Positions 1 through 64,000 of a DNA stretch of 64,000 nucleotides are shown piece by piece. Below the pieces are notes generated by a model, which worked only from the letters and a program-made list of their open reading frames with translations, searched no databases and was not told where the DNA came from. Positions within the stretch are counted from its first letter, which is position 1; each line of letters opens with the position of its first letter. The DNA lies in assembly GCA_937928755.1 (NCBI GenBank), contig CALEZI010000127.1:36098-100097 (forward strand), given 5' to 3'. Made by a program: the position numbers and the translations under genes. Source of the DNA: an uncultured Rhodanobacteraceae bacterium. Lineage in GTDB: Bacteria > Pseudomonadota > Gammaproteobacteria > Xanthomonadales > SZUA-5.

Positions 1-565
1 TCGGGTCGAGGCTGGTCGGCAGGAAGAAGGTCGCGCTGTAAGCGCCGGAGACCGCGGCAAAACCCGCCGCGATGCCGGCCAGCGGATGGCGCCCGGCGGC
101 GTAGAAGATCACGCCAGCCAGCGGTGTGACCAGCACATAACCGGCATCCACCGCGTAGTGCGAGAGGATCGCCACGAACGCCACCATCGGCGTCAGCAGC
201 GCCTTCACCGTTACTTGCAGCAGCGCGCGCAACACCGCGTTGATGAAGCCGACGTGCTCGGCGATGCCAAGGCCGAGCATCGACACCAGCACCACGCCCA
301 GCGGCGGAAAGGTCACGAATACATTGACCATGTTCGACAGGAAGGCTGTCAGCGACGCGCCTGACAGCATGTTGACGATCTTCAGCGGTTCCTTGCTGCG
401 CGGGTCGATGACGTCGAAACTGGCGCTGGAGAAGATCCAGCTGGCGACGAACACCAGAGTCATCAGCGCCATGAACAGCAGCGCAGGATCCGGCAACTTG
501 TTGCCGAAACGCTCAACCAGGTTGAGCGCGCGGGTCATGGCAGAGGTCTGGACGGTGGCGGTCAT
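1..565 (-). CDS. AbgT-family transporter (p-aminobenzoyl-glutamate transporter-like), 5' part only; gene continues past window start
   Basis: Not in the ORF track because no stop lies in the window. Reverse-strand translation from ATG 565..563 reads MTATVQTSAMTRALNLVERFGNKLPDPALLFMALMTLVFVASWIF...GVVLVSMLGLGIAEHVGFINA...VDAGYVLVTPLAGVIFYAAGRHPLAGIAAGFAAVSGAYSA, which I recognise as an AbgT N-terminus. An in-frame alternative ATG lies at 538. Confidence 0.75.
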   Translation of the reverse strand, partial: MTATVQTSAMTRALNLVERFGNKLPDPALLFMALMTLVFVASWIFSSASFDVIDPRSKEPLKIVNMLSGASLTAFLSNMVNVFVTFPPLGVVLVSMLGLGIAEHVGFINAVLRALLQVTVKALLTPMVAFVAILSHYAVDAGYVLVTPLAGVIFYAAGRHPLAGIAAGFAAVSGAYSATFFLPTSLDP

Positions 566-915
566 CGATGGTTGGCAGTGGCGGCGAAATGCGGAGCATA
601 GTTTTCACGATGCAAAGCAGTTGTGCACAAGCGACAACCGAATTCGTCCGCGGTCCGAATCCACGGCACCCCGATTCAACGGTACGGAGCGGTCCGTAAC
701 AGCAGCGACAGTGCCGCATCGGTCCGGGCAGCGTCGCGAGCACAAGCAGGCAGCGCCAATCATGGCTTCAACAGTCTGGATGGCGACTTGCAGATCCCGC
801 TCGGCGTTGCATGGCCGCCACGCACGTGGGTTAACATCGCCGGTGGCGACGCCACCGGTTCAACTGCGGCAGCGAAGCAGACGCTCGAAGAATACAAGGA
901 CGGCAGAAGGCGCCG

Positions 916-1572
916 ATGGACAAGATCGAGCGGGAATCGAAGTCCTCCCCATCCGCAGTCGTCGCGGCATCGGAGGATTTCGTCCGCGCTTTCGCGGACA
1001 TCGAACATGCCTACGAATCCACGCTCGAAGGCTGGATCCGGGCGCTCGATCTGCGCGATCGCGAGACCGTCGGGCATAGCCGAAGAGTCGTCGAGCTGAC
1101 CGTTGAGCTGTCCGGGATCTTTGGAGTGTCGGCGGAGGCACTGATCCACATCCGCAGGGGCGCCTTGTTGCATGACATCGGCAAGATGGCGTTGCCCGAC
1201 AGCGTGCTGCTCAAGCCTGGCCCCCTGGATGCGCATGAGCGGGAACAGATGTACCTGCATCCCTGGTATGCCTACCAGATGCTCTCGGGAGTGGACTTTC
1301 TGCGCCCGGCGCTCGACATTCCCTACGCACACCACGAGCGCTGGGACGGCTCGGGGTACCCCAGGGGGTTGCGCGGCGAAGAAACGCCGTTCGCGGCGCG
1401 TTTGTTCGCAGTCATCGACGTCTGGGACGCGCTTCGATTCGATCGCCCCTATCGCCCCGGTTGGAGCGCTGACCGGGTCATCGAACACATCCGCAGTTCA
1501 TCGGGAACGCATTTTGAGCCGGTGGTTGCGGAGGCCTTCGAGGCCTTGTTGAGGAAACGCGGCGAGATCTGA
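916..1572 (+). CDS. HD-GYP domain protein (putative c-di-GMP phosphodiesterase), stand-alone domain
   Basis: 218-aa ORF with LLHDIGKMALP (HD) and HHERWDGSGYPRGL (GYP) motifs. No receiver domain. Confidence 0.85.
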   Translation: MDKIERESKSSPSAVVAASEDFVRAFADIEHAYESTLEGWIRALDLRDRETVGHSRRVVELTVELSGIFGVSAEALIHIRRGALLHDIGKMALPDSVLLKPGPLDAHEREQMYLHPWYAYQMLSGVDFLRPALDIPYAHHERWDGSGYPRGLRGEETPFAARLFAVIDVWDALRFDRPYRPGWSADRVIEHIRSSSGTHFEPVVAEAFEALLRKRGEI

Positions 1573-1853
1573 GCGTGGCGTGTCAGCGCCGTTTGCCGCT
1601 CAGCGTATCCGATTCTCTCGTTTCGATCCTCATGACCCGGTCTTCGTCCTGACTTCGGCACCCAGGACGTTGATGGGGCAGGGCATTGGGCTTGAGTTCG
1701 CTGCGTTGATCGCAACACGCCGACGCTCGGCTTGGGCGTGAGGCAGTCCATGGCAATGCGCGGGCGTTGTGCGGGAGATCGAGCGCTGCTGAGCGAACTG
1801 TCCACAGTGGCTTCCGTATGCTGCGCGGGGCGCGGAACCGGTGAGGAGCGAGC

Positions 1854-3212
1854 ATGAGCGAGAGCGAGCGTTACGATCGCAAGACGCGGCAGTTGCGCCT
1901 GCTGTCCGAAGCGCTGGCCAGCGGACGCCTGGCGCCGGTCAAACGCATGCTCGACACGCTCACGCCCGGCGAAATCGCCCGCGTGCTGGAATCGTTGCCG
2001 CCGGCAAAGCGCAGCGTGGTTTGGGGGCTGGTCGACCCGGATGATGACGGCGAAGTGCTGGTCCATGTGGCCGATGAGGTCCGCGACGGCCTGCTCGCCG
2101 AAATGGACAACGAGGAACTGCGCTCGGCGTTGAACACGCTGGAGGTCGACGATCTGGCCGATCTGGTCGACGACCTGCCGCAGCAGTTGATCGAAGAGCT
2201 GCTGCGCGGCATGGATCGCGAGCATCGCGATCGTCTGGAGCAGGTGCTGTCGTACCCGGAGGAAAGTGCCGGGCGCCTGATGAATACCGACGTGGTCACC
2301 GTACGCGCCGATGTCGCCATCGACGTGGTGCTGCGGTTCTTGCGCATGCGCGGTGAATTGCCGGAGCACACCGACCATCTGTTCGTGGTCAACCGCAACA
2401 GCCGTTACCTCGGGCGGGTCGCGCTGACCGCGCTGCTGACCAGCGATCCCGATCGCACTATCGCCGAAATCGTCGATGACTCGTTGCCGGGTATCCGCGC
2501 CAGCGCCACGCTCGACCATGTCGCCGAGGAGTTCGAGAACCATCGTTATGTGTCGGCGCCGGTAGTCGACGCCGACAACCGGCTGGTCGGCCGCATTACC
2601 GTCGACGACGTCATCGACCTGGTACGCGATCGCGCCGAGCACGACCTGATGTCGATGGCCGGCCTGAACGAGGAAGAAGACATGTTCGCGCCGGTCGCCG
2701 CGGCCAGCCGCAGGCGCGCGATCTGGCTGGGCATCAACCTGCTGACGGCGTTCCTCGCGGCGGCGGTGATCGGCAAGTTCGAAGCGACGCTGGAACAGAT
2801 CGTCGCGCTGGCGGTGCTGATGCCGGTGGTCGCCAGCATGGGCGGTGTGGCCGGCACGCAGACGCTGACGCTGATCGTGCGCGGTCTGGCGTTGGGGCAG
2901 GTCAGTTGGGACAACGCGCGCGATCTGCTCAAGCGCGAGATGGCGATCGGCGTACTGAATGGCGTGTTGTGGGCGGTGGTGGTGGCGCTGGTCGCATGGG
3001 CCTGGTTTGGCGACTGGCGCATTTCGGCGGTGATCGGCGCCGCGATCATCATCAATCTGCTGGCGGCGGCGTTATCGGGCGTGTTGATTCCGCTGCTGCT
3101 GAAGCGCTTTGCCGTCGATCCTGCGCTCGCTGGTGGCGTGGTCTTGACCACGGTGACCGATGTGGTTGGATTCCTCGCGTTTCTCGGCTTGGCAACCTTG
3201 TTCTTGTTGTAG
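1854..3212 (+). CDS. mgtE: Magnesium transporter MgtE
   Basis: 452 aa. N-terminal MgtE_N-like acidic helices, tandem CBS-like segments (VVTVRADVAIDVVLRFLR; VSAPVVDADNRLVGRITVDDVIDLV) and a C-terminal 5-TM channel region (GGVAGTQTLTLIVRGLALG). Confidence 0.9.
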   Translation: MSESERYDRKTRQLRLLSEALASGRLAPVKRMLDTLTPGEIARVLESLPPAKRSVVWGLVDPDDDGEVLVHVADEVRDGLLAEMDNEELRSALNTLEVDDLADLVDDLPQQLIEELLRGMDREHRDRLEQVLSYPEESAGRLMNTDVVTVRADVAIDVVLRFLRMRGELPEHTDHLFVVNRNSRYLGRVALTALLTSDPDRTIAEIVDDSLPGIRASATLDHVAEEFENHRYVSAPVVDADNRLVGRITVDDVIDLVRDRAEHDLMSMAGLNEEEDMFAPVAAASRRRAIWLGINLLTAFLAAAVIGKFEATLEQIVALAVLMPVVASMGGVAGTQTLTLIVRGLALGQVSWDNARDLLKREMAIGVLNGVLWAVVVALVAWAWFGDWRISAVIGAAIIINLLAAALSGVLIPLLLKRFAVDPALAGGVVLTTVTDVVGFLAFLGLATLFLL

Positions 3213-3260
3213 CCGACGTCTTCGCCGGAACGGACCGCAGGTGTCAGAACAGTAGAGCCT

Positions 3261-3366
3261 TCTGACCGCAAAGGACGCAAAGAAGGCCAGATTCCAGGGA
3301 TTGCTGCTGGCGCTGAAGGGAAGACCTTTGCTTTCCTTTGCGTTTTTTGCGTCCTTTGCGGACAGA
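3261..3366. repeat. MITE-like inverted-repeat element, copy A (family shared with 42812..42926)
   Basis: Left arm tctgaccgcaaaggacgcaaag (3261-3282) matches right arm ttttgcgtcctttgcggacaga (3345-3366) at 20/22 positions as an inverted repeat. The internal attgctg...gctttcctttgcg is shared with copy B. It lies between the convergent 3' ends of mgtE and the wspR-like gene. Confidence 0.7.
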
Positions 3367-3398
3367 AAAGGCAACCGGATGGCGCGGGCGCCTGCAAC

Positions 3399-4595
3399 TC
3401 AGCGACTTGGTCCGGCCCACGACACCAGTCGCACGCCCTTGCCATCTTCTGGTCGCAGCACGCCGGGGCCGAGATTGATGTCGCCGAGGCGCTTGTGGAA
3501 GTCCGGGTCGGGGCCGGGGAATACGCCGAAGGCGCGGTTGCGGCCATCCAGCTTGGCGAGATAGGTGCCGGCATCGGCGAGTGCGATGGCGAGGTGCTCG
3601 TCGTGTGCAGGCGCGGCGCCTGTTCCGGGTTCGACCATCCACGGCCAGGGCGTGAACCCGAGCGAAATGGTGACGTGAAGAGGCTCGCGTCCCGGCAACG
3701 CCACCGGCGTTTCGGCAACTGCGCGCAGGATGCGTCCGGCAAGCACCTTGGAGCCTTCCGCATCGAGTCCGCGCGCCACCACCAGGAACTCTTCGCCGCC
3801 CCAGCGCATCGCGGCATCCGCGGAGCGCAAGGTGCGCCGCAGGCGATGCGCGACCTCGACCAGCACGGCGTCGCCGACATCGTGGCCATGGCGGTCGTTG
3901 ATCTGCTTGAAGTGATCCAGATCGAACTGCAGGTAAGTGAGTTGTTCCGACGGCTGCGGGCGCCGCCGCTCGCCGGGTTCCGGCCAGTTGGCGGGCGCTG
4001 GTTCGCGATCGAGGAACACGCGCAGATAACGCCGGTTGCGCAGTCCGGTCAACGCATCTGAAAGCGCAGAATCGGCGAGTTCGCGGTTGACGGCCTCGAG
4101 TTGCGCGGCCTGTGCCTGCAACTGTGCCTTCTGTCGCTCGATCTCGGCCTGACGCTGTTCCAGCGCCATGCGGCTCTCCAGCAACGCCTGGAATGCGAGT
4201 TCGCGTTGGCGCGCGTTGTGATAAGCGCGGCCGTGATAACGAATGCGCGCGGCCAGTTCGAGGGCGCTCGGCAGTTTCACGACGTAGTCGTTGGCGCCCC
4301 AGCGGAACGCCTCAACCTTGGTCTCCGGGTCGTCGGCGGCCGACAACATGACCACCGGCACCTCGGTCAGGCTTGGGTGCGCGCGGTAGCGCTTGAGCAG
4401 GGTGATGCCGTCGAGTCCGTCCATGATCAAGTCCTGCAGGATGACCGCAGGTTCGACCGCCTGCGCCTGGGCCACGGCTTCGGTGGGATCGCTGACGCTG
4501 AACAGCTCGAGGTCGGGTTCGTTTGCCAGCATCTGCCGCAGCGCGGCGATGATCACCGGTTGGTCGTCGACCATGAGCACGCGGATGCTGCTCAT
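3399..4595 (-). CDS. wspR: Response regulator diguanylate cyclase (REC-GGDEF), WspR-like
   Basis: MSSIRVLMVDDQPV... receiver domain, a coiled-coil linker, then a GGDEF domain (RWGGEEFLVV) with an RSAD I-site 5 aa upstream. ATG 4595..4593 overlaps the upstream stop (ATGA). The 545-aa ORF in the track is a 5' extension into the preceding gene. Confidence 0.85.
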   Translation of the reverse strand: MSSIRVLMVDDQPVIIAALRQMLANEPDLELFSVSDPTEAVAQAQAVEPAVILQDLIMDGLDGITLLKRYRAHPSLTEVPVVMLSAADDPETKVEAFRWGANDYVVKLPSALELAARIRYHGRAYHNARQRELAFQALLESRMALEQRQAEIERQKAQLQAQAAQLEAVNRELADSALSDALTGLRNRRYLRVFLDREPAPANWPEPGERRRPQPSEQLTYLQFDLDHFKQINDRHGHDVGDAVLVEVAHRLRRTLRSADAAMRWGGEEFLVVARGLDAEGSKVLAGRILRAVAETPVALPGREPLHVTISLGFTPWPWMVEPGTGAAPAHDEHLAIALADAGTYLAKLDGRNRAFGVFPGPDPDFHKRLGDINLGPGVLRPEDGKGVRLVSWAGPSR

Positions 4596-5602
4596 CCGAG
4601 GATGCGCCCGAAGCGCTGGTTGGCCGCCATGTGGCGGGCCAGCGCCGGTCCGATGGCTACCGGCGGCAAGGCCTGCACTGCGGCACCGTTTTCCAGCGCG
4701 GCTCGGGGCATGCCGAACACGGCGCAACTGCCTTCGTCCTGGGCCAGCGTGAACCAGCCGGCCTGGCGCATCTTTAGCAGGCCGCGAGCGCCGTCGTTGC
4801 CCATGCCACTGAGCAGCGCTGCAGCACCCGGCCGCGCGTGCTCGGCGAGACTGCTGAACAGTGCATCGATGCTCGGCACGTGCAGGTCGCTGCGCTGCGC
4901 GGGCTGATAGGTGAGTTGCTGCGAAGCCAGCAACACTAGGTGGCCTGCGGCGGAGCCGACGTAGACCCGTCCCGCTGCGAGGCTTTCGCCGCGTTGGGCC
5001 AGAGTGACCGGCAACAGCGTGTTGGAGGCCAGCCATTCGACCAGGCCGCTGGAGAATTCCCCATCGATATGCTGCACCACGAGCACTGCCGCGCCGAGCC
5101 CGGCTGGTAATCCGGCGAGCACCTGCGCCAGCGCCTGCGGACCTCCCGTCGAGGCACCCAACGCAATGATCGGCACCGATCCGGATCCTGTCGTTGCTGC
5201 CGCAACTGGGATGGCCGGTCTGGACTGCGTGTCGCCGATCAGCGTCTGCATGCGGCGAATTCGAGTCAGCAGTCGCTGCGCACCGACCAGCTCGCCGTCG
5301 GCTTCCAGATGCGGCGGCTGCAGGTGTCCGAGTGCTCCGGCGCTCAATGCCTCATAGACACCGGACGCGCGATCATCGTCGGCGAGCACGAACCAGGGAC
5401 AGCCTTCAGGGGCGAGTTGCCGGGCGTCGCTGGTCACCAGTGCCGCATCCAGCAGCAGCAGATCGGGAGGGTCGCGGCGGCGCATGCGCTCCAGTTCGCG
5501 GCCGTCCGCCGCGGTCCAGACCAACGACAGATCACCTTGCGCCAGGCTGCGGCGCACCGCCTCGCGGACCAGTCTTTGCGGGTGGGCCAAAGCAATTCTC
5601 AT
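4592..5602 (-). CDS. wspF: Chemotaxis-type protein-glutamate methylesterase (CheB/WspF-like)
   Basis: 336 aa. N-terminal REC-like domain plus a CheB esterase domain (ALGASTGGPQAL, VVQHIDGEF, LSGMGNDGARGL). ATGA overlaps at both ends. Confidence 0.85.
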   Translation of the reverse strand: MRIALAHPQRLVREAVRRSLAQGDLSLVWTAADGRELERMRRRDPPDLLLLDAALVTSDARQLAPEGCPWFVLADDDRASGVYEALSAGALGHLQPPHLEADGELVGAQRLLTRIRRMQTLIGDTQSRPAIPVAAATTGSGSVPIIALGASTGGPQALAQVLAGLPAGLGAAVLVVQHIDGEFSSGLVEWLASNTLLPVTLAQRGESLAAGRVYVGSAAGHLVLLASQQLTYQPAQRSDLHVPSIDALFSSLAEHARPGAAALLSGMGNDGARGLLKMRQAGWFTLAQDEGSCAVFGMPRAALENGAAVQALPPVAIGPALARHMAANQRFGRILG

Positions 5603-8172
5603 GTGTCCGCCTGCGCCGATCCGATCAACTGATGCACCAGCTTGAGGAAGTTCTCGTCCTGGAAGTCGGACTTGGTCAGATAACTGTCGGCGCGCGCTTC
5701 CAGTCCGCGACGCCGGTCCTCCGGGCGATCGCGATAGGACACGATGACCACCGGCAGCGAGCGCAGACGCGGATCCTGCTTGATCGAACGGGTCAGTTCG
5801 ATGCCGTTCATGCGGGGCATGTCGACGTCGGTGATCAACAGGTCGAAACTTTCATCGCGCAGGCGGCTCCAGGCATCCACGCCATCGACCGCCACCTCGA
5901 CGTCGAAACCGCGTCCGGCGAGCAACTGGCGCTCGAGTTCGCGCACCGAGATCGAATCGTCAACCACCAGTACGCGTTTGCGTCGCGCCGCCCCGGTGCT
6001 GGCCGGCTGCGCCGCCGCTAGGCTGGCACGCTCGCGGCCCAGCGCGCTGCGCATGAGATCATCGACATCCAGCAGCACCACTGGCGTACCGTCGGTCAGC
6101 AGCGCCACAGCGCCGATATCCGCGACCCGACCCAGGCGTGCATCGAGTGGGCGCGTCGCCAGATCGTATTCGCCGAGGAATTCATCGACGACGAATCCGA
6201 CCAGACGCCCCTGGTGTTCGACGACCACCACATCGAGTCGCTCGCCCTGGCCGCGTGTGGTACCGAGGTCGAGCAGTTCCGCCAGCGGCACCAGGCCGAT
6301 GTTGCGGCCGGACAAGGGCAGGTACTGCAAGCCCTCTTCGGAGACCACGTCGCTGCGCTCGCCGCGCACCACGCGGTCGATGCGCAAGGAAGGAAAGGCG
6401 TACACCTCGCTGGCGGTGCGCACCGCCAGCGCACGCGTGACCGCGCGCGAGATCGGCACCAGCAGGTGGAAGGTGGTGCCGTGGCCGTGACGCGTGGTCA
6501 GGCGCACGCTGCCCTCGAGGCGCTCGATGCTCTCGCGCACCACATCCAGCCCGACGCCGCGACCGGAGACCTCGGTAACTTCCGATCGCGTGGTAAAGCC
6601 GGGGGCAAAAAGATGCTCGCGCAGCGCTTGTTCCGACAGCGCCGCGACGGCGTCGCTGCTCAGCCGGCCGCTTTCGACCAGGCGCGCGCGTACCCGGTCC
6701 AGGTCGATGCCGGCGCCGTCCTCGCTGATGTCGATGGCCAGCATGCCGGCGCGATGGGTGGCCCAGATACGCAGTTGGCCTTCTTCGGGTTTCCCGGCGG
6801 CGATGCGCGCGGCGACCGGCTCGATGCCGTGGTCGAGCGCGTTGCGCAACAGGTGCGTCAATGGCGCATCGAGTTTTTCCAGCACATCGCGATCGACTTC
6901 AAGGCTCTCGCCGACGATGGTCAGTCGCGCGCGCTTGCCGAGTTGCCGGGCGAGGTCGCGAACCATGCGTGGATAGCCGAGCACGAGGTCGCGGAACGGC
7001 CGCAAACGGGTCAGCGAGGCGGCCTGGAAAATGCGTTCGTTGAGGTCGAAGGATTCGCGCGCGTAGTCGGTGAAGTCGTCGATCCAGCTCTGCGTATGCT
7101 GGCGCGCGCTGGCGATCTGACGGCGCAATTCGCCGAGGTCGGCGCCCACCGCGCTGGTCGGTGTCGGCGCGCCGAGTCGATGGTGCAGATCGTCGACCAG
7201 TCGCCCGAGTTGGCCCACGGTCTGGCGCAATCGCTGCTGGCGATCGGCGAACGGGCGCAGGCGGTGCGCGCCGACCACGCCGGTTCCGGCCAATGCGATC
7301 AGGCGTCCGACCAGGCTGGCCTTGATGCGCAGCACCGGGTCGCCATCTTCGGCGGCGATGTAGGTGGGCGCCGGCGCCAGCGTCTGTGCCGCCACGGGCG
7401 CCGCCGCTGCCGCAGCGCTCACGCCCGGCTCGGGTGCCAGCAGGCGTTGCAGTCGCGCCTCGAGCGCCTCGTTGCTGCCATGCCGCGCAAACTCGCGCAG
7501 CAGGTCGACGCTGGCCAGGCAGTATTCGATCAGCGCTTCGTCGACGCCATGCGCCTGGCGCTGGGCACCCGACAATCGATCCTCCAGCGCGTGCGCCAGC
7601 GTGACCACCGGTTCCAGTCGCACGGCGCGCGCGGCACCCTTGATCGAATGCGCGGCGCGCATCACCGGTGCAATCAGATCGAGTCGCTCGGGTTCCTGCT
7701 CCAGGCGCAGCAACAACTGGCTGATGCGACTGCTCTGCTCGTCGACTTCCTGACGAAACAGCCCGAGGATCGGGTTGTCGCTGGCGATTGCCGGCGCGGC
7801 GTCCACTTCCGCATGGCTGAGTTCGACGGCGATCGCAGCGGCGTCGTCGGCGTGGGCCAACACCCACTCGCTGGCCTGCCCCTTGGGCGCTTCAGCGAAT
7901 GCCCGCAGCAGGACCAGTGCGCGGCCGACGCCGGCCGACAACAGCACCGGCGCTGCGCTGTCGCTCTGCAACTGGTGCAGAGCCTGAGCCAGTTGCAGCC
8001 ACTGCGGCTGCTGGATCACGGTGAAGGCACCGGCAAGCGCGTGCGAGCGCCGCGCCCAGCGCGCCATCGCCCCCGGCGCCGTCGCTGGATCTGCGGCCAG
8101 ACGCACGCAATCGGCCAGTTCGCTGGTCAACTGGCGAACCTCGCCTTGCAGCAATTCGATCAGGGCGCTCAC
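5599..8172 (-). CDS. wspE: Hybrid CheA-type histidine kinase with C-terminal receiver (WspE-like)
   Basis: Hpt (AAHSIKGAARAV), HATPase (HLLRNALDHGIE, DISEDGAGID, GRGVGLDVV), a CheW-like domain and a C-terminal REC (VLVVDDSISVRE...LLITDVDMPRMNG). I place the start at GTG 8172..8170, overlapping the upstream stop (GTGA). The 953-aa track ORF runs on into wspD. Confidence 0.8.
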   Translation of the reverse strand: MSALIELLQGEVRQLTSELADCVRLAADPATAPGAMARWARRSHALAGAFTVIQQPQWLQLAQALHQLQSDSAAPVLLSAGVGRALVLLRAFAEAPKGQASEWVLAHADDAAAIAVELSHAEVDAAPAIASDNPILGLFRQEVDEQSSRISQLLLRLEQEPERLDLIAPVMRAAHSIKGAARAVRLEPVVTLAHALEDRLSGAQRQAHGVDEALIEYCLASVDLLREFARHGSNEALEARLQRLLAPEPGVSAAAAAAPVAAQTLAPAPTYIAAEDGDPVLRIKASLVGRLIALAGTGVVGAHRLRPFADRQQRLRQTVGQLGRLVDDLHHRLGAPTPTSAVGADLGELRRQIASARQHTQSWIDDFTDYARESFDLNERIFQAASLTRLRPFRDLVLGYPRMVRDLARQLGKRARLTIVGESLEVDRDVLEKLDAPLTHLLRNALDHGIEPVAARIAAGKPEEGQLRIWATHRAGMLAIDISEDGAGIDLDRVRARLVESGRLSSDAVAALSEQALREHLFAPGFTTRSEVTEVSGRGVGLDVVRESIERLEGSVRLTTRHGHGTTFHLLVPISRAVTRALAVRTASEVYAFPSLRIDRVVRGERSDVVSEEGLQYLPLSGRNIGLVPLAELLDLGTTRGQGERLDVVVVEHQGRLVGFVVDEFLGEYDLATRPLDARLGRVADIGAVALLTDGTPVVLLDVDDLMRSALGRERASLAAAQPASTGAARRKRVLVVDDSISVRELERQLLAGRGFDVEVAVDGVDAWSRLRDESFDLLITDVDMPRMNGIELTRSIKQDPRLRSLPVVIVSYRDRPEDRRRGLEARADSYLTKSDFQDENFLKLVHQLIGSAQADT

Positions 8173-8813
8173 GAATACAGCGCCTCTTCCAGTGCGGTGA
8201 TCACGGCGCTGTCGTCGAGTAGCGCCATGCGCCCTTGCTCGATGGCCACCACCCCGGACAGGCAGCGCGCCAGTGCCGGCGGCAGCGTCGACGGCACTTC
8301 CTCGATTTGATTCGCCTGAATGCTGCGCAGGCCGGCGACTTCGGTGGCGCGGAAGGCGATCGGCGCGGCGTTGCCCGGCTCCAGCAGCACCAGCCGTGCG
8401 CGCTCGCCCGCGAGTTCGCTGCGCTGGCCCAGTTGCAGAACTTCGATCAGCGCGACGCACAGGTGCAACTCGCCGCGTACCGGCACCAGGCCTTCAAGTC
8501 GGCCACTGCCGCGGTGGGCCACGCGCCGCGGCAGCCGCGCTTCGGCCACTTCGGCGACCCGATCGCAGCGCAGCCCCAGCCATTCGCGCCCAAGGCGGAA
8601 GGTCAGTACCGAGCGCGAGTCCTTTTCCGCACGGTCGCCGAGAGCGGTCGACAACGGCGGCAGCGGATCGGCCTCGCGCCGCAGCAAGCCACGCGCAGCC
8701 TCGCGGAACACGCCGCAATTGCGACAATGAATGTCGTTGCGCAATTGCGCGCAGCTGTGGTCGCCGCCGTAGACGCCGATCTTGCGCCAGCATTGCGCCA
8801 TGGGTTCGCTCAC
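8169..8813 (-). CDS. wspD: CheW-like coupling protein with N-terminal Cys-rich segment (WspD-like)
   Basis: CWRKIGVYGGDHSCAQLRNDIHCRNCGVF followed by a CheW fold. GTG 8813..8811 overlaps the wspC stop (GTGA). An alternative ATG lies at 8801. Confidence 0.75.
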   Translation of the reverse strand: MSEPMAQCWRKIGVYGGDHSCAQLRNDIHCRNCGVFREAARGLLRREADPLPPLSTALGDRAEKDSRSVLTFRLGREWLGLRCDRVAEVAEARLPRRVAHRGSGRLEGLVPVRGELHLCVALIEVLQLGQRSELAGERARLVLLEPGNAAPIAFRATEVAGLRSIQANQIEEVPSTLPPALARCLSGVVAIEQGRMALLDDSAVITALEEALYS

Positions 8814-10036
8814 GATCGTGCCCCGTCCGCTTTCATGCGCGCCAGCCGCGAGCGCAACTGCTCGGCCTCGAGCGGCTGGCCGCGACGCTCGGCCAGTGCG
8901 ATGCGGTAGTGCATCGCCTCGGCATTGTCGCGGTCCAGATAGCTGGCGTGGACCAGCGCCTGCTCGGCTTCGTTGAGATCGTTTTCGGCCATGGCGATCA
9001 AGCCTCGCAGCAACCAGGCGCTCGCCGATTCGGGATCCCTGGCAAGCAGTTGCTGGCACAGCAAACGCGCGCGCTCGAACTGTCCGGCGTCCGCCGCCTG
9101 ACGCACCTCGTCGATCGGATCGCTTGCCGCGGCGACGTCTGCCAGCGGTTCCGGTGGCTTTGTTTGCGGCTTCGGCCTTGGCGCCGCGGCGCTTGCCTGT
9201 ACTCCCCGTGCAGGGCGGGTCGCCGCTGCGGGGCGCACGCTGACGGCGGCGACTGGACGAGCCTGCTGGCTGAAGCTCAACGGGCCATAACCGACCAGGG
9301 GTTGCAGCCGAGGGTCGATGGCGCTCAGATTCTCGGCTTGACCGGCGAGCACCAGTCCCGGCGCTTCGAGTACTCGCAGGATCTGCTCGATGGCTCGGGT
9401 GCGCGCTTCTGGGTCCAAGTAAATCAGCAAGTTGCGAAAGAAGATCACGTCAAAGCGTTCGCCCGGCGCAAAACAGTCCGATTGCAACAGGTTGCCGCAG
9501 CGAAAGCGCACGCTGCGCGCCACGGCGGGCATCGGTACCCAGAATTCGCCTTCACGCTGAAACCAGGACGGATCCACATTGCGACCGCGCGCTGCCGTGG
9601 CGCGAAAACGGGCGGCTTGCGCGCTGGCAATCGCGCGTTCCGATACATCGATGCCGAGGATATCGAAAGCGCCAGGGCCGAGGCCCTGCTGCAGTAGCGT
9701 CGCGGCAATCGAATACGCCTCCTCGCCGGTTGCGCAGGGCAGGCTGAGGATGCGCAAGGGGCGTCGCGATCCCAGTCGCTCGCGTACGAAGCGCGTCAAG
9801 TCGTCGAACTGCTCGGGCGAGCGGAACAGCCAGGTCTCCGGCACTACCATGCAATCGACAAAACGTTGCCATTCGCGATCGTTGCCGTCGATGCGCGCCA
9901 GCAAGGCATCGGTGTTGGCGCACTGCAGCGTGGCGCAGGCCTCGTCGATGGCGTGATTCAGCGTGATTTCGCCAATCGACTGCGGGTCCAGCCCGAGACG
10001 ACGTCGCAGCCGCTCGATGACGAGCGTGCGGCTCAT
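8810..10036 (-). CDS. wspC: CheR-type methyltransferase with C-terminal TPR region (WspC-like)
   Basis: 408 aa. SAM-methyltransferase motifs LRILSLPCATGEEAYSIA and FDVIFFRNLLIYL. C-terminal TPR-like helices (ASAWLLRGLIAMAENDLNEAEQALVHASYLD). Confidence 0.85.
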   Translation of the reverse strand: MSRTLVIERLRRRLGLDPQSIGEITLNHAIDEACATLQCANTDALLARIDGNDREWQRFVDCMVVPETWLFRSPEQFDDLTRFVRERLGSRRPLRILSLPCATGEEAYSIAATLLQQGLGPGAFDILGIDVSERAIASAQAARFRATAARGRNVDPSWFQREGEFWVPMPAVARSVRFRCGNLLQSDCFAPGERFDVIFFRNLLIYLDPEARTRAIEQILRVLEAPGLVLAGQAENLSAIDPRLQPLVGYGPLSFSQQARPVAAVSVRPAAATRPARGVQASAAAPRPKPQTKPPEPLADVAAASDPIDEVRQAADAGQFERARLLCQQLLARDPESASAWLLRGLIAMAENDLNEAEQALVHASYLDRDNAEAMHYRIALAERRGQPLEAEQLRSRLARMKADGARS

Positions 10037-10479
10037 GCGTCGGCCTGCTCGGTGAACAGCGCGCGCAGCGCATCGGGCAGCAGTTCGGCAGGATCGACCA
10101 GTTGTGGCAGGCCGGGCTGGTCGGCGAGGTGCTCGCCCAGCCAGGCATGCTCGGGCAGGTGCAAGCCGGTTGCGCTGCGCTCGCTGTCGATCAGTTCGCT
10201 GACTTGTTCTGCCTGCAAACCGACCAGTCGCGAGTCGCTGCCGTTGCCGATGCGCACGACAATGATGCGCGTGCCCAGTTGCCGCGCCGACGGTCGGCCA
10301 GCGACCAGCAGGGTCAGGTCCACCACCGGCGTCAGCGTTCCGCGGAACGGCAACAGACCGATGACCGCTGCCGGCGCCAGCGGCAATCCGCGCAAGGGCA
10401 CGCGCGGCAGCACTTCGACGATGTCGCGCGCTGCCAGCGCGAGCAGCGAATCGCCGGCGCGGAAGGCGAGCGCGAGCAC
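10033..10479 (-). CDS. wspB: CheW-like coupling protein (WspB-like)
   Basis: 148-aa CheW-domain ORF. Its stop overlaps the wspC start (ATGA). Confidence 0.8.
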   Translation of the reverse strand: MLALAFRAGDSLLALAARDIVEVLPRVPLRGLPLAPAAVIGLLPFRGTLTPVVDLTLLVAGRPSARQLGTRIIVVRIGNGSDSRLVGLQAEQVSELIDSERSATGLHLPEHAWLGEHLADQPGLPQLVDPAELLPDALRALFTEQADA

Positions 10480-10491
10480 TGTGTTCGTCCC

Positions 10492-12141
10492 TCAGCTGCC
10501 GAGGTTGAACTTGGCGATTTCCTGCTTGAGCACGGTGACCGCGTCGCGCAGGCTTTCGGTGGCGGCGTTGAACTCGCGCAACGACAGAGACGTCTGGCGC
10601 GCGCCATCCAGCAACTGGCCCATAGCCTCGCCGATCTGGCGTGCGCCCTGGGACTGGCTGCGCATGCCGTGATTGACGGTGTCGAAGCGCTCCGACAAGG
10701 TCTTCACCTGGCTGATGATCTGTCCGAACTGGCCGCCGACGCGATCGACCGTACCGACGCCGCTGCGAACTTCCTCGGCGAAACGGTCGATTTCCATGAC
10801 GCCGGCCGACACCGCGGTCTGCATCTGCTTGACCATCTGCTCGATGTCGAGCGTGGCTACTGCGGTCTGATCCGCCAGTCGGCGGATCTCGCGCGCCAGC
10901 ACCAGGAATCCGAGTCCCTGTTCGCCGGCTTTCTCGGCTTCGATGGCGGCATTGATCGACAGCAGATTGGTCTGGTCAGCGACCTTGGAAATGGTGGTGA
11001 CGACCCCGGTGATCTCTGCCGCTTCCTCGCGGATCGCGGCGAGACGCGCTGCCATGGCGTTGGCAGCCTGCGCCAGCCGATCCATGGTGCTGTCCAGGTT
11101 CGACAGGCCGGACTGGCCTTGTTCGGCCAGGTCGGCGGTCTGACCAGACACCGCGTTCAGCCCTTCCATGGTCGCCAGCAGTTCCTGGCTGGTCGCGGCG
11201 ATCTGCTTCACCGCGGCAGCGATCTGATTGGTGGATGCGCCAAAACCCTGCACCGTGGATTCCTGCTGGCGGCTGGTCGCGGCAAATTCGGTTGCGGTGC
11301 TCATCAGTTCGACTGACGCCTGTTTCACCCGCGTCACCAATCCGCGCAGGCTCTGATTCATGCCGTTGATCGCGTTCAACAGGCGCCCGGTCTCGTCGCG
11401 ATCGTCGGTGCTCGGCACCGTCGTGGTCAGATCGCCTTGGGCGACTCGATCGGCAATATCGGAAACCAGTTGCACGCGATTGCTCAAGGTGGCGGCTGCG
11501 CGTCGCGCGAACCACGCCATCACCACCACCACCAGCACAATGCCCAGTGCCAGCAGGGATAGCGTGCGCGTCTGGCCGGCGATCAGTTCGTCGGCCTGGG
11601 TTTCGAATTTGGCATTGCGCTGTCGCGCCAGGGCGACGACCTCGACGATGGCATAACGATGCGCTTCATAACGCTGGCGCATCTGTTCGAGGATGCGACG
11701 CGCCTGTTCGCGATCGCCGGCGCGGATGGCGCTGACGAATTCGCCGTCGCGCAATCGGTAGAACTCGAGCGCCGCGCGCGACGAGGTCACCGTCATCAGG
11801 TCGCCCATGGTGTCCTTGGCCAGCGTGCGCTTCCAGTGCTCCTGACGGTTTTCGTACTCGATGCGCAACTCGTTGCCGCGCTCGATCAGCCGGGTGATCT
11901 CGGCCGGATCCTTCTCCTCGACCAGTTGCAGCGTCAGCAGGTAGGACTCGATGATGTATTGCGGAGGCGGCAGGATGTCGGCAATCAAGTCGTTGCCGAG
12001 GATGATCTCGTCGTAGAGCACACCCTTGACCCGAACCTGGTCCAGCGTACGCCAGGCGACCAGCGCGAAGCCGGCGAACAGCACCAGGAATACGCCGACG
12101 AAGAGCGACAATCGTGACGCCAGTTGCGAATTGCGTTGCAT
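10492..12141 (-). CDS. wspA: Methyl-accepting chemotaxis protein (WspA-like)
   Basis: MQRNSQLASRLSLFVGVFLVLFAGFALVAW (TM1), a periplasmic helical domain, TM2, HAMP and an MCP signalling domain (AGEQGLGFLVLAREIRRLADQTAVAT). ATG 12141 follows AGGGAGA. The track ORF starts 38 codons earlier. Confidence 0.85.
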   Translation of the reverse strand: MQRNSQLASRLSLFVGVFLVLFAGFALVAWRTLDQVRVKGVLYDEIILGNDLIADILPPPQYIIESYLLTLQLVEEKDPAEITRLIERGNELRIEYENRQEHWKRTLAKDTMGDLMTVTSSRAALEFYRLRDGEFVSAIRAGDREQARRILEQMRQRYEAHRYAIVEVVALARQRNAKFETQADELIAGQTRTLSLLALGIVLVVVVMAWFARRAAATLSNRVQLVSDIADRVAQGDLTTTVPSTDDRDETGRLLNAINGMNQSLRGLVTRVKQASVELMSTATEFAATSRQQESTVQGFGASTNQIAAAVKQIAATSQELLATMEGLNAVSGQTADLAEQGQSGLSNLDSTMDRLAQAANAMAARLAAIREEAAEITGVVTTISKVADQTNLLSINAAIEAEKAGEQGLGFLVLAREIRRLADQTAVATLDIEQMVKQMQTAVSAGVMEIDRFAEEVRSGVGTVDRVGGQFGQIISQVKTLSERFDTVNHGMRSQSQGARQIGEAMGQLLDGARQTSLSLREFNAATESLRDAVTVLKQEIAKFNLGS

Positions 12142-12306
12142 CTCGATCTCCCTCTGCGGATCGTCACGATCATAACCAGACGCTGCGGCGGTCGCGCGCG
12201 TACAGTGCTTTGGTGGTCCAGACATTTCTGGGCGCTCTCCCTGCCACCGGGCCAACAGCGTCCAGACCAGTATGGACCCACCAGAGCTCGCGTTCCGATC
12301 AGACGA

Positions 12307-13470
12307 TCAGCGCAAACCGGTCTCGTTGCGTGCGATCACCATGCGCTGGATTTCGCTGGTGCCCTCGTAAATTTCGGTGATCTTGGCGTCGCGGAAATAG
12401 CGCTCCAGTGGCATTTCCTTGGAGTAGCCCATGCCGCCATGGATCTGGATCGCCTGGTGGGTGATGTACATGGCGGTTTCCGACGCAAACAGCTTGGCGC
12501 ACGACGCTTCGGTGGAAAAACGCGCGCCGGTTTTCAGCGATTCCTGCTTCGCCCAGGCTGCGCGCAGCGTCAGCAGCCACGCGGCGTCGAGGCGCATCTT
12601 CATTTCGGCGATCTTCGACTGGATCATCTGGAACGAGCCGATCGAATGGCCGAAGGCCTTGCGATCGCGCGAATAGATGATGCTGGCGTCATAGGCGGCG
12701 CGCGCGAGGCCAACGGCCTGCGAGGCGATGCCGATGCGACCAGCGTCGAGCACGCCCATCGAGATCTTGAACCCGTCGCCCTCGCGGGAAATGCGATCTT
12801 CGGCGGGAATCCGGTAATCGGTGAACTCGATCTCGCAGGTTGCGGAGGCGCGAATGCCGAGTTTGGGCTCGGTCTTGCCACGGTGGAAACCCTCGCGCTC
12901 GGTGTCGACGATGAAGGCGCTGATGCCCTTGGCGCCGCGCGTCGGATCGGTCATTGCGAACAGCATGATGTACTTGGCGACCGGCCCTGAGGTGATCCAG
13001 CTCTTCTTGCCGTTCACCGTGTAATAACTGCCATCGGCCGAGGGTACCGCGCGGATGCGCATCGACGCGGCATCGGATCCGGATTGCGGCTCGGTCAGCG
13101 CAAACGCGCCAATCGCCTGGCCGGTCGCGATCGGCGTCACGTAGCGATGCTTCTGCGCTTCCGAGCCGTACTTCAACAGCCCGTTGCAGTAGAGCGTGTT
13201 GTTGACGCTCATGATGGTCGAGTGCGCGCAGTCGGCGGCCGCGATCTCGATCATGGCCAGCGCGTAGGCGATCGAATCCATGCCGGCGCCGCCGTATTCG
13301 GCGGGCACCTCGATGCCCATCAGGCCGTTCTCGCCGAGGACCTTGATCGTTTCCATCGGAAATTCGCCGGTGCGGTCGCACTCGGCGGCGATCGGCGCGA
13401 TGCGCTCGGCGGCAATGCGCCGGGCGATGTCCTGGATCATCAACTGCTCTTCGGTGAACTGGAAGTCCAT
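12307..13470 (-). CDS. Acyl-CoA dehydrogenase (short/medium-chain type)
   Basis: MDFQFTEEQLMIQDIARRIAAERIAP... and a C-terminal ...RYFRDAKITEIYEGTSEIQRMVIAR signature. ATG 13470 chosen over the upstream ORF-track start. Confidence 0.9.
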   Translation of the reverse strand: MDFQFTEEQLMIQDIARRIAAERIAPIAAECDRTGEFPMETIKVLGENGLMGIEVPAEYGGAGMDSIAYALAMIEIAAADCAHSTIMSVNNTLYCNGLLKYGSEAQKHRYVTPIATGQAIGAFALTEPQSGSDAASMRIRAVPSADGSYYTVNGKKSWITSGPVAKYIMLFAMTDPTRGAKGISAFIVDTEREGFHRGKTEPKLGIRASATCEIEFTDYRIPAEDRISREGDGFKISMGVLDAGRIGIASQAVGLARAAYDASIIYSRDRKAFGHSIGSFQMIQSKIAEMKMRLDAAWLLTLRAAWAKQESLKTGARFSTEASCAKLFASETAMYITHQAIQIHGGMGYSKEMPLERYFRDAKITEIYEGTSEIQRMVIARNETGLR

Positions 13471-13735
13471 GGGCGGATGCTCGTGAGGGGAGAAAGGGCA
13501 GGGGGCCGATTGTAGCGACTCGAACATGATTGAGCTGCAAAGGCGACGCGGCGTAGCGCTGCGCCTCGACGGCGCGTGGCAGCGACCTCGGATCGCGAAC
13601 TCTGCTCGTGATCTCAGGTGAGCGGATCAATAATCAACAACATACGACATGTCTGGTCCGCGGGCCGGCAGCTACGCCTGATGTCGAGCACGCCGCCTAT
13701 ACTGGACCCCGCACTTGTCGGCTGGATTCGAACAG

Positions 13736-15730
13736 ATGAACTTCAAGCAGTTGCTGTGGTGGGCTGGACTGTGGGCGGGTCTGCATGGATGCGCGACCAC
13801 CACCCGACCTGCAGACCCGGCGCCGGCGCCAGCGCCCGTCGTGGCGCAGGGTCAGCTGATCGCCGACGGCGTGCCCGCGGCTTCCGACGCGCTCGGCGAG
13901 GCCCTGCGTCCGTATCGCAACATGCGCCCGGCGATCTTCCACGGCTGGCTGGCGGACGATTCCGGTGTGCTGGTGTCGCTGCGTTTCGGCGACGTGCCGC
14001 AACTCGCCAAGGTGACGCAGCCGAGCGGCATGCGCACCCAGCTGACCTTCTACGCCGAGCCAATCCTGCAGGCCTGGGTCAGCCCGAGTCGCGATGTCAA
14101 CGGCGCCATCTTTGTCAAGGATCGCGGCGGCGACGAGTACTACCAGTTGCATTTCATCGATTTCAGCAGTGGCCGCTCGCGCCTGCTGAGCGATGGCCAG
14201 TCGCGCAACCTGGATCTGGTGTTCGCTCGCGACGGCAAGCAGTTCGCCTATTCCAGCACGCGCCGCAACGGGCGCGACACCGATGTCTGGATCGGCAACC
14301 TTGACGATGACCAGCCGCATCGCATCGCCTTCGAACAGGGGGGCAGCTGGAAGCCGCTGGACTTCTCGCCGGACGCGAGCAAGTTGCTGGTGCAGGAGCG
14401 GCGCATCTCGCGAGTCGATGCGCGTTTGCATGTGCTCGATCTGGCCAGCGGCGCGCTGACTCGCGTCGAGATCGGGCGCGAACCGAGCCTGGAAGCCGAC
14501 GCCCGCTTCGATAACGACGGCCGCCACCTGCTGGTGGCCACCGACGCGCTCGGCGAGTTCGTCGATGTGGTGCGATTCGATCTGCAGACCGGAGTGGTTG
14601 CGCCGCTGCACGCGCCCCAGGCGTGGGAAGTCGATGCCATGGACCTCAGCATCGATGGCCGGCATCTGGCCCTGATGCGCAATGTCGACGGCAGCAGCGA
14701 GATCAGTGTGCTCGACCGCCAGGACTCGATGAAGGAAGTCAGCTCGATCAAGTTCGATCAGGGCGTCGCGCGCTCGCCGCGCTTCAACCATGCCGGAACC
14801 GAAATCGCCTTTGACGTCAGCGGCGCGCAGATTCCCGGGGATGTGTTCTCGCGGTCGCTGAATTCGGGTTTGCTGACGCGCTGGACCCAGGGCGAGACCG
14901 GCGGGATGGACGCGAACGGCTTCATCACGCCGAAGACCATCCGCTTTGGCAGCTTCGACAACGACCCGGCGATGCTGAACCTGCCGCGGCAGATTCCCGC
15001 CTTCGTCTACACGCCGCCTGGCAGCGGTCCATTTCCGGTGCTGATCATGATCCACGGTGGCCCGGAGGCGCAGGCGCGACCGGCCTTCAACGAGTTCATC
15101 CAGTTCCTGGTGCGAGAACGGGGCGTCGCCGTGGTGGTTCCGAACGTGCGCGGTTCGAGCGGCTACGGCAAGACCTACATGGCGCTGGACAACGGCCGCA
15201 AGCGCGAGGATGCCGTCAAGGACATCGGTGCGCTGATCGGTTATCTCGGCACCCAGCCGCAGTACGATACCCGTCGCATCGGGGTTTACGGTGGCAGTTA
15301 TGGCGGCTACATGGTGCTGGCATCGATGGTGCACTACGCCGATCAACTGCGCGCCGGGGTGAACATCGTCGGCATCAGCAACTTCGTGAGCTTCCTGCAG
15401 AATACCAACCCTTATCGAGTGGATTTGCGCCGACCCGAATATGGGGACGAACGCGACCCGGAAATGCGCGAGTTCTTGCACGGAATCTCGCCTTTGACCC
15501 AGGTCGAGAAGATCCGCAAACCGTTGTTCGTGATCCAGGGCGCCAACGATCCCCGGGTTCCACGCAGCGAGGCGGAACAGATCGTTCAAGCGGTACGCGC
15601 CAACGGTCGCGACGCCTGGTATCTGCTGGCGCTGGATGAAGGGCACGGATTCCGCAAGAAGTCCAACCTCGACCGCATGACTGATGCCGTGGTGCAGTTT
15701 CTCGACCAGCATCTGTTGCCGGCGCAGTGA
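13736..15730 (+). CDS. S9 family serine peptidase (prolyl oligopeptidase/dipeptidyl-peptidase type) with N-terminal beta-propeller; probable lipoprotein
   Basis: MNFKQLLWWAGLWAGLHGC signal. The C-terminal hydrolase domain has GGSYGGYM (nucleophile Ser), GANDPRVP (Asp) and LDEGHGF (His). Confidence 0.85.
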   Translation: MNFKQLLWWAGLWAGLHGCATTTRPADPAPAPAPVVAQGQLIADGVPAASDALGEALRPYRNMRPAIFHGWLADDSGVLVSLRFGDVPQLAKVTQPSGMRTQLTFYAEPILQAWVSPSRDVNGAIFVKDRGGDEYYQLHFIDFSSGRSRLLSDGQSRNLDLVFARDGKQFAYSSTRRNGRDTDVWIGNLDDDQPHRIAFEQGGSWKPLDFSPDASKLLVQERRISRVDARLHVLDLASGALTRVEIGREPSLEADARFDNDGRHLLVATDALGEFVDVVRFDLQTGVVAPLHAPQAWEVDAMDLSIDGRHLALMRNVDGSSEISVLDRQDSMKEVSSIKFDQGVARSPRFNHAGTEIAFDVSGAQIPGDVFSRSLNSGLLTRWTQGETGGMDANGFITPKTIRFGSFDNDPAMLNLPRQIPAFVYTPPGSGPFPVLIMIHGGPEAQARPAFNEFIQFLVRERGVAVVVPNVRGSSGYGKTYMALDNGRKREDAVKDIGALIGYLGTQPQYDTRRIGVYGGSYGGYMVLASMVHYADQLRAGVNIVGISNFVSFLQNTNPYRVDLRRPEYGDERDPEMREFLHGISPLTQVEKIRKPLFVIQGANDPRVPRSEAEQIVQAVRANGRDAWYLLALDEGHGFRKKSNLDRMTDAVVQFLDQHLLPAQ

Positions 15731-17136
15731 GCGGGACCGGCCTCCCCGGCGATCTGACCTTGCTGAGTGCGGCGCAGGCGGCTGCGGCGCTGGCAGCCGG
15801 GCAGTGCAGTGCGGTGGAACTGTGCGGCGCCTATCTGGCACGCATCGAACGCGACAACCCAGGCGTCAATGCGTATCTGCATGTCGATGCCGAAGGTGCA
15901 CTGGCGCAGTCGCGCGCCAGCGACGAGCGCCGTGCGAAGGGCAGGGCGCATCACCCGCTCGACGGCATTCCGTTCGGCATCAAGGACAATATCGCGGTGG
16001 CCGGAATGCCACTGACCGCCGGAATGCAAGCCCGGCGGGATCGGATTGCACTGGACGATGCCTATTGCGTCACCAGGCTGCGGCGCGCCGGAGCGGTGAT
16101 CCTCGGCAAGCTCAACCTGCCCGAGGCGGCGCTCGGCGCCGACAGCGACAATCCATGGTACGGGCCGTGCCAGAATCCGCGTCGCCACGGCTACAGCAGC
16201 GGCGGCTCCAGTTCCGGTTCCGCTGCGGCACTGGCCGCGCATTTGTGCGCGCTCAGTCTCGGCAGCGACAGCATGGGTTCGGTCCGCATTCCAGCCGCGT
16301 ACTGCGGCGTGGTTGGCCTGAAGCCCAGCAACGGTCGTGTCTCGCAACGTGGGTTGGTGACCGCCTCACGGCGGCTGGACACGGTAGGGCCGATGGCGCG
16401 CACGGTCACCGATCTGTCCGCCGTATTCCAGCAGGTCTCCGGCGTCGATGCCTTCGACGCGCATTCGCGCAGCGTGCCGCTGGCGCACATCGAGCGTCGG
16501 CCCGAGCGCTTGCGCATCGGCGTTCTCGCCAACCTCGCCGCGCACGGCGTCGAAGCCGATGTGGCCGCCGCTTTCGAACGCGCGCTCAGTCGATTGTCGC
16601 CGCTGCTGCCCAGGCTTCGTCCGATCGATTTCGGCGATGTCGATTTCGGTCGCTTGCGGCGTGCCGGCCTGTTGTTGTGCGAGGCGGAAATGAACCTGGT
16701 GCACGCGCCCGATCTGGCCGCGCACCCGCAACAGTTTTCCCCGCAGTTGAAGGCGCTGCTCGCCTACGCCGGCACGCGCTCGGCGATCGACGGCGCTGCC
16801 GCGTCGTGGTTGCTCGACGGGGCAATCCTGAAGGCGCGTCGGGTGTTTTCGGAGGTCGATGTACTGCTGACGCCGACCACGCCACAGCCGGCATTTGCGC
16901 TCGGCTCGCCGGTGCCTGCCAACCAGGCGGACCTGACTGCCTTTGCCAACTTTGCCGGAATCCCGGCGCTCAGCTTGCCGATGGGGCCTGGCGTCGATGG
17001 CTTGCCGCTCGGCCTGCAACTGCTGGGACCGATCGGCAGCGACCTGCAGTTGATGGCATTGGGCGAACGCATCGAGGCTGTTCTTGGCGAATGCCAGGCA
17101 AGCGTGGACGGGACCTCGCACGCCGCTCTTGACTGA
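15727..17136 (+). CDS. Amidase-signature family amidase
   Basis: GIPFGIKDNIAVAG (Lys) and GGSSSGSAAALA...GSDSMGSVRIPAAYCG (Ser-cisSer). The GTG start overlaps the peptidase stop (GTGA). Confidence 0.85.
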   Translation: MSGTGLPGDLTLLSAAQAAAALAAGQCSAVELCGAYLARIERDNPGVNAYLHVDAEGALAQSRASDERRAKGRAHHPLDGIPFGIKDNIAVAGMPLTAGMQARRDRIALDDAYCVTRLRRAGAVILGKLNLPEAALGADSDNPWYGPCQNPRRHGYSSGGSSSGSAAALAAHLCALSLGSDSMGSVRIPAAYCGVVGLKPSNGRVSQRGLVTASRRLDTVGPMARTVTDLSAVFQQVSGVDAFDAHSRSVPLAHIERRPERLRIGVLANLAAHGVEADVAAAFERALSRLSPLLPRLRPIDFGDVDFGRLRRAGLLLCEAEMNLVHAPDLAAHPQQFSPQLKALLAYAGTRSAIDGAAASWLLDGAILKARRVFSEVDVLLTPTTPQPAFALGSPVPANQADLTAFANFAGIPALSLPMGPGVDGLPLGLQLLGPIGSDLQLMALGERIEAVLGECQASVDGTSHAALD

Positions 17137-17180
17137 GGCAGACTTCCGATGCGTCACCCACCATCAGAGGGAGAGCATCC

Positions 17181-17510
17181 ATGGCAGGCAAGTTCGTCGT
17201 CAGTCGCCGCAGCAATGGCGAGTTCCAGTTCGTGCTCAAGGCCAGCAATGGCCAGACCATTCTCACCAGCGAAGGTTATTCGGCTCGCGAGGGCTGCCTG
17301 AACGGCATCCAGTCGGTGCGTGCGAACGCGGCCGATGCTTCGCGCTTCGAGAAGCGCACGTCGAGCGATGGCAGGCCGTATTTCGTGCTCAAGGCCGGCA
17401 ACCACCAGGTCATCGGCCAAAGCCAGATGTACTCCGGCGATGACAGTTGCGACAACGGCATGGCTTCGGTGGGCAATCACGCCAGCGATGCGGTGATCGT
17501 CGAGGAGTAG
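17181..17510 (+). CDS. YegP family protein (tandem DUF1508)
   Basis: 109 aa with two DUF1508-like repeats (GEFQFVLKASNGQTILTSEGY; GRPYFVLKAGNHQVIGQSQMY). RBS AGAGGGAGAG lies upstream. Confidence 0.8.
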   Translation: MAGKFVVSRRSNGEFQFVLKASNGQTILTSEGYSAREGCLNGIQSVRANAADASRFEKRTSSDGRPYFVLKAGNHQVIGQSQMYSGDDSCDNGMASVGNHASDAVIVEE

Positions 17511-18128
17511 GTGGCAGCTACACAGTTTCTGGCACTGCCGGGCGCCGAGGTCAGCTATCACGAGAATTGGCTCGACCCGGCCGCTGCCAGTTCAGCACTT
17601 GCCGCATTGCTGGCGGAAGTGCCGTTCACGCAGCACCGGGTGCGCCTGTTCGGGCGCGAACTGCCGGCGCCGAGGCTGTCGGCATGGGTTGGCGATCCCG
17701 GCGCGAGTTATCGCTATTCGCGCGTGCTGCACAAGCCGCTGCCTTGGACGGCAACCCTGGCGGCACTGCGCGAGCGTCTCAACCGCGAGTTTGGCGTGCG
17801 CTTCAACAGCGTGCTGGTGAATCGTTATCGCGACGGACGCGACAGCATGGGCTGGCATGCCGACGACGAGCAAGAACTCGGCCGGCAGCCGTTGATCGCG
17901 TCGATCAGTCTGGGCGCAGTACGCAAGATGCGTTTTCGTGCACGTGCAGCCGCAAACGTCGGCTGCGCGCTCGACCTGGCTTGCGGCAGCCTGTTGCTGA
18001 TGGCTGGTGACACGCAAAGGCTGTATCAGCATGCCGTCCCGAAGACGAATGCGGAAGTCGGCGAACGCATCAATCTGACCTACCGGGTCATCCGTGCCAT
18101 CACTGCGCCGGATTCGCCAGCCGGCTAA
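17511..18128 (+). CDS. alkB: Alpha-ketoglutarate-dependent dioxygenase AlkB-like
   Basis: 205 aa. NSVLVNRYRDGRDSMGWHADDE...ISLGAVRKMRFR...LYQHAVP, an AlkB-type 2OG-Fe(II) oxygenase pattern. GTG start directly follows the yegP-like stop. Confidence 0.8.
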   Translation: MAATQFLALPGAEVSYHENWLDPAAASSALAALLAEVPFTQHRVRLFGRELPAPRLSAWVGDPGASYRYSRVLHKPLPWTATLAALRERLNREFGVRFNSVLVNRYRDGRDSMGWHADDEQELGRQPLIASISLGAVRKMRFRARAAANVGCALDLACGSLLLMAGDTQRLYQHAVPKTNAEVGERINLTYRVIRAITAPDSPAG

Positions 18129-18149
18129 CATCCGCAGCAAGCGGCAATC

Positions 18150-18599
18150 ATGGACAGGGTCATGCGCAAATTGTTGTGGGTGGGCGGAATCGTGTTGACC
18201 ACGGCGGCGTGCTCGGCGGCGACGCCGACGGTGGAGTTGCGCGGCGAGGTCTATCGCGTCGAAGTGGCCGACGACAATGCCGAACGTGCGCGCGGCTTGA
18301 TGCATCGTGACCGCATGGACGCGGATGCCGGCATGCTGTTCCTGTTCGAGCGCCAGGAACCGCAGGCGTTCTGGATGAAGAACACCAGGATTCCGCTGGA
18401 TATCCTGTACTTCGACCAGGACTGGACCCTGGTTGGCTGGAGTCTGGACACACCACCGTGTTCGCTCGGCGATCGTTGTCCAAGTTATCCGAGTCAGGCC
18501 CCCGCGCGTTACGTGCTCGAACTCAACGCCGGTACTGCGGCACGTATCGGAGCGCAGTTTGGCGACAAGCTGACGGTTCACGGGCTCGAGGTCGATTGA
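18150..18599 (+). CDS. DUF192 domain protein (secreted/lipoprotein)
   Basis: Signal LLWVGGIVLTTAAC. DUF192-like core VEVADDNAERARGLMHRDRMDADAGMLFLF...FWMKNTRIPLDILYFD. Confidence 0.75.
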   Translation: MDRVMRKLLWVGGIVLTTAACSAATPTVELRGEVYRVEVADDNAERARGLMHRDRMDADAGMLFLFERQEPQAFWMKNTRIPLDILYFDQDWTLVGWSLDTPPCSLGDRCPSYPSQAPARYVLELNAGTAARIGAQFGDKLTVHGLEVD

Positions 18600-18613
18600 G
18601 TCGCCGACACCAG

Positions 18614-18947
18614 CGACGGCTGACGGGCTACTGTAGAGCCGAGCTTGCTCGACTTGGGCATGCGGAAAAGGCAGCGGAGCAAGCTCCGCTCTACAGGAGC
18701 AACGGCCCACGTGCCTTTGTAGAGCCGAGCTTGCTCGGCTTGGGCATGCGGAAAAGGCAGCAGAGCAAGCTCCGCTCTACAGGAGCAGGAGCGACGGCAA
18801 ACGCAGCGGAGCAAGCTCCGCTCAACAGGAGCGACGGCTGACGGGCCTTTGTAGAGCCGAGCTTGCTCGGCTTGGGCATGCGGAAAAGGCAGCGGAGCAA
18901 GCTCCGCTCTACAGAAGGCAGAGGCAGCGGAGCAAGCTCCGCGCTAC
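18614..18947. repeat. REP/BIME-like cluster: three 66-bp paired-hairpin units plus two single hairpins
   Basis: Units at 18631-18696, 18717-18782 and 18849-18914 read tGTAGAGCCGAGCTTGCTCGGCttgggcatgcggaaaaggcaGCGGAGCAAGCTCCGCTCTACag. Single type-b hairpins lie at about 18807 and 18927. The cluster sits between convergent gene ends. Confidence 0.85.
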
Positions 18948-18957
18948 ACAAGGCGGG

Positions 18958-20646
18958 TCACCCGCGCTGGGCGAGTGCCACGACCAGCACCAGGATCACG
19001 GTCACCCACAACGCCATGCTGCCGATCGGTGACGTGCGGGCGAGTGCGCCTCCCGGCTCGGACCAGCGCGTCAGGCGTTCGACCAGAGGCCGGCCACTGC
19101 GCTGCCAACGAGTGTCGATCAATTCCATCAGCGCGACCCAGATGCGCTCGACCCAGCCCGCAAGGCGCGGCAGCAACATGCGGTAGGTCCAGTCCAGATC
19201 GAGGCTGATGGTCAGCGTGCGTTGCATCGCCGGCAGCATGACGAAGAAGGCGAGGCCGGCGAACAGCAGCAACTGGAACTGGCTGACCAGATGCTCGCCG
19301 GTGTATGGCTGGTAATCGACCGGGTAGGGCAGCAGGCTGTAGAGCAGGCCAGGGAAGCAGCCGATCGCGATGCAGGCGACGGCGAACAGGATCATCGCTG
19401 CACGCATGTTCCACGGTGGATCGGCGGGACGCAGTCCGGAGTCCTTCTGGAAGAACACGAACCACGGGAACTTGATGCCGGCGTGCAGGAACACGCCGGC
19501 GGAGGCGGCGGTCAGCAGATACCAGACCCAGACCATCTGCTGGTCGGCGGCGGCCTGGCTGATCATCGACTTGCTGATGAATCCGGAGGTGAACGGGAAT
19601 GCCGAGATCGCCAGCGCGCCGACGATGCCGCAAAGGGTGGTGATCGGCATGCTCTGGTACAGGCCGCCGAGGTCGGTGCACTTGCGCTTGCCGGTCTGGT
19701 ACAGCACCGCGCCGGCGCTCATCATGAGCAGCGCCTTGTAGATGATGTGGGCGAAGGCGTGCGCTGCGGCGCCGTTGATCGCCATCTGCGTGCCGATGCC
19801 GACGGCGCAGACCATGAAGCCGACCTGGTTGACGATCGAATACGCCAGGATCCGGCGCATGTCGTTTTCCAGCAGCGCGTAGATGATCCCGTAGAACACC
19901 ATGTACAGGCCGATCCAGATCAGGACCTGCGCGCCCGGAAACAGCAGAATCAGCGCTAGCACCGCGGTCTTGGTGGTGAACGCGGTGAGGAACACGCTGC
20001 CGAACGGGCTGCCCTCGGGATAGGCGTCGGCCAGCCACGCGCTGATCGGCGGCGCGGCGGCGTTGATCAGCACGCCGATCAGCACTACCCAGGTGTCGAA
20101 GTTGTCGAGCACCAGCGGGCGCACGTCGATCGATCCGGTGTGGATCATCACGCCTTCGATGCCGATCTTCAGGATCACGCCGCCGACCAGGTGCATCAGT
20201 GCATAACGCACGCCCGCGCGGCGCGCCGCGTCGGTTCCGCCGCACCAGATGACGACCGTGGAGAACAGCGCCATGAACTCCCAGAACAGGAAGAAGGTGA
20301 TCAGGTCGCCGGCAAAACTGACGCCGACGGCGCCGGCCGCATAGGCGTAGCTGGCCGCTGTTTCCTGCCATTTCGCCTGACGCAGGCCGAACAGACCGCC
20401 GGCGAAGGCCATGATCGCGAATGCGGTCGCGAACAGCCGCCGCACCGGGCTGGCCTCGACCAGTTCGATCGGATAGCCGAGGAAGCCGACCGTCATCAGC
20501 ACGCCATCCGGCAACTGCCAGATCGCCCACAGCGTCAGCAACGGCGCAGCGAGCACCAGGACCGGGCGCATCCCGGGGCGCGCAACCGCGATCAGCAGCG
20601 CGCCGAGAATCAGGATGAAGGCGGGCGGAAAAGCCAGTTCAAGCAT
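18958..20646 (-). CDS. Proton-conducting membrane subunit, NuoL/MrpA-N-like or MrpD-like (third paralogue of the Mrp-like cluster)
   Basis: 562 aa, polytopic, with the NuoL/M/N family core (WLADAYPEGSPFGSVFLTAFTTKTAV...AYSIVNQVGFM...HAFAHIIYKALLMMSAG). Confidence 0.8.
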   Translation of the reverse strand: MLELAFPPAFILILGALLIAVARPGMRPVLVLAAPLLTLWAIWQLPDGVLMTVGFLGYPIELVEASPVRRLFATAFAIMAFAGGLFGLRQAKWQETAASYAYAAGAVGVSFAGDLITFFLFWEFMALFSTVVIWCGGTDAARRAGVRYALMHLVGGVILKIGIEGVMIHTGSIDVRPLVLDNFDTWVVLIGVLINAAAPPISAWLADAYPEGSPFGSVFLTAFTTKTAVLALILLFPGAQVLIWIGLYMVFYGIIYALLENDMRRILAYSIVNQVGFMVCAVGIGTQMAINGAAAHAFAHIIYKALLMMSAGAVLYQTGKRKCTDLGGLYQSMPITTLCGIVGALAISAFPFTSGFISKSMISQAAADQQMVWVWYLLTAASAGVFLHAGIKFPWFVFFQKDSGLRPADPPWNMRAAMILFAVACIAIGCFPGLLYSLLPYPVDYQPYTGEHLVSQFQLLLFAGLAFFVMLPAMQRTLTISLDLDWTYRMLLPRLAGWVERIWVALMELIDTRWQRSGRPLVERLTRWSEPGGALARTSPIGSMALWVTVILVLVVALAQRG

Positions 20647-20941
20647 CGTCGCGACGCTCCTTGGCCTCGGCAGCGGCGCTGTAATAGTCCTCGCGACGCT
20701 TGAGGAAGAAACCCAGAGCCTTGGCGAACAGCACCATGCCGACGCAGCTCAGGAATCCGAACGCGGCGTTGAAACCGAACCAGCCGTCGAAATCGAAGTA
20801 CGCATGCATGTGCACCAGCGCCTGCGCCAGTACGCTGGCGAGCAGGATCGCCGCGAACGCCCACCACAGGCGGCGTATGTTCGCCGGCCGGCTGAGCCAG
20901 GGCGTCGCGGGTGCATTGGCAGGCTGATCGGGTGCGCTCAT
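20639..20941 (-). CDS. Small 2-TM membrane protein embedded in the Mrp-like cluster
   Basis: MSAPDQPANAPATPWLSRPANIRRLWWAFAAILLASVLAQALV...FGFLSCVGMVLFAKALGFFLKRRE. The start overlaps the upstream stop (ATGA) and the 3' end overlaps the next gene by 8 nt. The 579-aa track ORF is a spurious extension. Confidence 0.6.
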   Translation of the reverse strand: MSAPDQPANAPATPWLSRPANIRRLWWAFAAILLASVLAQALVHMHAYFDFDGWFGFNAAFGFLSCVGMVLFAKALGFFLKRREDYYSAAAEAKERRDDA

Positions 20942-22401
20942 GGCAGGTTGACGATGGCCTTTTCGAGGCCGACCACCGGCCCGTTGAAGACAAAGAACAG
21001 GATGGTCAGCGTCGCCGTGGTCACCAGCGCGGCAACCATCGGCCACGGGGCTTCGCCGTGCTCGGTTTTTGGTGGCACGCTCTCCGGGCGGAAAAAGGCG
21101 CGCTGGATGATCGGCAGGAAATATGCGGCGTTCAGCGCGGTCGACAGGATCAGCACCGCCAGCACGAAGTAGAGATCGTTCTGGAAGGCGCCGGCGATCA
21201 TGTACCACTTGGACACGAAGCCCGCCGTCGGTGGCACGCCGACCATGCTCAGCGCACCGATGGTGAATGCGGCCATGGTCCAGGGCATACGCCGGCCGAT
21301 GCCGTCGAGCTGCGACAACTGGGTCTTTCCGGCGGCGACATAAACGGCGCCGGCCACGAAGAACAGGGTGATCTTGCCGAAGGCATGGGCAACGATGTGC
21401 AGCGCTGCGCCGATTTCGGCAAACGGCGTCAGCACCAGCGCCGCCATCACGATGTAGGACAGTTGGCCGATGGTGGAGTACGCCAGCATGCGCTTGAAGT
21501 TGTCCTGCCGCAGCGCGACCACCGACGCCGCGATGATGGTGAAGCCAGTCAGGTAAACCAGCAGGCGTTCGGCCGGGATGCTGGCGAGGAACTCGGTGCC
21601 GAAGATGTAGATGACCACCTTGGTCAGCGTGAACACGCCGGCCTTGACCACGGCGACCGCGTGCAGCAACGCGGACACCGGCGTCGGCGCGACCATTGCC
21701 GCCGGTAGCCAGCGATGCACAGGCATCACCGCCGCCTTGCCGACGCCGAGCACGAACATCGCCAGCAGCAGCGCCGCCTCGACCGGACCGACCTTGCCGG
21801 CGAGGATGCCGCCCTCGACGAAGTCGACGCTGCCGGCCAGATGCCAGGTCCAGACGATCGCCGGCAGCAGCAGGCCGATCGAAGTCGCCAGCAGGATGCC
21901 GAGGTAAATCCGTGCGCCTTGCACCGCGTTGCGATTGCCGGCGTGCGATACCAAGGGGTAGGTCGACAGCGTCAGCACTTCGTAGAACACGAACAGGGTG
22001 ACCAGGTTGCTGGCCAGTGCGACGCCCATGGCGCCGGTCAGCGCGATCGCGAAGCACACATAAAAGCGCGTCTGGTGCTGCTCGCGCTTGGCGCGCATGT
22101 AGCCGATCGAATACACCGAGGTGACGATCCACAGACCGCTGGCGAGCAGCGCGAACAGGATGCCGAGTGGCTCGGCGCGCAGCCCGAGCACGATGCCTGG
22201 CAGCGGTTCGGCCAGGCGCAGCAGCGGCGTGTTGCCGGCCTGCACGTCGCCGAGTACGCCGATGGCGCAGATGAAAAGACTGACCGCCGTGATCAGCGTG
22301 ACGCTCTCGCGCAGATTCGGGAAACGATCGCACAGCACGATGCCGACGGCGCCCAGCAGCGGAATCAGCAACATCCATTGCAGCGCGTCGCCGGCGCTCA
22401 T
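20938..22401 (-). CDS. mrpD: Mrp/Mnh subunit D-like (NuoN/M family) proton-conducting subunit
   Basis: MSAGDALQWMLLIPLLGAVGIV... 487 aa with the NuoM/N core (HRWLPAAMVAPTPVSALLHAVAVVKAGVF; AYSTIGQLSYIV). ATGA overlap with the upstream gene. Confidence 0.8.
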   Translation of the reverse strand: MSAGDALQWMLLIPLLGAVGIVLCDRFPNLRESVTLITAVSLFICAIGVLGDVQAGNTPLLRLAEPLPGIVLGLRAEPLGILFALLASGLWIVTSVYSIGYMRAKREQHQTRFYVCFAIALTGAMGVALASNLVTLFVFYEVLTLSTYPLVSHAGNRNAVQGARIYLGILLATSIGLLLPAIVWTWHLAGSVDFVEGGILAGKVGPVEAALLLAMFVLGVGKAAVMPVHRWLPAAMVAPTPVSALLHAVAVVKAGVFTLTKVVIYIFGTEFLASIPAERLLVYLTGFTIIAASVVALRQDNFKRMLAYSTIGQLSYIVMAALVLTPFAEIGAALHIVAHAFGKITLFFVAGAVYVAAGKTQLSQLDGIGRRMPWTMAAFTIGALSMVGVPPTAGFVSKWYMIAGAFQNDLYFVLAVLILSTALNAAYFLPIIQRAFFRPESVPPKTEHGEAPWPMVAALVTTATLTILFFVFNGPVVGLEKAIVNLP

Positions 22402-23873
22402 GGTGCGCTTCCGATCAACGCGCGCGCGGCCTGGTCGGCGATGCCGATGGTCAGGCGGGTGTCGATGCCGAACCACAGATTCGCCAGCGCCAGCAGCCAG
22501 GTCGGCAGCAACAGGCCGAGTGGTACTTCGCGCGTGTGGTCGCGCGATTCGCTTTGCTGGAACCAGGCGATCTCGACGATGCGCCAGATGTACACCACCG
22601 CCATCAGCGAACTGATCACAATCGCCGCGATCAGCACCCACCAGCCCTGTTCCAGCGCCGCCAGTATCAGGTACCACTTGCTGATGAAACCGACCGTCAG
22701 CGGCACGCCGATCAGGCTGAGGCCGCCGACAACGAACGCCGCCATGGTCCACGGCATGTCGCGCCCCAGTCCCTTGAGTTGATCGACACGGGTGCTGCCC
22801 ACGCGCCAGGCGATGCAGCCGAGCGCCATGAACAGCGCGCCCTTCATCAGCGCATGGTTGAACATGTGCAGCAGAGCTGCGGTCAGACCGAGCACCGATC
22901 CCAACGCCAGCCCGAGCGTGATGTAGCCAACCTGGGCGATGCTGGAATAGGCGAGCAGGCGTTTGGCGTCGGGCTGGCGGATCGCCACCGCCGAGGCCAC
23001 CAGCATGCCGATCACCGCGAGCACCATCAGGATCTGCGACAGCGGCAACTCGCCGAAGGAGAAGTGAATGCCGAAGATGGTGTAGAGGAAGCGGATCAGC
23101 ACATAGGCCGCCACCTTGGTCGCGGTTGCGGCCACCAGCGCGGTGACCGCCGAAGGCGCGTAGGTGTAGGCGTTGGGCAGCCACAGATGCAGCGGAAACA
23201 GCGCCAGCTTGAGGCAGATGCCGACCACCAGGAAGGCCGCCGCGGTGTGCGCGGTGCGCGTGCTCGCCACCGCCGGCAGGCGTTCGGCCAGATCGGCCAT
23301 GTTCAGCGTGCCGGTAAGCGCATACAACAGGCCAACCCCGATCAGAAAGAAAGTGGCGCCGATGGTGCCCATGATCAGGTAGCGGAACGCACTGGTCAGC
23401 GCGCGGCGGTCGCGACCGAGCGCAATCAACGTGTAGGTGGACAGCGACGAAATCTCGAGAAACACGAACACGTTGAAGGCGTCGCCGGTGGCGCTGATGC
23501 CGAGCAGCCCCGCGAGCAGCAGCATCATGGCGGCATACATGCCCGGCTGCTGCTCGGGGTCGACTTCGCGGCCCGCGCTCAGGCGGGCATAGGGCAGGAC
23601 CACCGCGGCCACCATCGCCACCAACAGTTGCACCATGGCATTGGCGGCATCCAGGCGATATTCGATGCCCCACGGCGCCGCCCAGCCACCCAGCGCGTAA
23701 CTGAGCTGGCCATGCACCTGAACCTCGGCCACCAGCCACAGCGCGATCGCCAACACGCTCCAGCTGACCGCCGTCGCCAGCGCCCACGGCGCGGTGGCGC
23801 CACGCAGCAGCACGAGCAGCGGCGCTGCCAGCAATGGAATGACGACGATCAGGACCTGCAGATGGACGCTCAT
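22398..23873 (-). CDS. mrpD: Mrp/Mnh subunit D-like (NuoN/M family) proton-conducting subunit
   Basis: MSVHLQVLIVVIPLLAAPLL... 491 aa with the NuoM/N core (HLWLPNAYTYAPSAVTALVAATATKVAAY; AYSSIAQVGYIT). The ATG overlaps the mrpC stop by 1 nt (TGATG). Confidence 0.8.
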   Translation of the reverse strand: MSVHLQVLIVVIPLLAAPLLVLLRGATAPWALATAVSWSVLAIALWLVAEVQVHGQLSYALGGWAAPWGIEYRLDAANAMVQLLVAMVAAVVLPYARLSAGREVDPEQQPGMYAAMMLLLAGLLGISATGDAFNVFVFLEISSLSTYTLIALGRDRRALTSAFRYLIMGTIGATFFLIGVGLLYALTGTLNMADLAERLPAVASTRTAHTAAAFLVVGICLKLALFPLHLWLPNAYTYAPSAVTALVAATATKVAAYVLIRFLYTIFGIHFSFGELPLSQILMVLAVIGMLVASAVAIRQPDAKRLLAYSSIAQVGYITLGLALGSVLGLTAALLHMFNHALMKGALFMALGCIAWRVGSTRVDQLKGLGRDMPWTMAAFVVGGLSLIGVPLTVGFISKWYLILAALEQGWWVLIAAIVISSLMAVVYIWRIVEIAWFQQSESRDHTREVPLGLLLPTWLLALANLWFGIDTRLTIGIADQAARALIGSAP

Positions 23874-24229
23874 CACGCCTCGTTGTCCATGCGCTGCAGT
23901 TGGTCTTCGTCGACCGTGCCGTAGGCTTCCTTGATGCGCAGCACCAGCGCGAGCCCAAGCGCGGTGGTGGCTACGCCGACCACGATCGCGGTGAGGATCA
24001 ACACATGCGGCAGCGGATTGGAGTAGACCTCCACGCCCTCGGTCAGGATCGGCGCGGCGCCTTCGAGCACGAAACCCAAACTGATGTAGAGGAAGAACAC
24101 CGCAGTCTGGAAAATGTTCAGCCCGACCAGTTTCTTGACCAGGTTGCCGCGCGAAATCACGGTATACAAGCCGACCATCATCAGTGCGATGACGATCCAG
24201 TAGTTGTAGAGGGCGAGTTCCGGGATCAC
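23873..24229 (-). CDS. mrpC: Mrp/Mnh subunit C (NuoK-like)
   Basis: 118 aa, 3 TM. NLVKKLVGLNIFQTAVFFLYISLG...PLPHVLILTAIVVGVATTALGLAL. Confidence 0.85.
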   Translation of the reverse strand: MIPELALYNYWIVIALMMVGLYTVISRGNLVKKLVGLNIFQTAVFFLYISLGFVLEGAAPILTEGVEVYSNPLPHVLILTAIVVGVATTALGLALVLRIKEAYGTVDEDQLQRMDNEA

Positions 24230-24645
24230 GTTCGAACCCTTTCGGCGAACAGCAGCGCCAGCAGCGCCATCGTCGACGCGACCGTGATGCAGACACCGAT
24301 CTCGACCAGCAGGATGCCGAAGTACTGTCCCGAGACTGGGGTGCTGCCGATCGGGTTGTAGTCGAGGTAATTGGCGCCGAGCGCGAGGCTGATCAGCCCG
24401 GTTCCCCCGTACAGCAGCACGCCGACGGCGGCCAACCCGCGCAGCACCGCAACCGGCGCCACGCGGCGGGTCTCGTCCGGTCCGAACACCAGCATGTGCA
24501 CGATCAACGCCGACGCCAGGATGACGCCCGCCTGGAACGCGCCGCCGGGCCCGAGCTTGCCGTGGAACACTACGTACAGGCCGAACAGCACGATCACCGG
24601 AATCAGGAACTTGGCGACCACCCGCAGGATCAGCGAATCGTGCAT
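24226..24645 (-). CDS. mrpB: Mrp/Mnh subunit B
   Basis: MHDSLILRVVAKFLIPVIVLFGLYVVFHGKLGPGGAFQAGVILA..., 139 aa. The ATG overlaps the upstream stop by 1 nt. Confidence 0.8.
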   Translation of the reverse strand: MHDSLILRVVAKFLIPVIVLFGLYVVFHGKLGPGGAFQAGVILASALIVHMLVFGPDETRRVAPVAVLRGLAAVGVLLYGGTGLISLALGANYLDYNPIGSTPVSGQYFGILLVEIGVCITVASTMALLALLFAERVRT

Positions 24646-25226
24646 CAGCGATTCTCCTTGCGGCGGATGCCGCCGATCAGCAGAAACACGCCCAGCCCGG
24701 CGGTGAACACCACGACCACCTCGCCGAAAGTGTCGAAGCCGCGATAACTGGCGAGCACGCTGGTCACCACATTGGGAATGCCGATCTCCTTGCCCGATTC
24801 CTCCAGATAGCGCGGCACCACATGCTGATGCACCGGATTCTCCGGGTGCCCGACTTTCGGCATGTCGAGCGTGCCGTAGACCAGTACAGCCGTGGTGACC
24901 AGGGTCAGGCTCAAAGGCAGCCACTGGCGTTCGACACGACGCTCGAAACGGCCGGTCTTGCTGAGTGCCATCAACATCAGCAAGGTCGACACGCCGGCGC
25001 CGACAGCGGCTTCGGTGAAAGCCACATCGGGTGCGTCCATTACCATGAACATGCCAGCCGACAGCAGGCTATAGGCACCGAAGACCATGACCACGGCCAT
25101 CAGATCGCGGCTCAGCGCGACGAAGATCGCGGTGATCAGCATGAAGGCCAGCAGCAGAATGATGAGCAGCGAGGCGATGGCAGCTATTCCTTGTTCTGTG
25201 CCGGTTCGCGCAGTCCGCTGGCCCAC
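24645..25226 (-). CDS. DUF4040 / MrpA-C-terminal-like (MnhB-related) membrane protein; start uncertain
   Basis: Core IAAIASLLIILLLAFMLITAIFVALSRDLMAVVMVFGAYSLLSAGMFMVMDAPDVAFTEAAVGAGVSTLL. No ATG lies near the expected N-terminus. Candidate starts are GTG 25226 (used here) or ATA 25187, which overlaps the mrpG stop. Confidence 0.65.
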   Translation of the reverse strand: MGQRTARTGTEQGIAAIASLLIILLLAFMLITAIFVALSRDLMAVVMVFGAYSLLSAGMFMVMDAPDVAFTEAAVGAGVSTLLMLMALSKTGRFERRVERQWLPLSLTLVTTAVLVYGTLDMPKVGHPENPVHQHVVPRYLEESGKEIGIPNVVTSVLASYRGFDTFGEVVVVFTAGLGVFLLIGGIRRKENR

Positions 25227-25492
25227 GCGGTGGCGGCCAGTGCGTGACACGCGGTCGGGCTGGTGAACAGCAGGAACACGAAGATCAGCAGCAGCTTGAC
25301 CGAGCCCAGCGTTGGTCCGAACCACCAGGCCAGCCCAGCGAGAAACAGGCCCGCCGCGAGCGTGTCGATGACGCCGGCCGCATGCAGCCGCGTGTAGAAA
25401 TGCGGGAAGCGCAGCAGGCCGATGCCAGCAACGATCAGCAGACCTGACCCGAGCGACAGCAGCAGCACCGCCAGTGCGTGCGAAATGCTCAC
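25184..25492 (-). CDS. mrpG: Mrp/Mnh subunit G
   Basis: VSISHALAVLLLSLGSGLLIVAGIGLLRFPHFYTRLHAAGVIDTLA... GTG 25492 overlaps the mrpF stop (GTGA). Confidence 0.8.
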   Translation of the reverse strand: MSISHALAVLLLSLGSGLLIVAGIGLLRFPHFYTRLHAAGVIDTLAAGLFLAGLAWWFGPTLGSVKLLLIFVFLLFTSPTACHALAATAWASGLREPAQNKE

Positions 25493-25767
25493 GATTGCGC
25501 CTCGTCGTCGCGCGACAATTTGCTGTTGCGGCTGTAATTCATCATCGCCACCATCGCAATGAAGTTGATCAATGCGTAGAGCAGCGCAATATCCAGGTAG
25601 TCGGCTCGCCCGGCGAAGGCGCCGAGCAGGGCGATCAACAGCACGGTCTTGGTGCCGAAACTGTTGACGGCGAGGATGCGGTCGTAAACCGTGGGCCCCA
25701 GCAAGGTGCGCGCGAGCGCGGCGCCCATCGCCACCAGAATGGCCACGCCGGCAGTCTCCAGAATCAT
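25489..25767 (-). CDS. mrpF: Mrp/Mnh subunit F
   Basis: 92 aa, 3 TM. TLLGPTVYDRILAVNSFGTKTVLLIALL. ATGA overlap with mrpE. Confidence 0.85.
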   Translation of the reverse strand: MILETAGVAILVAMGAALARTLLGPTVYDRILAVNSFGTKTVLLIALLGAFAGRADYLDIALLYALINFIAMVAMMNYSRNSKLSRDDEAQS

Positions 25768-26249
25768 GGCTGCACCTCCTCGACATCGCTGGGCACCAGC
25801 AAATCCAGCTGGCCGTCGCGTACAGCCTGGCCGGACGCCTGGGTCAGCGCGTGCACCAGCAATTCGTCGCCAGTCAGGGCGATGCTGACGGTACCCGGCG
25901 TCAGGGTGATCGAATTGGCCAGGATGACTTTCCCGAGGTCGCTGGTCTGGCGCATGCGAACACGCAGGAAGTGCGGCTGGATGGCATCCGCGCGCGGCGA
26001 CAGGATGGCACCGAGCACCTGCAGGTTGGAAATCACGATCTCCACCACCAGGCGCGCCCAGAAGCGCAACAAACCGAACGACATGTGGATCGGATGGCTC
26101 TCATGATCGATCGCGTCCATGCGCCGCGCCAGCCACAGCGTGAAGAGCACGCTGAACACGCCCAAGGCCAGCAACAGTGGCTTGGCAAAGCCCGACAGCA
26201 CCCACCAGAGGACGCCGAGCGAAAGGCCGAGGCTGATCGTGTGCTTCAT
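25764..26249 (-). CDS. mrpE: Mrp/Mnh subunit E
   Basis: MKHTISLGLSLGVLWWVLSG...ANSITLTPGTVSIAL. ATG 26249 chosen; the track ORF starts 22 codons earlier. Confidence 0.8.
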   Translation of the reverse strand: MKHTISLGLSLGVLWWVLSGFAKPLLLALGVFSVLFTLWLARRMDAIDHESHPIHMSFGLLRFWARLVVEIVISNLQVLGAILSPRADAIQPHFLRVRMRQTSDLGKVILANSITLTPGTVSIALTGDELLVHALTQASGQAVRDGQLDLLVPSDVEEVQP

Positions 26250-26587
26250 GATTCTGGTCGGTATCAGCGCGATCCGGAAGGGCTGTTCTGCAACGCCGCC
26301 CGTGCAGGCGACCACAGCCGCCGGAGGATAGCAGAGGGTGATTACGGTCTCGTGAGCGCCCGTTCAGGGTTGTGAAAATGGCTGGGCGGAGGCCGCGAAG
26401 GGCCATCGACCAGCAACAGCGGCGCCGCAGGCGCGGCGCCCTCCAGAAGCGCGCGGCTCGCAAGCTCAGCGCGAGGCTCGAATGCTTTTGGAGGGCCGCG
26501 CGCCGGCGCGGCCGCTTTCGGTCTGGGGGCGTGCAGTTCGAGTTCCACTCAGCCATCATTCGATGATTGACCAATCGTGAATCGCCC

Positions 26588-28765
26588 ATGACCTTGCGTC
26601 GCCCGTTCGCTGTGATGATGCTTGCGCTATCGCTGTTCGCCTGTGGGCGCGATGCCGGGCAGGAAACCTCAGTACCGTTGGCCAGCGAGTCGGCACAATC
26701 GACTGCGTTTGGCGCCGGGCCCTGGCTGCGCGATCGGTTGCCGGCCGATGCCATTGTCTACGCGCGCCTGCCCAGTCCCTGGCGCAGCGCGCTGGGTCCG
26801 GCCGGCAAGCGCAACGACCGCATGTTTCAAAGTCAGGCATATGTCGATGCCGTGACTCGCATGCGCACTGATCTGGGCAAGGACCCGCTGTCAGGAGAGG
26901 CGGCCGTGCCGCTCGCCGGACTGCTTTACCGCCTCGGATCGCCGGTCGAGATCGCCGTGGTGGCGACTGGCCGCATCGCATCCCCGGCGGCGAACGTCTA
27001 CGCGACGCTGAGCCTCGACTATGCCGACGCGGCAACGCTCGGCAAGGTGCTTGGCGAAGCCATGGGCGGCACGCCGCTGACTTTTGATGCCGATGGGTAC
27101 GCCTCGTTGGCGGACGCGGGCGCACCGGCATTTGTGCATTTCGACGCGGCGGAAAAGCGGCTTTCGGCGTTGGTCGGAATGTACGCCAACCTCGACTCGC
27201 TGAAATCACTGCGCAAGGGCTTCGCCGAAGCCAAGGTCGAGCCGCGCGCAGAACTGGCGCTGGAGCGCGAGATCGACGCGCACGGGGCCGGCCTGGCGAT
27301 CTGGGCCGATGTCGAAGCGCTGCGTCCGATCCTGAGTGCCGGCGTCGCCGACGAAGCAGCGCGCAAGGTGCTGGAGCAGACCAAACGCATCGCGCTGGGT
27401 TGGGGCAGCGTCGATGGCCACGGACGACTCGGACTGCGCGCGGAAATCAGTGGCGCGGCATGGGCAAACTATCTGCCGCAGTCGCCGCGCAAGCTCGATC
27501 TGAAGGCTTCGGGGCGCACGCGCATGCTGCTCAGCGCAAGCTGGTTCACCAGCGACGACATCGCCCGCATCGCCGCTGCGATCAAGCAGGACGAGGATCT
27601 CGCCAAGGGCTGGAACGAGGTCGACGCCAAACTGTCCGAGATCAGCGGTCTGCAGATCACCGACGTGTTTGCGGCCTTCGGTCCGGACCTGGCGGCATTT
27701 TCCGACGACGCCGGCGAGTTCATGGCGATCCGCATTCGCGACAGCGCTGCGCTGGAGCGTCTGCTGTCCACGCTCGGCGAAAAGTTCAAGTCCAAACACA
27801 GTGTCAGCGAGCACGAGGGTCAGAAGATCCACCACCTGCGTTTGCCGAGCATGCTCGAAATCGGCCGCACCATTGGCAAGGATGCGGAAAAGCTGGACGA
27901 CGTCGTCGCCGCGCAGATCTACGCGCGTGCCGGCAGCCACCTGTACTGGATCGAACAGGACGGCTGGCTGATCGTGGCCGGTGTTCCGCAACCGTTGATG
28001 GACCGGCTGGCATTGGGCGCGGATCAACCGCTGGACGAGTTCATGCGCGCTGCAGGGGGCGATCCGACCGCAATGCTCGGCGGCGCTGCGGTGGTCAACG
28101 ACGCCGCTCGGCGCACGTACCACGCTTGGCTCGGCGCGCTGGCCAGCATCGCCGACCTCGGCGGCGTCGAGGTCGACCTGATGCCGTTGCCAACCGCGCG
28201 TCAACTGACGTTGCCGGATGAATCCGCGCTCGGCGCCAGCCTGCATGTGACGCCGACACGCCTGCACCTCGAACTCAATTACGCGCAGCACCCGATGGAA
28301 TGGATCGGCGGCAGCGATGGCCTGACCGTGGTCGCCGTCGGCGGCATACTGGCCGCCATCGCCATCCCGGCCTATCAGGACTACACGCTGCGCGCCGAAG
28401 TCGCCAGCGCCATGATCGAGACCGCTGCGTTGAAGGTGGCGATCGCCGACTACTACGCCGATCAGGCCGAATTGCCGACCGACGCCGAATCGTTGGGGAT
28501 GGAACTGCCGCTGACCACGGCAAGCGGGAAGGCCGAGGTGGATCTGGACAACGGCGCGGTCATCGTGCGGTTCAACGACAGCGCAGGCAGCGGACTGGCC
28601 GGCACCTACCTGTATCTGCTGCCGGCGCAACAAGGCGAGGGGGCCATCACCTGGCTCTGCGGCCATGCGGCCAATGGCGCCGACGACCTGTTGGTCGAAA
28701 TGAGCGAGGACGCCGCGACGACCGACGTGCCGGAGCGCTACCTGCCGGCGTCATGCCGCAGTTGA
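26588..28765 (+). CDS. Chimeric protein: lipoprotein-type signal, ~560-aa domain of unknown function, hydrophobic helix, then a C-terminal type IVa pilin-like globular domain
   Basis: MTLRRPFAVMMLALSLFAC-G signal/lipobox. The C-terminal 148 aa (from 28319) read GLTVVAVGGILAAIAIPAYQDYTLRAEVASAMIETAALKVAIADYY...ITWLCGHAANGADDLLVEMSEDAATTDVPERYLPASCRS. This has the pilin alpha1 and disulfide-loop hallmarks but no G/FTLIE leader. Confidence 0.7.
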   Translation: MTLRRPFAVMMLALSLFACGRDAGQETSVPLASESAQSTAFGAGPWLRDRLPADAIVYARLPSPWRSALGPAGKRNDRMFQSQAYVDAVTRMRTDLGKDPLSGEAAVPLAGLLYRLGSPVEIAVVATGRIASPAANVYATLSLDYADAATLGKVLGEAMGGTPLTFDADGYASLADAGAPAFVHFDAAEKRLSALVGMYANLDSLKSLRKGFAEAKVEPRAELALEREIDAHGAGLAIWADVEALRPILSAGVADEAARKVLEQTKRIALGWGSVDGHGRLGLRAEISGAAWANYLPQSPRKLDLKASGRTRMLLSASWFTSDDIARIAAAIKQDEDLAKGWNEVDAKLSEISGLQITDVFAAFGPDLAAFSDDAGEFMAIRIRDSAALERLLSTLGEKFKSKHSVSEHEGQKIHHLRLPSMLEIGRTIGKDAEKLDDVVAAQIYARAGSHLYWIEQDGWLIVAGVPQPLMDRLALGADQPLDEFMRAAGGDPTAMLGGAAVVNDAARRTYHAWLGALASIADLGGVEVDLMPLPTARQLTLPDESALGASLHVTPTRLHLELNYAQHPMEWIGGSDGLTVVAVGGILAAIAIPAYQDYTLRAEVASAMIETAALKVAIADYYADQAELPTDAESLGMELPLTTASGKAEVDLDNGAVIVRFNDSAGSGLAGTYLYLLPAQQGEGAITWLCGHAANGADDLLVEMSEDAATTDVPERYLPASCRS

Positions 28766-28897
28766 CGGCAGCGTGTTCGCCGGGGAATGGAGCCATGCCG
28801 CAAATTGAAGCCTGCCGTGCCCAGTGATCCCTGTGGCATACTTGGCGGCTGATTCGCGATTCCTGTCGCGCCCTGTCATCGTTTACGAGTCGAATCC

Positions 28898-29224
28898 ATG
28901 GATTTCCTGATTTCCCCCGCTTACGCCCAGGCTGCCGGGCAGCAACCCAGCATGTGGCCGAGCCTGATCATGTTGGTGGTGTTCTTCGCGATCTTCTATT
29001 TCCTGTTGATCCGCCCACAGCAGAAGCGCGTCGCCGAGCACAAGAAAATGGTCGATGCGCTGGCGCGTGGCGACGAAATCGTCACTTCGGGCGGATTGCT
29101 CGGACGCGTCGAAGAAGTCAGCGACAGCTTCGTGACCTTGGAAATCGCCCAGGGCGTCCGCATCAAGGTGCAGAAGCACGCGCTCGGCGCGGTGCTTCCG
29201 AAGGGTACCTACAAGCCCGCTTGA
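28898..29224 (+). CDS. yajC: Preprotein translocase subunit YajC
   Basis: 108 aa. LIMLVVFFAIFYFLLIRPQQKRVAEHKKMVDALARGDEIVTSGGLLGRV. Confidence 0.95.
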   Translation: MDFLISPAYAQAAGQQPSMWPSLIMLVVFFAIFYFLLIRPQQKRVAEHKKMVDALARGDEIVTSGGLLGRVEEVSDSFVTLEIAQGVRIKVQKHALGAVLPKGTYKPA

Positions 29225-29277
29225 CGCGCCAGGTTCCTCCCATCCGTCTGCTCCAGTAGCCTCGACCGAGGTGATTG

Positions 29278-31137
29278 ATGTTTGATTTACCCAAATGGAA
29301 GCTCGGCCTGGTGGCCGTGCTGGTGATTCTGGCGGCTTTGTACGCGCTGCCGAACGCTTTCCCGGAACAACCGGCGATTCAGATTTCTGCCAATCGCGGA
29401 TCGAGCATCGACGATGTCCTCCAGGGGCGCGTCGAAGGTGCGTTGAAGGGCAAGGAACTCGCCTATTTCGGGCTGGAGCGCAGCGAAGAGCGCTTGATGG
29501 TCCGTTTCGCCGACGCCGACCTGCAGCTCAAGGCCGCGGATCTGCTGCGCGACGAGCTCAAGGACAAGTACACGGTTGCCTTGAACCTTGCGACCACGGT
29601 GCCGGGTTGGCTGCAGTCGATCGGCGGCCGCCCGATGACCCTGGGCCTGGATCTGCAAGGCGGCGTGCACTTTCTGATGGAAGTCGATCAGGAGGCCGCG
29701 CGCGTCAAGCTGGAGGATCGTTATGTCAACGACATCTACCAGATCCTGCGCGCCGAGAAGATCGCCTACCGATCGGTTTCCCGTGCCCGCGACGGCCTGA
29801 CGGTGCAACTGCTGTCGGCTGAGGACCGCACGCGCGCGGTGGCCGAGCTCGCCGAGCAGGCGCCGGATCTGACGGTCGAACTGGTCGAGCCGGGCGACGG
29901 CACGGCGCTGTTCGCGAAGATCAAGCCGGAGATGATCGTCGCCGCGCAGAAGCACACCATCGATCAGAACATCACCACCTTGCGTAACCGCGTCAGCGAA
30001 CTCGGCGTGGCCGAGCCGGTGATCGCGCAGCAGGGTCAGACGCGCATCGTGGTGCAGTTGCCCGGCGTGCAGGACACCGCAACGGCGAAGAAGATCCTCG
30101 GCGCGACGGCCACGCTGGAGTATCGGGCGGTGAACGACAGCGCCAATGCCGCGGAAGCGGCGCAGAGCGGCCGGATTCCGCCGGATTCCAGGTTGTACTA
30201 CGACCAGCAGGGCACACCGATACTGCTGAAGAAGGACGTGATCGCCACCGGAGACCAGTTGGTCGACGCGACCAGCGGCTACGACCAGCAGACGGCCACG
30301 CCGATGGTGGCGGTGCGCCTCGACTCGGCAGGTGGGCGCCGCATGCTCGACTTCACCAGCGAGAATGTCGGCCGCCCCATGGCGGTCGTCTACATCGAGC
30401 GCGTGCCGGAGTTCCGCACCATCAACGGCGAGGAAGTACGCAGCTTCAAGGAAACGCAGACGGTCATCAGCGTCGCATCGATCCGTGGCGTGTTCAGCAC
30501 CAACTTCCAGACCACTGGCCTCGAAAGCTCCAATTACGCACGTGATCTCGCGCTGTTGCTGCGTGCCGGATCGCTGGCGGTGCCGGTCGACATCATCGAA
30601 GAGCGCGTGATTGGTCCCAGTCTCGGCCAGGACAACATCGAACGCGGCCTCGAAGCCACGCTGATCGGCTTCCTGCTGATCGTGATCTTCGTGATCTTCT
30701 ACTATCGGGTGGTGGGCTTGGTGGCGGTGGTTGGTCTGTGCGTCAACCTGCTGCTGCTGTTCGCCATCTTGAGCGCACTCGGCGCCACGCTGACGATGCC
30801 CGGCATCGCCGGTATCGTGCTGACCCTGGGTATGGCGGTGGACGCCAATGTGCTGATCGCCGAGCGCATCCGCGAGGAAGTGCGCTCCGGCAATTCGCCG
30901 ATGAACGCCCTCAAGGCCGGTTACGAAAAAGCCTGGGGCACCATTCTCGACGCCAATCTGACCACGCTGTTTGCCGCTATCGCGATGTTCGCGTTCGGCT
31001 CGGGTCCGGTGAAGGGATTCGCGGTGACCATGTTCACCGGCATCCTGACCTCGATGTTCAGCGCCGTCACCGTGACCCAGTTGATCATGGCGATGGTTTA
31101 CGGTCGGCAGCGCAAAGTGCAGTCGATCTCGGTTTGA
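29278..31137 (+). CDS. secD: Protein translocase subunit SecD
   Basis: MFDLPKWKLGLVAVLVILAALYALPN..., ~619 aa with a C-terminal 6-TM SecD/F domain. ATG 29278 follows GAGGTGA (the track starts at TTG 29275). Confidence 0.95.
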   Translation: MFDLPKWKLGLVAVLVILAALYALPNAFPEQPAIQISANRGSSIDDVLQGRVEGALKGKELAYFGLERSEERLMVRFADADLQLKAADLLRDELKDKYTVALNLATTVPGWLQSIGGRPMTLGLDLQGGVHFLMEVDQEAARVKLEDRYVNDIYQILRAEKIAYRSVSRARDGLTVQLLSAEDRTRAVAELAEQAPDLTVELVEPGDGTALFAKIKPEMIVAAQKHTIDQNITTLRNRVSELGVAEPVIAQQGQTRIVVQLPGVQDTATAKKILGATATLEYRAVNDSANAAEAAQSGRIPPDSRLYYDQQGTPILLKKDVIATGDQLVDATSGYDQQTATPMVAVRLDSAGGRRMLDFTSENVGRPMAVVYIERVPEFRTINGEEVRSFKETQTVISVASIRGVFSTNFQTTGLESSNYARDLALLLRAGSLAVPVDIIEERVIGPSLGQDNIERGLEATLIGFLLIVIFVIFYYRVVGLVAVVGLCVNLLLLFAILSALGATLTMPGIAGIVLTLGMAVDANVLIAERIREEVRSGNSPMNALKAGYEKAWGTILDANLTTLFAAIAMFAFGSGPVKGFAVTMFTGILTSMFSAVTVTQLIMAMVYGRQRKVQSISV

Positions 31138-31163
31138 GACCGGGATAGACCAAGGAGCAAGTC

Positions 31164-32114
31164 ATGGAACTATTCAATCCGCACTCCAACATCCCGTTCA
31201 TGCGCTGGCGCAAGGTATCGGTCGCGGTTTCCATCTGCCTGATCGTGCTGTCGCTGGTTCTGCTGGCAACCCGCGGGCTCAACCTGGCGCTCGACTTCAC
31301 CGGTGGCACGCTGGTCGAGGCCGAGTTCAAACAGCCGGTGGAGATCGAGCAGGTACGATCTGCGCTGGACAGCGCCGGATTCGAAAACTTCACCGTGCAG
31401 AGCATCGGCGGCGCACGCGAGGCGGCAATGCGTCTGCCGCCGATGGTCAAGGGCGAACAGGGCATCGAGCGGCAGCGTGAAGTTGCCGAGTCCGTGGGCA
31501 AGGCGCTGAACGCGGCTGGACTCGACGCCATCATCAAGCGCAGCGAGTTCGTCGGGCCGCAGGTCGGCAAGGAACTCGCCGAAGACGGCGTCATCGCGGT
31601 GGTGTTCGTGATCCTGACCATCATGCTGTACGTCGCCATGCGTTTCGAGTGGCGCTTCGGCATTGCGGCGATCGCCGGTGAGGCGCACGACGTGATCATC
31701 GCGCTCGGCTTCGTCTGTTTGCTCGGACTCAACTTCGATCTGACCGTGCTTGCGGGTCTGTTGACGGTGGCCGGCTACTCGATCAACGACAAGGTGGTGG
31801 TGTTCGACCGCGTCCGCGAAATCTTCCGCAGCGCGCGCAAGCTCGGGCCCGAGGACACCATCAACAAGGCGATCAACAATACCTTGTCGCGCACCATCAT
31901 CACCGGCATCACCACCTTCTTTGCGTTGTTCTCGCTGTATTTCCTCGGTGGCCCGGCGGTGGAAGGCTTCGCCATCACGGTGATCTTCGGAATCACCATC
32001 GGCACGCTGTCCTCGATCTTTTTCTGCAATCCGATCCTGCTCTGGCTCGGTGTGTCGAAGTCCGATCTGCAGGTGGTCAGGAAAGAAGACCCGGAGCTTG
32101 CGCTGCGGCCTTGA
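31164..32114 (+). CDS. secF: Protein translocase subunit SecF
   Basis: 316 aa. MELFNPHSNIPFMRWRKVSVAVSICLIVLS...LDFTGGTLVE... SecF pattern. Confidence 0.95.
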   Translation: MELFNPHSNIPFMRWRKVSVAVSICLIVLSLVLLATRGLNLALDFTGGTLVEAEFKQPVEIEQVRSALDSAGFENFTVQSIGGAREAAMRLPPMVKGEQGIERQREVAESVGKALNAAGLDAIIKRSEFVGPQVGKELAEDGVIAVVFVILTIMLYVAMRFEWRFGIAAIAGEAHDVIIALGFVCLLGLNFDLTVLAGLLTVAGYSINDKVVVFDRVREIFRSARKLGPEDTINKAINNTLSRTIITGITTFFALFSLYFLGGPAVEGFAITVIFGITIGTLSSIFFCNPILLWLGVSKSDLQVVRKEDPELALRP

Positions 32115-32134
32115 GGGCTGGCCCGGTTCCACAG

Positions 32135-32167
32135 CCGACATGGCGCCTGCGGGCGCCATGTCGTTTT
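32135..32167 (+). terminator. Rho-independent terminator after secF
   Basis: cgacatggcgcc-tgcg-ggcgccatgtcg (12-bp perfect stem) followed by ttttc. Confidence 0.8.
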
Positions 32168-32260
32168 CGCGGCATACGCGCCCAAAGTAGCAGGCCCGAT
32201 GGCTACATTGTTTGACCGATCGCACTGGCATCGGCCGGCGTCGGCACGCAGACTATAGTC

Positions 32261-33697
32261 ATGAAGCCGAGCCTCCAATTACGTGTCGGTCAGCAACTCA
32301 CGCTGACGCCGCAACTCAAGCAGGCGATCCGCCTGCTGACCTTGTCGACGCTGGAGTTGCAGAGCGAATTGTCGTTGGCGATCGAGACCAATCCGATGCT
32401 GGAATGGGACGACGCCCAGCCCAGCGACGACCAGAACGCTGCATCCGACGCCGAAGCAGAAGCGGCCGCAACCAGCGAACCCGAGCGCGACTCGGAGCCA
32501 GCGGCAGACGAGGACTGGCGCGACGCCGATTTCGACTTGCCGGACTATGCGGCCGGCCGACAGGGCGACGGCAACAACGAGGATGATGACGCTGGGGACT
32601 CGCGATTCGCCGAGGTGCCCGATCTCACCGACCACCTGTTGTGGCAACTGCACCTGTCGCAATTGAGCGCGCGCGATCGGGCGATCGCCCATGCCATCGT
32701 CGAGGCGCTCGATGACGATGGTTACCTGACCGAGTCCGATGAGGCGATCATCGATGCGGTGGCGTGGGAGCATCGCGTCGGCGTCGATGAGGTGGCGGCG
32801 GTGCGCCATTTCGTGCAACAGCTTGAGCCGGTGGGCGTGGCCAGCCGCGACTTGCGCGAGTGCCTGACCGTTCAGTTGCACCAGTACGAGCACGCCGAAG
32901 CGCAAGCGCTGGCCTTGCGCATCGTGACCACCCATCTCGAGTTCCTTGCTCGCCACGACCGGACCCGACTGGCGCGCGAACTGGCGGTTTCCGATGCCGA
33001 ACTCGACGCTGCGATCGCGTTGATCCGCAGGTTGTCGCCGAAACCCGGCGCGCGCTTTTCGGCAGTGGCGACTGAACACGTGGTTCCTGATGTTTATGTC
33101 CATCGGCGCCACGGGCGCTGGGATGTCAGCCTGAATCCGGCTGCAGCGCCGAAACTCAGGGTCAACGACCACTACGCCAGTCTGCTGCGACGTTGTGGCC
33201 GCGACGAGGGTACGGCGCTCAAGGGCCAGCTGCAGGAAGCGCGCTGGTTGCTGAAGAGCCTGGAACAACGCGACCAGACAGTGCTCAAGGTGGCGCGTGT
33301 CATTGTCGAGCGCCAGGAGCGGTTTTTCGATCGGGGTCCTGAGGAAATGCGTCCGCTGGTGCTGCGCGAGGTGGCCGAGGAGATCGGGATGCATGAGTCG
33401 ACGGTCAGTCGCGTGACCACGCGCAAGTATCTGCATTCGCCGCGCGGTACTTTCGAATTCAAGTACTTCTTCTCCAGTCATGTGGCCACCCGCGACGGCG
33501 GCGAGGCCTCGAGTACCGCAATCCAGGCCATGATCAAGAAGCTGATCGACGAGGAGGCAGCGCAGAAGCCGCTTTCCGACAGCGCCATCTCCGATCTGCT
33601 GAAGCGACGCGGAATCCTGGTGGCGCGGCGCACGGTCGCCAAGTATCGTGAGGCGATGCGCATTCCTTCATCCAACGAACGTGTGCGATCCGGCTGA
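32261..33697 (+). CDS. rpoN: RNA polymerase sigma-54 factor RpoN
   Basis: MKPSLQLRVGQQLTLTPQLKQAIRLLTLSTLEL..., an acidic region, and a C-terminal RpoN box (ARRTVAKYREAMRIPSS). Confidence 0.95.
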   Translation: MKPSLQLRVGQQLTLTPQLKQAIRLLTLSTLELQSELSLAIETNPMLEWDDAQPSDDQNAASDAEAEAAATSEPERDSEPAADEDWRDADFDLPDYAAGRQGDGNNEDDDAGDSRFAEVPDLTDHLLWQLHLSQLSARDRAIAHAIVEALDDDGYLTESDEAIIDAVAWEHRVGVDEVAAVRHFVQQLEPVGVASRDLRECLTVQLHQYEHAEAQALALRIVTTHLEFLARHDRTRLARELAVSDAELDAAIALIRRLSPKPGARFSAVATEHVVPDVYVHRRHGRWDVSLNPAAAPKLRVNDHYASLLRRCGRDEGTALKGQLQEARWLLKSLEQRDQTVLKVARVIVERQERFFDRGPEEMRPLVLREVAEEIGMHESTVSRVTTRKYLHSPRGTFEFKYFFSSHVATRDGGEASSTAIQAMIKKLIDEEAAQKPLSDSAISDLLKRRGILVARRTVAKYREAMRIPSSNERVRSG

Positions 33698-33810
33698 TAT
33701 GGGATATGCCCACCTCGCTGCAGTGAGTTCGGTCGCAGTGCTGTGCCGGACCGTTGTAACGCATCCGCAGCACCGCAGCCGGTGTTGCCAATCCGCAGAG
33801 GAGCCAACCG

Positions 33811-34128
33811 ATGAACCTCACCATCTCCGGTCACCAATTGGACCTTACCGACTCTCTCAAGCATTACTCGCGGTCCAAAGTTCAGAAACTGGTCGAGCCG
33901 TTCGAAAAGGTGATCGATGTGCACGTGATCCTGGGCACCGAAAAACTGGCGCAATATGCGGAAGCGACGGTGAATCTGCGGGGCAGCAAGCTGTTCGCCA
34001 AGGCTGAAGGCAAGGACGTGTACGCCGCCATCGACGGTTTGGTCGACAAGCTCGATCGTCAGTTGGTCAAACACAAGGAGCGCGCCAGCGAGCATCGCGG
34101 CGCCATCGTCGACGATTTCAACGGATGA
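33811..34128 (+). CDS. hpf: Ribosome hibernation promoting factor (HPF/YhbH, short form)
   Basis: 105 aa. MNLTISGHQLDLTDSLKHYSRSKVQKL...AKAEGKDVYAAIDGLVDKLDRQLVKHKER. Confidence 0.9.
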   Translation: MNLTISGHQLDLTDSLKHYSRSKVQKLVEPFEKVIDVHVILGTEKLAQYAEATVNLRGSKLFAKAEGKDVYAAIDGLVDKLDRQLVKHKERASEHRGAIVDDFNG

Positions 34129-34138
34129 TCTGCCGAAC

Positions 34139-34609
34139 ATGCAATTGATCGATATCCTGGCTCGCGACCGCGTCGCGGCCGACCTCAATGTCAGCAGCAA
34201 GAAGCGTCTGCTGGAGAAGCTGGCTGGATTGCTGGCGGGCGACCTCGGCGCCGGCGTGGAACGCGCCATCTTCGAGGCCCTGATCGCGCGCGAACACCTG
34301 GGATCCACCGGTCTCGGCCAGGGTGTCGCCATTCCGCACGGGCGCGTCGGCGGCGACATTCCGCCGACCGCCGCCTTCGTTCGGATCAAGGATCCGATCG
34401 ATTTCGATGCGGCGGATGGAGAGCCTGTCGACCTGGTGCTGGCGCTGGTGGTGCCGGACCACTTCACCGATCAGCATCTGGCCTTGTTGTCGCAAGTCGC
34501 GGAACTTTTCAGCCAGGCTGAGGTATGTGCCGAACTGCGCGCCGCCGGCGGCGCACAGCAATTGTTCGAGCGATTGAGCCAGCGCACGCTCGCGCTCAGC
34601 GAAGTCTGA
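34139..34609 (+). CDS. ptsN: PTS IIA-like nitrogen regulatory protein PtsN (EIIA-Ntr)
   Basis: 156 aa. REHLGSTGLGQGVAIPHGRV (phosphorylatable His). Sits in rpoN-linked synteny. Confidence 0.9.
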   Translation: MQLIDILARDRVAADLNVSSKKRLLEKLAGLLAGDLGAGVERAIFEALIAREHLGSTGLGQGVAIPHGRVGGDIPPTAAFVRIKDPIDFDAADGEPVDLVLALVVPDHFTDQHLALLSQVAELFSQAEVCAELRAAGGAQQLFERLSQRTLALSEV

Positions 34610-34636
34610 TCTCGACGGCGCCGACGGAGCCAGCCG

Positions 34637-35590
34637 ATGACGCGCTCGCTGACCGCTCACGAGCTGTTCGACGAAGTCCGAACCCGTCTCGAATTGAGCT
34701 GGGAAGGCACCCACGAGGGTGGCGAGCGGCGCATCGAGATCGCCGAAGGGCGCCAGCGGCGCCCATCGCTGATCGGCTACCTGAATCTGATTCACCCGAA
34801 CAAGATCCAGATCCTGGGTTCCGAGGAACTCGCGTTTCTCGACGGTCTGCCGGCGACGACACGCCGGGTGACCATCCAGCGCATGGTCAAGCTGCAGCCG
34901 GCCGTGCTGGTGCTGACGCGTGGGCTGGTCCCGCCGGCTGATCTGCTCGCTGCGGCACGCCGCAACCACATTCCGGTATGGCGCACCGGCAAGCGTGGCC
35001 ATGACGTGCTCACCTATCTGCAATACCACCTTGCGCGTGCGCTGGCGCCGCAGACGACATTGCACGGCGTGTTCCTGGAGGTCTATTCGATCGGTGTCCT
35101 TATTACCGGCGAGGCGGGTGCGGGCAAGAGCGAACTGGCGCTGGAACTGGTCACCCGCGGTCATCGATTGATTGCCGACGATGCGCCGGAGTTCACCATG
35201 GTCGCGCCGGATGTCATCGACGGCACCTGCCCGGAAATGTTGCAGGACTGCCTGGAGGTTCGTGGCCTGGGCGTGCTCAACGTGCGGGAAATGTTTGGCG
35301 ACACCGCAGTGAAGCGCAACAAGTATCTGCGCCTGGTCCTGCACCTCGGTCCAACCGTCGCCGACAGCCAGCAGGAGGGCATGAAACGGCTGTTCGGCGA
35401 TGTCAGCTCGATTCGCGTGCTGGAGGTCGATATCCCGCGACTGGTGATTCCGGTAGCGCCGGGGCGCAACCTGGCGGTGCTGGTGGAGGCGGCCGTGCGC
35501 AACCACGTGCTGAAGAGCAAGGGCATCGACGCCGCGCAGACCTTCGTCGATCGCCAGGCGCATTCGTTGAAGCGGGAGCGCACATGGTAG
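34637..35590 (+). CDS. hprK: HPr kinase/phosphorylase
   Basis: 317 aa. Walker A GVLITGEAGAGKSELALELV and LIADDAPEF. Confidence 0.9.
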   Translation: MTRSLTAHELFDEVRTRLELSWEGTHEGGERRIEIAEGRQRRPSLIGYLNLIHPNKIQILGSEELAFLDGLPATTRRVTIQRMVKLQPAVLVLTRGLVPPADLLAAARRNHIPVWRTGKRGHDVLTYLQYHLARALAPQTTLHGVFLEVYSIGVLITGEAGAGKSELALELVTRGHRLIADDAPEFTMVAPDVIDGTCPEMLQDCLEVRGLGVLNVREMFGDTAVKRNKYLRLVLHLGPTVADSQQEGMKRLFGDVSSIRVLEVDIPRLVIPVAPGRNLAVLVEAAVRNHVLKSKGIDAAQTFVDRQAHSLKRERTW

Positions 35591-36471
35591 ACGCGGTGCA
35601 GCAGAGCCAGGGAAAGATCCGGCTGGCGGTGGTCAGCGGATTGTCCGGTTCGGGCAAAAGCGTGGCTTTGCGCACGCTCGAGGATCTCGGTTTCTATTGC
35701 ATCGACAATCTGCCGGCGAGCCTGTTGCCGGCGTTGGCCGATCACGCTCTCGGCGCCGGCGAAACACGTTACCCGCGCCTCGCGGTGGGCATCGATGCGC
35801 GCACTGCCGCCGCCGATCCCGACGAACTGGCGCGCGCGTTTTCCCACCTCGCGGTGATCGGACTGCCGCCATTCCTGTTGTTTCTGGACGCCCGCGACGA
35901 TGTCCTGCTGAAGCGCTTCAGCGAAACCCGTCGGCGCCATCCGCTTGGCTGCGAGGGTTCGTCGTTGTCCGATGCGATCTTTCGCGAACGCCAGGTACTG
36001 AAATCGCTGAAACAGATCGCCGATGTCGAAATCGACACCAGCGAGCTCAATGTCTACCAGTTGCGTCGGCGCATCCTCGAGGCGCTCGGCATCAGCGCCA
36101 GCGGCGTGTCGCTGTTGTTCGAGTCGTTCGCCTTCAAGCGCGGCGTACCCGATGACGCCGATTTCGTGTTCGACGCCAGGGCGCTGCCCAATCCTCACTG
36201 GGAGTCGCGGCTGCGGCCATTTTCCGGTCGCGATGCCGCTGTGCGCGAATACTTCGAGCAACGCGCCGAAGTCGGCGAATTCATCGACGATGTCGAGCGC
36301 TTCCTGAAACGCTGGCTGCCGCGTTTCGATCCCACCGAGCGCAGTTATCTGACGGTCGCCATTGGCTGCACCGGCGGCCGTCACCGCTCGGTCTACATCG
36401 TCGAACAGTTGCAGGAGCGCTTCCGGGTGCTCGGTGGGGAGGTGCTGTGTTTTCATCGGGAACTGGCGTGA
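35584..36471 (+). CDS. rapZ: RNase adapter protein RapZ (YhbJ family)
   Basis: 295 aa. VVSGLSGSGKSVALRTLEDLGFYCIDNLP and C-terminal TVAIGCTGGRHRSV. Confidence 0.9.
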   Translation: MVDAVQQSQGKIRLAVVSGLSGSGKSVALRTLEDLGFYCIDNLPASLLPALADHALGAGETRYPRLAVGIDARTAAADPDELARAFSHLAVIGLPPFLLFLDARDDVLLKRFSETRRRHPLGCEGSSLSDAIFRERQVLKSLKQIADVEIDTSELNVYQLRRRILEALGISASGVSLLFESFAFKRGVPDDADFVFDARALPNPHWESRLRPFSGRDAAVREYFEQRAEVGEFIDDVERFLKRWLPRFDPTERSYLTVAIGCTGGRHRSVYIVEQLQERFRVLGGEVLCFHRELA

Positions 36472-36538
36472 GAGCGGTGCACCCTGGCGCTGGGCCCCTG
36501 CGGCGTCCGCGTTCGGCGCCGCGTGCGTCGATGAAAAA

Positions 36539-36563
36539 GGGGCAGGGGGCAGGGGGCAAGGGG
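36539..36563 (+). other. G-quadruplex-forming motif in the rapZ / EIIA(Man) spacer
   Basis: GGGGcaGGGGGcaGGGGGcaaGGGG: four G-runs of at least 4 with 2-3 nt loops on the sense strand. Confidence 0.5.
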
Positions 36564-36709
36564 TCTGCACTGTCGTCGGCCCGGACTCTATCGCGCTTCG
36601 AGTGCGACATCTCGCGATCAGCCGTATCGGCGCGGAAAGGCATTCCCCCTTTCCCCGGCCGCCAGTCCCTTTTTGCGTCGGCACTGATTCCGCTGCGCAG
36701 GCATCGCTC

Positions 36710-37099
36710 ATGAGCGTCGGTGTGCTGCTGGCTACTCACGACGGGATCGCTACCAGCATGCTGGCCGCTGCACGCCGGGTGATGCGCGTTCTGCCGCTCA
36801 AAGTGGACATTTTTGAGGTACCTTGGGACGTCGGCGATGCCGAAGTGCGCACCCGCGCCCTGCGCCAGTCTCTGCGTGAACTGGACGAAGGCATGGGTGT
36901 GCTGGTGCTGGCGGATCTGTACGGCGCATCACCCTTCAACCTGGCGGCAGAACATGAGCCGGGGCGAACAGTGGTGCGGGTGGCCGGATTGAACTTGTCG
37001 ATGCTGCTCAGGGTGTTGAACTACCCCGAGCTGGCTTTGCGGGAACTGGCCGAAGTGGCCAGAGACGGTGGACGATCGGGGGTGGTGATCGATGGTTGA
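36710..37099 (+). CDS. PTS EIIA component, mannose/fructose family
   Basis: MSVGVLLATHDGIATSMLAAARRV... (EIIA-Man His in ATHDG), 129 aa. The 245-aa track ORF is an upstream extension across the spacer. Confidence 0.8.
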   Translation: MSVGVLLATHDGIATSMLAAARRVMRVLPLKVDIFEVPWDVGDAEVRTRALRQSLRELDEGMGVLVLADLYGASPFNLAAEHEPGRTVVRVAGLNLSMLLRVLNYPELALRELAEVARDGGRSGVVIDG

Positions 37100-37361
37100 A
37101 CGCGAGATCACAGTCAGCAACCGACTTGGCCTGCACGCGCGCGCGGCAGCCAAGCTGGTGCAACTCAGTGGTCGTTACGCCTCACGCGTTTCGCTGATCT
37201 GTCGCGGTCGCGAGGTCAACGCACAGAGCATACTCGGCGTCATGATGCTTGCTGCCGGTAAAGGAGTCGTGGTAATCGTGCGTGCCGATGGTGCCGACGA
37301 GGAGGGCGCATTGCAGGCGGTGGCCGAGTTGTTCGATCGTCGCTTCGACGAACCGGACTGA
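37092..37361 (+). CDS. ptsH: HPr family phosphocarrier protein
   Basis: 89 aa. NRLGLHARAAAKL (His15 region) and AQSILGVMMLAA (Ser46 region). Confidence 0.85.
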   Translation: MVEREITVSNRLGLHARAAAKLVQLSGRYASRVSLICRGREVNAQSILGVMMLAAGKGVVVIVRADGADEEGALQAVAELFDRRFDEPD

Positions 37362-37411
37362 CTCATGCAGCCCTGCGCGCGCCGAACACGGGTTGAATCG
37401 GGAGGCGTCGC

Positions 37412-39145
37412 ATGGCGCTGATCCTGAGCGGGCAGGGCGCATCCAAGGGCATCGGCATCGGCCGCGCGCGGGTGCTCGAAAGCGGCGGCGTCGAAATCCC
37501 CGAGTACACGCTGGATCCCGATCAGATCGGTGCGGAAATCGATCGCTATCGCGCGGCCGTGTCCGCCGCGCGCGCCGAACTGACCGTGGTTGCCGATCGC
37601 CTCGGACCGCAAGTCGCCAGCGAGGTGCGTGAGTTCATCGAGACGCATTTGATGATGCTCGAAGACGACGCGCTGGTGGAGTCGCCCATCGAGTTCATCC
37701 GCGCGCGATCCTGCAACGCCGAGTGGGCGCTGAAGCAGGCGCGCGATCAGTTGTTCGCCGCCTTCGAGCAGATGCAGGACGACTACTTCCGCTCGCGGCG
37801 CGACGACGTCGATCAGGTGGTCAAGCGCATCGCAGCAGCGCTGGTGAATCGGCCGGCGCGTTCGCTGTTCGTCGAGGAAGACGCGCTCGACGACACGGTC
37901 ATCGTCGCCGACGACATCGAACCTGCCGAACTCAACGGCCTGGCCGAGCGCGGACTTGCCGCCTTCGTCATCGAAACCGGCGGGCCGCTTTCGCACAGTT
38001 CGATTCTGGCGCGTTCGCTGGGCGTACCGTGTGTCGTCGGCGTGCGTGGTGCGCGGCAGATGGTGCACGAAGGCCAGTTGCTGATCGTCGACGGCGATCG
38101 CGGCTTCGCGCTGATCGATCCGGATGGCGAGCGCCTGACGCGCTACCGCGAACGCCAGCACGAGCAGAGGCGGCGGGCAACGCAATTGTTGCGACTTGCC
38201 GGCACTGCGGCGCGTACCGCCGACGGCGATTCGATTCGGCTCTGGGCCAATGCCGAGCAGCTCAAGGATCTGGATCTGGCGCTGCGCCATGGCGCCATTG
38301 GTATCGGGCTGTTTCGCACCGAATTCCTTTATCTCAACCGGACCCAGCCTCCCGAAGAGGAAGAACAGTACCAGTCCTATGCGGACGCCGTGAAGCGCAT
38401 GCAGGGACACCCGGTCACCTTGCGCACGCTGGACATCGGCGCCGACAAGCAATTGCCGTTGGGCCAGGATCCTGCGGAGGCAAATCCGGCGTTGGGCTTG
38501 CGCGGCATTCGCCTCAGCCTGAAGTTTCCGGATCTGTTCCGCACGCAGATTCGCGCCATCCTGCGCGCGGCGATGCATGGACCGGTGACCATGTTGCTGC
38601 CAATGCTGGGAGGCCCCGAGGACGCATTGCGGGCCCGCGCCTTGATTCGCGAGGCGGAAGACGAACTGCGCGCCAGCGGCGTTGCCTTTCAGGAACGCGT
38701 GCCGGTAGGCGGCATGATCGAGGTCCCGGCAGCCGCAATCGCCGCCCCGCGCATGGTCGAGATCCTCGACTTCATTTCCATCGGCACCAACGATCTGATC
38801 CAGTACACGCTGGCCATAGACCGTGGCAACCAGGCCGTCGCGCGTTGGTATGAACCGCTGCATCCGGCGGTGCTGCGACTGATCAGTTCGGTCATCGACA
38901 TCGCGGTGGCGATGGGCAAACCGGTGTCGCTATGCGGCGAGATGGCCGGCGACACGCGTTATACAGCGCTGCTGCTAGCCCTCGGGCTGAGCGATTTCAG
39001 TCTGCATCCGCGTGGCATCCTGGAGCTCAAGGAAACCCTGTCGCGGCTGCAGCGCAAGCCGCTGCTGGGCTTGAAACGTCGCATCCTGGAGTGCAACGGT
39101 GGCGACGAAGTGACCGCAGTGCTGAAGTTGGCGACGGGGCGCTGA
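37412..39145 (+). CDS. ptsI: Phosphoenolpyruvate-protein phosphotransferase (PTS Enzyme I)
   Basis: 577 aa. GGPLSHSSILARSLGVPCVVG (active-site His), FRTEFLYL, SIGTNDLIQYTLAIDR, VSLCGEMAGD. Confidence 0.9.
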   Translation: MALILSGQGASKGIGIGRARVLESGGVEIPEYTLDPDQIGAEIDRYRAAVSAARAELTVVADRLGPQVASEVREFIETHLMMLEDDALVESPIEFIRARSCNAEWALKQARDQLFAAFEQMQDDYFRSRRDDVDQVVKRIAAALVNRPARSLFVEEDALDDTVIVADDIEPAELNGLAERGLAAFVIETGGPLSHSSILARSLGVPCVVGVRGARQMVHEGQLLIVDGDRGFALIDPDGERLTRYRERQHEQRRRATQLLRLAGTAARTADGDSIRLWANAEQLKDLDLALRHGAIGIGLFRTEFLYLNRTQPPEEEEQYQSYADAVKRMQGHPVTLRTLDIGADKQLPLGQDPAEANPALGLRGIRLSLKFPDLFRTQIRAILRAAMHGPVTMLLPMLGGPEDALRARALIREAEDELRASGVAFQERVPVGGMIEVPAAAIAAPRMVEILDFISIGTNDLIQYTLAIDRGNQAVARWYEPLHPAVLRLISSVIDIAVAMGKPVSLCGEMAGDTRYTALLLALGLSDFSLHPRGILELKETLSRLQRKPLLGLKRRILECNGGDEVTAVLKLATGR

Positions 39146-39221
39146 GAGAGCACCGCGATGCCGCAAGCATTCGCGGCAACCCGGCTCGAAGATCCTTGCG
39201 GGTGTACACACCGGACGACCC

Positions 39222-39761
39222 ATGAAAATCACTGAACGCGACACTCTGCTCGGCTCGCTGAAGTCCCGGTTCGAAAAGAACATGCGCCGGCATCAGGAGC
39301 TGGCGTGGGCCGACGTTCAAGCCCGGCTTGAGGTCACCTCCGCTGCTTTGCTCGCGCTGCAGGCGATGGAAGCGACCGGCGGAGAACCGGACGTTGTCGG
39401 TCGCGACGGCTCCCAGGTTCTTTTCTGTGACTGTTCTGCGGAGAGTCCACAGGGTCGCCGCAGCCTTTGTTACGATCAAGCGGCGCTTGCGGCACGCAAG
39501 GAAAACAAGCCCAAGGGTTCGGTCGAGGAACTGGCTGCAGCCATCGGCATCAAACTGCTCACCGAAGCGCAGTACCGCCATTTGCAGACACTTGGGACAT
39601 TCGACCTCAAGACATCGAGTTGGATCAGCACGCCGCAGGATGTCCGTGCGCTCGGTGGCGCGCTGTTCTGTGACCGGCGCTATGGCAAGGTCTTCGTCTA
39701 TCACAACGGCGCCGAGTCATATTACGCAGCGAGAGGTTTTCGCGGCTGCCTTTGGGTCTGA
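39222..39761 (+). CDS. DUF4256 domain protein
   Basis: 179 aa. LQAMEATGGEPDVVGRD...FCDCSAESPQGRRSLCYD...YRHLQTLGTFDLKTSSWI, recalled as the DUF4256 pattern. Confidence 0.65.
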   Translation: MKITERDTLLGSLKSRFEKNMRRHQELAWADVQARLEVTSAALLALQAMEATGGEPDVVGRDGSQVLFCDCSAESPQGRRSLCYDQAALAARKENKPKGSVEELAAAIGIKLLTEAQYRHLQTLGTFDLKTSSWISTPQDVRALGGALFCDRRYGKVFVYHNGAESYYAARGFRGCLWV

Positions 39762-39920
39762 GGAACCACTGAACGAGTTCGAACCACGTCGACTGTCCGC
39801 GATTCCTCGTCCGCTATTCCTCGACTGTCCGCTATTCCGTCCGGTCCGCTATTCCTCGGCAACGGGCGCTGAGTTGCAGGGATTCTGGCGCAGGTCACGT
39901 AGCCCTGCGGGCAACGTGAC

Positions 39921-40934
39921 CTACATCTGGAACCGCGCCGCATCCACCCGCAGCCACTCCAGCGCCGTGCCACTGAGCAGTCGTTGGCGCTGTGTGTCGT
40001 CGATGTCCATGCGCCGAATGTGGGAACCGGGTTCCTGTTCGCCGAGCGGGAACGGGTAATCGGTGCCGAGCATCAACCGCTCGGCGCCGCAGGTGTCGAT
40101 CAGGTAGGCCAGCGCCGCATCGTCGTGCACGCAGGTATCGAAATAGATGCGCTTCAGGTACTCGCGTGGCGGCCGTTGGTTGTCGACCGCCACCAGGTCG
40201 GGACGCATGCGGAAGCCGTGTTCGATGCGGCCGAGCGTGTAAGGAAACGAGCCTCCGCCATGGGCGAAGGCGATGCGCAGCTTGGGCAGACGCTCGAGGA
40301 CCCCGCCGAAGATCAGGCTGCACACCGCGCGCGATTGTTCGGCCGGCATGCCGACCAGCCATGGCAACCAGTACTTGGGCATTGATGCCGCGCCCATCAT
40401 GTCCCACGGATGCACCAGCACCGCGCAGTCGAGTTCGGCGCAGGCGGCGAAGAAATCGAACAATTCCGGCGCGTCCAGGTTCCAGTTGCCGCAGTGCGAG
40501 CCGATCTGCACGCCGTTGAGGCCCAGTTCGCGCACACAGCGTGTCGCTTCGGCAATCGCCAGTCGCGGTTCCTGCAAGGGTACCGTGCCCAGCGCGAGGT
40601 AGTTTGCCGGGTGGGTGCGACAGATCTCGGCCGAGTGCTCGTTCAGTGCTCGGTGCAACTCCAGCGCCTGCTCGCCCGGGGCCCAATAGCAGAACATCAC
40701 CGGCACCGTGGAAATCACCTGAACGGAAACGCCGAAACGGGCGTAGTCGTCGATCCGCATCTGCGCGTCCCAGGTGCGCGGCTGGATTTCGCGGAAGAAC
40801 TGTCCGTCCTTGAAGATGCGGTGACGTCCGTCGCTATGGTCGATGCTCGGAAAGCGCGGGTCGTGGTGGCGCGTGGCCAGATCCGGCCAGTCGCGGGGCA
40901 GCACGTGCGCATGGGTATCGATCTTGAGGCTCAC
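39921..40934 (-). CDS. Amidohydrolase-2 family decarboxylase (ACMSD-like)
   Basis: VSLKIDTHAHVLPRDWPD...VQIGSHCGNWNLDAPELFDFF...VLVHPWDM...FAHGGGSFPYTLGRI...GTDYPFPLGE. GTG 40934 is preceded by AGGAAC. An alternative GTG lies at 40958. Confidence 0.75.
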   Translation of the reverse strand: MSLKIDTHAHVLPRDWPDLATRHHDPRFPSIDHSDGRHRIFKDGQFFREIQPRTWDAQMRIDDYARFGVSVQVISTVPVMFCYWAPGEQALELHRALNEHSAEICRTHPANYLALGTVPLQEPRLAIAEATRCVRELGLNGVQIGSHCGNWNLDAPELFDFFAACAELDCAVLVHPWDMMGAASMPKYWLPWLVGMPAEQSRAVCSLIFGGVLERLPKLRIAFAHGGGSFPYTLGRIEHGFRMRPDLVAVDNQRPPREYLKRIYFDTCVHDDAALAYLIDTCGAERLMLGTDYPFPLGEQEPGSHIRRMDIDDTQRQRLLSGTALEWLRVDAARFQM

Positions 40935-41011
40935 GTGTTCGGTTCCTGCCGGGGTCACCCGCTATGATAGCGGGCTGCAACGCCACTCCCGGCGTCGATC
41001 GGAGGATACCC

Positions 41012-41341
41012 ATGGATGTGATGCAGCGGATTCAGGCTCTGGTGGATGCGCACCCGGTGGTGCTGTTCATGAAGGGAACACCGCAATTTCCGATGTGCGG
41101 TTTCTCCTCGCGCGCGGTGCAGTCACTGAAGAATGTTGGCGCCAGTTTCCATTCCGTGAACGTGCTCGAGGATCCGGAGATTCGCGCCGGACTTCCGCAG
41201 TTTGCCAATTGGAAGACCTTCCCGCAGCTTTATGTGCATGGAGAACTGATCGGCGGCTCGGATATCGTGGCCGACCTCGAGGCTTCGGGCGAGCTCCAGC
41301 GCATCGTCGACGAAGCACGCGCCCAGGCGGGTGCGGCTTGA
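41012..41341 (+). CDS. grxD: Monothiol glutaredoxin (Grx4 family)
   Basis: VVLFMKGTPQFPMCGFSSRAV (CGFS site)...WKTFPQLYVHGELIGGSDIV. ATG 41012 follows GGAGGA. Confidence 0.9.
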   Translation: MDVMQRIQALVDAHPVVLFMKGTPQFPMCGFSSRAVQSLKNVGASFHSVNVLEDPEIRAGLPQFANWKTFPQLYVHGELIGGSDIVADLEASGELQRIVDEARAQAGAA

Positions 41342-42126
41342 GTGAATTGCTGCCCACGTTCGTGCCGCCGGCCGAGTCATGGTCCGGCGCGGGACTCGGC
41401 GGCCGTCAGATCCTGATTGTCGGTGCATCCGGGGCGCTCGGGCGTGCCTGCGCGCTGGCCGCTGCCGACCATGGCGCCAGCGTCGTGCTGCTTGGACGCC
41501 GGGTGGCGTCGCTGGAGAAGCTGTACGACGAGATTGAGGCACTGGGTGCGCCGCAGCCGGCGATCTACCCGATGAACCTGGAGGGCGCCACGCCGACCGA
41601 CTACGCTGAACTGGGGAACCGCATCGTCGACGGCTGCGGTCGGCTCGATGGCGTCGTCTGCGCAGCGGGCCGTCTGCACGGGCTCACGCCGATCGAACAT
41701 TTCGAGCCGGAAGAGTGGCTGCGTACGCTGCAGGTCGGCGTCAACGCGCCGTTCTTGTTGTTGCAGTCGTTGCTGCCGGCGTTGAAAGCATCGATCGCGC
41801 AACCGAAAGTGATGTTTTTCCTCGATGACATCGAGCGCGCCACGCGCCCTTACTGGGGCGCCTATGGTGTCGCCCAGGCCGCACTACGGGCTTTGATCGG
41901 CATGGCGGCTGGCGAATGGAGCGAGCAGGGCGTCGCGGTGATGGGTGTGCAGCCGGCGCCATTGGCGAGCGCATTCCGGCGCAAGGCATTGTTGGGCGAA
42001 TCGGCTGAGGGACTGGTTGCCCCGGCGCGCTACGCTGAACTGGCAACCTGGCTGCTTGCGCATGCACCGTCCGAGTGGACCGGGGCGCTGATCGATGGGC
42101 GGAATCTGCCCGCAGTGGCCAACTGA
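41338..42126 (+). CDS. YciK-like short-chain dehydrogenase/reductase fold protein with atypical catalytic residues
   Basis: ILIVGASGALGRACALAAADHGASVVLLGRR (Rossmann fold). The active-site region reads FFLDDIERATRPYWGAYGVAQ instead of ...SS...Y-x-x-x-K. No ATG is available, so TTG 41338 overlapping the grxD stop (TTGA) is used. Confidence 0.6.
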   Translation: MSELLPTFVPPAESWSGAGLGGRQILIVGASGALGRACALAAADHGASVVLLGRRVASLEKLYDEIEALGAPQPAIYPMNLEGATPTDYAELGNRIVDGCGRLDGVVCAAGRLHGLTPIEHFEPEEWLRTLQVGVNAPFLLLQSLLPALKASIAQPKVMFFLDDIERATRPYWGAYGVAQAALRALIGMAAGEWSEQGVAVMGVQPAPLASAFRRKALLGESAEGLVAPARYAELATWLLAHAPSEWTGALIDGRNLPAVAN

Positions 42127-42134
42127 GCGTCGCC

Positions 42135-42734
42135 ATGGAAGTGATTTCCGCCGCAATCCTGTTGTTCCTGATCATGGATCCGCTCGGGAACATCCCGGTG
42201 TTCCTGTCGCTGTTGAAGCAGTTGCCGCCAGCGCGACGACGTTTCGTGCTTGCGCGCGAGCTGCTCATCGCGCTGGTGGTGCTGCTGTTCTTTCTCTATT
42301 CGGGACAGGCGCTGCTGGAGTTGCTGCATCTGCGCCAGGAGTCGGTCAGCATTGCGGGCGGCATCGTGCTGTTCCTGATCGGCATCCGCATGATCTTCCC
42401 GCCGCAAGACGGTCTGTTCGGCGACATTCCCGAGGGCGAACCGTTCATCGTGCCGATGGCGATTCCGTGTGTCGCCGGCCCTTCGACGATTGCTGCGCTG
42501 ATGCTGCTGGCCAACGATGGCCCCGGTCGCCAGCTCGAGTGGACGCTGGCGTTGGTCGCGGCCTGGTTGGCCACCGCCGTCATCCTGTTCGCGGCGACCG
42601 TGCTCTACCGCTGGCTCGGCGAGCGCACTCTGGCGGCGTTGGAGCGGCTGATGGGCATGCTGCTGGTGGCGATCTCGGTGCAAATGTTCCTCGATGGCGT
42701 GGTCAAGTACCTGAAGACCGCGCCGCTGGTTTAG
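42135..42734 (+). CDS. MarC family (UPF0056) integral membrane protein
   Basis: MEVISAAILLFLIMDPLGNIPVFLSLL...VPMAIPCVAGPSTIAALMLL. 199 aa. Confidence 0.8.
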   Translation: MEVISAAILLFLIMDPLGNIPVFLSLLKQLPPARRRFVLARELLIALVVLLFFLYSGQALLELLHLRQESVSIAGGIVLFLIGIRMIFPPQDGLFGDIPEGEPFIVPMAIPCVAGPSTIAALMLLANDGPGRQLEWTLALVAAWLATAVILFAATVLYRWLGERTLAALERLMGMLLVAISVQMFLDGVVKYLKTAPLV

Positions 42735-42811
42735 TGTGGCGATACCGCGGAGAGTTCGCGGGCGAACACGACTGTCTCGCCGAACATATCGCAAGTCGTT
42801 GAAAGAATGGA

Positions 42812-42926
42812 TTTGTCCGCAAAGGACGCAAAGGACGCAAAGAGAGCAAAGAGAGCAAAGAAGCCAAGGGTTGGTGCATTGCTGGCTTCGCTTTCCTTTG
42901 CGTCCTTTGCGTCCTTTGCGGACAAA
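42812..42926. repeat. MITE-like inverted-repeat element, copy B
   Basis: A 31-bp perfect terminal inverted repeat: tttgtccgcaaaggacgcaaaggacgcaaag (42812-42842) and ctttgcgtcctttgcgtcctttgcggacaaa (42896-42926). The arms are built from 9-mer tandems (cgcaaagga x2, gagcaaaga x2). Confidence 0.75.
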
Positions 42927-43044
42927 AATGCACACCCCATGGTCGCGAACAGTTCGATGCGCGAATGAGCGCGCCGGCAGGCGACCAGGACTGCCAAGGT
43001 ATCGTAGCGAAGCCTGCACGCCCGGTCTCCGAGCCTACCCACCC

Positions 43045-43503
43045 ATGCGTCCCACACTGCTGGTCGTCCACCACAGCCATGGCTGGCGCACCACGCGCAT
43101 GGCCGAGGCGATTGTCGCCGCGGCGCAGGCAACCGACGCTGTCGATGTGATCGCGCGGCGCGCCGCCGACGCCACCCTGGCCGATCTGACCTCAGCCGAT
43201 GGCTATCTGTTCGGCACGCCGGAGACCTTCGGTTCGATGAGCGGATTGCTCAAGGATTTTTTCGAGCGCACTTACTATCCGGCGCAGGATCGGTTGCGCG
43301 GCCGCCCCTATGCGCTGTTCGTGTGCGCGGGGAATGACGGCAGCGGCGCGGTGGCGTCGATCCAGCGCATCGCGCGTGGTTACGGACTGCGCGAGGTACA
43401 GCCCGCGCTGATCGTGCGCAGTGATGCAGTGGAGTCGCGGCGATCCGATTGTGAAGAATTGGGCACTTTGATGGCGCTGGGACTGTCGCTGGGCGTGTTC
43501 TGA
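43045..43503 (+). CDS. Flavodoxin-like fold protein (NAD(P)H-dependent FMN reductase/WrbA-like)
   Basis: MRPTLLVVHHSHGWRTTRMAEAIV...ADGYLFGTPETFGSMSGLLKDFFERT. 152 aa. The track ORF starts upstream inside the repeat element. Confidence 0.6.
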   Translation: MRPTLLVVHHSHGWRTTRMAEAIVAAAQATDAVDVIARRAADATLADLTSADGYLFGTPETFGSMSGLLKDFFERTYYPAQDRLRGRPYALFVCAGNDGSGAVASIQRIARGYGLREVQPALIVRSDAVESRRSDCEELGTLMALGLSLGVF

Positions 43504-43753
43504 ACCCGCGGGACGGGCCTTTCCGAGTCGGCAATGGAGCTTGCGTATCAGTATTGACGCAGAATCTGAGGACTTCATGGGCTGATCACGGTCGTTCAGT
43601 GTTCGATGACATCGGCGCGCGCTGTTAACAAACCGTCATCCAGCGCTGTTAAACTCCGCTTAATTCCCGCTGCTGAGTCCACCCTCGATGACCGATCGAG
43701 CCGAAGTGGGCCTCGGTAGTCCAATCCCGCAACACAAAGGTCAGGCAGTCGCC

Positions 43754-46700
43754 ATGAAAAAAAAGCCGCAAATGAAAGCGCTGGTGCTCGGTCTCATGCT
43801 GGGCATCGTTGCCTCGCAAGGAGCCTTCGCGCAATCCACGTCCTCAGCGCTGAACGGACGCGTGACGGACCCTGAAGGCCGTCCAATTGCTGGCGCCACC
43901 GTCGAGGTGCTGCATGTCCCGTCGAACACCCGCAAGTCCGTCGTCACCGACAGCCAGGGTCGCTACAGCACTTCGGGCCTGCGCGTGGGTGGTCCTTACA
44001 AGGTCACGGTGACCAAGGAAGGATTCGCTGGCGAAGCGCAGGACGGCGTCTCGCTGTTGTTGGGCGAAGTGACGGCGTTGAACATCGACCTGGAACCGGC
44101 GATGACCACGCTCGATTCGATCGAAGTCGTGGCCTCGGCACAGAACGAAGTGTTCTCGTCGGAGAAATTCGGCGCCGGAACCAACCTCAACAATGAGGCG
44201 CTGAATGCATTTCCGTCGATCCGGCGCGACCTGCAGGACTACGCCCGCCTGGATCCGCGTATCTCGCAGACCGACAAGGACCGCGGCGAAATCTCGGCGC
44301 TCGGTCAGAATTCGCGCTTCAACTCGGTGACCATCGACTCGGTGTCGACCAACGACACCTTCGGGCTCGAAGCCAACAACCTGCCGACGCTGCGTCAGCC
44401 GATCTCGATGGATGCCATCGAATCGGTGCAGTTGAACGTCGTCAACGTCGATGTCACCCAACGCGGTTACACCGGCGCCAACATCAATGCGGTGACCAAG
44501 TCGGGCACCAACGAATTCTTCGGATCGGTCTACGGCACTTACCGTGATGGCGACTGGGTGCGCGAAGAAGACGACCGCGGCGTGGAGTTCACCGGCTTCG
44601 ACAAGGAAGAGACCTACGGCGGTACCTTTGGCGGTCCGCTGATCGAGGATCGCCTGTTCTTCTTCTTCAACTACGACAAGACCAGGATTTCGGCCCCGGG
44701 TCCGGATCTGGCGAGCGGCCCCTACAACCGCACCGTCAACGGCATCTCCGATGCGCAGTTGCAGGAAGTGATTTCGATCGCGCAGGATGTCTGGGGCATG
44801 ACGCCGGGCGACCTCAATCCGGGGTCGCTCGACACCGAGGTCGAGACCTATCTCGGTCGCTTCGACTGGAACATCACCGACGATCACCGCGCGGCTTTCC
44901 GCTTCAGCAGCACCGAGCAGGCGGAGGCGATCCTGCCCGGCTTCGGCAACAACTTCTTCTCGTTGTCGAGCTACTGGTACACCCAGGAGAAGGAGTTCGA
45001 CAATTACGTGGTGGAAGTGTTCAGCGACTGGAACGAGTCCTTCTCCACCGAAGTGCGCGCGTCCTATCGCGACTATTTCAGCACGCCGCAGACCTTCGCG
45101 CGTCAGCCGCAGGTGCAGGTCGATTTCGGTACCGCCAACATGCGCCTCGGCACCGAGCAGTTCCGCCACGCCAACATCCTCGACACCGAGACCTACAACT
45201 TCTTCGCCGCCGGTAACCTGTTCCTCGGCGACCACACGGTGAAGTTCGGTGCCGATTACGAGAGCAACGAGATCTACAACCTGTTCCTCGAGTCGAACCT
45301 CGGCGTGTACCGTTTCGCCAATACCAACGATTTCCGCAATGGCGTCTACCGCGAATACACCTCGCGCGCATCGACCAGCGGCAATCTCGGCGATGCAGCG
45401 GCAAAACTGGAGCTGGACAACCTCGGGTTCTTCCTGCAGGACACCTGGGCGGTCAACTACAACCTGACGCTGACCTACGGTTTCCGTATCGACACGCCGA
45501 ATGTGGACAAGGCGCCGCCGTTGAACCAGAGCTTCCTGACGGCGTTCGGAATCCGCAACAACACCACCATCGACGGTAACGAGCTGTTCCAGCCGCGCTT
45601 TGGTTTCAACTACAGCTTCGACAGCGAGCGCCCGACGCAATTGCGCGGCGGCCTCGGTCTGTTCCAGGGCTCGGCGGCCAATGTGTGGCTGGCCAATCCG
45701 TACACCAACAATGGACTGTCGATCGCGGTCTTTGGCTGCGGTACCGCGGGTCTGGCCAACTGCCCGACGCCGCGTCCGTCGGTGTTCAATCCGGATCCGG
45801 ACAACCAGCCGCCAGTGGTGGTCGGAAGCGGCGCACCGCCGTCCGACGTCGATATCGTTGCCGACGACCTGCACCAGCCGTCGATCTGGAAGTTCAATCT
45901 CGCGTTCGAGCACGAGCTTCCGTGGTGGGGCATGGTGGCATCGGCCGAAGCGATCATCACCGAGGTTGAAGATGCGGTGTTCTACGAGCACCTTAATCTC
46001 GGCAGCCCGACGCGTCTGGGTCTCGATGGCCGCAACCTGTATTGGGCCAACACGGCGGCTTCGCAGTATCAGACCAACGGCACCTTCAACGGCACCGCGC
46101 GTTCGCGTCGCAACACGGCCTTCCGCGAAGTGCTGCTGGCGCGTCCGACGTCGAAGGGCCACGGCGAGAACTACACGCTGTCGCTGACCAAGCCGATGAC
46201 GGTCGACAGCAACTGGTTCTGGCAGGCGGCCTACTCGTACACCGATGCCACCGAAGTCAACGGCCTGACCTCCAGCCGCGCAATCTCCAACTGGGCCAGC
46301 CGTTCGGTCTTCAACCCGAACGAAGAAATCGCGTCGACGTCGCCGTACATCAACAAGGACCGCTTCATCGGCACGATGAGCTACCGGCACTTCTTCTTCG
46401 AGGGCTACAAGACCGAGTTTGCGATGTTCTATGAAGGTCGTCGTGGCAAGCCGTACAGCTGGACCTTCAACAACGACATGAACGGCGATGGTCTGGCCGG
46501 CAACGACTTGATGTACATCCCGTTGCCAGGGCAGGTGGTGTTCACCGACCCCACCGAAGCGGCAGTGTTCGAGCAGTTGGTGCGCAATTACGGCCTCGAT
46601 CAGTACGCCGGTGGCGTGGTGCCGCGCAACACGGAAACCGCGCCGTGGGTGCACAACTTCGACATCCGTATCTCGCAGGAACTGCCGGGCTTCTTCGCCG

Positions 46701-46951
46701 ACAACAAGGCTGAGATCTGGCTCGATATCCTCAACGTCGGCAACCTGGTCAACAAAGACTGGGGCCTGATCGATGAAGTCGGCTTCCAGTCCAACGGTGG
46801 CCAGGCGCGCAGCTTCGCCAACTTCGCGGGTATCGACGCGAACGGTCGCTACATCTACGACGTTCTGGCGACCCCGGAAGGTCTGGCTCGTCGCGACCGC
46901 ACCGGCGAATCGCGCTGGGCGCTGCAGGTTGGATTCCGTTACAGCTTCTGA
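43754..46951 (+). CDS. TonB-dependent outer-membrane receptor, Oar-like (N-terminal carboxypeptidase-regulatory-like domain)
   Basis: MKKKPQMKALVLGLMLGIVASQGAFAQ signal. LNGRVTDPEGRPIAGATVEVLHVPSNTRKSVVTDSQGRYSTSGLRVGGPYKVTV is a CarbopepD_reg-like domain. Large beta-barrel ending in the terminal FRYSF. Confidence 0.85.
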   Translation: MKKKPQMKALVLGLMLGIVASQGAFAQSTSSALNGRVTDPEGRPIAGATVEVLHVPSNTRKSVVTDSQGRYSTSGLRVGGPYKVTVTKEGFAGEAQDGVSLLLGEVTALNIDLEPAMTTLDSIEVVASAQNEVFSSEKFGAGTNLNNEALNAFPSIRRDLQDYARLDPRISQTDKDRGEISALGQNSRFNSVTIDSVSTNDTFGLEANNLPTLRQPISMDAIESVQLNVVNVDVTQRGYTGANINAVTKSGTNEFFGSVYGTYRDGDWVREEDDRGVEFTGFDKEETYGGTFGGPLIEDRLFFFFNYDKTRISAPGPDLASGPYNRTVNGISDAQLQEVISIAQDVWGMTPGDLNPGSLDTEVETYLGRFDWNITDDHRAAFRFSSTEQAEAILPGFGNNFFSLSSYWYTQEKEFDNYVVEVFSDWNESFSTEVRASYRDYFSTPQTFARQPQVQVDFGTANMRLGTEQFRHANILDTETYNFFAAGNLFLGDHTVKFGADYESNEIYNLFLESNLGVYRFANTNDFRNGVYREYTSRASTSGNLGDAAAKLELDNLGFFLQDTWAVNYNLTLTYGFRIDTPNVDKAPPLNQSFLTAFGIRNNTTIDGNELFQPRFGFNYSFDSERPTQLRGGLGLFQGSAANVWLANPYTNNGLSIAVFGCGTAGLANCPTPRPSVFNPDPDNQPPVVVGSGAPPSDVDIVADDLHQPSIWKFNLAFEHELPWWGMVASAEAIITEVEDAVFYEHLNLGSPTRLGLDGRNLYWANTAASQYQTNGTFNGTARSRRNTAFREVLLARPTSKGHGENYTLSLTKPMTVDSNWFWQAAYSYTDATEVNGLTSSRAISNWASRSVFNPNEEIASTSPYINKDRFIGTMSYRHFFFEGYKTEFAMFYEGRRGKPYSWTFNNDMNGDGLAGNDLMYIPLPGQVVFTDPTEAAVFEQLVRNYGLDQYAGGVVPRNTETAPWVHNFDIRISQELPGFFADNKAEIWLDILNVGNLVNKDWGLIDEVGFQSNGGQARSFANFAGIDANGRYIYDVLATPEGLARRDRTGESRWALQVGFRYSF

Positions 46952-46972
46952 TCGCGCTTCAACGTTGCAGGG

Positions 46973-47005
46973 AAACGGCCGGCTTTTGCCGGCCGTTTCT
47001 TTTTG
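46973..47005 (+). terminator. Rho-independent terminator after the TonB-dependent receptor
   Basis: aaacggccggc-tttt-gccggccgttt followed by ctttttg. Confidence 0.85.
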
Positions 47006-47080
47006 TGGATCCGGCAGGGCGTACCTGCTTTGATGAAGACGGCGGGGGTGACCCTGCTTCGTACCCGATCGGAAGAGCAG

Positions 47081-47384
47081 CGGAGCAAGCTCCGCTCTAC
47101 AACGGCGAAGGTCCGCGTGTTGCTCTTGTAGAGCCGAGCTTGCTCGGCTGGTTTGCTTTAGCTCTTGCTCTTGTAGAGCCGAGCTTGCTCGGCTGGTTTG
47201 CTTTAGCTCTTGCTCTTGTAGAGCCGAGCTTGCTCGGCTGGTTTGCTCTAGCTCTTGCTCTGGTAGAGCCGAGCTTGCTCGGCTGGTTCGCTCTTGCTCC
47301 TGCTCTTGTAGAGCCGAGCTTGCTCGGCTGGCTTGCTCTAGGTCTTGCTCTGGTAGAGCCGAGCTTGCTCGGCTGGTTCGCTGC
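47081..47384. repeat. One type-b REP hairpin followed by a tandem array of 6 x 45-bp units built on the type-a REP hairpin
   Basis: gcggagcaagctccgctctac at 47081. The invariant 24-bp core gtagagccgagcttgctcggctgg then starts at 47129, 47174, 47219, 47264, 47309 and 47354 (exact 45-bp period). The cores are separated by near-identical 21-bp segments (tttgctttagctcttgctctt and variants). Confidence 0.9.
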
Positions 47385-47540
47385 GCAGCCAACGAAAGCG
47401 GCGCCGCAAGCACCGCGGAGAAAGGTCGGCTCCGGCGGACCGACTGGGCCGACGATCGAAGGACCGACGCGCAAGCCCCTCGTCACCCGCCTCCGCAAGG
47501 CATAGAATCGCGACCTTCGCGCTGGATCCGGACTCAACCC

Positions 47541-48575
47541 ATGGTGAATATCAGCCTGTTCGGGCGCTTCGTGCCTCTGCAGTCGCTGGTCCCGTCGGAT
47601 CAATCGCAACTCGCCAAGCAAAGCAGTCTGGTCAACTATCAGCCCGGCCAGGTGATTTTCAGCCGTGGCGAACTGGCGCGTACCCAGGCGTTTCTGATCG
47701 ACGGCGAGATCGAGCTGCAGGACGAGCACTCTGCGCGGCGCCTGCGTGCGGCGGATCCCGAATCGCGTTACGCGTTGGCACCCGGACAACGACGTGCGCA
47801 GACCGCGTTGTGTCTGAAACCCGCACAGATCCTGTTCGTCGACCGCGAGTTGCTCGATGTCATGTTGACGTGGTCGCAGACAGGCGGCGTCGAAGTGCGC
47901 GACATCGGCTCCGGCGACAAAGACGACGAATCGCACGACTGGATGACGGCGCTGCTGCAAAGCAAGGCTTTTCTGCGCATTCCGCCCGGCAACATTGCGC
48001 AGATCTTCGCCAGCATGCAGTCGGTGACCTTCGATGCCGGCCAGATCATCCTCAAGCAGGGCGATCCGGGCGATTATTACTACGTGATCACCGAGGGCCG
48101 CGCCCAGGTGGTACTGGAAGATCCCAACGGCAACTCGGAAGAAGAACTGGCGCAGCTCGGCGTTGGTCGCGCTTTTGGCGAGGAAGCGCTGGTGTCCGGA
48201 GAGCCGCGTAACGCCACCGTACGCGCGCTCACCCGCTGTACGCTGATGCGACTGTCCAACGCGGCGTTCGCGCGATTGCTGAAGGCGCCATTGATGCGCG
48301 AAGTGCAGATGAGCGAAATCGCGGGCGATGTGCAGTTGGTGGATGTGCGGTTGGCCAGCGAGTTCGAGCGCGGGCACTGGCCAGGCGCGATCAACGTGCC
48401 TTTGGCGCGATTGCGCGTGCTGGCACAATCACTCGATCCGGCGCGCGAATACTGGGTCTACTGCGACACCGGTCGTCGCAGCGCATCGGCAGTATTCCTG
48501 CTCACCGAACGCGGTTTCGACGCCAAATTGGTGCGCGGTGGCCTCACTGTCGCGCAATTGACCGAAGCCGCGTAG
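47541..48575 (+). CDS. Protein with two cyclic-nucleotide-binding-like domains and a C-terminal rhodanese domain
   Basis: The second cNMP domain is clear (FDAGQIILKQGDPGDYYYVITEGRAQVV...FGEEALVSGEPRNATVRAL). Rhodanese: VDVRLASEFERGHWPGAINVPL...YWVYCDTGRRSASAVFLL. Confidence 0.75.
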   Translation: MVNISLFGRFVPLQSLVPSDQSQLAKQSSLVNYQPGQVIFSRGELARTQAFLIDGEIELQDEHSARRLRAADPESRYALAPGQRRAQTALCLKPAQILFVDRELLDVMLTWSQTGGVEVRDIGSGDKDDESHDWMTALLQSKAFLRIPPGNIAQIFASMQSVTFDAGQIILKQGDPGDYYYVITEGRAQVVLEDPNGNSEEELAQLGVGRAFGEEALVSGEPRNATVRALTRCTLMRLSNAAFARLLKAPLMREVQMSEIAGDVQLVDVRLASEFERGHWPGAINVPLARLRVLAQSLDPAREYWVYCDTGRRSASAVFLLTERGFDAKLVRGGLTVAQLTEAA

Positions 48576-48586
48576 AGTTCCAGCCT

Positions 48587-48742
48587 TTGCAGAGCCGAGC
48601 TTGCTCGGCATCACGTCGTTGGTTTTCCCCAGGCGGAGCAAGCTCCGCTCTGCAAGAGCCTCGCGATTCGCGGCCATTGTAGAGCCGAGCTTGCTCGGCT
48701 GATTTTCGCGTCAGCGGAGCGGAGCAAGCTCCGCTCTACCAG
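48587..48742. repeat. REP/BIME-like cluster: two paired-hairpin units
   Basis: ttgcagagccgagcttgctcggc...gcggagcaagctccgctctgcaag (48587-48656) and ttgtagagccgagcttgctcggc...gcggagcaagctccgctctaccag (48677-48742). Confidence 0.85.
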
Positions 48743-48815
48743 AGCCACGTACTCCCTGGCTCGTTTCAACCCCAGGAAGCGCGGCGACGGCGTCGCGCAA
48801 ATACAAGGACGTCCC

Positions 48816-50189
48816 ATGAATCATCGACCCGTGAGTGCCCGCATCAATCCCGAAGCGGGCATGGATGTGCTTTCCAAAGCCGAGGTTCGCCGCCTTACTG
48901 CGGCGACGACCGGCAACCTCTACGACTTGTTCCGTCGCTGCACGCTGGCAGTTCTGACCACCGGCAGCGAGAGCGACGATGCGCGGGCAGTGCTCGCGCG
49001 CCACCCGGACTTCGATGTGCGCGTCGTGCAGCAGGATCGCGGCGTGAAGCTCGACCTGATCAACGCGCCGGCACAGGCCTTCGTCGACGGCGAGATCATC
49101 CGCGGCATTCGTCAACTGCTGTTCGCGGTGCTGCGCGACATCCTCTACGTCGAGAACGAGATCAAGACCCGCGCCAACCTCAACGAAGCCGAAGGCATCA
49201 CCAACGCAGTGTTCGACATCCTGCGCAACGCCGGCATCCTGCGCGCGCAGCACGCGCCCAACCTGGTCGTTTGCTGGGGCGGCCATTCGATCGGCCGCAA
49301 GGAGTACGAATACACCAAGAAGGTCGGTTACGAGCTTGGCCTGCGTGGAATGGACATTTGCACCGGTTGTGGGCCGGGTGCGATGAAAGGGCCGATGAAG
49401 GGCGCAACCATCGCCCACGCCAAACAGCGCATCGACGACACCCGTTACATCGGCATCACCGAGCCGGGAATCATCGCCGCGGAATCGCCGAACCCGATCG
49501 TCAACCATCTGGTGATCATGCCGGACATCGAAAAACGGCTGGAGTCGTTCATTCGCGTCGGCCATGCCATCGTCGTGTTTCCGGGTGGCGTCGGCACGGC
49601 AGAAGAAATCCTTTATCTGCTGGGCATCCTGCTGCACCCGGACAATGCACGCGTGCCTTTCCCGGTGGTGTTCACCGGGCCCAGGGACAGTGCGGCTTAC
49701 TTCGAGCAGATCGATGCCTTCCTCAAGCTGACCTTGGGCGATACGGCCGCAGAGCGTTACCGGATCATCGTCGGCGACCCGGTCGAAGTCGCCCGTCACA
49801 TCAAGGCCGGAATGGTCCAGGTCACCGATCATCGTGTCGAGACCAAGGATGCGTTCTTCTACAACTGGACCTTGAAGATCCCGGAAGCCTTCCAGTTTGG
49901 ATTTGCGCCGACGCATGCAGCCATGGCGCAACTGCAGTTGCATCGCGGCCGTCCGGTTCACGAATTGGCCGCGGACTTGCGGCGCGCCTTCAGCGGCATC
50001 GTGGCCGGCAATGTCAAGGAAGAGGGCATTCGCGCGATCGAAGCCCACGGTCCGTACGAGTTGACCGGTGAACCGGCGATCATGGATGCCATGGACGGTC
50101 TGCTGAAGGCTTTTGTCGAGCAGCACCGGATGAAGCTGCCGGGTAGCGAACCTTACAAGCCTTGTTATCGACTGAAGCCTGCCACTTGA
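48816..50189 (+). CDS. ppnN: Nucleotide 5'-monophosphate nucleosidase PpnN (YgdH, LOG family)
   Basis: 457 aa. VVCWGGHSIGRKEYEYTKKVGYELGLRGMDICTGCGPGAMKGP...VVFPGGVGTAEEILYLLGILL (LOG PGGxGTxxE motif). Confidence 0.85.
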   Translation: MNHRPVSARINPEAGMDVLSKAEVRRLTAATTGNLYDLFRRCTLAVLTTGSESDDARAVLARHPDFDVRVVQQDRGVKLDLINAPAQAFVDGEIIRGIRQLLFAVLRDILYVENEIKTRANLNEAEGITNAVFDILRNAGILRAQHAPNLVVCWGGHSIGRKEYEYTKKVGYELGLRGMDICTGCGPGAMKGPMKGATIAHAKQRIDDTRYIGITEPGIIAAESPNPIVNHLVIMPDIEKRLESFIRVGHAIVVFPGGVGTAEEILYLLGILLHPDNARVPFPVVFTGPRDSAAYFEQIDAFLKLTLGDTAAERYRIIVGDPVEVARHIKAGMVQVTDHRVETKDAFFYNWTLKIPEAFQFGFAPTHAAMAQLQLHRGRPVHELAADLRRAFSGIVAGNVKEEGIRAIEAHGPYELTGEPAIMDAMDGLLKAFVEQHRMKLPGSEPYKPCYRLKPAT

Positions 50190-50229
50190 CGGATCTGCGA
50201 ATCTGACGGCATCATTCCGCTTCTACCGT

Positions 50230-50304
<75 letters not shown>

Positions 50305-50392
50305 AAAACAAGCGGGAAACCAACGGCTTGCGACTAAACATCGCAGGCCGTTCTTGTTTGTGGCGAAGCCTGCCGGTGCCGGTCCGGCAAGC

Positions 50393-51826
50393 TCAGGTCA
50401 ACAACCACCAGCAAACCATCGTGATGACCACGCTGCCGAGCAGGTTGACGGCAAGTCCGGTCCGCGCCATCTCAACGATGGCAATGCGATTGGAGCCGAA
50501 GACCACGGCGTTGGGCCCGGTTGCTACCGGCAGCATGAAGGCGCAACTGGCGCTCAGCGCAGCTGGAATCATCAGCAGCTTGGGATCGATGCCAGCGCCC
50601 AGGGCTGCCGCGGCGAGGATTGGCATCAACAGCGTCGCCGTCGCGGTGTTGGAGGTGACTTCGGTCAGGAAGGTCACGACCAGGCAGATGGTCGCGATCA
50701 GCACCAAGGCCGGCAACAGCACCAGTCCTCCGCCGACGGCGGTACCGATCCAGGCACTCAAACCACTGCTGGCGAAGCCATTGGCGAGCGCAACGCCGCT
50801 GCCGAACAGCAACAGGATGCCCCACGGTGTTCGTTGCGCATGCTGCCAATCGAGCAATCGTCCAGGCCGTTCGCGATCGCCGTCCGGAATCAGCGCCAGC
50901 AGCACGCAGGCCAGCAGCGCGACCGTGGCATCGTTGGCTTGCGGCAAGTCGAGCCAGACACTCCATCCGCCAAAGGGCTCGCTGCGGGTGATCCAAGCGG
51001 TGGCGGTCAGTGCGAACACCGTGATCACGCGACGCTCGGCCGGGCGCCAGTTCCCGGGCTGTGGCAGTTGCAATGCCTCGCCGGGGGGCAGTCCGCGCGC
51101 CAGCCACCAACCCACCACCGGCAACATCGCCAGCACGACCGGAACGCCATAGCGCATGTAGTCGGTGAAGCTCATCGCATCGCCGGTGCTGTCGCCGTAG
51201 ACCTTCATGAAAATCAGATTCGGTGGAGTGCCGATCGGGGTGCCCAGTCCGCCGATGCTGGCGCCGTACGCGATCGCGAGCAGTACGGCCACCACGACCC
51301 GCTGGTCGGTATCGTCGCGCAAGATCGCCAGTGCGATGGGAAGCAGCATCAGCGAGGTTGCGGTATTCGAAATCCACATGCTGAGCAGAGCCGCGGTGAC
51401 CAGAAAGCCGAAAACCAACGGACGGCCACCTCGACCACCGGTGAGTGCCAACATTCCCAGAGCCAGGCGCCGATGCACGCCGGACTTCTCCAGCGCCAGG
51501 CTGAGCATGAAGCCCCCCATCAGCAACAGGATGATCGGATCGCCATAGGCTTGTCCGACTTGCGCCGGCGTCAATACGCCAACCAAAGGCAGGACCGCCA
51601 GCGGCAGTAGGGAAGTCAAGGGAATCTCGATGGGCTCGAAGATCCACCAGCACGCCACCCACACCGTCAAGCCTGCTACCCAAGCCATCGGCGTTGCCTG
51701 ACCCAGGCCGAGCAAGCCAAGGCCGGTCATTGCCGCGGCCATCGGTCCTCCCCACAGCGCGGCGCGTTGCACTGCGTTGAGCTGCCGTGGACGATTCGCG
51801 GTTTCAGTTTCCGGCATCCAGATCAT
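50393..51826 (-). CDS. SLC13/DASS family anion (dicarboxylate/sulfate) permease
   Basis: 477 aa, polytopic. WWIFEPIEIPLTSLLPLAVLPLVGVL...LSMWISNTATSLMLLPIA...TFLTEVTSNTATATLLMPI (duplicated SNT hairpin motifs). Confidence 0.8.
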   Translation of the reverse strand: MIWMPETETANRPRQLNAVQRAALWGGPMAAAMTGLGLLGLGQATPMAWVAGLTVWVACWWIFEPIEIPLTSLLPLAVLPLVGVLTPAQVGQAYGDPIILLLMGGFMLSLALEKSGVHRRLALGMLALTGGRGGRPLVFGFLVTAALLSMWISNTATSLMLLPIALAILRDDTDQRVVVAVLLAIAYGASIGGLGTPIGTPPNLIFMKVYGDSTGDAMSFTDYMRYGVPVVLAMLPVVGWWLARGLPPGEALQLPQPGNWRPAERRVITVFALTATAWITRSEPFGGWSVWLDLPQANDATVALLACVLLALIPDGDRERPGRLLDWQHAQRTPWGILLLFGSGVALANGFASSGLSAWIGTAVGGGLVLLPALVLIATICLVVTFLTEVTSNTATATLLMPILAAAALGAGIDPKLLMIPAALSASCAFMLPVATGPNAVVFGSNRIAIVEMARTGLAVNLLGSVVITMVCWWLLT

Positions 51827-51983
51827 CCTTGAAGCAATGCTGACAGCCGCGGCAGGGGCCCCGGCCCGTTCATGATGCTGGATTCTCGATCAGGTTACGT
51901 CTCTGGCGTGCGCCAGGGATGGCGCCAGCGCGATCACCAGCCATGCTGGCCGTACAGAGCCGCGGTTCCAGAGTTGTCCGCGG

Positions 51984-52760
51984 TCAGCCGTCGATCGGGT
52001 AGACCTCCTGGATACGGCATCCGCGCACGCCAATCGCGGCGGCGGAGTTCGATCCGGTTTCCAGCGTGAGGCTCGGCGAAGAGTTGGCGAATCCGGTATT
52101 CAGGAGTTGACCTCGCCCGCCGCGCAGTTCGGCCATGTCGCCCGGATGGCCGCAGATCAAGTCGAGGCCAACGCCGGATCTCAGCACCAGTTCGTTGTTG
52201 TAGGCCGCCTCCGGGCAATTGCCACTGAACTCGATGCGATAGGCGCCGTTGCCGCCTGAGCGCCGTTTGCTGGTGTGCACGATGATGGCATCCGGTGCGG
52301 CCGACCAACTGCGTACCTGACTCGGACGGAAGCAATAGTCGTGCGAACCGACGAATCCCTTCGCCGTATTGCGTCGCGCCCGCGTCTCGACCGCTTGCAG
52401 CAGGGTTGCGTTTGAATCCAGTTCGCTGGTTTTCGCCAAGCGAGCGTACTCGCGCGCATCGATGCTCCGAAAGTGCTGCACCGGGCACAACCGACTTCCG
52501 CTGCGGACAAATTCGCGCGGCCCGCCGCAGACCCAACCGTGCGCTGCGAGCATCGACGCGTCGCCTCGATCGAGCGGGCAGTCACCGTCTGTCACCAGGT
52601 GATAGCGGGATTCACCCGCGCGAACCAGGAACTGTCGCGCGTCGAGAATCTGCATGTCGCTCATTGCGCGTGCATCCAGGCAATGCGCGGCCGGCGCAGG
52701 TGGGCGATCCACGGCGGTGAGCGACAGGACGGCGAACAAGGTGGGCAGGAGGGCAGCCAT
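51984..52760 (-). CDS. Secreted hypothetical protein with an internal duplication of a Cys-containing module
   Basis: Signal-like MAALLPTLFAVLSLTAV. Two modules share the pattern C-x(25-35)-Y-x-(I/L/V)-x(4)-(G/D)-(N/D)-C-P...(V/I)-C-G-x-P...C-x-(V/I)-x(5)-I-D: residues ~27-108 (HCLD...DGDCPLD...WVCGGP...LCPVQHFRSID) and ~147-256 (YCFR...SGNCPEA...LICGHP...GCRIQEVYPID). Possibly DUF6491-like, from memory. Confidence 0.55.
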   Translation of the reverse strand: MAALLPTLFAVLSLTAVDRPPAPAAHCLDARAMSDMQILDARQFLVRAGESRYHLVTDGDCPLDRGDASMLAAHGWVCGGPREFVRSGSRLCPVQHFRSIDAREYARLAKTSELDSNATLLQAVETRARRNTAKGFVGSHDYCFRPSQVRSWSAAPDAIIVHTSKRRSGGNGAYRIEFSGNCPEAAYNNELVLRSGVGLDLICGHPGDMAELRGGRGQLLNTGFANSSPSLTLETGSNSAAAIGVRGCRIQEVYPIDG

Positions 52761-52782
52761 CAGTCGGATTCGGAGTAATTGG

Positions 52783-52797
52783 TTGACGATTCGTCAA
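52783..52797. promoter_or_regulatory. 15-bp perfect palindrome in the divergent promoter region (candidate operator)
   Basis: TTGACGA-T-TCGTCAA lies in an AT-richer stretch between the hypothetical gene (start 52760, minus) and the kinase gene (start 52920, plus). Confidence 0.4.
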
Positions 52798-52919
52798 TAT
52801 TACCCATTCCTGCATGCCAAAGTCTGAGGGCTTTCGAGCGCGCGGCATTGCTGACCACGCCAGACTGATTGTGCCGGTTGTCACTGCATCCCGGCGCCCG
52901 ATTTGCGTAAGCTGTCTGC

Positions 52920-55676
52920 ATGACTTCCGAACAACCGTCGACTCTGCAGGCGGCACAGCGACTGTTGCGCGATCTGCGCGCCGGCGACGATGCCCGGCGC
53001 ATCGAGGCGGCGCGACGCATCGAGTCCGATCCGACATTGCGCCAGCACGTCGAGCGCCTGATGGCCGCGACGATCGACTCGCAACCGTCTGCAGGCCACC
53101 CGCCGGACCTGGCAGGGCCGCGACGGGTGGGCGCCTACACGCTGATCGACGAACTCGGCAGCGGCGGCATGGGTGCGGTATTCCTGGCCGAACGCGACGT
53201 CGACGGTACACGGCAGCGCGTGGCGCTGAAGTTGCTGCACGGTATCCCGACCCAGGACGGCCGCCGTCGCTTCGCCCGCGAGCGTGCATTGCTGGCGGGG
53301 CTGAACCATCCGCACATCGCGGCGCTGCTGGACGGCGGCGAGACCGCGGAAGGCCAGCCTTTCCTGGTCATGGAGTACATCGAGGGCGATCCGATCACGC
53401 AGTGGGTGCAGAGCGCCCGGCCGGATCTGGCAAAGCGCCTGCAGACGCTGGTGCGGGTGTGCCGCGCCGTCGAACACGCCCATCAGCGGCTGGTCCTGCA
53501 TCGCGACATCAAGCCCGGCAACATCCTGGTGCGCGCCGACGGCGATCCGGTACTGCTCGACTTCGGCATCGGTCGCGAACTCAGCGACGGCCAGTCGGCG
53601 GACACGGCGACGCTCGTCTTCACGCCGGCCTATGCGGCGCCCGAACAGTTGACCGGCCGCGGCCTGACCACGGCCACCGATGTGTTCGGGCTCGGCGCGG
53701 TGGCCTACGAGGTGCTGAGCGGCGAAAGCCTGACCGAACTTCGTCGCGATGGGTCCAGTTTGCCGCCGCCGAGCGCCACCACGCGCGACCCGCAGATGCG
53801 TGCGGCGCTGCGCGGCGATCTCGACCGGATCACGGCGAAGGCCATGCACTCTGACCCCGAGCGCCGCTACGCGTCGGCGTCGGCACTTGCGGACGATCTG
53901 GAACGATTCCACCAAGGGCGCCCGGTGCTGGCGACGCCGGACAGCCTCGCTTATCGGCTGCGCAAGTTCCTTGGTCGCCACCGTGCCGCGGCCGTCACCG
54001 GTGCGCTGGCGTTGCTGCTGTCTGCCGGATTCGTCTGGCGCCTCGACGTCGAGCGAGATCGCGCGCTCGAGGCCGAGGCCGCGGCCCAGCGCGAGAGCAG
54101 GAGCGCACGCCTTGCGCGCGATTTCCTGGTGTCGGTGTTCGCTTCGGCGTCGCCGCGCGAAACGCTGGGAAAGCCGGTATCGCCGCGCGAGCTGCTCGAC
54201 GGCGCCCGCGAGCGTGTCGAGCGCGAGCTGGGTTCCGATCGGCCTGCCGCCGTGGCGACGTGGATGGCGCTTTCCGACACCTACAACGCGCTCGGCGTGC
54301 CGGAGGCGGCGGCACACGCCGCGGAGCAGGCCTTGCGCCATACCGAAGGCAGCGAAGGCGCCCAGCGCCTGGCGCGCGCCGATGTCATCGAGGCGCTCGG
54401 CGCCGCCTACAACCAGCTCGGCCGTTATCCGGACGCGGCTCCGCTGTACGAAGAACTACTGCGGATCCGTGAGGAGCTGTCGGCGGACGATCCGGTGGCG
54501 CTCGCCAGCAGCTACGGCGAACTCGGCTACGCGGCGCAGAACTACGGCGAATTCCAGCGTTCCGACCAATGGCTGCGGCGCGCACTGGAACTGCTCGACA
54601 GCCAGCGCTCGCGTAATGCAGGAGACGCCGAGGATCGCTGCTATGTGCTTTCTGGCCTGGTCGTGGCGGCCAGCGCGCTCGGCGATCAGCCCGCCGCGCT
54701 GCGCTGGCTGGCGGACGCCGAGGCCGCGTGGGCGAAGCTCGACCCGGATCATCCCGACGGTCTCTACGTGTTGCGTGCACGCGCGCGACTGGCGGAGCTG
54801 CAGGGCCGCTTCGAGGACTCGGTGGCCGACCTGCAGCAGGCGTCCGCGCTGGCGCTGCGGGTCATCGGTGCCGATGCCAGCGTCGTCGCCGGGATCGAGA
54901 ACGATCTGGGCGTTGCGCTGAACGGCCTCGGGCGCTACCGCGAGGCGCTGGTGCACCTGCAGCGGGCGCGCGCGGTGTACCTGCGCCGTGCAGTCAGCGG
55001 CGACGCCAACGTGGCCCACCTGGACGCCAATATCGGCGCCATCTTCGAGAGCATGGGCGACTACGCCCAGGCCATCGATCACGCGCGGCGTGCGCTGGCG
55101 GTGTTCGCCGCGGAAGGCATGGTGGTGGTGGACATGCGCCGTCAGTCGCGCGTGAACCTGGCGCGCGCGCTGAGTTTCGCCGGGCAGCATGCCGAGGCGC
55201 TGGCGGAAATGAGAACGGCGCTGGAGGAGGGCATCGCCAGCGAGGGCAGCGAAAGCCTGACGCACCAGTTGGACCGCTTCCGCCATGCCGGCATCCTGCG
55301 TCGCGCGGGGCAACTCGACGCGGCGTCGGCGGAGCTGGAATCGAGCGCGGCGGCGATTCTCGGCGTCGTCGGCAGCGAGCATCCGCTGAAGCTGCACGTG
55401 TTGCGCTTGCGCGCCCTGATCGCCCGCGATCGCGGCGATGCGCTGGCTGCGACGGCAGAGTTGGAGATGGCTTTGCAGTTCGCCGGCGCGACGGCCGGCG
55501 TCGATCCGGTCGCGACGGCGGAGATCAAGGCCGAGTTGGCCGCACTGTGGAGTGCGACCGATCCCGACCGCGCGCGGCGGCTGGTCGCCGAGGCGCTGCC
55601 GGTGTTGCGCGAGGCGCTGCTGCCGATCGCACCGGCGTTGGTCGCAGCTGAGCGGGTAGAGCGCGCATTGCACTGA
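52920..55676 (+). CDS. Ser/Thr protein kinase with transmembrane segment and C-terminal TPR array
   Basis: Hanks motifs GSGGMGAVFLA, VALKLL, HRDIKPGNIL, DFGIG, TPAYAAPEQ. TM segment AAAVTGALALLLSAGFVW. A long TPR-like C-terminus. 918 aa. Confidence 0.9.
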   Translation: MTSEQPSTLQAAQRLLRDLRAGDDARRIEAARRIESDPTLRQHVERLMAATIDSQPSAGHPPDLAGPRRVGAYTLIDELGSGGMGAVFLAERDVDGTRQRVALKLLHGIPTQDGRRRFARERALLAGLNHPHIAALLDGGETAEGQPFLVMEYIEGDPITQWVQSARPDLAKRLQTLVRVCRAVEHAHQRLVLHRDIKPGNILVRADGDPVLLDFGIGRELSDGQSADTATLVFTPAYAAPEQLTGRGLTTATDVFGLGAVAYEVLSGESLTELRRDGSSLPPPSATTRDPQMRAALRGDLDRITAKAMHSDPERRYASASALADDLERFHQGRPVLATPDSLAYRLRKFLGRHRAAAVTGALALLLSAGFVWRLDVERDRALEAEAAAQRESRSARLARDFLVSVFASASPRETLGKPVSPRELLDGARERVERELGSDRPAAVATWMALSDTYNALGVPEAAAHAAEQALRHTEGSEGAQRLARADVIEALGAAYNQLGRYPDAAPLYEELLRIREELSADDPVALASSYGELGYAAQNYGEFQRSDQWLRRALELLDSQRSRNAGDAEDRCYVLSGLVVAASALGDQPAALRWLADAEAAWAKLDPDHPDGLYVLRARARLAELQGRFEDSVADLQQASALALRVIGADASVVAGIENDLGVALNGLGRYREALVHLQRARAVYLRRAVSGDANVAHLDANIGAIFESMGDYAQAIDHARRALAVFAAEGMVVVDMRRQSRVNLARALSFAGQHAEALAEMRTALEEGIASEGSESLTHQLDRFRHAGILRRAGQLDAASAELESSAAAILGVVGSEHPLKLHVLRLRALIARDRGDALAATAELEMALQFAGATAGVDPVATAEIKAELAALWSATDPDRARRLVAEALPVLREALLPIAPALVAAERVERALH

Positions 55677-55680
55677 CCCC

Positions 55681-55716
55681 AACGAGAAAGGCGCGCTTTC
55701 GCGCGCCTTTCTCGTT
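55681..55716. terminator. Bidirectional hairpin between the convergent kinase and porin genes
   Basis: aacgagaaaggcgcgc-tttc-gcgcgcctttctcgtt (16-bp perfect stem). No clear T-tract on either strand. Confidence 0.6.
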
Positions 55717-55732
55717 CAACCGGTTTCCCGGC

Positions 55733-58069
55733 TCAGAAGCGATATCCGACACTGAAGGTGGTCACCCACACATCGTAATCGGGGCTGCTTCCACCCATGC
55801 TGATGACGTTGGCCATCTGGTTGGGCGGGGCGTTGTCGACCGCCCAGTCGGTGGAGTCGAACTGCTCGTAAGCGAAGCGCAGGCGGAACACGATGTTGCG
55901 GCGCCAGGCGTAGTCGCCGTACAGGCTCGCCGAAGTCAGATCGCTCACCGAGGTTGGCAATGGACGCGCTGTGAGACCCGATCCAACCGTGGTGTAGACA
56001 TCGGAATCGGCTGCGGAATCCACCCAGTCGAAGCCCAGCGTCAGCTTGTCTTCGAGCAGTTTGGTATTGATGCCCGCGCCCCAGGTGAACACGTGATCGC
56101 GACTCCTGACGTTCCAGCTGCGTGCGGGGTCGTAGATCTGCGTACCGCGGGTTGCGCCGCCGAAAGAGGAACCATCCTGGTCGTTCTTGTAACGTTCCTC
56201 GGAGGCAAACGCATAGGCCGTGAGTCCCGCACGCGGTGCCCAGGCGACGTCGACATTGTAGGCACTGACGCGCGAGAAGGTCAGGCCTTTCAGGGAGTTG
56301 TTGTAGTCGTCTTCGGCGTAACTCACGCTGGCGCTGAGCGAGACTTCTTCCACCGGCATGAAGCTGGCATAGATTTCACCGTCGAGACGTTCACGATCGG
56401 CCTGGTTGAACTTGCGCAGGTCCGGGTGATTCTCGAACGGGAAACCGTCGACGAAGGGCACCACGTTGTTGTAGTAGCCCGGCGAATAACCACCGATGAA
56501 TGTGGTGTAGCCCAGGTACTCGCTGCCGCCGTCGCGATCGGAACTGCTCATGCGCAGTCCACCACTGACGTAGCCGCCGGTGTCCACCGCAAAGTTCAAC
56601 GTGTAGAGATCCTCTTCGATCTCTTCGCGTTCCTGATGCGGACGCTCGGTCTGGCGCCAACGCGCTTCGCCGGTGACCCGCAGCCAATCGCTGGCATTCC
56701 AGTTGGCGTCGAGCTTGAAGTACTGGTCTTCATAGCTCTTCGGTTCGTTGATGCGCCGCTGGATGCTGGTCAACCCGGTGTTCTGAGCCAGCGAATCGCC
56801 ACCGATGTAGACGAACTCATGATGATGCGTCTTGTTGTCGCGTTCGTCGTACTTGTAGCTGGCGCCGAGTGCCAAAGTATCGAAAGGCCTGGTCGTGAAT
56901 TTCAGCGCGATGTGCGTGGTGTCGACTTCGCCATCGAGCGAGTTCACCGGCAGCGGCTGGGTGATCGTCGCCGCCAGCAGCGGGTTGATCGTGTACGGCA
57001 GGAAAGCCTGGTCCTGGGTGCCGCGGCCGAACGAAACCACGCCGCTGAGACGAGTGGTCCTGGAGAAATTCCAGCCGCCGCTCAGATTCAACTGGTGGAA
57101 ATCGTTGTCCGGTTCCAGGTGCATCTGCCCCTGACCGTTCGGATAACCCACCTGCGCGGTCGGCGTCCAGCCGTTGATGCTGGAGTAGGGGTTCTGCCAC
57201 ACCAGCGAGTTGTTGCCGTTCTCGAAGAACGAACCGTAATAGCCGAAGGTGAGCTGCTTGGTGCTGTCGGCATAACTCAACACGGCGTCGACCGTGCGCG
57301 TTTCATAGTCCACCGGCTCCGGGGCAATGACCGCGCGCGGATTGCCGCCGGAATTGCCATGAGTCAGTGCGATGGTCTTGTTGCCGTCCTTCTGTTCCAG
57401 GTTGTAGTTGACCTCGAAGTTCCAGCCCGACAGGAAGTTGACGTCGCCGCCGATGTCGAAGCGCTCGCGCTCGTGTTCGATGGCGAAGGTGCGCAGGTTC
57501 GGCACCAGTTGCGTCATCGTCGCCGTGTTCTGGCCGGGTACCCAGCCTGCCGGCAGCGTCAGGTTGGTACTGCCCGCACCGTTGAAGATGGTCTGCGTAT
57601 CGTCGAGCTGGTAGTGGGGAATCTGGTCGAAACCAATGTGGAAATTCCACGCGCCTTGTCGGCCCGCCTCGAAGAGGATGTCGCGCGAATCGATGCCGAG
57701 GTTGCGCCCGGTCAGGCGCCAATAACCGGCATCGTCGCCATCCCACGGACCACGGCTGTAGATGTCGAGATTGACGACCGGAAACAGGCCGTCGTCCTCG
57801 AGGCCGGTATAGCGGCCGAAGCGGTAGGAGGGGTTGGACACGTTGCCGATTCCGACTTCGACATAGTTCTTCACCACAGTCTGCTCTTCGAGCAGCAGTG
57901 AGCTTTCGTCTTCTTCGTCGTCGGCTTCGTCGGCGTCCTGGGCGCTCAAGCTACCGCTGGCCAGGGCGGCGGCAAACACCGAAGCCCATATTGCACCGTG
58001 GAAAAGAACATTGCCGCGGAAAAGGCTCTCGCGAATGGCCTTGCTCAGCAATTTGTGCTGGTTGTTCAT
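55733..58069 (-). CDS. MtrB/PioB-family outer-membrane beta-barrel (decahaem-associated porin)
   Basis: 778 aa. Signal, then an acidic stretch (AQDADEADDEEDE). YRFGRYTGL...GYWRLTGRNLGIDSRD...FDQIPHY with alternating beta-strand character, ending in the terminal aromatic FSVGYRF. It lies immediately downstream of the decahaem gene. There is no Cys anywhere in the protein. Confidence 0.8.
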   Translation of the reverse strand: MNNQHKLLSKAIRESLFRGNVLFHGAIWASVFAAALASGSLSAQDADEADDEEDESSLLLEEQTVVKNYVEVGIGNVSNPSYRFGRYTGLEDDGLFPVVNLDIYSRGPWDGDDAGYWRLTGRNLGIDSRDILFEAGRQGAWNFHIGFDQIPHYQLDDTQTIFNGAGSTNLTLPAGWVPGQNTATMTQLVPNLRTFAIEHERERFDIGGDVNFLSGWNFEVNYNLEQKDGNKTIALTHGNSGGNPRAVIAPEPVDYETRTVDAVLSYADSTKQLTFGYYGSFFENGNNSLVWQNPYSSINGWTPTAQVGYPNGQGQMHLEPDNDFHQLNLSGGWNFSRTTRLSGVVSFGRGTQDQAFLPYTINPLLAATITQPLPVNSLDGEVDTTHIALKFTTRPFDTLALGASYKYDERDNKTHHHEFVYIGGDSLAQNTGLTSIQRRINEPKSYEDQYFKLDANWNASDWLRVTGEARWRQTERPHQEREEIEEDLYTLNFAVDTGGYVSGGLRMSSSDRDGGSEYLGYTTFIGGYSPGYYNNVVPFVDGFPFENHPDLRKFNQADRERLDGEIYASFMPVEEVSLSASVSYAEDDYNNSLKGLTFSRVSAYNVDVAWAPRAGLTAYAFASEERYKNDQDGSSFGGATRGTQIYDPARSWNVRSRDHVFTWGAGINTKLLEDKLTLGFDWVDSAADSDVYTTVGSGLTARPLPTSVSDLTSASLYGDYAWRRNIVFRLRFAYEQFDSTDWAVDNAPPNQMANVISMGGSSPDYDVWVTTFSVGYRF

Positions 58070-58099
58070 GGCGTATCTCGCATGCGATCGGCGTTGAGG

Positions 58100-59038
58100 T
58101 CAGCGCGTGAAGCGCGGGCCGGACGGATGGTTGGAACCGTGCACTTCACCGTGACAGTTCATGCAGTTCTTGTGCAGCATCTGCTGCGCGCCGGAAGGCC
58201 GCGTCGCGCCGGGCAGACCGGTTCCGCTGTAGGCCGTGCTCGGGTGCTGGTTGGCAAGATGGCAGGTCTGGCACAGCCAGGGCCCGCGCTGCTTGAGCAT
58301 GCCGGTGTGTATCGACCCGTGCGGCGAATGGCAGATGGTGCAGTCCTCCGTCACCGGCTGGTGTTCCCAGAGCATCGGGCCGCGCTTGTCGGCATGGCAG
58401 TTGTTGCAGGTTTCATTGACCGTGTTCTTGACCAGATTGCCCTGGCTCATGGAGCCGTGCGGATTGTGGCAACCGGTGCAAGTCATTTCGCCTTCACGAA
58501 TCGGATGGCGGAAGGGCTTGGTCATGGCGGCGCGCTGGTCCTGGTGACAGGTCAGGCAGACGTCCGCCTGCAGCGTCTTGTCGAGCACCGGGTCCTGAGC
58601 GACGTGCGTGTTATGGCAGTCGGCGCATGCCAGATTCTCGGTTTCGTGGCGACTGCCTTGCCAATGCATCAGTTGCTTGCCGTTGTGGCAGCTCTGACAC
58701 TGGCCATTGCCAATGCTCGTGTCCTTTTCTTCGAAGGTCACATCGGGCGGCAGCGAGTCGTCGTCGAGATGAGACTGGCTCGGTCCGTGACAACTGGTGC
58801 AGGCGTCATTGGCCATCGGCGTGCGGCTGTCGGCGACGACGCCATGTTTGGTCATGAGGATCGACAGCACTGGGTGCTCCGACTCCTCGTCATGGCAGCG
58901 GACGCATTTTTTGTATCCCGGGTCGTCCGCGCCGACCTTGTCTTGCGCAGTGGCCGTCGAGCCGGCGAGCAGCGCTCCGGCCAGCAGGAACAATCCTGTC
59001 AGCAGCGCCCCATGAGCTCGTTTCCTGTACGTCCGCAT
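58100..59038 (-). CDS. Decahaem c-type cytochrome, MtrA/DmsE/MtoA/PioA family
   Basis: Ten CXXCH motifs (CVRCH, CTSCH, CQSCH, CADCH, CLTCH, CTGCH, CNNCH, CTICH, CQTCH, CMNCH) in ~312 aa. Signal MRTYRKRAHGALLTGLFLLAGALLAG. ATG 59038 follows AAGGAGGAG. Confidence 0.9.
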   Translation of the reverse strand: MRTYRKRAHGALLTGLFLLAGALLAGSTATAQDKVGADDPGYKKCVRCHDEESEHPVLSILMTKHGVVADSRTPMANDACTSCHGPSQSHLDDDSLPPDVTFEEKDTSIGNGQCQSCHNGKQLMHWQGSRHETENLACADCHNTHVAQDPVLDKTLQADVCLTCHQDQRAAMTKPFRHPIREGEMTCTGCHNPHGSMSQGNLVKNTVNETCNNCHADKRGPMLWEHQPVTEDCTICHSPHGSIHTGMLKQRGPWLCQTCHLANQHPSTAYSGTGLPGATRPSGAQQMLHKNCMNCHGEVHGSNHPSGPRFTR

Positions 59039-59306
59039 GATCTCCTCCTTGTGACTCTGCATCAGAAACTTGATAAATCGGCGCCAATCCTGATCTACCG
59101 CGTCTGGACCTCACCGGTCATTCGCTACCTGCCGCACGAGAATCCGCAGCGCTGCCGCGGCTTCCCCAAATCCTCTTCTGCCCGTCGGAACATCATCACC
59201 GTGGCGCAATTGCATGCCTGAATCTGATTGCGCGGCCATGGGACGAATGCTCCGGTGCTCAAGCTTTGATGTTGCCCTAGCCTGAACCGCAGCGGATGCC
59301 GAAGTA

Positions 59307-59320
59307 TTGATCGAAGTCAA
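59307..59320. promoter_or_regulatory. FNR/CRP-family-type box TTGATCGAAGTCAA upstream of the decahaem cytochrome gene
   Basis: TTGAT-N4-GTCAA, 269 bp upstream of ATG 59038 in the 511-bp spacer. Confidence 0.45.
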
Positions 59321-59508
59321 TGCAGTGTGAATACGCGAGCGCGCCTCACAGCGCCCAAACGGGTACCGCGTTGCGTCGGTGCGCCTCTGCCGTGGGAGCA
59401 ATACAAGGAGGTGGGATTGCCGGCGAGATGGGGGTGTTGCGGTGGTCGGTCCGGGCCGGGTCCGGACGAGTTCGTGCGTCGCCGATTCTGGAACGAATCG
59501 GGAACGCA

Positions 59509-59532
59509 GAGCGGACCCCGCAGGGTCCGCTC
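59509..59532 (-). terminator. Hairpin just downstream of the monohaem cytochrome gene (possible terminator/attenuator)
   Basis: gagcggaccc-cgca-gggtccgctc (10-bp stem), 18 nt after the stop. No strong U-tract on the minus strand. Confidence 0.4.
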
Positions 59533-59549
59533 ATTGCCTTCTTTTCAGG

Positions 59550-59891
59550 TCAGTGCGACAACAACCACTGTGCCAGGTTCTTCAGTTCGGCCTGGTCGGT
59601 GGTCTTGATCTTCTTGTGCTTTTCCTTTTCGCCATCGATCTCGATTTCCGGGCCGGTGGTGATTGCCGTGATCACCAACTGCTCTGCGTCGGGCTTGCCC
59701 TTGAGATCTGCCGCCATCTTCTTCAGCGACGGTCCCGACTTGTCCTTCGTGGCGTGATGACAACCACCGCATTTGTTGCTCTTCATCAGCTTTTCGGCTG
59801 CCTTCGCATCGATCTCGGCGTAGGCGGGATTCAGTCCCGCAAAGGCGAGAAACAACGAGCCGGCGAGAATCAGGGAAACGGACTGGTTCAT
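59550..59891 (-). CDS. Monohaem class I c-type cytochrome (c551/c8-like fold), periplasmic
   Basis: Signal MNQSVSLILAGSLFLAFAGLNPAYA. KSNKCGGCHHATKDKSGPSLKKMAADLKG aligns by eye with c551 [29 protein letters not shown]. C-terminal helix ELKNLAQWLLSH. Strong RBS AAGGAGGA. Confidence 0.8.
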   Translation of the reverse strand: MNQSVSLILAGSLFLAFAGLNPAYAEIDAKAAEKLMKSNKCGGCHHATKDKSGPSLKKMAADLKGKPDAEQLVITAITTGPEIEIDGEKEKHKKIKTTDQAELKNLAQWLLSH

Positions 59892-60051
59892 GGGTTCCTC
59901 CTTGGTTGAGCGGTGATCGCTGCCATACGCAGAGTGGTGCGGTAGCGGAATCGATCAGTCGACAGTGTACGACGAGGCAACGTCGGCACAGCCATCGCCG
60001 ATCATCCTACACCGCACAGATGAACCGTAGCGGCGACCCTGGCCATGAGTG

Positions 60052-60065
60052 TTGATCGCTGTCAA
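60052..60065. promoter_or_regulatory. FNR/CRP-family-type box TTGATCGCTGTCAA upstream of the monohaem cytochrome gene
   Basis: TTGAT-N4-GTCAA, 161 bp upstream of ATG 59891. TACGGT (minus strand, 60029..60024) lies ~32 bp from the box centre. Confidence 0.5.
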
Positions 60066-60247
60066 CGTCCGCGCGACCGGCGCGGCGTAACTTGTCGGCC
60101 GTGCGCCCGGAGATCCTCGCGTAGCCGTTGTGGATACTTTGCCTTCGCCCGGCTTGCGGCGGCTACACTGAGGTAGAGTTGTCAAGATCCCCATGCGAGC
60201 ACTGATCGTCCGATGCGATCGAACATTTGACTACGGAAGACCTGACA

Positions 60248-60403
60248 ATGTCGAAGCTGATTGCGCGGTTGAAACAAATCATCCTGTTCCTGCTGTCGCC
60301 ATTCATCGCGTTGGCGTACATGGCAGCGTTTCCGGGCGTCGCGCTGAAGATGCTGGTATCCGGGAATACGGGCGATACTGAGGGTCGCGGCGGCAGCGCC
60401 TGA
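60248..60403 (+). CDS. Possible 51-aa small membrane protein (below the ORF-track size cut-off)
   Basis: MSKLIARLKQIILFLLSPFIALAYMAAFPGVALKMLVSGNTGDTEGRGGSA: one hydrophobic helix and GC3-rich codons. Weak RBS; opposite strand to the surrounding cytochrome genes. Confidence 0.3.
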   Translation: MSKLIARLKQIILFLLSPFIALAYMAAFPGVALKMLVSGNTGDTEGRGGSA

Positions 60404-60526
60404 CAGGGTGCAGGCCGTCGGTTTGTGCGTGCTTCCGCCCTCGGCGGGAGTGTGCTGCACTGCGGGAGTCTGTGCCGCAGCGTTCCGATGCGTATCTTCG
60501 CCCGTGCGTTTGTTCGCGCATCGAAC

Positions 60527-60580
60527 CTGTGGGAGCGGGTTTATCCCGCGAAAGCGCTCGCGGAGTAAGTCCGCTCCCAG
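60527..60580. repeat. Second REP type (single copy in this window), immediately 3' of the cytochrome b gene
   Basis: ctgtgggagcgggtttatcccgcgaaagcgctcgcggagtaagtccgctcccag. Outer inverted repeat tgggagcgg/ccgctccca and inner cccgcga/tcgcgg. Confidence 0.65.
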
Positions 60581-60583
60581 GCC

Positions 60584-61240
60584 TCAGCGAACGTCCGGTG
60601 CGTCAGTCTTTGCGACGGGTTCGTCGTCGACCTCTTCGTATCCGGTGATCATGCCCTTGGTGTGCGCGCCGAAGGTGTGGCCAAGGGTGACCAGATACAG
60701 ATGGGTCATCAGGAACCCGATGAAGGCGATGGTCAGCAACATGTGCACGGTCGAAATCACGCGCAGCCCGCCGAACATCTCGATCTGGCCGGCGAATCCG
60801 ACCGAATCCCACAGCAATACACCGGTGTAGAACTGCAACGGCAGCATCACCAGCATGACGATCTGGTAGGTCATCGCCTGCATCGGATTGAACTTCTTCT
60901 CAGGCGTGACCCGAAATGGATTGCGCTCGCCGTGCAGGATTCCCCAGGCGTAGAAGTACGCTTGCCGATACATGGCCGGGAAGTATTTGCTCGGACTCAG
61001 CTCGGGTTGATAGACGGAAATCTTGTTCGAGAAGAAGTAGAAAAACAGCCACAACAGGAAATTGGCGCCGACGAAAAAACCGACCCAATTGTGCAGCACC
61101 ACCGCATCACGGAAGGTCATCACATCAAACAGGCCTGCGTAGCGGATCTGCAGTCCGGTAAGGATCAACAACAAGATCCCCAACGCGTTGAGCCAATGCC
61201 AGATCCTGACCGGCAGCGGATGGATGTAAATCTTGCGCAT
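60584..61240 (-). CDS. Cytochrome b561 / HydC-FdnI-type membrane dihaem cytochrome b
   Basis: MRKIYIHPLPVRIWHWLNALGILLLILTGLQIRY (family N-terminal motif). Four predicted TM helices with conserved His (HW, HNW, VHMLL, THLY). ATG 61240 follows AGGAGAG; the track ORF starts 18 codons earlier. Confidence 0.8.
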   Translation of the reverse strand: MRKIYIHPLPVRIWHWLNALGILLLILTGLQIRYAGLFDVMTFRDAVVLHNWVGFFVGANFLLWLFFYFFSNKISVYQPELSPSKYFPAMYRQAYFYAWGILHGERNPFRVTPEKKFNPMQAMTYQIVMLVMLPLQFYTGVLLWDSVGFAGQIEMFGGLRVISTVHMLLTIAFIGFLMTHLYLVTLGHTFGAHTKGMITGYEEVDDEPVAKTDAPDVR

Positions 61241-61303
61241 GATGCTCTCCTGCCAATTCTGAAGTCGCGTTAGGGCTTGCGCCGCTGGTTGCATTCGGAC
61301 CGG

Positions 61304-62656
61304 CTATTTCCCATCGCGTTCACGGAGCTTTGCTTCGGCCTTTTCGCGAGCACGGCGAAACAGCCATCTGGCGACAATGTGTACCAGCAGACCGGCGGCC
61401 ATGCCGGCGACAACCAGCAGCAGCAGGTAGTCGAACAGTTTGATGCGGGTGCTGCCGAGCACATAGAAACCTTTCACGGCGTCGATCGAGAACAGCGAGT
61501 TGAGGACTTCGCTGCGGACTTCATGACGCAACGGTCGGCCGTCAGGCCCAGCCATGCTCAGGACCACGGTCTGGAAGGGTTCTGCGCCAGACTGGTGACA
61601 AAGTTTGCAGTCGCTGATTGCTTCGGACTTGGCCGCCAACTGGTGCGCCTGAACGCCAGAAGTGACCTCAAGGCGCCCGCGGACGACGGTCTTGCTCTCG
61701 CCGGCTTCCTCAGTGAATTCTTTCAACAGGCTCAGAAGTTCGCGGTCGCCCAGTCCGGTTCCGTCGGCATCGGCTGCCCTGGCACTCTTGACGAATTGCG
61801 GCACGCCGGTCTTCTCCAGCATCTGCTTCTGGTCTTTGCCGGTGCCCTCATACAGTCGCAGGTTGACTCTGCGCTCCGCGGTCGGTGCGTGGCAAACCGG
61901 GCAGGAGATCGCCTCGAAATGGCGTTCGCTGTTGGGTAGCCAGACCTTGTGCTTTTCGGCGGCGTCCTCGTGACAGTCGAGACAGGTATCCCGGATGCCA
62001 CTGCCCAGGGACGCTGCCTTCACGCCGTGCGCCTGGTGGCAGCCCGAGCAGACCGGCGCCTTGCTGTCCTTGTCTGCCTGCGCCAGACCGTGCACGTCTT
62101 TTGCCGATGCTTCGAAGATGGCTTCGTGGCACTTGCCGCACGGCATCGCGGCTTCGGGTTCGGCAAGTTCCCACGAGGTCACCGTGTGGGGGTTGTGGCA
62201 ATCCGCGCACATCGGCGCCTTTTCGTTGCCTTGCGCGATCAGCAGCGCGTGTACGCTGTCATCGTATTCGCGATACTTCTTCTTGTGGCAGTCGCGACAC
62301 GAGTCGCCCATCGAAACGCCGAGTTCGCGCTTGCTGGTGATGGTCGACTGACCCTGACCATGGTCTTCGATGTCGATTTCGTAGTGGCAGTCGGTGCAAC
62401 TGTTTTCGTTGTGCATCGAACCAAGGAAGGCTTCGGTCGAGATGTGCAATGACAGGGTCTCGCCACTTTCCAGCTTGGTCGAAAGCTTTGGATCGTCGTG
62501 GCACTCGAGACACGCAAGATCCTCTTCAGCGAGTTCGATCTCGTCTTCGGCGTCTTCGTCTTGCGCCAACGCCAGCATGGGGGCTGAGATCAGCAAAGCG
62601 AGTACGCCAGCCAACAGCCAGTTCCAGGGTCGCGATGCAGGAGAGGGCGTATTCAT
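61304..62656 (-). CDS. Nonahaem c-type cytochrome with signal peptide and single C-terminal TM anchor
   Basis: Nine CXXCH motifs (CLECH, CTDCH, CRDCH, CADCH, CGKCH, CSGCH, CLDCH, CPVCH, CKLCH). Signal WNWLLAGVLALLISAPMLALA. C-terminal helix LFDYLLLLVVAGMAAGLLVHIVARWLF followed by basic residues. Confidence 0.85.
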   Translation of the reverse strand: MNTPSPASRPWNWLLAGVLALLISAPMLALAQDEDAEDEIELAEEDLACLECHDDPKLSTKLESGETLSLHISTEAFLGSMHNENSCTDCHYEIDIEDHGQGQSTITSKRELGVSMGDSCRDCHKKKYREYDDSVHALLIAQGNEKAPMCADCHNPHTVTSWELAEPEAAMPCGKCHEAIFEASAKDVHGLAQADKDSKAPVCSGCHQAHGVKAASLGSGIRDTCLDCHEDAAEKHKVWLPNSERHFEAISCPVCHAPTAERRVNLRLYEGTGKDQKQMLEKTGVPQFVKSARAADADGTGLGDRELLSLLKEFTEEAGESKTVVRGRLEVTSGVQAHQLAAKSEAISDCKLCHQSGAEPFQTVVLSMAGPDGRPLRHEVRSEVLNSLFSIDAVKGFYVLGSTRIKLFDYLLLLVVAGMAAGLLVHIVARWLFRRAREKAEAKLRERDGK

Positions 62657-62782
62657 CGACGATTCCAGATAGTGGGTTTGTTTTGCTGCAGTCCAGCGGC
62701 ACTGCTGCGTCGAACTTGCTGCCGATCATCCACTGCAACCCGCGCCAGACACGGACTGTGCGGGAACCGTGAAGGCCGCATG

Positions 62783-62796
62783 TTGAGCATAGTCAA
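62783..62796. promoter_or_regulatory. FNR/CRP-family-type box TTGAGCATAGTCAA in the divergent region between the nonahaem cytochrome and the MenA-like gene
   Basis: TTGAG-N4-GTCAA, 127 bp upstream of ATG 62656 (minus) and 162 bp upstream of ATG 62958 (plus). Confidence 0.45.
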
Positions 62797-62957
62797 GAAC
62801 GGCATTGCGCGGAAACACCATGACCTGTCGGAAAGAGACCGTCGCGACGTGCCCGCGATGCGTCGTTGCGGCATCATTCGCCGATCCGCGCCGCGGCGCC
62901 GGGACCGCGCCGCAAGGAACCAGTCCATACTGCAACTGATCTGAGTCGGGAGCCGAG

Positions 62958-63923
62958 ATGACCGCGCAACTCGTCGCTCCCGGCGTCTCTGGTCTGCAGG
63001 GCGAACCAAATGCGGATGCGCTGCGCAATCCGCTGCGGCGCTACTTCCTGGCTACTCGACCGCCATTCGTGACGCTTACACTGGTCGGTTGCCTGCTGGG
63101 CATCGCGACCGCACACGCCGACGGCATTTCGATCAACCTATTGACGGCGGTTGCCACGGTCATGCTGGGCGTAACCCTGAACGCCGCAGTCAACGTCCAC
63201 AACGACTATTGCGATCACATGAATGGCACCGACGCGTTGAACACCGCGCGCGTCTTTCCGTTCACCGGGGGCTCGCGCTTCATCCAGAACGGTGTGCTGA
63301 CGCCGCGCGCCACCTTGCTGTTCGCACGCGCCTTGTTCGCGCTCACCATCGCCGGCGGACTCGCACTCTGCGCTTGGGTGGGATCCGGATTGCTCTGGAT
63401 CGGACTCTGGGGCGTGTTCGTGGGCTGGGCTTACTCGGCGCCGCCACTGCAAATGAACAGCCGCGGACTCGGGGAAATCTGTGTCGCATTGACCTTCGCA
63501 CTGGTCGTGGTTGGCGCCGATTTCGTTCAGCGCGGCAGTCTCGGCGCCACTCCGATCTGGGCCAGTGTCGGATACGCGTTGTTGACCACCAATGTCCTCT
63601 ACATCAATCAGTTTCCTGATCGCGACGCCGACCTGGCGGCGGGCAAGCGTCACTGGGTCGCGCGCATGCCGGTGTCGCAGGCGCGTTGGGGATATCTCAT
63701 CATCGTGGTCCTTGGCTTGCTGGCGATGGCGCTGCCGGTGTTGCTCGGCGCGCTTCCGCCCGGCGCAGCGCTGGGCATGATCGCACTCGTGCCTGCGGCA
63801 ACTGCGGCAGTCGGCCTGTTGCGTTTCGCGACCATGCCAAAGCAGCTGGCGCCGGCGATCAAGATGACCATCGCCGCGGCACACATCGCGGCGGTCGCGA
63901 TGAGCGTCGGATTGTGGCTGTGA
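62958..63923 (+). CDS. UbiA-superfamily prenyltransferase, MenA-like (1,4-dihydroxy-2-naphthoate polyprenyltransferase-type motifs)
   Basis: 321 aa, ~8-9 TM. NVHNDYCDHMNGTDA (NDYxDxxxGxD) and YINQFPDRDADLAAGKRHWV (second Asp-rich motif), which resemble E. coli MenA NLANDYGDAVKGSD / NINNLRDINSDRENGKNTL. Confidence 0.7.
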   Translation: MTAQLVAPGVSGLQGEPNADALRNPLRRYFLATRPPFVTLTLVGCLLGIATAHADGISINLLTAVATVMLGVTLNAAVNVHNDYCDHMNGTDALNTARVFPFTGGSRFIQNGVLTPRATLLFARALFALTIAGGLALCAWVGSGLLWIGLWGVFVGWAYSAPPLQMNSRGLGEICVALTFALVVVGADFVQRGSLGATPIWASVGYALLTTNVLYINQFPDRDADLAAGKRHWVARMPVSQARWGYLIIVVLGLLAMALPVLLGALPPGAALGMIALVPAATAAVGLLRFATMPKQLAPAIKMTIAAAHIAAVAMSVGLWL

Positions 63924-64000
63924 CGGCCGCCGCCAGAGCCGACGGCCGGATCGACTCCTGATGCTGCCGGCAGCGCAAATGGAAGTCCGGCAAAGCGTAT

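Follow-up and report, generated by a model that had tools for sequence, protein, structure and literature searches.

The window, by which we mean the whole 64-kb stretch of DNA analysed here, contains a five-gene cluster that probably encodes a three-tier trans-envelope electron conduit under FNR-type control, composed of a CbcBA-type inner-membrane complex, MtoD and MtoAB. The sequence shows which genes are present, the families they belong to, and the conservation of synteny and of the boxes; the physical coupling of the tiers, the regulator's identity and the direction of flow are inferred. Such a cluster could wire the membrane quinone pool of an uncultured Xanthomonadales bacterium to the cell surface, and the quinone-to-surface path proposed in the initial annotation thus remains plausible. 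All five genes lie on the minus strand where that annotation had placed them, and the family scores of their products are far above chance level:

61304..62656, minus strand: C9, a CbcA-like nonahaem c-type cytochrome (450 aa; signal peptide, nine CXXCH, C-terminal TM anchor)
60584..61240, minus strand: CbcB-like 4-TM dihaem cytochrome b (PF01292; 218 aa, RBS-supported start)
59550..59891, minus strand: MtoD-like periplasmic monohaem cytochrome c (113 aa; signal peptide, one CGGCH)
58100..59038, minus strand: MtoA/MtrA-family periplasmic decahaem cytochrome (312 aa from a likely RBS-supported start; the ORF reaches 59062)
55733..58069, minus strand: MtoB/MtrB/PioB-family outer-membrane barrel (778 aa; signal peptide, C-terminal ...GYRF)

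C9 has its CXXCH motifs at residues 49, 87, 120, 150, 173, 203, 225, 252 and 350 and a single C-terminal hydrophobic helix (residues ~405-433), and in its homologues (n=64) ten non-motif periplasmic histidines, as well as His426 in the anchor, are invariant. Sequence alignment with a CbcA homologue extends over 320 aa, anchor included (25% identity, E=3e-25), profile-profile comparison with CbcA gives a probability of 99.9% (HHalign), and PDB 28pb_A is matched with E=1.4e-13. The last seven haems are spaced 30, 23, 30, 22, 27 and 98 apart in C9, and 33, 23, 22, 24, 29 and 99 in CbcA. For the cytochrome b, the mechanical ORF runs 61294..60584, and 61240 is the start preceded by a GGAGAG ribosome-binding site, leaving the 63-bp gap to C9 that had been given before. 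This protein has four hydrophobic segments, matches PF01292 as anticipated (87.9 bits, cutoff 30.1), shows invariant His15, His50, His166 and His180 (79+56 sequences), and aligns with a CbcB homologue over its full length (39% identity, E=8e-51; profile-profile HHalign 100%, E=3.5e-66).

Among the closest known systems is CbcBA of Geobacter sulfurreducens (Cbc5; GSU0593/GSU0594), a bc-type quinol:cytochrome c oxidoreductase of the inner membrane. In both systems the genes are adjacent, c then b; the b subunits are 4-TM PF01292 proteins of 218 aa each, commonly annotated as 'thiosulfate reductase-like'; and the c subunits have a C-terminal TM anchor with a His, a gap of ~98-99 residues before the last haem, and the potential for all-bis-His ligation. 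However, C9 carries nine haems and CbcA seven, the two extra ones being N-terminal, and C9-cytB is linked with MtoD/MtoAB whereas CbcBA is linked with the dodecahaem CbcC. Geobacter-type loci lack the small, conserved TM peptide that accompanies C9-cytB. FNR-type boxes mark the lineage studied here, in contrast with the sigma54/BccR control of CbcBA; sigma54-type regulation is common to Geobacter CbcBA and the Burkholderiales relatives of C9-cytB. The host of the present locus is presumably ubiquinone-based, unlike that of CbcBA, and the function of C9-cytB is a predicted one.

The periplasmic and outer-membrane parts were assigned as follows. The monohaem protein matches PF00034, is preceded by an AAGGAGG ribosome-binding site and has a conserved candidate distal His within EKHKK. 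Its best solved relative is Sideroxydans MtoD (4xxl, E=2.2e-18, residues 4-112), whereas c551 chains give E ~1e-4. It is an MtoD homologue, for which 'MtoD-like' is a better name than the earlier 'c551-like'; the kinship with MtoD, also noted at the time, holds. The decahaem protein, with 10 CXXCH, passes TIGR03508 (275.7 bits, cutoff 192.2) and matches MtrA (PDB 6r2q_A, E=1.9e-77), and the barrel passes TIGR03509 (449.7 bits, cutoff 240) and matches PF11854 (E=5.5e-144). The barrel sequence has zero Cys, and therefore cannot have the N-terminal CXXC present in Shewanella MtrB. Neither the cluster nor the 64-kb window encodes an MtrC-type/OmcA surface decahaem, and beyond the cluster's own the window holds no CXXCH protein. 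As the initial annotation had it, the outer module is, judged by these scores, a genuine porin-cytochrome of the MtrA/MtrB family (Mto/Pio type); it has no MtrC. Shewanella/Rhodoferax MtrCAB and Rhodopseudomonas PioAB likewise place an MtrA-family decahaem in an MtrB-family barrel, but the present locus differs from the former in lacking MtrC/OmcA and the N-terminal CXXC of the barrel, and from the latter in lacking a PioC-type HiPIP and, presumably, in having an MtoA that is without the long N-terminal extension of PioA.

Known Mto clusters, namely, mtoA-mtoB-mtoC-mtoD in Gallionella capsiferriformans ES-2 and Dechloromonas aromatica RCB, and mtoABD-cymA in Sideroxydans lithotrophicus ES-1, follow the same overall logic: a quinone-active cytochrome in the inner membrane is combined with monohaem MtoD, decahaem MtoA and the MtoB barrel, and MtrC is missing. 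Here, however, a CbcBA-type two-subunit complex takes the place of the fused 6-TM MtoC (a CbcL homologue) or the tetrahaem CymA/ImoA, the inner-membrane module comes first, and the host is a Xanthomonadales gammaproteobacterium. What is known is the Mto outer conduit, and CbcL-type MtoC with MtoABD, and what the homologies indicate here is a relative of Geobacter CbcBA beside MtoD/MtoA/MtoB. Two broader claims made at first, that the combination had not been described and that the lineage was unexpected, have to be withdrawn: clusters of mtoA-mtoB-mtoC-mtoD with a CbcL-homologous MtoC were already known (PMC5566968, PMC6295460), MtoAB-, CymA- and MtrB-like genes have been reported in Rhodanobacter (PMC11366258), and other Xanthomonadales MAGs have MtoAB clusters of CymA type.

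Among related genomes, mostly Burkholderiales, the c-then-b pair is adjacent in 77/77. Its coupling to MtoAB is facultative, because MtoAB is absent within 10 kb of the pair in 67 of the 80 C9-cytB loci; MtoAB or MtrCAB is near it in 13/80, and an MtoD-like gene is in the flanks of 53/80. Many of the loci without MtoAB show sigma54 and two-component control instead. The identical five-gene order was found in four Xanthomonadales-type loci (L002, L003, L082 and L166) and in the isolate Rhodoferax sp. U2-2l (L052), while six Burkholderiales loci (Ca. Aalborgicola, L062, and five Rhodoferax) have the order C9-cytB-MtoD-MtrC-MtrA-MtrB.

Two large gaps, of 692 and ~510 bp, separate genes within the cluster, which, given these gaps and separate promoters, is not one tight operon. 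The surroundings include:

62958..63923, plus strand: UbiA-family, MenA-like prenyltransferase, divergent from C9 (PF01040, 83 bits)
62783..62796, no strand assigned: degenerate, one-mismatch FNR-type box TTGACTATGCTCAA between the divergently oriented C9 and UbiA-family genes, ~130 bp upstream of C9
60052..60065, no strand assigned: FNR/CRP-family-type palindrome TTGACAGCGATCAA, ~167 bp upstream of the mtoD start
59307..59320, no strand assigned: FNR/CRP-family-type palindrome TTGACTTCGATCAA, ~275 bp upstream of the mtoA start
55691..55704, minus strand: terminator-like GC hairpin with T-rich tail, directly 3' of the mtoB stop

The exact pattern TTGAY-N4-ATCAA occurs at only two sites in 64 kb, one per intra-cluster gap. 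The box upstream of mtoD is conserved in L002, L003 and L082, that upstream of mtoA in all four Xanthomonadales-type loci, and L082, L002 and L003 have one-mismatch boxes at the same place as that upstream of C9. Of the Mto/Mtr-linked Burkholderiales loci checked, most have comparable boxes upstream of C9, mtoD or mtoA. Transcription would proceed from three promoters with FNR/ANR/DNR-type boxes, and therefore the cluster should be on at low oxygen. The prenyltransferase, whose best NCBIfam matches are all MenA but below cutoff (117.8 vs 264), also adjoins C9 in L002 and L082; it is a conserved neighbour of uncertain membership in the conduit system. Terminator-like sites overall are at chance level in number, and the hairpin past mtoB is accordingly weak evidence.

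In the proposed conduit, the 4-TM cytochrome b would trade electrons with the quinone pool at the inner membrane, its four invariant His being sufficient for two b haems, and C9, potentially all-bis-His in its nine haems, would be held beside it by the C-terminal helix with the invariant His. The MtoD-like protein would be the periplasmic shuttle, and MtoA, threaded in the MtoB barrel, would cross the outer membrane without an MtrC-type surface cytochrome. As to direction, we favour uptake with no more than even confidence: electrons from Fe(II), reduced humics or a cathode would pass through MtoAB, MtoD, and C9 with cytochrome b to quinone, and from there feed denitrification or low-oxygen respiration. 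In the family to which the cytochromes b of FdnGHI and HydC belong, electrons arrive from the periplasm and serve to reduce quinone, forming an energy-conserving half-loop, which is one reason for this leaning. Like HydC/HyaC and FdnI (uptake hydrogenase, formate dehydrogenase-N), the cytochrome b is a PF01292 protein of four TM helices, of which TM1 and TM2 each bear a His and TM4 bears two, and it has a partner held by a C-terminal TM helix; however, this partner is a multihaem cytochrome instead of an Fe-S subunit, and the protein falls under the HydC/HyaC and FdnI family cutoffs (66.9 vs 121.5; 43.5 vs 115.9). We also lean to uptake because MtrC and any further CXXCH protein are absent from the window, because MtoB is without the CXXC in which C42 of Shewanella MtrB is required for Fe(III) reduction (PMC12175506), because MtoD is known from clusters of Fe(II) oxidisers (PMC4412085, PMC5566968), and because Rhodanobacter has been linked to nitrate-dependent Fe(II) oxidation (PMC11366258). 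MtrA/MtrB phylogeny does not reveal direction (Baker et al., PMC8805035). Against uptake, CbcBA, which appears to be the sole genetically characterised member of the inner-membrane family, runs outward, as a menaquinol oxidase in Fe(III) and electrode reduction (10.1101/2021.04.15.440034), and anoxic induction and a MenA-like neighbour suit outward respiration at least equally.

The same conduit run outward, with quinol oxidised at the CbcBA-like complex and electrons exported via MtoD and MtoAB, their acceptors being Fe(III) in soluble or chelated form, Mn(IV), humics, electrodes or partner cells, is a serious if doubtful candidate. Geobacter needs CbcBA for Fe(III)/electrode reduction, and cbcBA has been proposed as a marker of extracellular respiration (10.1101/2021.04.15.440034); anaerobic reductase operons typically carry FNR-type boxes, the prenyltransferase beside C9 is conserved, and in Rhodoferax relatives the C9-cytB-MtoD module is joined to full MtrCAB. 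The missing surface decahaem and CXXC motif speak against export, as does a MenA-like protein that is under every family cutoff. Moreover, the quinone of Xanthomonadales is ubiquinone, whose potential is unfavourable for reducing most Fe(III) minerals. It is unlikely that the two modules are unrelated neighbours, with C9-cytB (and MtoD) acting as a general quinone:periplasmic cytochrome c oxidoreductase for other redox enzymes and MtoAB fed by other carriers. The 67 loci without MtoAB, many of them sigma54/two-component controlled, the large gaps with separate promoters, and the CymA-like protein of other Xanthomonadales MtoAB clusters would fit such an arrangement, but linkage in two bacterial orders and 13 loci, with varied gene orders, argues for selected proximity, one box type stands in front of all three units, and the window has no gene for another partner enzyme near the cluster.

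The initial annotation had instead taken C9 and the cytochrome b for a split CbcL (GSU0274). Its assignment of a bc-type, quinone-facing inner-membrane module stands, whereas the family is CbcBA and not CbcL; the functional class survives this change, since CbcBA is also a quinol oxidoreductase of extracellular electron transfer. CbcL and its MtoC/MtrH homologues do share with C9-cytB a periplasmic domain with nine haems that precedes a dihaem b-type membrane domain, PF01292 in the same order, and the c domains are detectably homologous (HHalign 99.7%, for the C9 N-terminal region against the MtoC-type c domain over 242 columns; BLASTP E=1e-17). Yet CbcL is a single 619-680-aa chain with six TM helices, not four, and no similarity was detectable between the cytochrome b and the CbcL/MtoC-type 6-TM b domain (BLASTP E=0.53; HHalign probability 3.6%). 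CbcL also has another haem spacing and neither the 98-residue insert nor the separate anchor helix, features in which, together with the anchor His, C9 matches CbcA. A split CbcL/MtoC, very improbable on these counts, was rejected for its helix number, b-domain dissimilarity and haem spacing; seven loci hold fused MtoC-type genes besides C9-cytB, and the two-gene form, constant in the 77 genomes, is the ancestral state of the family. Least probable of all is an accessory path for another reductase, such as a PhsC-type thiosulfate reductase, an Otr/Nrf-type enzyme or a DmsEF-type DMSO reductase. PhsC is the best NCBIfam match of the cytochrome b, TIGR03508 takes its name from DmsE, and one related locus (L080) has an Otr-like octahaem of the same anchor-plus-cytochrome-b design; but the PhsC score is below cutoff (125.7 vs 204), 'thiosulfate reductase'-like is a routine mis-annotation of CbcB homologues (Joshi et al.), and the window flanks of the cluster hold no molybdoenzyme, PhsAB, DmsAB, NrfA or Otr gene.

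A further small ORF, missed at first together with the two large gaps and the FNR-type boxes within them, lies inside the cluster on the opposite strand:

60248..60403, plus strand: conserved 51-aa single-TM ORF in the cytB-mtoD gap, with motif SPFIALAYMAAFP

Its product matched no Pfam family, is conserved in L082, L003, L002 and L166, where third codon positions show an excess of changes, and has its motif in 73/80 C9 loci; this membrane peptide may be an accessory subunit.

The cluster is, as judged from its sequence, an Mto-type porin-cytochrome conduit that has a nonahaem inner-membrane partner of the CbcBA type, the Cbc5-type bc complex of Geobacter, and a conserved small membrane peptide, in an uncultured member of the Xanthomonadales. 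All five minus-strand open reading frames were found where the initial annotation had placed them, starting with the gene for the nonahaem c cytochrome, hereafter C9:

62656..61304, minus strand: C9, 450 aa, with nine CXXCH motifs at residues 49, 87, 120, 150, 173, 203, 225, 252 and 350

C9 has a signal peptide and, near its C-terminus, a single helix of strong hydrophobicity that leads into a basic tail. For cytB, which encodes the cytochrome b, the mechanical start lies at 61294, but the start with a ribosome-binding site (GGAGAG) is 61240, which yields a protein of 218 aa and reproduces the 63-bp gap to C9 that had been reported; this protein has four hydrophobic segments and, as anticipated, matches PF01292 (87.9 bits). 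The MtoD-like protein (113 aa, one CGGCH) aligns with the MtoD structure 4xxl_A over 109 residues (E=2.2e-18), and the His of its EKHKK segment falls on that of EEHKN in MtoD, making it the candidate distal ligand (His, not Met). With a predicted class I cytochrome c fold, one CXXCH and this candidate His, the monohaem protein can be assigned to MtoD. The decahaem MtoA (open reading frame of 320 aa, or 312 aa from the likely start at 59038 with its AAGGAGG site) has a signal peptide and ten CXXCH motifs, scores 275.7 bits against a TIGR03508 cutoff of 192.2, and matches 6r2q_A, the MtrA chain of the solved MtrCAB complex, with E=1.9e-77; it belongs to the DmsE/MtrA/MtoA family. The mtoB gene starts 30 bp after mtoA, and its 778-aa product, which has an N-terminal hydrophobic segment and ends in GYRF, matches TIGR03509 over profile positions 3-662 of 662 (449.7 bits, cutoff 240.05) and PF11854 with E=5.5e-144. 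By these matches, and by its position directly downstream of the decahaem gene, it is a member of the MtrB/PioB/MtoB family.

The family matches of the five genes, far beyond chance, therefore confirm what the initial annotation had observed; of its interpretation, the conduit stands, whereas the split CbcL and the claim of a combination not previously described do not. MtoB has no cysteine at all, and thus lacks the N-terminal CXXC of the metal-reducing gammaproteobacterial MtrB subtype, a motif which is reportedly missing from MtoB and PioB, as Wee et al. are said to have noted in 2014. In the MtrB of S. oneidensis, C42 of this motif is required for Fe(III) reduction (PMC12175506). Neither a gene for an MtrC/OmcA-type surface decahaem lipoprotein nor any further CXXCH gene was found among the genes called in the 64-kb window.

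The initial annotation had read C9 and cytB as a CbcL divided over two genes. However, CbcL (619 aa), MtoC (655-673 aa) and MtrH (662 aa) are one polypeptide each, with nine haem motifs and then six TM helices (PMC6295460, Table S2), whereas cytB is a separate gene whose product has four TM helices, not six, and both the haem spacing and the b domain are unlike those of CbcL and MtoC. The sole solved structure with sequence similarity to C9 is 28pb_A, a heptahaem of 278 residues aligned with C9 residues 117-380 (E=1.4e-13). This PDB entry is labelled just 'Cytochrome c', and a 2026 review, which reports the Geobacter CbcA structure as solved, prints the code as '2BPB' (PMC13591261). Geobacter-type CbcA and CbcB reference sequences were reached through the 28pb sequence, in the metagenome loci L085-L087. 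In L085, the heptahaem (349 aa, 95% identity to 28pb) ends in a C-terminal TM helix, and the gene for a 218-aa protein with four TM helices starts 3 bp further on; L086 and L087 add a receiver protein upstream and a 329-aa dodecahaem downstream. Since this gene order and these haem counts are those of the published cbcA-cbcB-cbcC context (10.1101/2021.04.15.440034, PMC13591261), we identify these sequences as the Geobacter-type references.

With the L085-type CbcB, cytB is 39% identical, 207 of its 218 aa being aligned (E=8e-51), and the two families align by HHalign with a probability of 100% (E=3.5e-66, 212 columns). Against the b domain of an MtoC-type 668-aa protein, encoded in L075, no similarity was found by BLASTP (E=0.53), and HHalign of the cytB family with the MtoC-type b domain gives a probability of 3.6%. 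Residues His15, His50, His166 and His180 of cytB are invariant in 79 C9-linked and 56 CbcB-like sequences. According to Joshi et al., CbcB and CbcL 'share no sequence homology', and CbcB homologues are mostly annotated as 'thiosulfate reductase'-like (10.1101/2021.04.15.440034), which agrees with the sub-threshold best match of cytB, PhsC. Readings as PhsC/thiosulfate reductase, DmsEF, Nrf or Otr were rejected, given that partner enzymes are absent from the window and scores fall below cutoff.

In the case of C9, the alignment with CbcA begins at haem 4 and includes the anchor helix (320 aa, 25% identical, E=3e-25; HHalign of the profiles 99.9%, columns 48-447). CbcA is a separate multihaem c subunit, encoded just upstream of cbcB, with a C-terminal TM anchor that contains a His (10.1101/2021.04.15.440034), and it is with this anchor His that His426 of C9 aligns. 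His426 and ten non-motif periplasmic His of C9 are invariant in 64 homologues, a set that suffices for bis-His ligation of all nine haems. The haem motifs of C9 are spaced by 38, 33, 30, 23, 30, 22, 27 and 98 residues, and for the last seven haems the spacing of 30, 23, 30, 22, 27 and 98 compares with 33, 23, 22, 24, 29 and 99 in CbcA. The gap of about 98 residues ahead of the final haem, common to C9 and CbcA, is missing from CbcL (23, 25, 23, 24, 29, 28, 43, 28) and from the MtoC type (41, 24, 53, 31, 31, 25, 30, 28), the latter spacing being identical in the 668-aa protein of L075, Rfer_4073 and Galf_2006. C9-cytB is CbcBA-like in its membrane part, in how it is anchored and in its C-terminal module. 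Yet C9 also shares homology with the MtoC-type c domain, in its N-terminal eight-haem region (HHalign probability 99.7%, 242 columns; BLASTP E=1e-17), so that the c domains of C9, CbcA and the MtoC type are related and the impression of a CbcL was not baseless. C9 differs from Geobacter CbcA in having nine haems instead of seven, the two extra ones being N-terminal, at residues 49 and 87. A model of C9 computed with AlphaFold2 from 64 sequences had a mean pLDDT of 63.9, and a Foldseek search with this low-confidence model against the PDB (to April 2026, and possibly without 28pb) returned nothing at E<=0.001, as expected of an apo multihaem model.

Among 5.8 billion proteins searched, 778 relatives of C9 were found; the best 120 of these 778 have lengths of 416-525 aa, except for one 375-aa fragment, and none of these 120 includes a PF01292 domain. 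One genome per species was retained for a survey of 80 loci. The closest locus, at 80% identity, is from a Rhodanobacteraceae MAG and the next, at 74%, from a MAG labelled 'Xanthomonas sp.'; the remaining ones, at 47-62%, come mainly from Burkholderiales, namely, Rhodoferax, Polaromonas, Comamonadaceae, Sulfuritalea, Rhodocyclaceae and Ideonella. The assignment of the window to its lineage is based on the closest genome-resolved relatives of C9 and of MtoA. A cytB gene lies directly 3' of C9 in all 77 loci with enough downstream sequence; the two-gene form is the normal state of this family. An MtoD-like gene occurs in the flanks of 53 of the 80 loci, and MtoA together with MtoB in those of 13. 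The exact five-gene order of the window recurs in L002, L003, L082 and L166, as well as in an isolate, Rhodoferax sp. U2-2l (L052), on which we found no paper. Six Burkholderiales loci, one from Ca. Aalborgicola (L062) and five from Rhodoferax (L069, L073, L078, L079, L081), have an MtrC-like decahaem of 800-920 aa between mtoD and mtrA.

Other inner-membrane modules were encountered in this comparison. In seven loci (L023, L028, L031, L037, L051, L056, L075), fused genes of the MtoC/MtrH type, homologous to CbcL, are found no more than 10 kb away from C9-cytB, often with extra MtoD-like genes adjoining, which indicates that some genomes keep both modules. CymA-type Mto clusters, composed of a CymA/NapC-like tetrahaem, an EB_dh (DOMON-like) protein, MtoA and MtoB, are present in Rhodanobacter sp. 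and Xanthomonadaceae MAGs (L165 6296-11397, L167 6403-11289), in L167 with a UbiE-type methyltransferase gene directly upstream; there are thus at least two inner-membrane solutions in Xanthomonadales. L080 has, at 14397-18548, a second unit of anchored cytochrome plus cytochrome b, in which an Otr-like octahaem of 538 aa, with a His in its C-terminal TM helix, precedes a PF01292 protein of 206 aa (30% identity to the window cytB) and a 619-aa putative outer-membrane protein. The G+C content of the window cluster (55733-62656) is 60.2%, with 55.7% for cytB and 56.1% for mtoD, versus 64.6% for the rest of the window, which is compatible with an old horizontal acquisition.

The cluster is not compact, as 692 bp separate cytB from mtoD and about 510 bp mtoD from mtoA. 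Alignment with L002, L003 and L082 revealed conserved palindromes in both gaps:

60052-60065: exact TTGAY-N4-ATCAA (FNR/ANR/DNR-type consensus), in the cytB-mtoD gap
59307-59320: exact TTGAY-N4-ATCAA (FNR/ANR/DNR-type consensus), in the mtoD-mtoA gap

These are the only two exact matches in 64 kb, one per gap, for an expectation of 0.18 in shuffled sequence, and a box with one mismatch precedes C9 by about 130 bp, its position being kept in relatives. Exact boxes also precede C9, mtoD or mtoA in L052, L062, L069, L070, L073, L079 and L081, and none of these three genes in L078. The window cluster is apparently FNR-controlled. A scan for sigma70 promoters and terminators gave counts equal to the shuffled-sequence expectation, its only positionally sensible site being a GC hairpin with a T-rich tail after mtoB, and the one Rfam match at 55-64 kb was sub-threshold and due to chance.

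Stand-alone C9-cytB loci are arranged differently. In the two that were inspected, both from Burkholderiales, genes for two receiver proteins lie upstream of the pair, and a sigma54 activator and a HAMP kinase are encoded downstream; the strict -24/-12 motif TGGCAY-N5-TTGCW occurs upstream in 17 of 74 Burkholderiales loci, that is, 17 of the 29 matches in 2.5 Mb. This motif has no match in the window cluster, and no locus has both the motif and an FNR box. C9-cytB comes in two mutually exclusive regulatory styles, namely, sigma54 -24/-12 in stand-alone loci (L012/L168, L169 and the 17 Burkholderiales loci) and FNR-type boxes in Mto/Mtr-linked loci (the window, L002, L003, L082, L052, L069, L070, L073 and L081), a split which suggests one module rewired to different ecological triggers. 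The former style echoes the sigma54 control of Geobacter cbcBA, an operon of the Sigma54/BccR type with a receiver-domain protein, whereas the window cluster has FNR-type boxes instead. Since pairwise similarity between the receiver proteins of the Burkholderiales and Geobacter operons is not significant, we claim the regulatory context as analogous only. In L082, the closest metagenome relative (C9 87% identical), an operon for a [NiFe] uptake hydrogenase of the Hyb type, maturation genes included (1-6840), lies just beyond the UbiA gene and has its own exact FNR-type box at 6906, which suggests co-regulated lithotrophic modules in that locus.

Two further genes accompany the cluster, both on the opposite strand:

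60248-60403, plus strand: 51-aa single-TM open reading frame, inside the cytB-mtoD gap (counterparts: L082 12180-12332; L003 8934-9077; L070 6318-6461; L168 9737-9826)
62958-63923, plus strand: UbiA-family prenyltransferase gene, divergent from C9 (also L002 1164-2084; L082 8726-9655)

In five loci, the 51-aa open reading frame is conserved at the protein level, changes being in excess at third codon positions. It belongs to no Pfam family. Its motif, (A/S)PFIGL(A/V)YA..LP, occurs alongside C9-cytB in 73 of 80 loci, either in a small gene of its own or at the C-terminus of a receiver-domain protein, where one to three TM tails stand in tandem, and is absent from Geobacter-type cbcBA loci. A third subunit and a regulator tethered to the membrane are both possible roles for the peptide. 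For the UbiA-family neighbour, the best NCBIfam matches are all MenA (DHNA polyprenyltransferase), below every cutoff; this may be a sign of a dedicated naphthoquinone-type carrier, in a lineage for which ubiquinone would be expected.

Three protein tiers with the right topology signals are present, and their linkage is recurrent. In the pathway that we propose, cytB would hold two b haems and a quinone site; C9, docked via its anchor helix, would act as a nine-haem wire; the MtoD-like protein would shuttle electrons, its Sideroxydans counterpart being bis-His with a potential of +155 mV (PMC4412085); and MtoA within MtoB would span the outer membrane, with expression presumably induced at low oxygen. 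The direction of electron flow had been considered not readable from the sequence, and we agree, as it cannot be given by MtrA/MtrB phylogeny either (Baker et al., PMC8805035). Uptake, from extracellular donors to quinone, has in our opinion an even chance of being correct, and is favoured by the absence of MtrC or another cytochrome gene from the window, the cysteine-free MtoB, the MtoD homologue in the cluster and a lineage linked to nitrate-dependent Fe(II) oxidation. Moreover, FdnI/HydC-type cytochromes b normally take periplasmic electrons and reduce quinone, a precedent that points the same way. Export from quinol to extracellular acceptors, appreciable in probability although short of even, finds its precedent in Geobacter, where CbcBA acts as a (mena)quinol oxidase for acceptors below -0.21 V, and is further favoured by the anoxic-induction signature and by the conserved MenA-like neighbour, though the latter scores below cutoff. 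That the modules function independently of each other seems distinctly improbable.

There is also a more ambitious reading, doubtful as a whole, in which C9-cytB, the small TM peptide and the MtoD-like cytochrome would form a widespread, unnamed proteobacterial branch of CbcBA, and a third portable quinone-pool adaptor for Mto/Mtr porin-cytochromes besides CymA/ImoA and MtoC/CbcL. In Xanthomonadales, this branch would work in reverse with respect to Geobacter, namely, FdnI/HydC-like, passing periplasmic electrons from extracellular Fe(II) or cathodes to ubiquinone as a pmf-generating half-loop, under FNR/DNR control alongside denitrification.

The inner-membrane entry or exit is the least understood part of extracellular electron transfer, and to our knowledge CymA/ImoA and MtoC are the only inner-membrane points proposed for Fe(II) oxidisers. 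A CbcL-like module joined to MtoD and MtoAB, which had been thought to be new, is already on record as mtoA-mtoB-mtoC-mtoD in Gallionella ES-2 and Dechloromonas RCB, MtoC being a nonahaem inner-membrane cytochrome homologous to CbcL (PMC5566968, PMC6295460), and, according to Baker et al., mtrCAB of Betaproteobacteria can have mtoC and mtoD as passengers (PMC8805035). MtoAB-, CymA- and MtrB-like genes are also known from Rhodanobacter in a nitrate-reducing, Fe(II)-oxidising culture (PMC11366258). We found no description in the literature of a CbcBA-type module beside Mto/Mtr genes, and the CbcBA homologues listed by Joshi et al. are from Anaeromyxobacter, Calditrichaeota, Bacteroidetes, Verrucomicrobia and Chloroflexi, Beta- and Gammaproteobacteria not being among them (10.1101/2021.04.15.440034). 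Linkage of CbcBA to Mto/Mtr in two proteobacterial orders would take this complex past the phyla that its discoverers list, and would offer genome surveys (FeGenie-type tools) another marker. Quinol dehydrogenase swapping in Mtr/Mto systems is already accepted, a view that the window cluster refines rather than overturns. Rhodoferax sp. U2-2l, with the same five genes, is a tractable test organism, and Rhodanobacteraceae-like bacteria of activated sludge or groundwater, the class to which the window's organism belongs, bear on nitrate-dependent iron oxidation and bioelectrochemical systems.

Elsewhere in the window, a gene for a 918-aa Ser/Thr protein kinase with TPR repeats (52920-55676, plus strand, G+C 70.5%) lies between mtoB and a DUF6491 gene; the DUF6491, DASS-transporter and PpnN genes are syntenic between the window and L082, which is without the kinase. 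A chemotaxis/c-di-GMP block (CheA-CheY hybrid, CheR, MCP, PleD-like diguanylate cyclase) and an Mrp-type Na+/H+ antiporter subunit D, at 3399-12255 and 18958-20646, form unrelated context, and Mrp genes flank the cluster in L166 too.

Follow-up and report, generated by a model that had tools for sequence, protein, structure and literature searches.

Three conserved FNR-type boxes, one upstream of each transcription unit of a multihaem cytochrome cluster in an uncultured Rhodanobacteraceae bacterium

Results

Gene content and transcription units of the cytochrome cluster

Within the window (the whole stretch of DNA analysed here, 64 kb in length and of 64% GC, where the first-pass annotation had assumed ~70%), the cytochrome genes are arranged in three minus-strand transcription units, A to C, every one of which is closed by a strong hairpin. 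Unit A begins with a nonahaem c-type cytochrome (61304..62656, minus strand; nine CXXCH motifs and a C-terminal membrane helix) and continues with a PhsC-like, cytochrome b561-type membrane subunit (60584..61240, minus strand; the 218-aa start is the gene callers' choice), which is presumed to be a quinol/quinone-coupled module. Its hairpin, inverted repeat I1 (60524..60583, minus strand; −40.5 kcal/mol, z −4.0), lies directly 3′ of the cytochrome b stop codon. Unit B consists of a monohaem class I cytochrome c (59550..59891, minus strand), inferred to be periplasmic with an MtoD-like role, and again a hairpin follows the stop codon directly (59502..59541, minus strand; −40 kcal/mol, z −5.8).

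Unit C encodes a periplasmic decahaem cytochrome of the DmsE/MtrA/PioA family (58100..59038, minus strand; ten CXXCH motifs; TIGR03508 at 275.7 bits against a cut-off of 192.2) and an outer-membrane porin of the MtrB/PioB family (55733..58069, minus strand; PF11854 at 481.6 bits, TIGR03509 at 449.7 bits against a cut-off of 240). The decahaem gene was called as 312 aa; translation probably begins at 59038, downstream of the Shine-Dalgarno sequence AAGGAGGAG. Only 30 nt separate the two genes, which together make up a conduit of the MtrAB/PioAB/MtoAB type, and a terminator hairpin follows the porin gene (55681..55716, minus strand; −41.7 kcal/mol, z −6.4).

Two plus-strand genes diverge from this cluster. 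A UbiA-family, MenA-like prenyltransferase (62958..63923) is divergent from unit A; it adjoins the cluster in lineages L001, L003 and L010 and on the P0012 contig, whereas in L002 it does not. The second, a 51-aa ORF with a single membrane helix (60248..60403), points away from the monohaem gene; no Pfam family was found for it. It is conserved in L001, L002, L009–L012 and L014, and is called as a gene in L021–L023 and L028. The six genes named in the first-pass annotation—porin, decahaem, monohaem, cytochrome b, nonahaem and MenA-like—had been called correctly.

Three intergenic boxes in the window

A pattern scan of the window places an intergenic TTGA-N6-TCAA motif ahead of each unit, as first proposed, and recovers the three 14-mers at exactly the coordinates given for them. 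Box 1 (59307..59320, minus strand; TTGATCGAAGTCAA, or TTGACTTCGATCAA when read toward the decahaem gene) precedes unit C, box 2 (60052..60065, minus strand; TTGATCGCTGTCAA, monohaem-ward TTGACAGCGATCAA) lies between the monohaem gene and the 51-aa ORF, and box 3 (62783..62796, minus strand; TTGAGCATAGTCAA, cytochrome-ward TTGACTATGCTCAA) sits in the gap between unit A and the MenA-like gene that diverges from it. Each differs from the FNR consensus TTGAT-N4-ATCAA at one or two positions. When all positions on both strands were scored with a position weight matrix (PWM) trained on boxes from other genomes only, boxes 1, 2 and 3 came out as the best, second-best and third-best matches in the window, each scoring highest in the orientation of the cytochrome genes.

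In total, the window holds five copies of TTGA-N6-TCAA rather than three: the first reading had overlooked one at 11366, within an MCP gene, and one at 44432, within an outer-membrane barrel gene. Since both are intragenic, its statement that there are no further intergenic copies stands; neither copy has a −10 element at the proper distance. Dinucleotide shuffles predict 0.33 copies per window (a rough estimate in the first reading had been well under one per 64 kb), and none of 100 shuffles reached five. The stricter pattern TTGAK-N4-GTCAA is expected 0.07 times per window. For the 7.7 kb of intergenic DNA, the expectation is 0.058 against the three boxes seen (Poisson P(≥3) = 3e-5).

Conservation and half-site type

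The boxes form conserved islands within intergenic alignments of 55–59% mean identity. The decahaem-bearing unit is preceded by a box in 12 of 13 related lineages, and the orientation across these lineages is always the same, with TTGAC distal and ATCAA proximal to the downstream gene. This holds even where a gene has been inverted or the quinol module swapped: in L013, where the monohaem gene runs the other way, each of two boxes points at its own gene, and in L003 and L030–L033 a NapC/CymA plus EB_dh module takes the place of the nonahaem/cytochrome b pair, with the same box ahead. Box 1 occurs in each of the nine lineages that cover the region, without a single change in L001, L009 and L010; box 2 is found in every orthologue spanning its region. 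At the position orthologous to box 3 we read TTGTCTATGATCAA (L001), TTGTCCGCGATCAA (L002), TTGATGCGGATCAA (L003) and TTGCGCCTGATCAA (L028), each of its half-sites being degenerate in some lineage. Conservation extends to the full 5+4+5 dyad rather than to one arm, in each of the three box classes as well as in distant lineages. The related cluster of L029, a Rhodanobacter sp. MAG, lacks a box, so the box wiring is not universal.

From 17 aligned sites, the consensus is TTGAC-NNNG-ATCAA; the first three positions read TTG in every site, the distal arm is consistently TTGAC, and a G stands directly before the proximal ATCAA in 16 of the 17. TTGA marks the FNR-type half-site and GTGA the CRP-type, the discriminating base being established for both families; the boxes are of the FNR type, not the CRP type. 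Taken together, the PWM ranks, the conserved islands, the single orientation and the TTGA half-site support the original reading of these elements as FNR/CRP-family boxes that would join the cytochrome cluster in one regulon; which regulator binds and whether oxygen is sensed had been raised there as possibilities only.

A conserved −10 element at a fixed distance

All three boxes are followed, at box positions 37–42, by a hexamer of the form nAnnnT, so that the distance between box centre and −10 centre is fixed at ~32 bp. For boxes 2 and 3 the hexamers had been named before and are present at the positions given: TACGGT (60024..60029, minus strand), whose orthologues read TACCGT, TAATCT, TAGCGT, TAGTGT and TATCGT, and CACAGT (62755..62760, minus strand), with CACGCT, GAGATT, CACACT and CACATT at the same spacing in orthologues. 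Box 1 has a −10-like CAGGCT at the same spacing (59279..59284, minus strand; CAGCCT, CAGGCT, CAGCGT and AACCTT in orthologues), a hexamer absent from the earlier list.

A38 and T42 are invariant among the 17 aligned sites (2.47 bits each, the strength of the box core itself) and are kept in 23 of 24 sites when the set is widened; T42 is absent from L033. Positions 20–35 of the spacer carry ~0 bits, and 16 of the 17 sites have a purine at position 49. Upstream of the three −10 elements, at 16–18 nt, the best match to TTGACA is at most 2/6, and a sigma-70 scan did not call the class II promoters of the three boxes. The conserved −10 at positions 37–42 would place the box centre at about −41.5, which is class II FNR geometry; a −10 at fixed distance with no −35 supports the class II arrangement suggested in the first-pass annotation. 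Predicted transcription starts fall near 59272 (box 1), 60017 (box 2) and 62748 (box 3) on the minus strand, the first of which would give the decahaem gene a leader of ~234 nt.

On the small-ORF side of box 2, a further −10-like hexamer, TAACTT (60088..60093, plus strand), occupies positions 37–42 in that orientation, with a predicted start near 60100; its orthologues, at positions 36–41, read TACGTT, TAGGAT, TAAGCT, TAGATT and TAGACT. These conserved hexamers on both sides, which are the sole basis for the assignment, suggest that box 2 probably serves the monohaem gene and the small ORF bidirectionally. On the MenA-like side of box 3, no conserved −10 was found at class II distance.

Discussion

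What do these boxes do? In the reading that we favour, with a probability of roughly 0.8, they are dimeric sites for a CRP/FNR-superfamily regulator located ~41.5 bp upstream of the transcription starts, and create class II, activator-dependent promoters that switch three units together. Each box would be bound by a dimer of FNR-type specificity (half-site TTGAY), and a sigma-70 promoter with a −10 but no −35 would depend on this activator. The same class II site stands at each unit, and therefore one regulator would turn on all three jointly: the inner-membrane quinol module (nonahaem cytochrome and cytochrome b), the periplasmic monohaem carrier and the decahaem/porin outer-membrane conduit. 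The small conserved membrane protein would probably be switched on too, through the opposite face of box 2. Oxygen limitation, relayed by an FNR/Anr-type iron-sulfur protein, would be the most likely signal.

The box system is, in our view, a real but conventional low-oxygen-style switch, and there is experimental precedent at a related locus. In Rhodopseudomonas palustris TIE-1, FixK activates pioABC, whose expression is induced by anoxia, from a TTGA-N6-TCAA site at −44.5 with a leader of 177 nt (Bose and Newman, PMC3050613). Both systems combine a PioA/MtrA decahaem cytochrome and a PioB/MtrB porin with such a box; both sites (−44.5 there, ~−41.5 predicted here) are class II, in each case the −10 is recognisable and the −35 poor, and both leaders are long. 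They differ in that pioABC was proven by start-site mapping, box deletions, a fixK mutant and EMSA, whereas the present case is read from sequence. Moreover, pioABC has two boxes for one operon in an alphaproteobacterial phototroph, while here, in uncultured Xanthomonadales-type Gammaproteobacteria, each of three units has one box and a fourth, divergent promoter is probable, and the partner genes (nonahaem/cytochrome b, monohaem c) are not those of pioABC.

The geometry is likewise reminiscent of E. coli, where, in 19 of 23 promoters activated by FNR, the site lies at −41.5 ± 4, the consensus being TTGATnnnnATCAA (PMC3688515). Like the class II promoters of dmsA, narG, nirB and nrfA, those described here pair a near-consensus dyad at ~41.5 bp with the lack of a −35, precede genes for redox proteins of anaerobic-respiration type and are predicted to depend on an activator; unlike them, the distal arm is TTGAC rather than TTGAT, and a G precedes ATCAA. 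Shewanella oneidensis MR-1 omcA/mtrC (PMC4417206) also couples a CRP/FNR-superfamily activator to an Mtr-type conduit with separate in-cluster promoters, but there cAMP-CRP acts through TGTGA-type sites in class I positions (−61.5 and −60.5), as opposed to TTGA and class II here. For box 2, the bidirectional Fnr/Dnr sites between nirS and nosR2 of Dinoroseobacter shibae (PMC5398030) offer a parallel in which a single dyad serves two divergent promoters at class II distance; those targets belong to denitrification and the sites were verified by reporter mutagenesis, whereas box 2 is read from its conserved −10 hexamers.

Which protein would read the boxes? No gene for a CRP/FNR-family transcription factor was found in the window, in ~5–10 kb beyond either end or at related loci, and the sole cNMP-domain protein (47541–48575) lacks a DNA-binding domain. 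It is possible, if clearly less probable than an oxygen-sensing FNR/Anr, that the same sites and class II mechanism serve a regulator that is not itself a direct O2 sensor: a FixK-type protein controlled by a FixLJ-like cascade, a Dnr/NnrR-type sensor of nitric oxide, or another FNR-like paralogue. The cue would then be micro-oxia via the cascade, NO and denitrification, or something else. Denitrification is common in bioreactor sludge, the source of the sample. The TTGAC-N4-ATCAA boxes fit the FixK box TTGA-N6-TCAA equally well, experimental proof for this gene family exists only for FixK at pioABC (PMC3050613), and the Dnr site has been reported to be no different from the Anr box (PMC5398030). 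The motif does not discriminate between FNR/Anr and FixK or Dnr (PMC5398030, PMC3050613). Against this, no sequence feature favours a FixK- or Dnr-type protein over FNR/Anr, the window and its flanks showed neither a FixLJ pair nor a Dnr gene, and a PAS kinase and a receiver-only protein left of the window come without an output domain.

Box 1 has an additional feature. Six nucleotides upstream of it, a TTCAC(A) element (59326..59331, minus strand) is conserved in seven of eight lineages and might serve as the −35 in a sigma-70-like promoter that would overlap the box; the sigma-70 scan calls this promoter, TTCACA-17-AATACT, with 9/12 matches. Box 1 would fill the 17-nt spacer between TTCACA (59331..59326) and AATACT (59308..59303), so that its protein might chiefly repress, or switch between promoters, shutting the sigma-70 promoter and possibly turning on the class II promoter, which lies 24 bp downstream. 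AATACT is kept in most lineages, and E. coli has FNR-repressed promoters with sites over core elements (PMC3688515). We nonetheless consider this unlikely as the main role: it covers box 1 only, L013 lacks both TTCAC and AATACT yet retains box 1 and the downstream −10, L002 has AATATC in place of AATACT and so has lost the sixth-position T, and the A38/T42 signal downstream of box 1 is as strong as at the other boxes. Because A16 is common to all three box classes, part of AATACT may belong to an extended recognition site.

Very improbable is recognition by an unrelated dimeric factor with a similar TTGA...TCAA outline, or, at box 1, of a TTCAC-N6-TTGAC direct repeat by a response regulator. 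The regulator itself was not found, and the starts of TTCAC and TTGAC are separated by one helical turn (11 bp); but the full dyad persists in all box classes and distant lineages, the fixed 32-bp distance to the −10 with no −35 is a specific class II CRP/FNR signature (PMC3688515), and TTCAC stands beside no box other than box 1 and, differently spaced, box 3. Chance occurrence of a short AT-rich palindrome, for which the two further, apparently non-functional matches inside genes might speak, is ruled out by the comparative data, since 12 of 13 lineages keep the sites in the same orientation and position; the low probability of three intergenic matches also speaks against it.

Xanthomonadales-type bacteria are usually regarded as aerobic ubiquinone users. 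Under the favoured class II reading, we would tentatively, and with no great confidence, extend the argument: the boxes may constitute a compact, portable low-O2 regulon for extracellular electron transfer in this group, wherein one FNR-type site per unit co-induces the conduit, the quinol module and the small membrane protein. Box 3 might then also induce a dedicated MenA-like prenyltransferase supplying a different quinone, and box 1 might shut TTCACA-17-AATACT while turning on its own class II promoter.

Results

All cytochrome genes of the cluster lie on the minus strand, in three units: a nine-CXXCH cytochrome (61304-62656) with a cytochrome b561-type subunit (60584-61240); a monohaem cytochrome c (59550-59891); and a DmsE/MtrA-family decahaem protein (58100-59038; TIGR03508, 275.7 bits against a cut-off of 192.2) with an MtrB/PioB porin (55733-58069; TIGR03509, 449.7 bits, cut-off 240). 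Since a strong hairpin follows the stop codons of cytochrome b (z -4.0), the monohaem gene (z -5.8) and the porin gene (z -6.4), the three-unit layout proposed in the first-pass annotation is well supported. Divergent from the first unit runs a gene for a MenA-like UbiA prenyltransferase (62958-63923, plus strand), which scores under every NCBIfam MenA cut-off; a look-up with this protein traces the window to bioreactor sludge metagenomes. Convergent with the porin gene lies a Ser/Thr protein kinase gene (52920-55676, plus strand; 918 aa, with an extended TPR region), which was seen beside the cluster only in contigs of the same organism (L008, L021).

Elsewhere, the window carries a Wsp-like chemosensory cluster (3399-12255, minus strand; MCP, CheW, CheR, CheW, hybrid CheA with receiver, CheB and a response regulator with GGDEF output), and an ORF of ~730 aa (26567-28765, plus strand) in which Pfam recognises nothing but a Pilin domain at the very C-terminal end, an unusual pilin architecture. 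A similar ORF occurs in the related locus L028 (10657-12843, minus strand), where gene callers predict a 728-aa product near the cytochrome cluster.

Each cytochrome unit is preceded by a TTGA-N6-TCAA dyad, exactly where the first-pass annotation had placed it: box 3 (62783-62796) before the nonahaem/cytochrome b unit, box 2 (60052-60065) before the monohaem gene and box 1 (59307-59320) before the decahaem/porin pair. The motif had been called rare, in DNA taken to be ~70% GC; the window measures 64% GC, and rarity holds, with 0.33 copies expected from dinucleotide-preserving shuffles and five observed. The earlier count of three stands for intergenic DNA only: two further exact matches are intragenic, one in a methyl-accepting chemotaxis protein gene (11366-11379) and one in a CarboxypepD_reg/beta-barrel outer-membrane protein gene (44432-44445). 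Three intergenic copies compare with 0.058 expected in ~7.7 kb by an analytic, first-order Markov estimate (Poisson P ~3e-5), and the stricter pattern TTGAK-N4-GTCAA gives three matches in the window against 0.07 expected. We rejected a functional role for the two intragenic copies, which have lower matrix scores and no -10 at class II distance, and are probably chance matches. The boxes were also tested for membership of a dispersed repeat or mobile element, with a negative outcome, and an Rfam search of the long leaders returned no family above threshold.

Scanning genomes and metagenomes for the decahaem protein brought up clusters with conserved synteny, in MAGs assigned to Rhodanobacteraceae, Lysobacterales and 'Xanthomonas sp.' as well as in metagenome contigs; JADKFD01 (Rhodanobacteraceae), CAZLSB01 and JAXMHB01 are among the MAGs with the cluster. 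Every orthologue that spans the region has boxes 1 and 2, and box 3 is retained with one half-site degenerate. In three-way alignments the boxes form conserved islands within intergenic DNA that is 55-59% identical. A position matrix trained solely on the boxes of other genomes gives the three boxes its three highest scores over all window positions on both strands, each scoring highest in the orientation of its cytochrome gene; in the direction of the downstream gene they share the consensus TTGAC-NNNG-ATCAA with their orthologues. In L013, a related locus with an inverted monohaem gene, two boxes stand back to back, the TTGAC arm of each distal to its own gene. The unit with the decahaem gene is preceded by a box in 12 of 13 lineages, the exception being a Rhodanobacter sp. 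MAG (L029) with a different palindrome in its place. This perfect palindrome, AACATAC-N6-GTATGTT (~4090-4110), lies upstream of a cymA-type gene and suggests rewiring to another regulator.

For promoter geometry, 17 sites were aligned on the box, with positions counted toward the downstream gene; each of the three box classes is represented by four to seven lineages. A38 and T42 are invariant and carry 2.47 bits each, as much as the box core, and 16 of the 17 sites have a purine at position 49; information at positions 20-35 is close to zero. In a wider set, A38 and T42 are both retained at 23 of 24 sites. Positions 37-42 read CAGGCT after box 1 of the window (CAGCCT, CAGCGT or AACCTT in orthologues), TACGGT after box 2 (TACCGT, TAATCT, TAGCGT, TAGTGT or TATCGT) and CACAGT after box 3 (CACGCT, GAGATT, CACACT or CACATT). 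Assuming a start site 7 nt past the hexamer, a -10 element at these positions would place the centre of the box at -41.5. The spacing matches that of published FNR-activated promoters, consistent with the class II FNR geometry initially proposed; in E. coli, 19 of 23 such promoters have their site at -41.5 +/- 4, with the consensus TTGATnnnnATCAA (PMC3688515). No acceptable -35 lies at the proper distance at these promoters, and a sigma-70 scan of the window did not call them. In betaproteobacterial loci, tandem genes for ~900-aa decahaem lipoproteins (9-10 CXXCH) each have their own TTGAC-N4-ATCAA box (Sterolibacterium MAGs L006, at 1455, 4622 and 7869, and L007, at 2779 and 7365; metagenome contigs L019, at 3428, and L020, at 2848), with GAAAAT, GAGAAT, TAATCT or TAATGT at positions 37-42. 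This promoter design is thus shared by unrelated cytochrome genes.

The individual boxes differ in their surroundings. At box 1, TTCAC (59326-59331, minus strand), 6 nt upstream and retained in seven of eight lineages, combines with AATACT at the 3' edge of the box (59308..59303) into a sigma-70-like promoter, with the box itself as its spacer. This predicted overlapping promoter would allow an additional repressive or switching role. In the window, L001 and L002, another TTCAC stands beyond box 3, ~10 bp on its downstream side (62769-62773, minus strand, in the window). Past the box 1 -10, around the inferred start, the sequence (A/T)AG(C/G)CAACAT (59265-59278, minus strand) is kept across lineages and could act as an element of the start site or the leader.

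Box 2 lies between the monohaem gene and an always divergent 51-aa ORF (60248-60403, plus strand; MSKLIARLKQIILFLLSPFIALAYMAAFPGVALKML...) with one predicted membrane helix and no Pfam family, conserved in at least eight related loci. On the small-ORF side, six lineages carry TAnnnT at positions 36-41 or 37-42 (TAACTT, 60088-60093, in the window). Judged by these hexamers, box 2 is probably bidirectional, as documented for the shared Fnr/Dnr sites of the nirS-nosR2 intergenic region (PMC5398030). The MenA side of box 3 has no conserved -10 at class II distance. MenA-like prenyltransferase genes stand beside the cluster in several lineages, as do one or two SAM methyltransferase genes, one of them UbiE-like in L030 (neighbours at 11146-12758 in L021, 566-2160 in L028 and 3485-4174 in L030); these neighbours hint that the conduit may have its own dedicated quinone.

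Neither the window and the DNA recovered past its two ends nor the related loci yielded a CRP/FNR-family transcription factor. The Pfam scans, which took in practically all credible ORFs, gave no cNMP-plus-HTH protein, contig look-ups past both window ends gave no such regulator, and tblastn of the window and loci with E. coli FNR and CRP, used only as probes, returned only a tandem cNMP-binding/rhodanese protein. The latter (47541-48575, plus strand) fuses two cyclic-nucleotide-binding domains to rhodanese and has no DNA-binding domain; L001 has a similar cNMP-domain gene (~13158-13409) a few kb from the cluster.

Discussion

Which regulator might act at these boxes? The motif cannot tell FNR/Anr from FixK or Dnr: the FixK box is likewise TTGA-N6-TCAA (PMC3050613), and the Dnr site is reported to be indistinguishable from an Anr box (PMC5398030). 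Given this ambiguity, we put the probability that the boxes serve a CRP/FNR-family activator as class II sites at 0.8 and, if so, consider the odds of a direct oxygen sensor about even. At the sequence level the finding is well supported, and the mechanism it implies would be conventional.

Closest among the known systems is pioABC of Rhodopseudomonas palustris TIE-1, where FixK binds a TTGA-N6-TCAA box centred at -44.5 that is required for anoxic induction, ahead of a 177-nt leader (PMC3050613). Shewanella differs: omcA and mtrC are controlled by cAMP-CRP at a class I position (PMC4417206), in contrast to the putative FNR-type class II arrangement here. Our literature search found no paper tying MtoA/MtoB-type clusters to FNR, and queries combining Xanthomonadales, Rhodanobacter or Stenotrophomonas with FNR or MtoA yielded nothing on this regulon.

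Two inner-membrane modules, a nonahaem cytochrome with cytochrome b (window, L001, L002, L028) or a NapC/CymA-type tetrahaem protein with an EB_dh-domain protein (L003, 8339-9921; L029-L033), precede the same decahaem/porin pair, behind the same box type. Where the latter replaces the former in L003, L030, L031/L032 and L033, the whole cluster is one operon with a single box upstream. The box is hence kept even where the cluster has exchanged the quinol-oxidising module behind it.

Knowledge of FNR-type regulation itself is unchanged by these observations. They extend the pioABC-FixK case, the sole one studied by experiment, to a different bacterial class and a three-unit layout, and the box-plus--10 signature could serve in annotation to mark electron-conduit genes expressed at low oxygen. 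For the porin-cytochrome electron conduits of uncultured sludge and subsurface Gammaproteobacteria, the result is a testable regulatory model that specifies which promoters should fire, where transcripts are expected to start and which bases to mutate.
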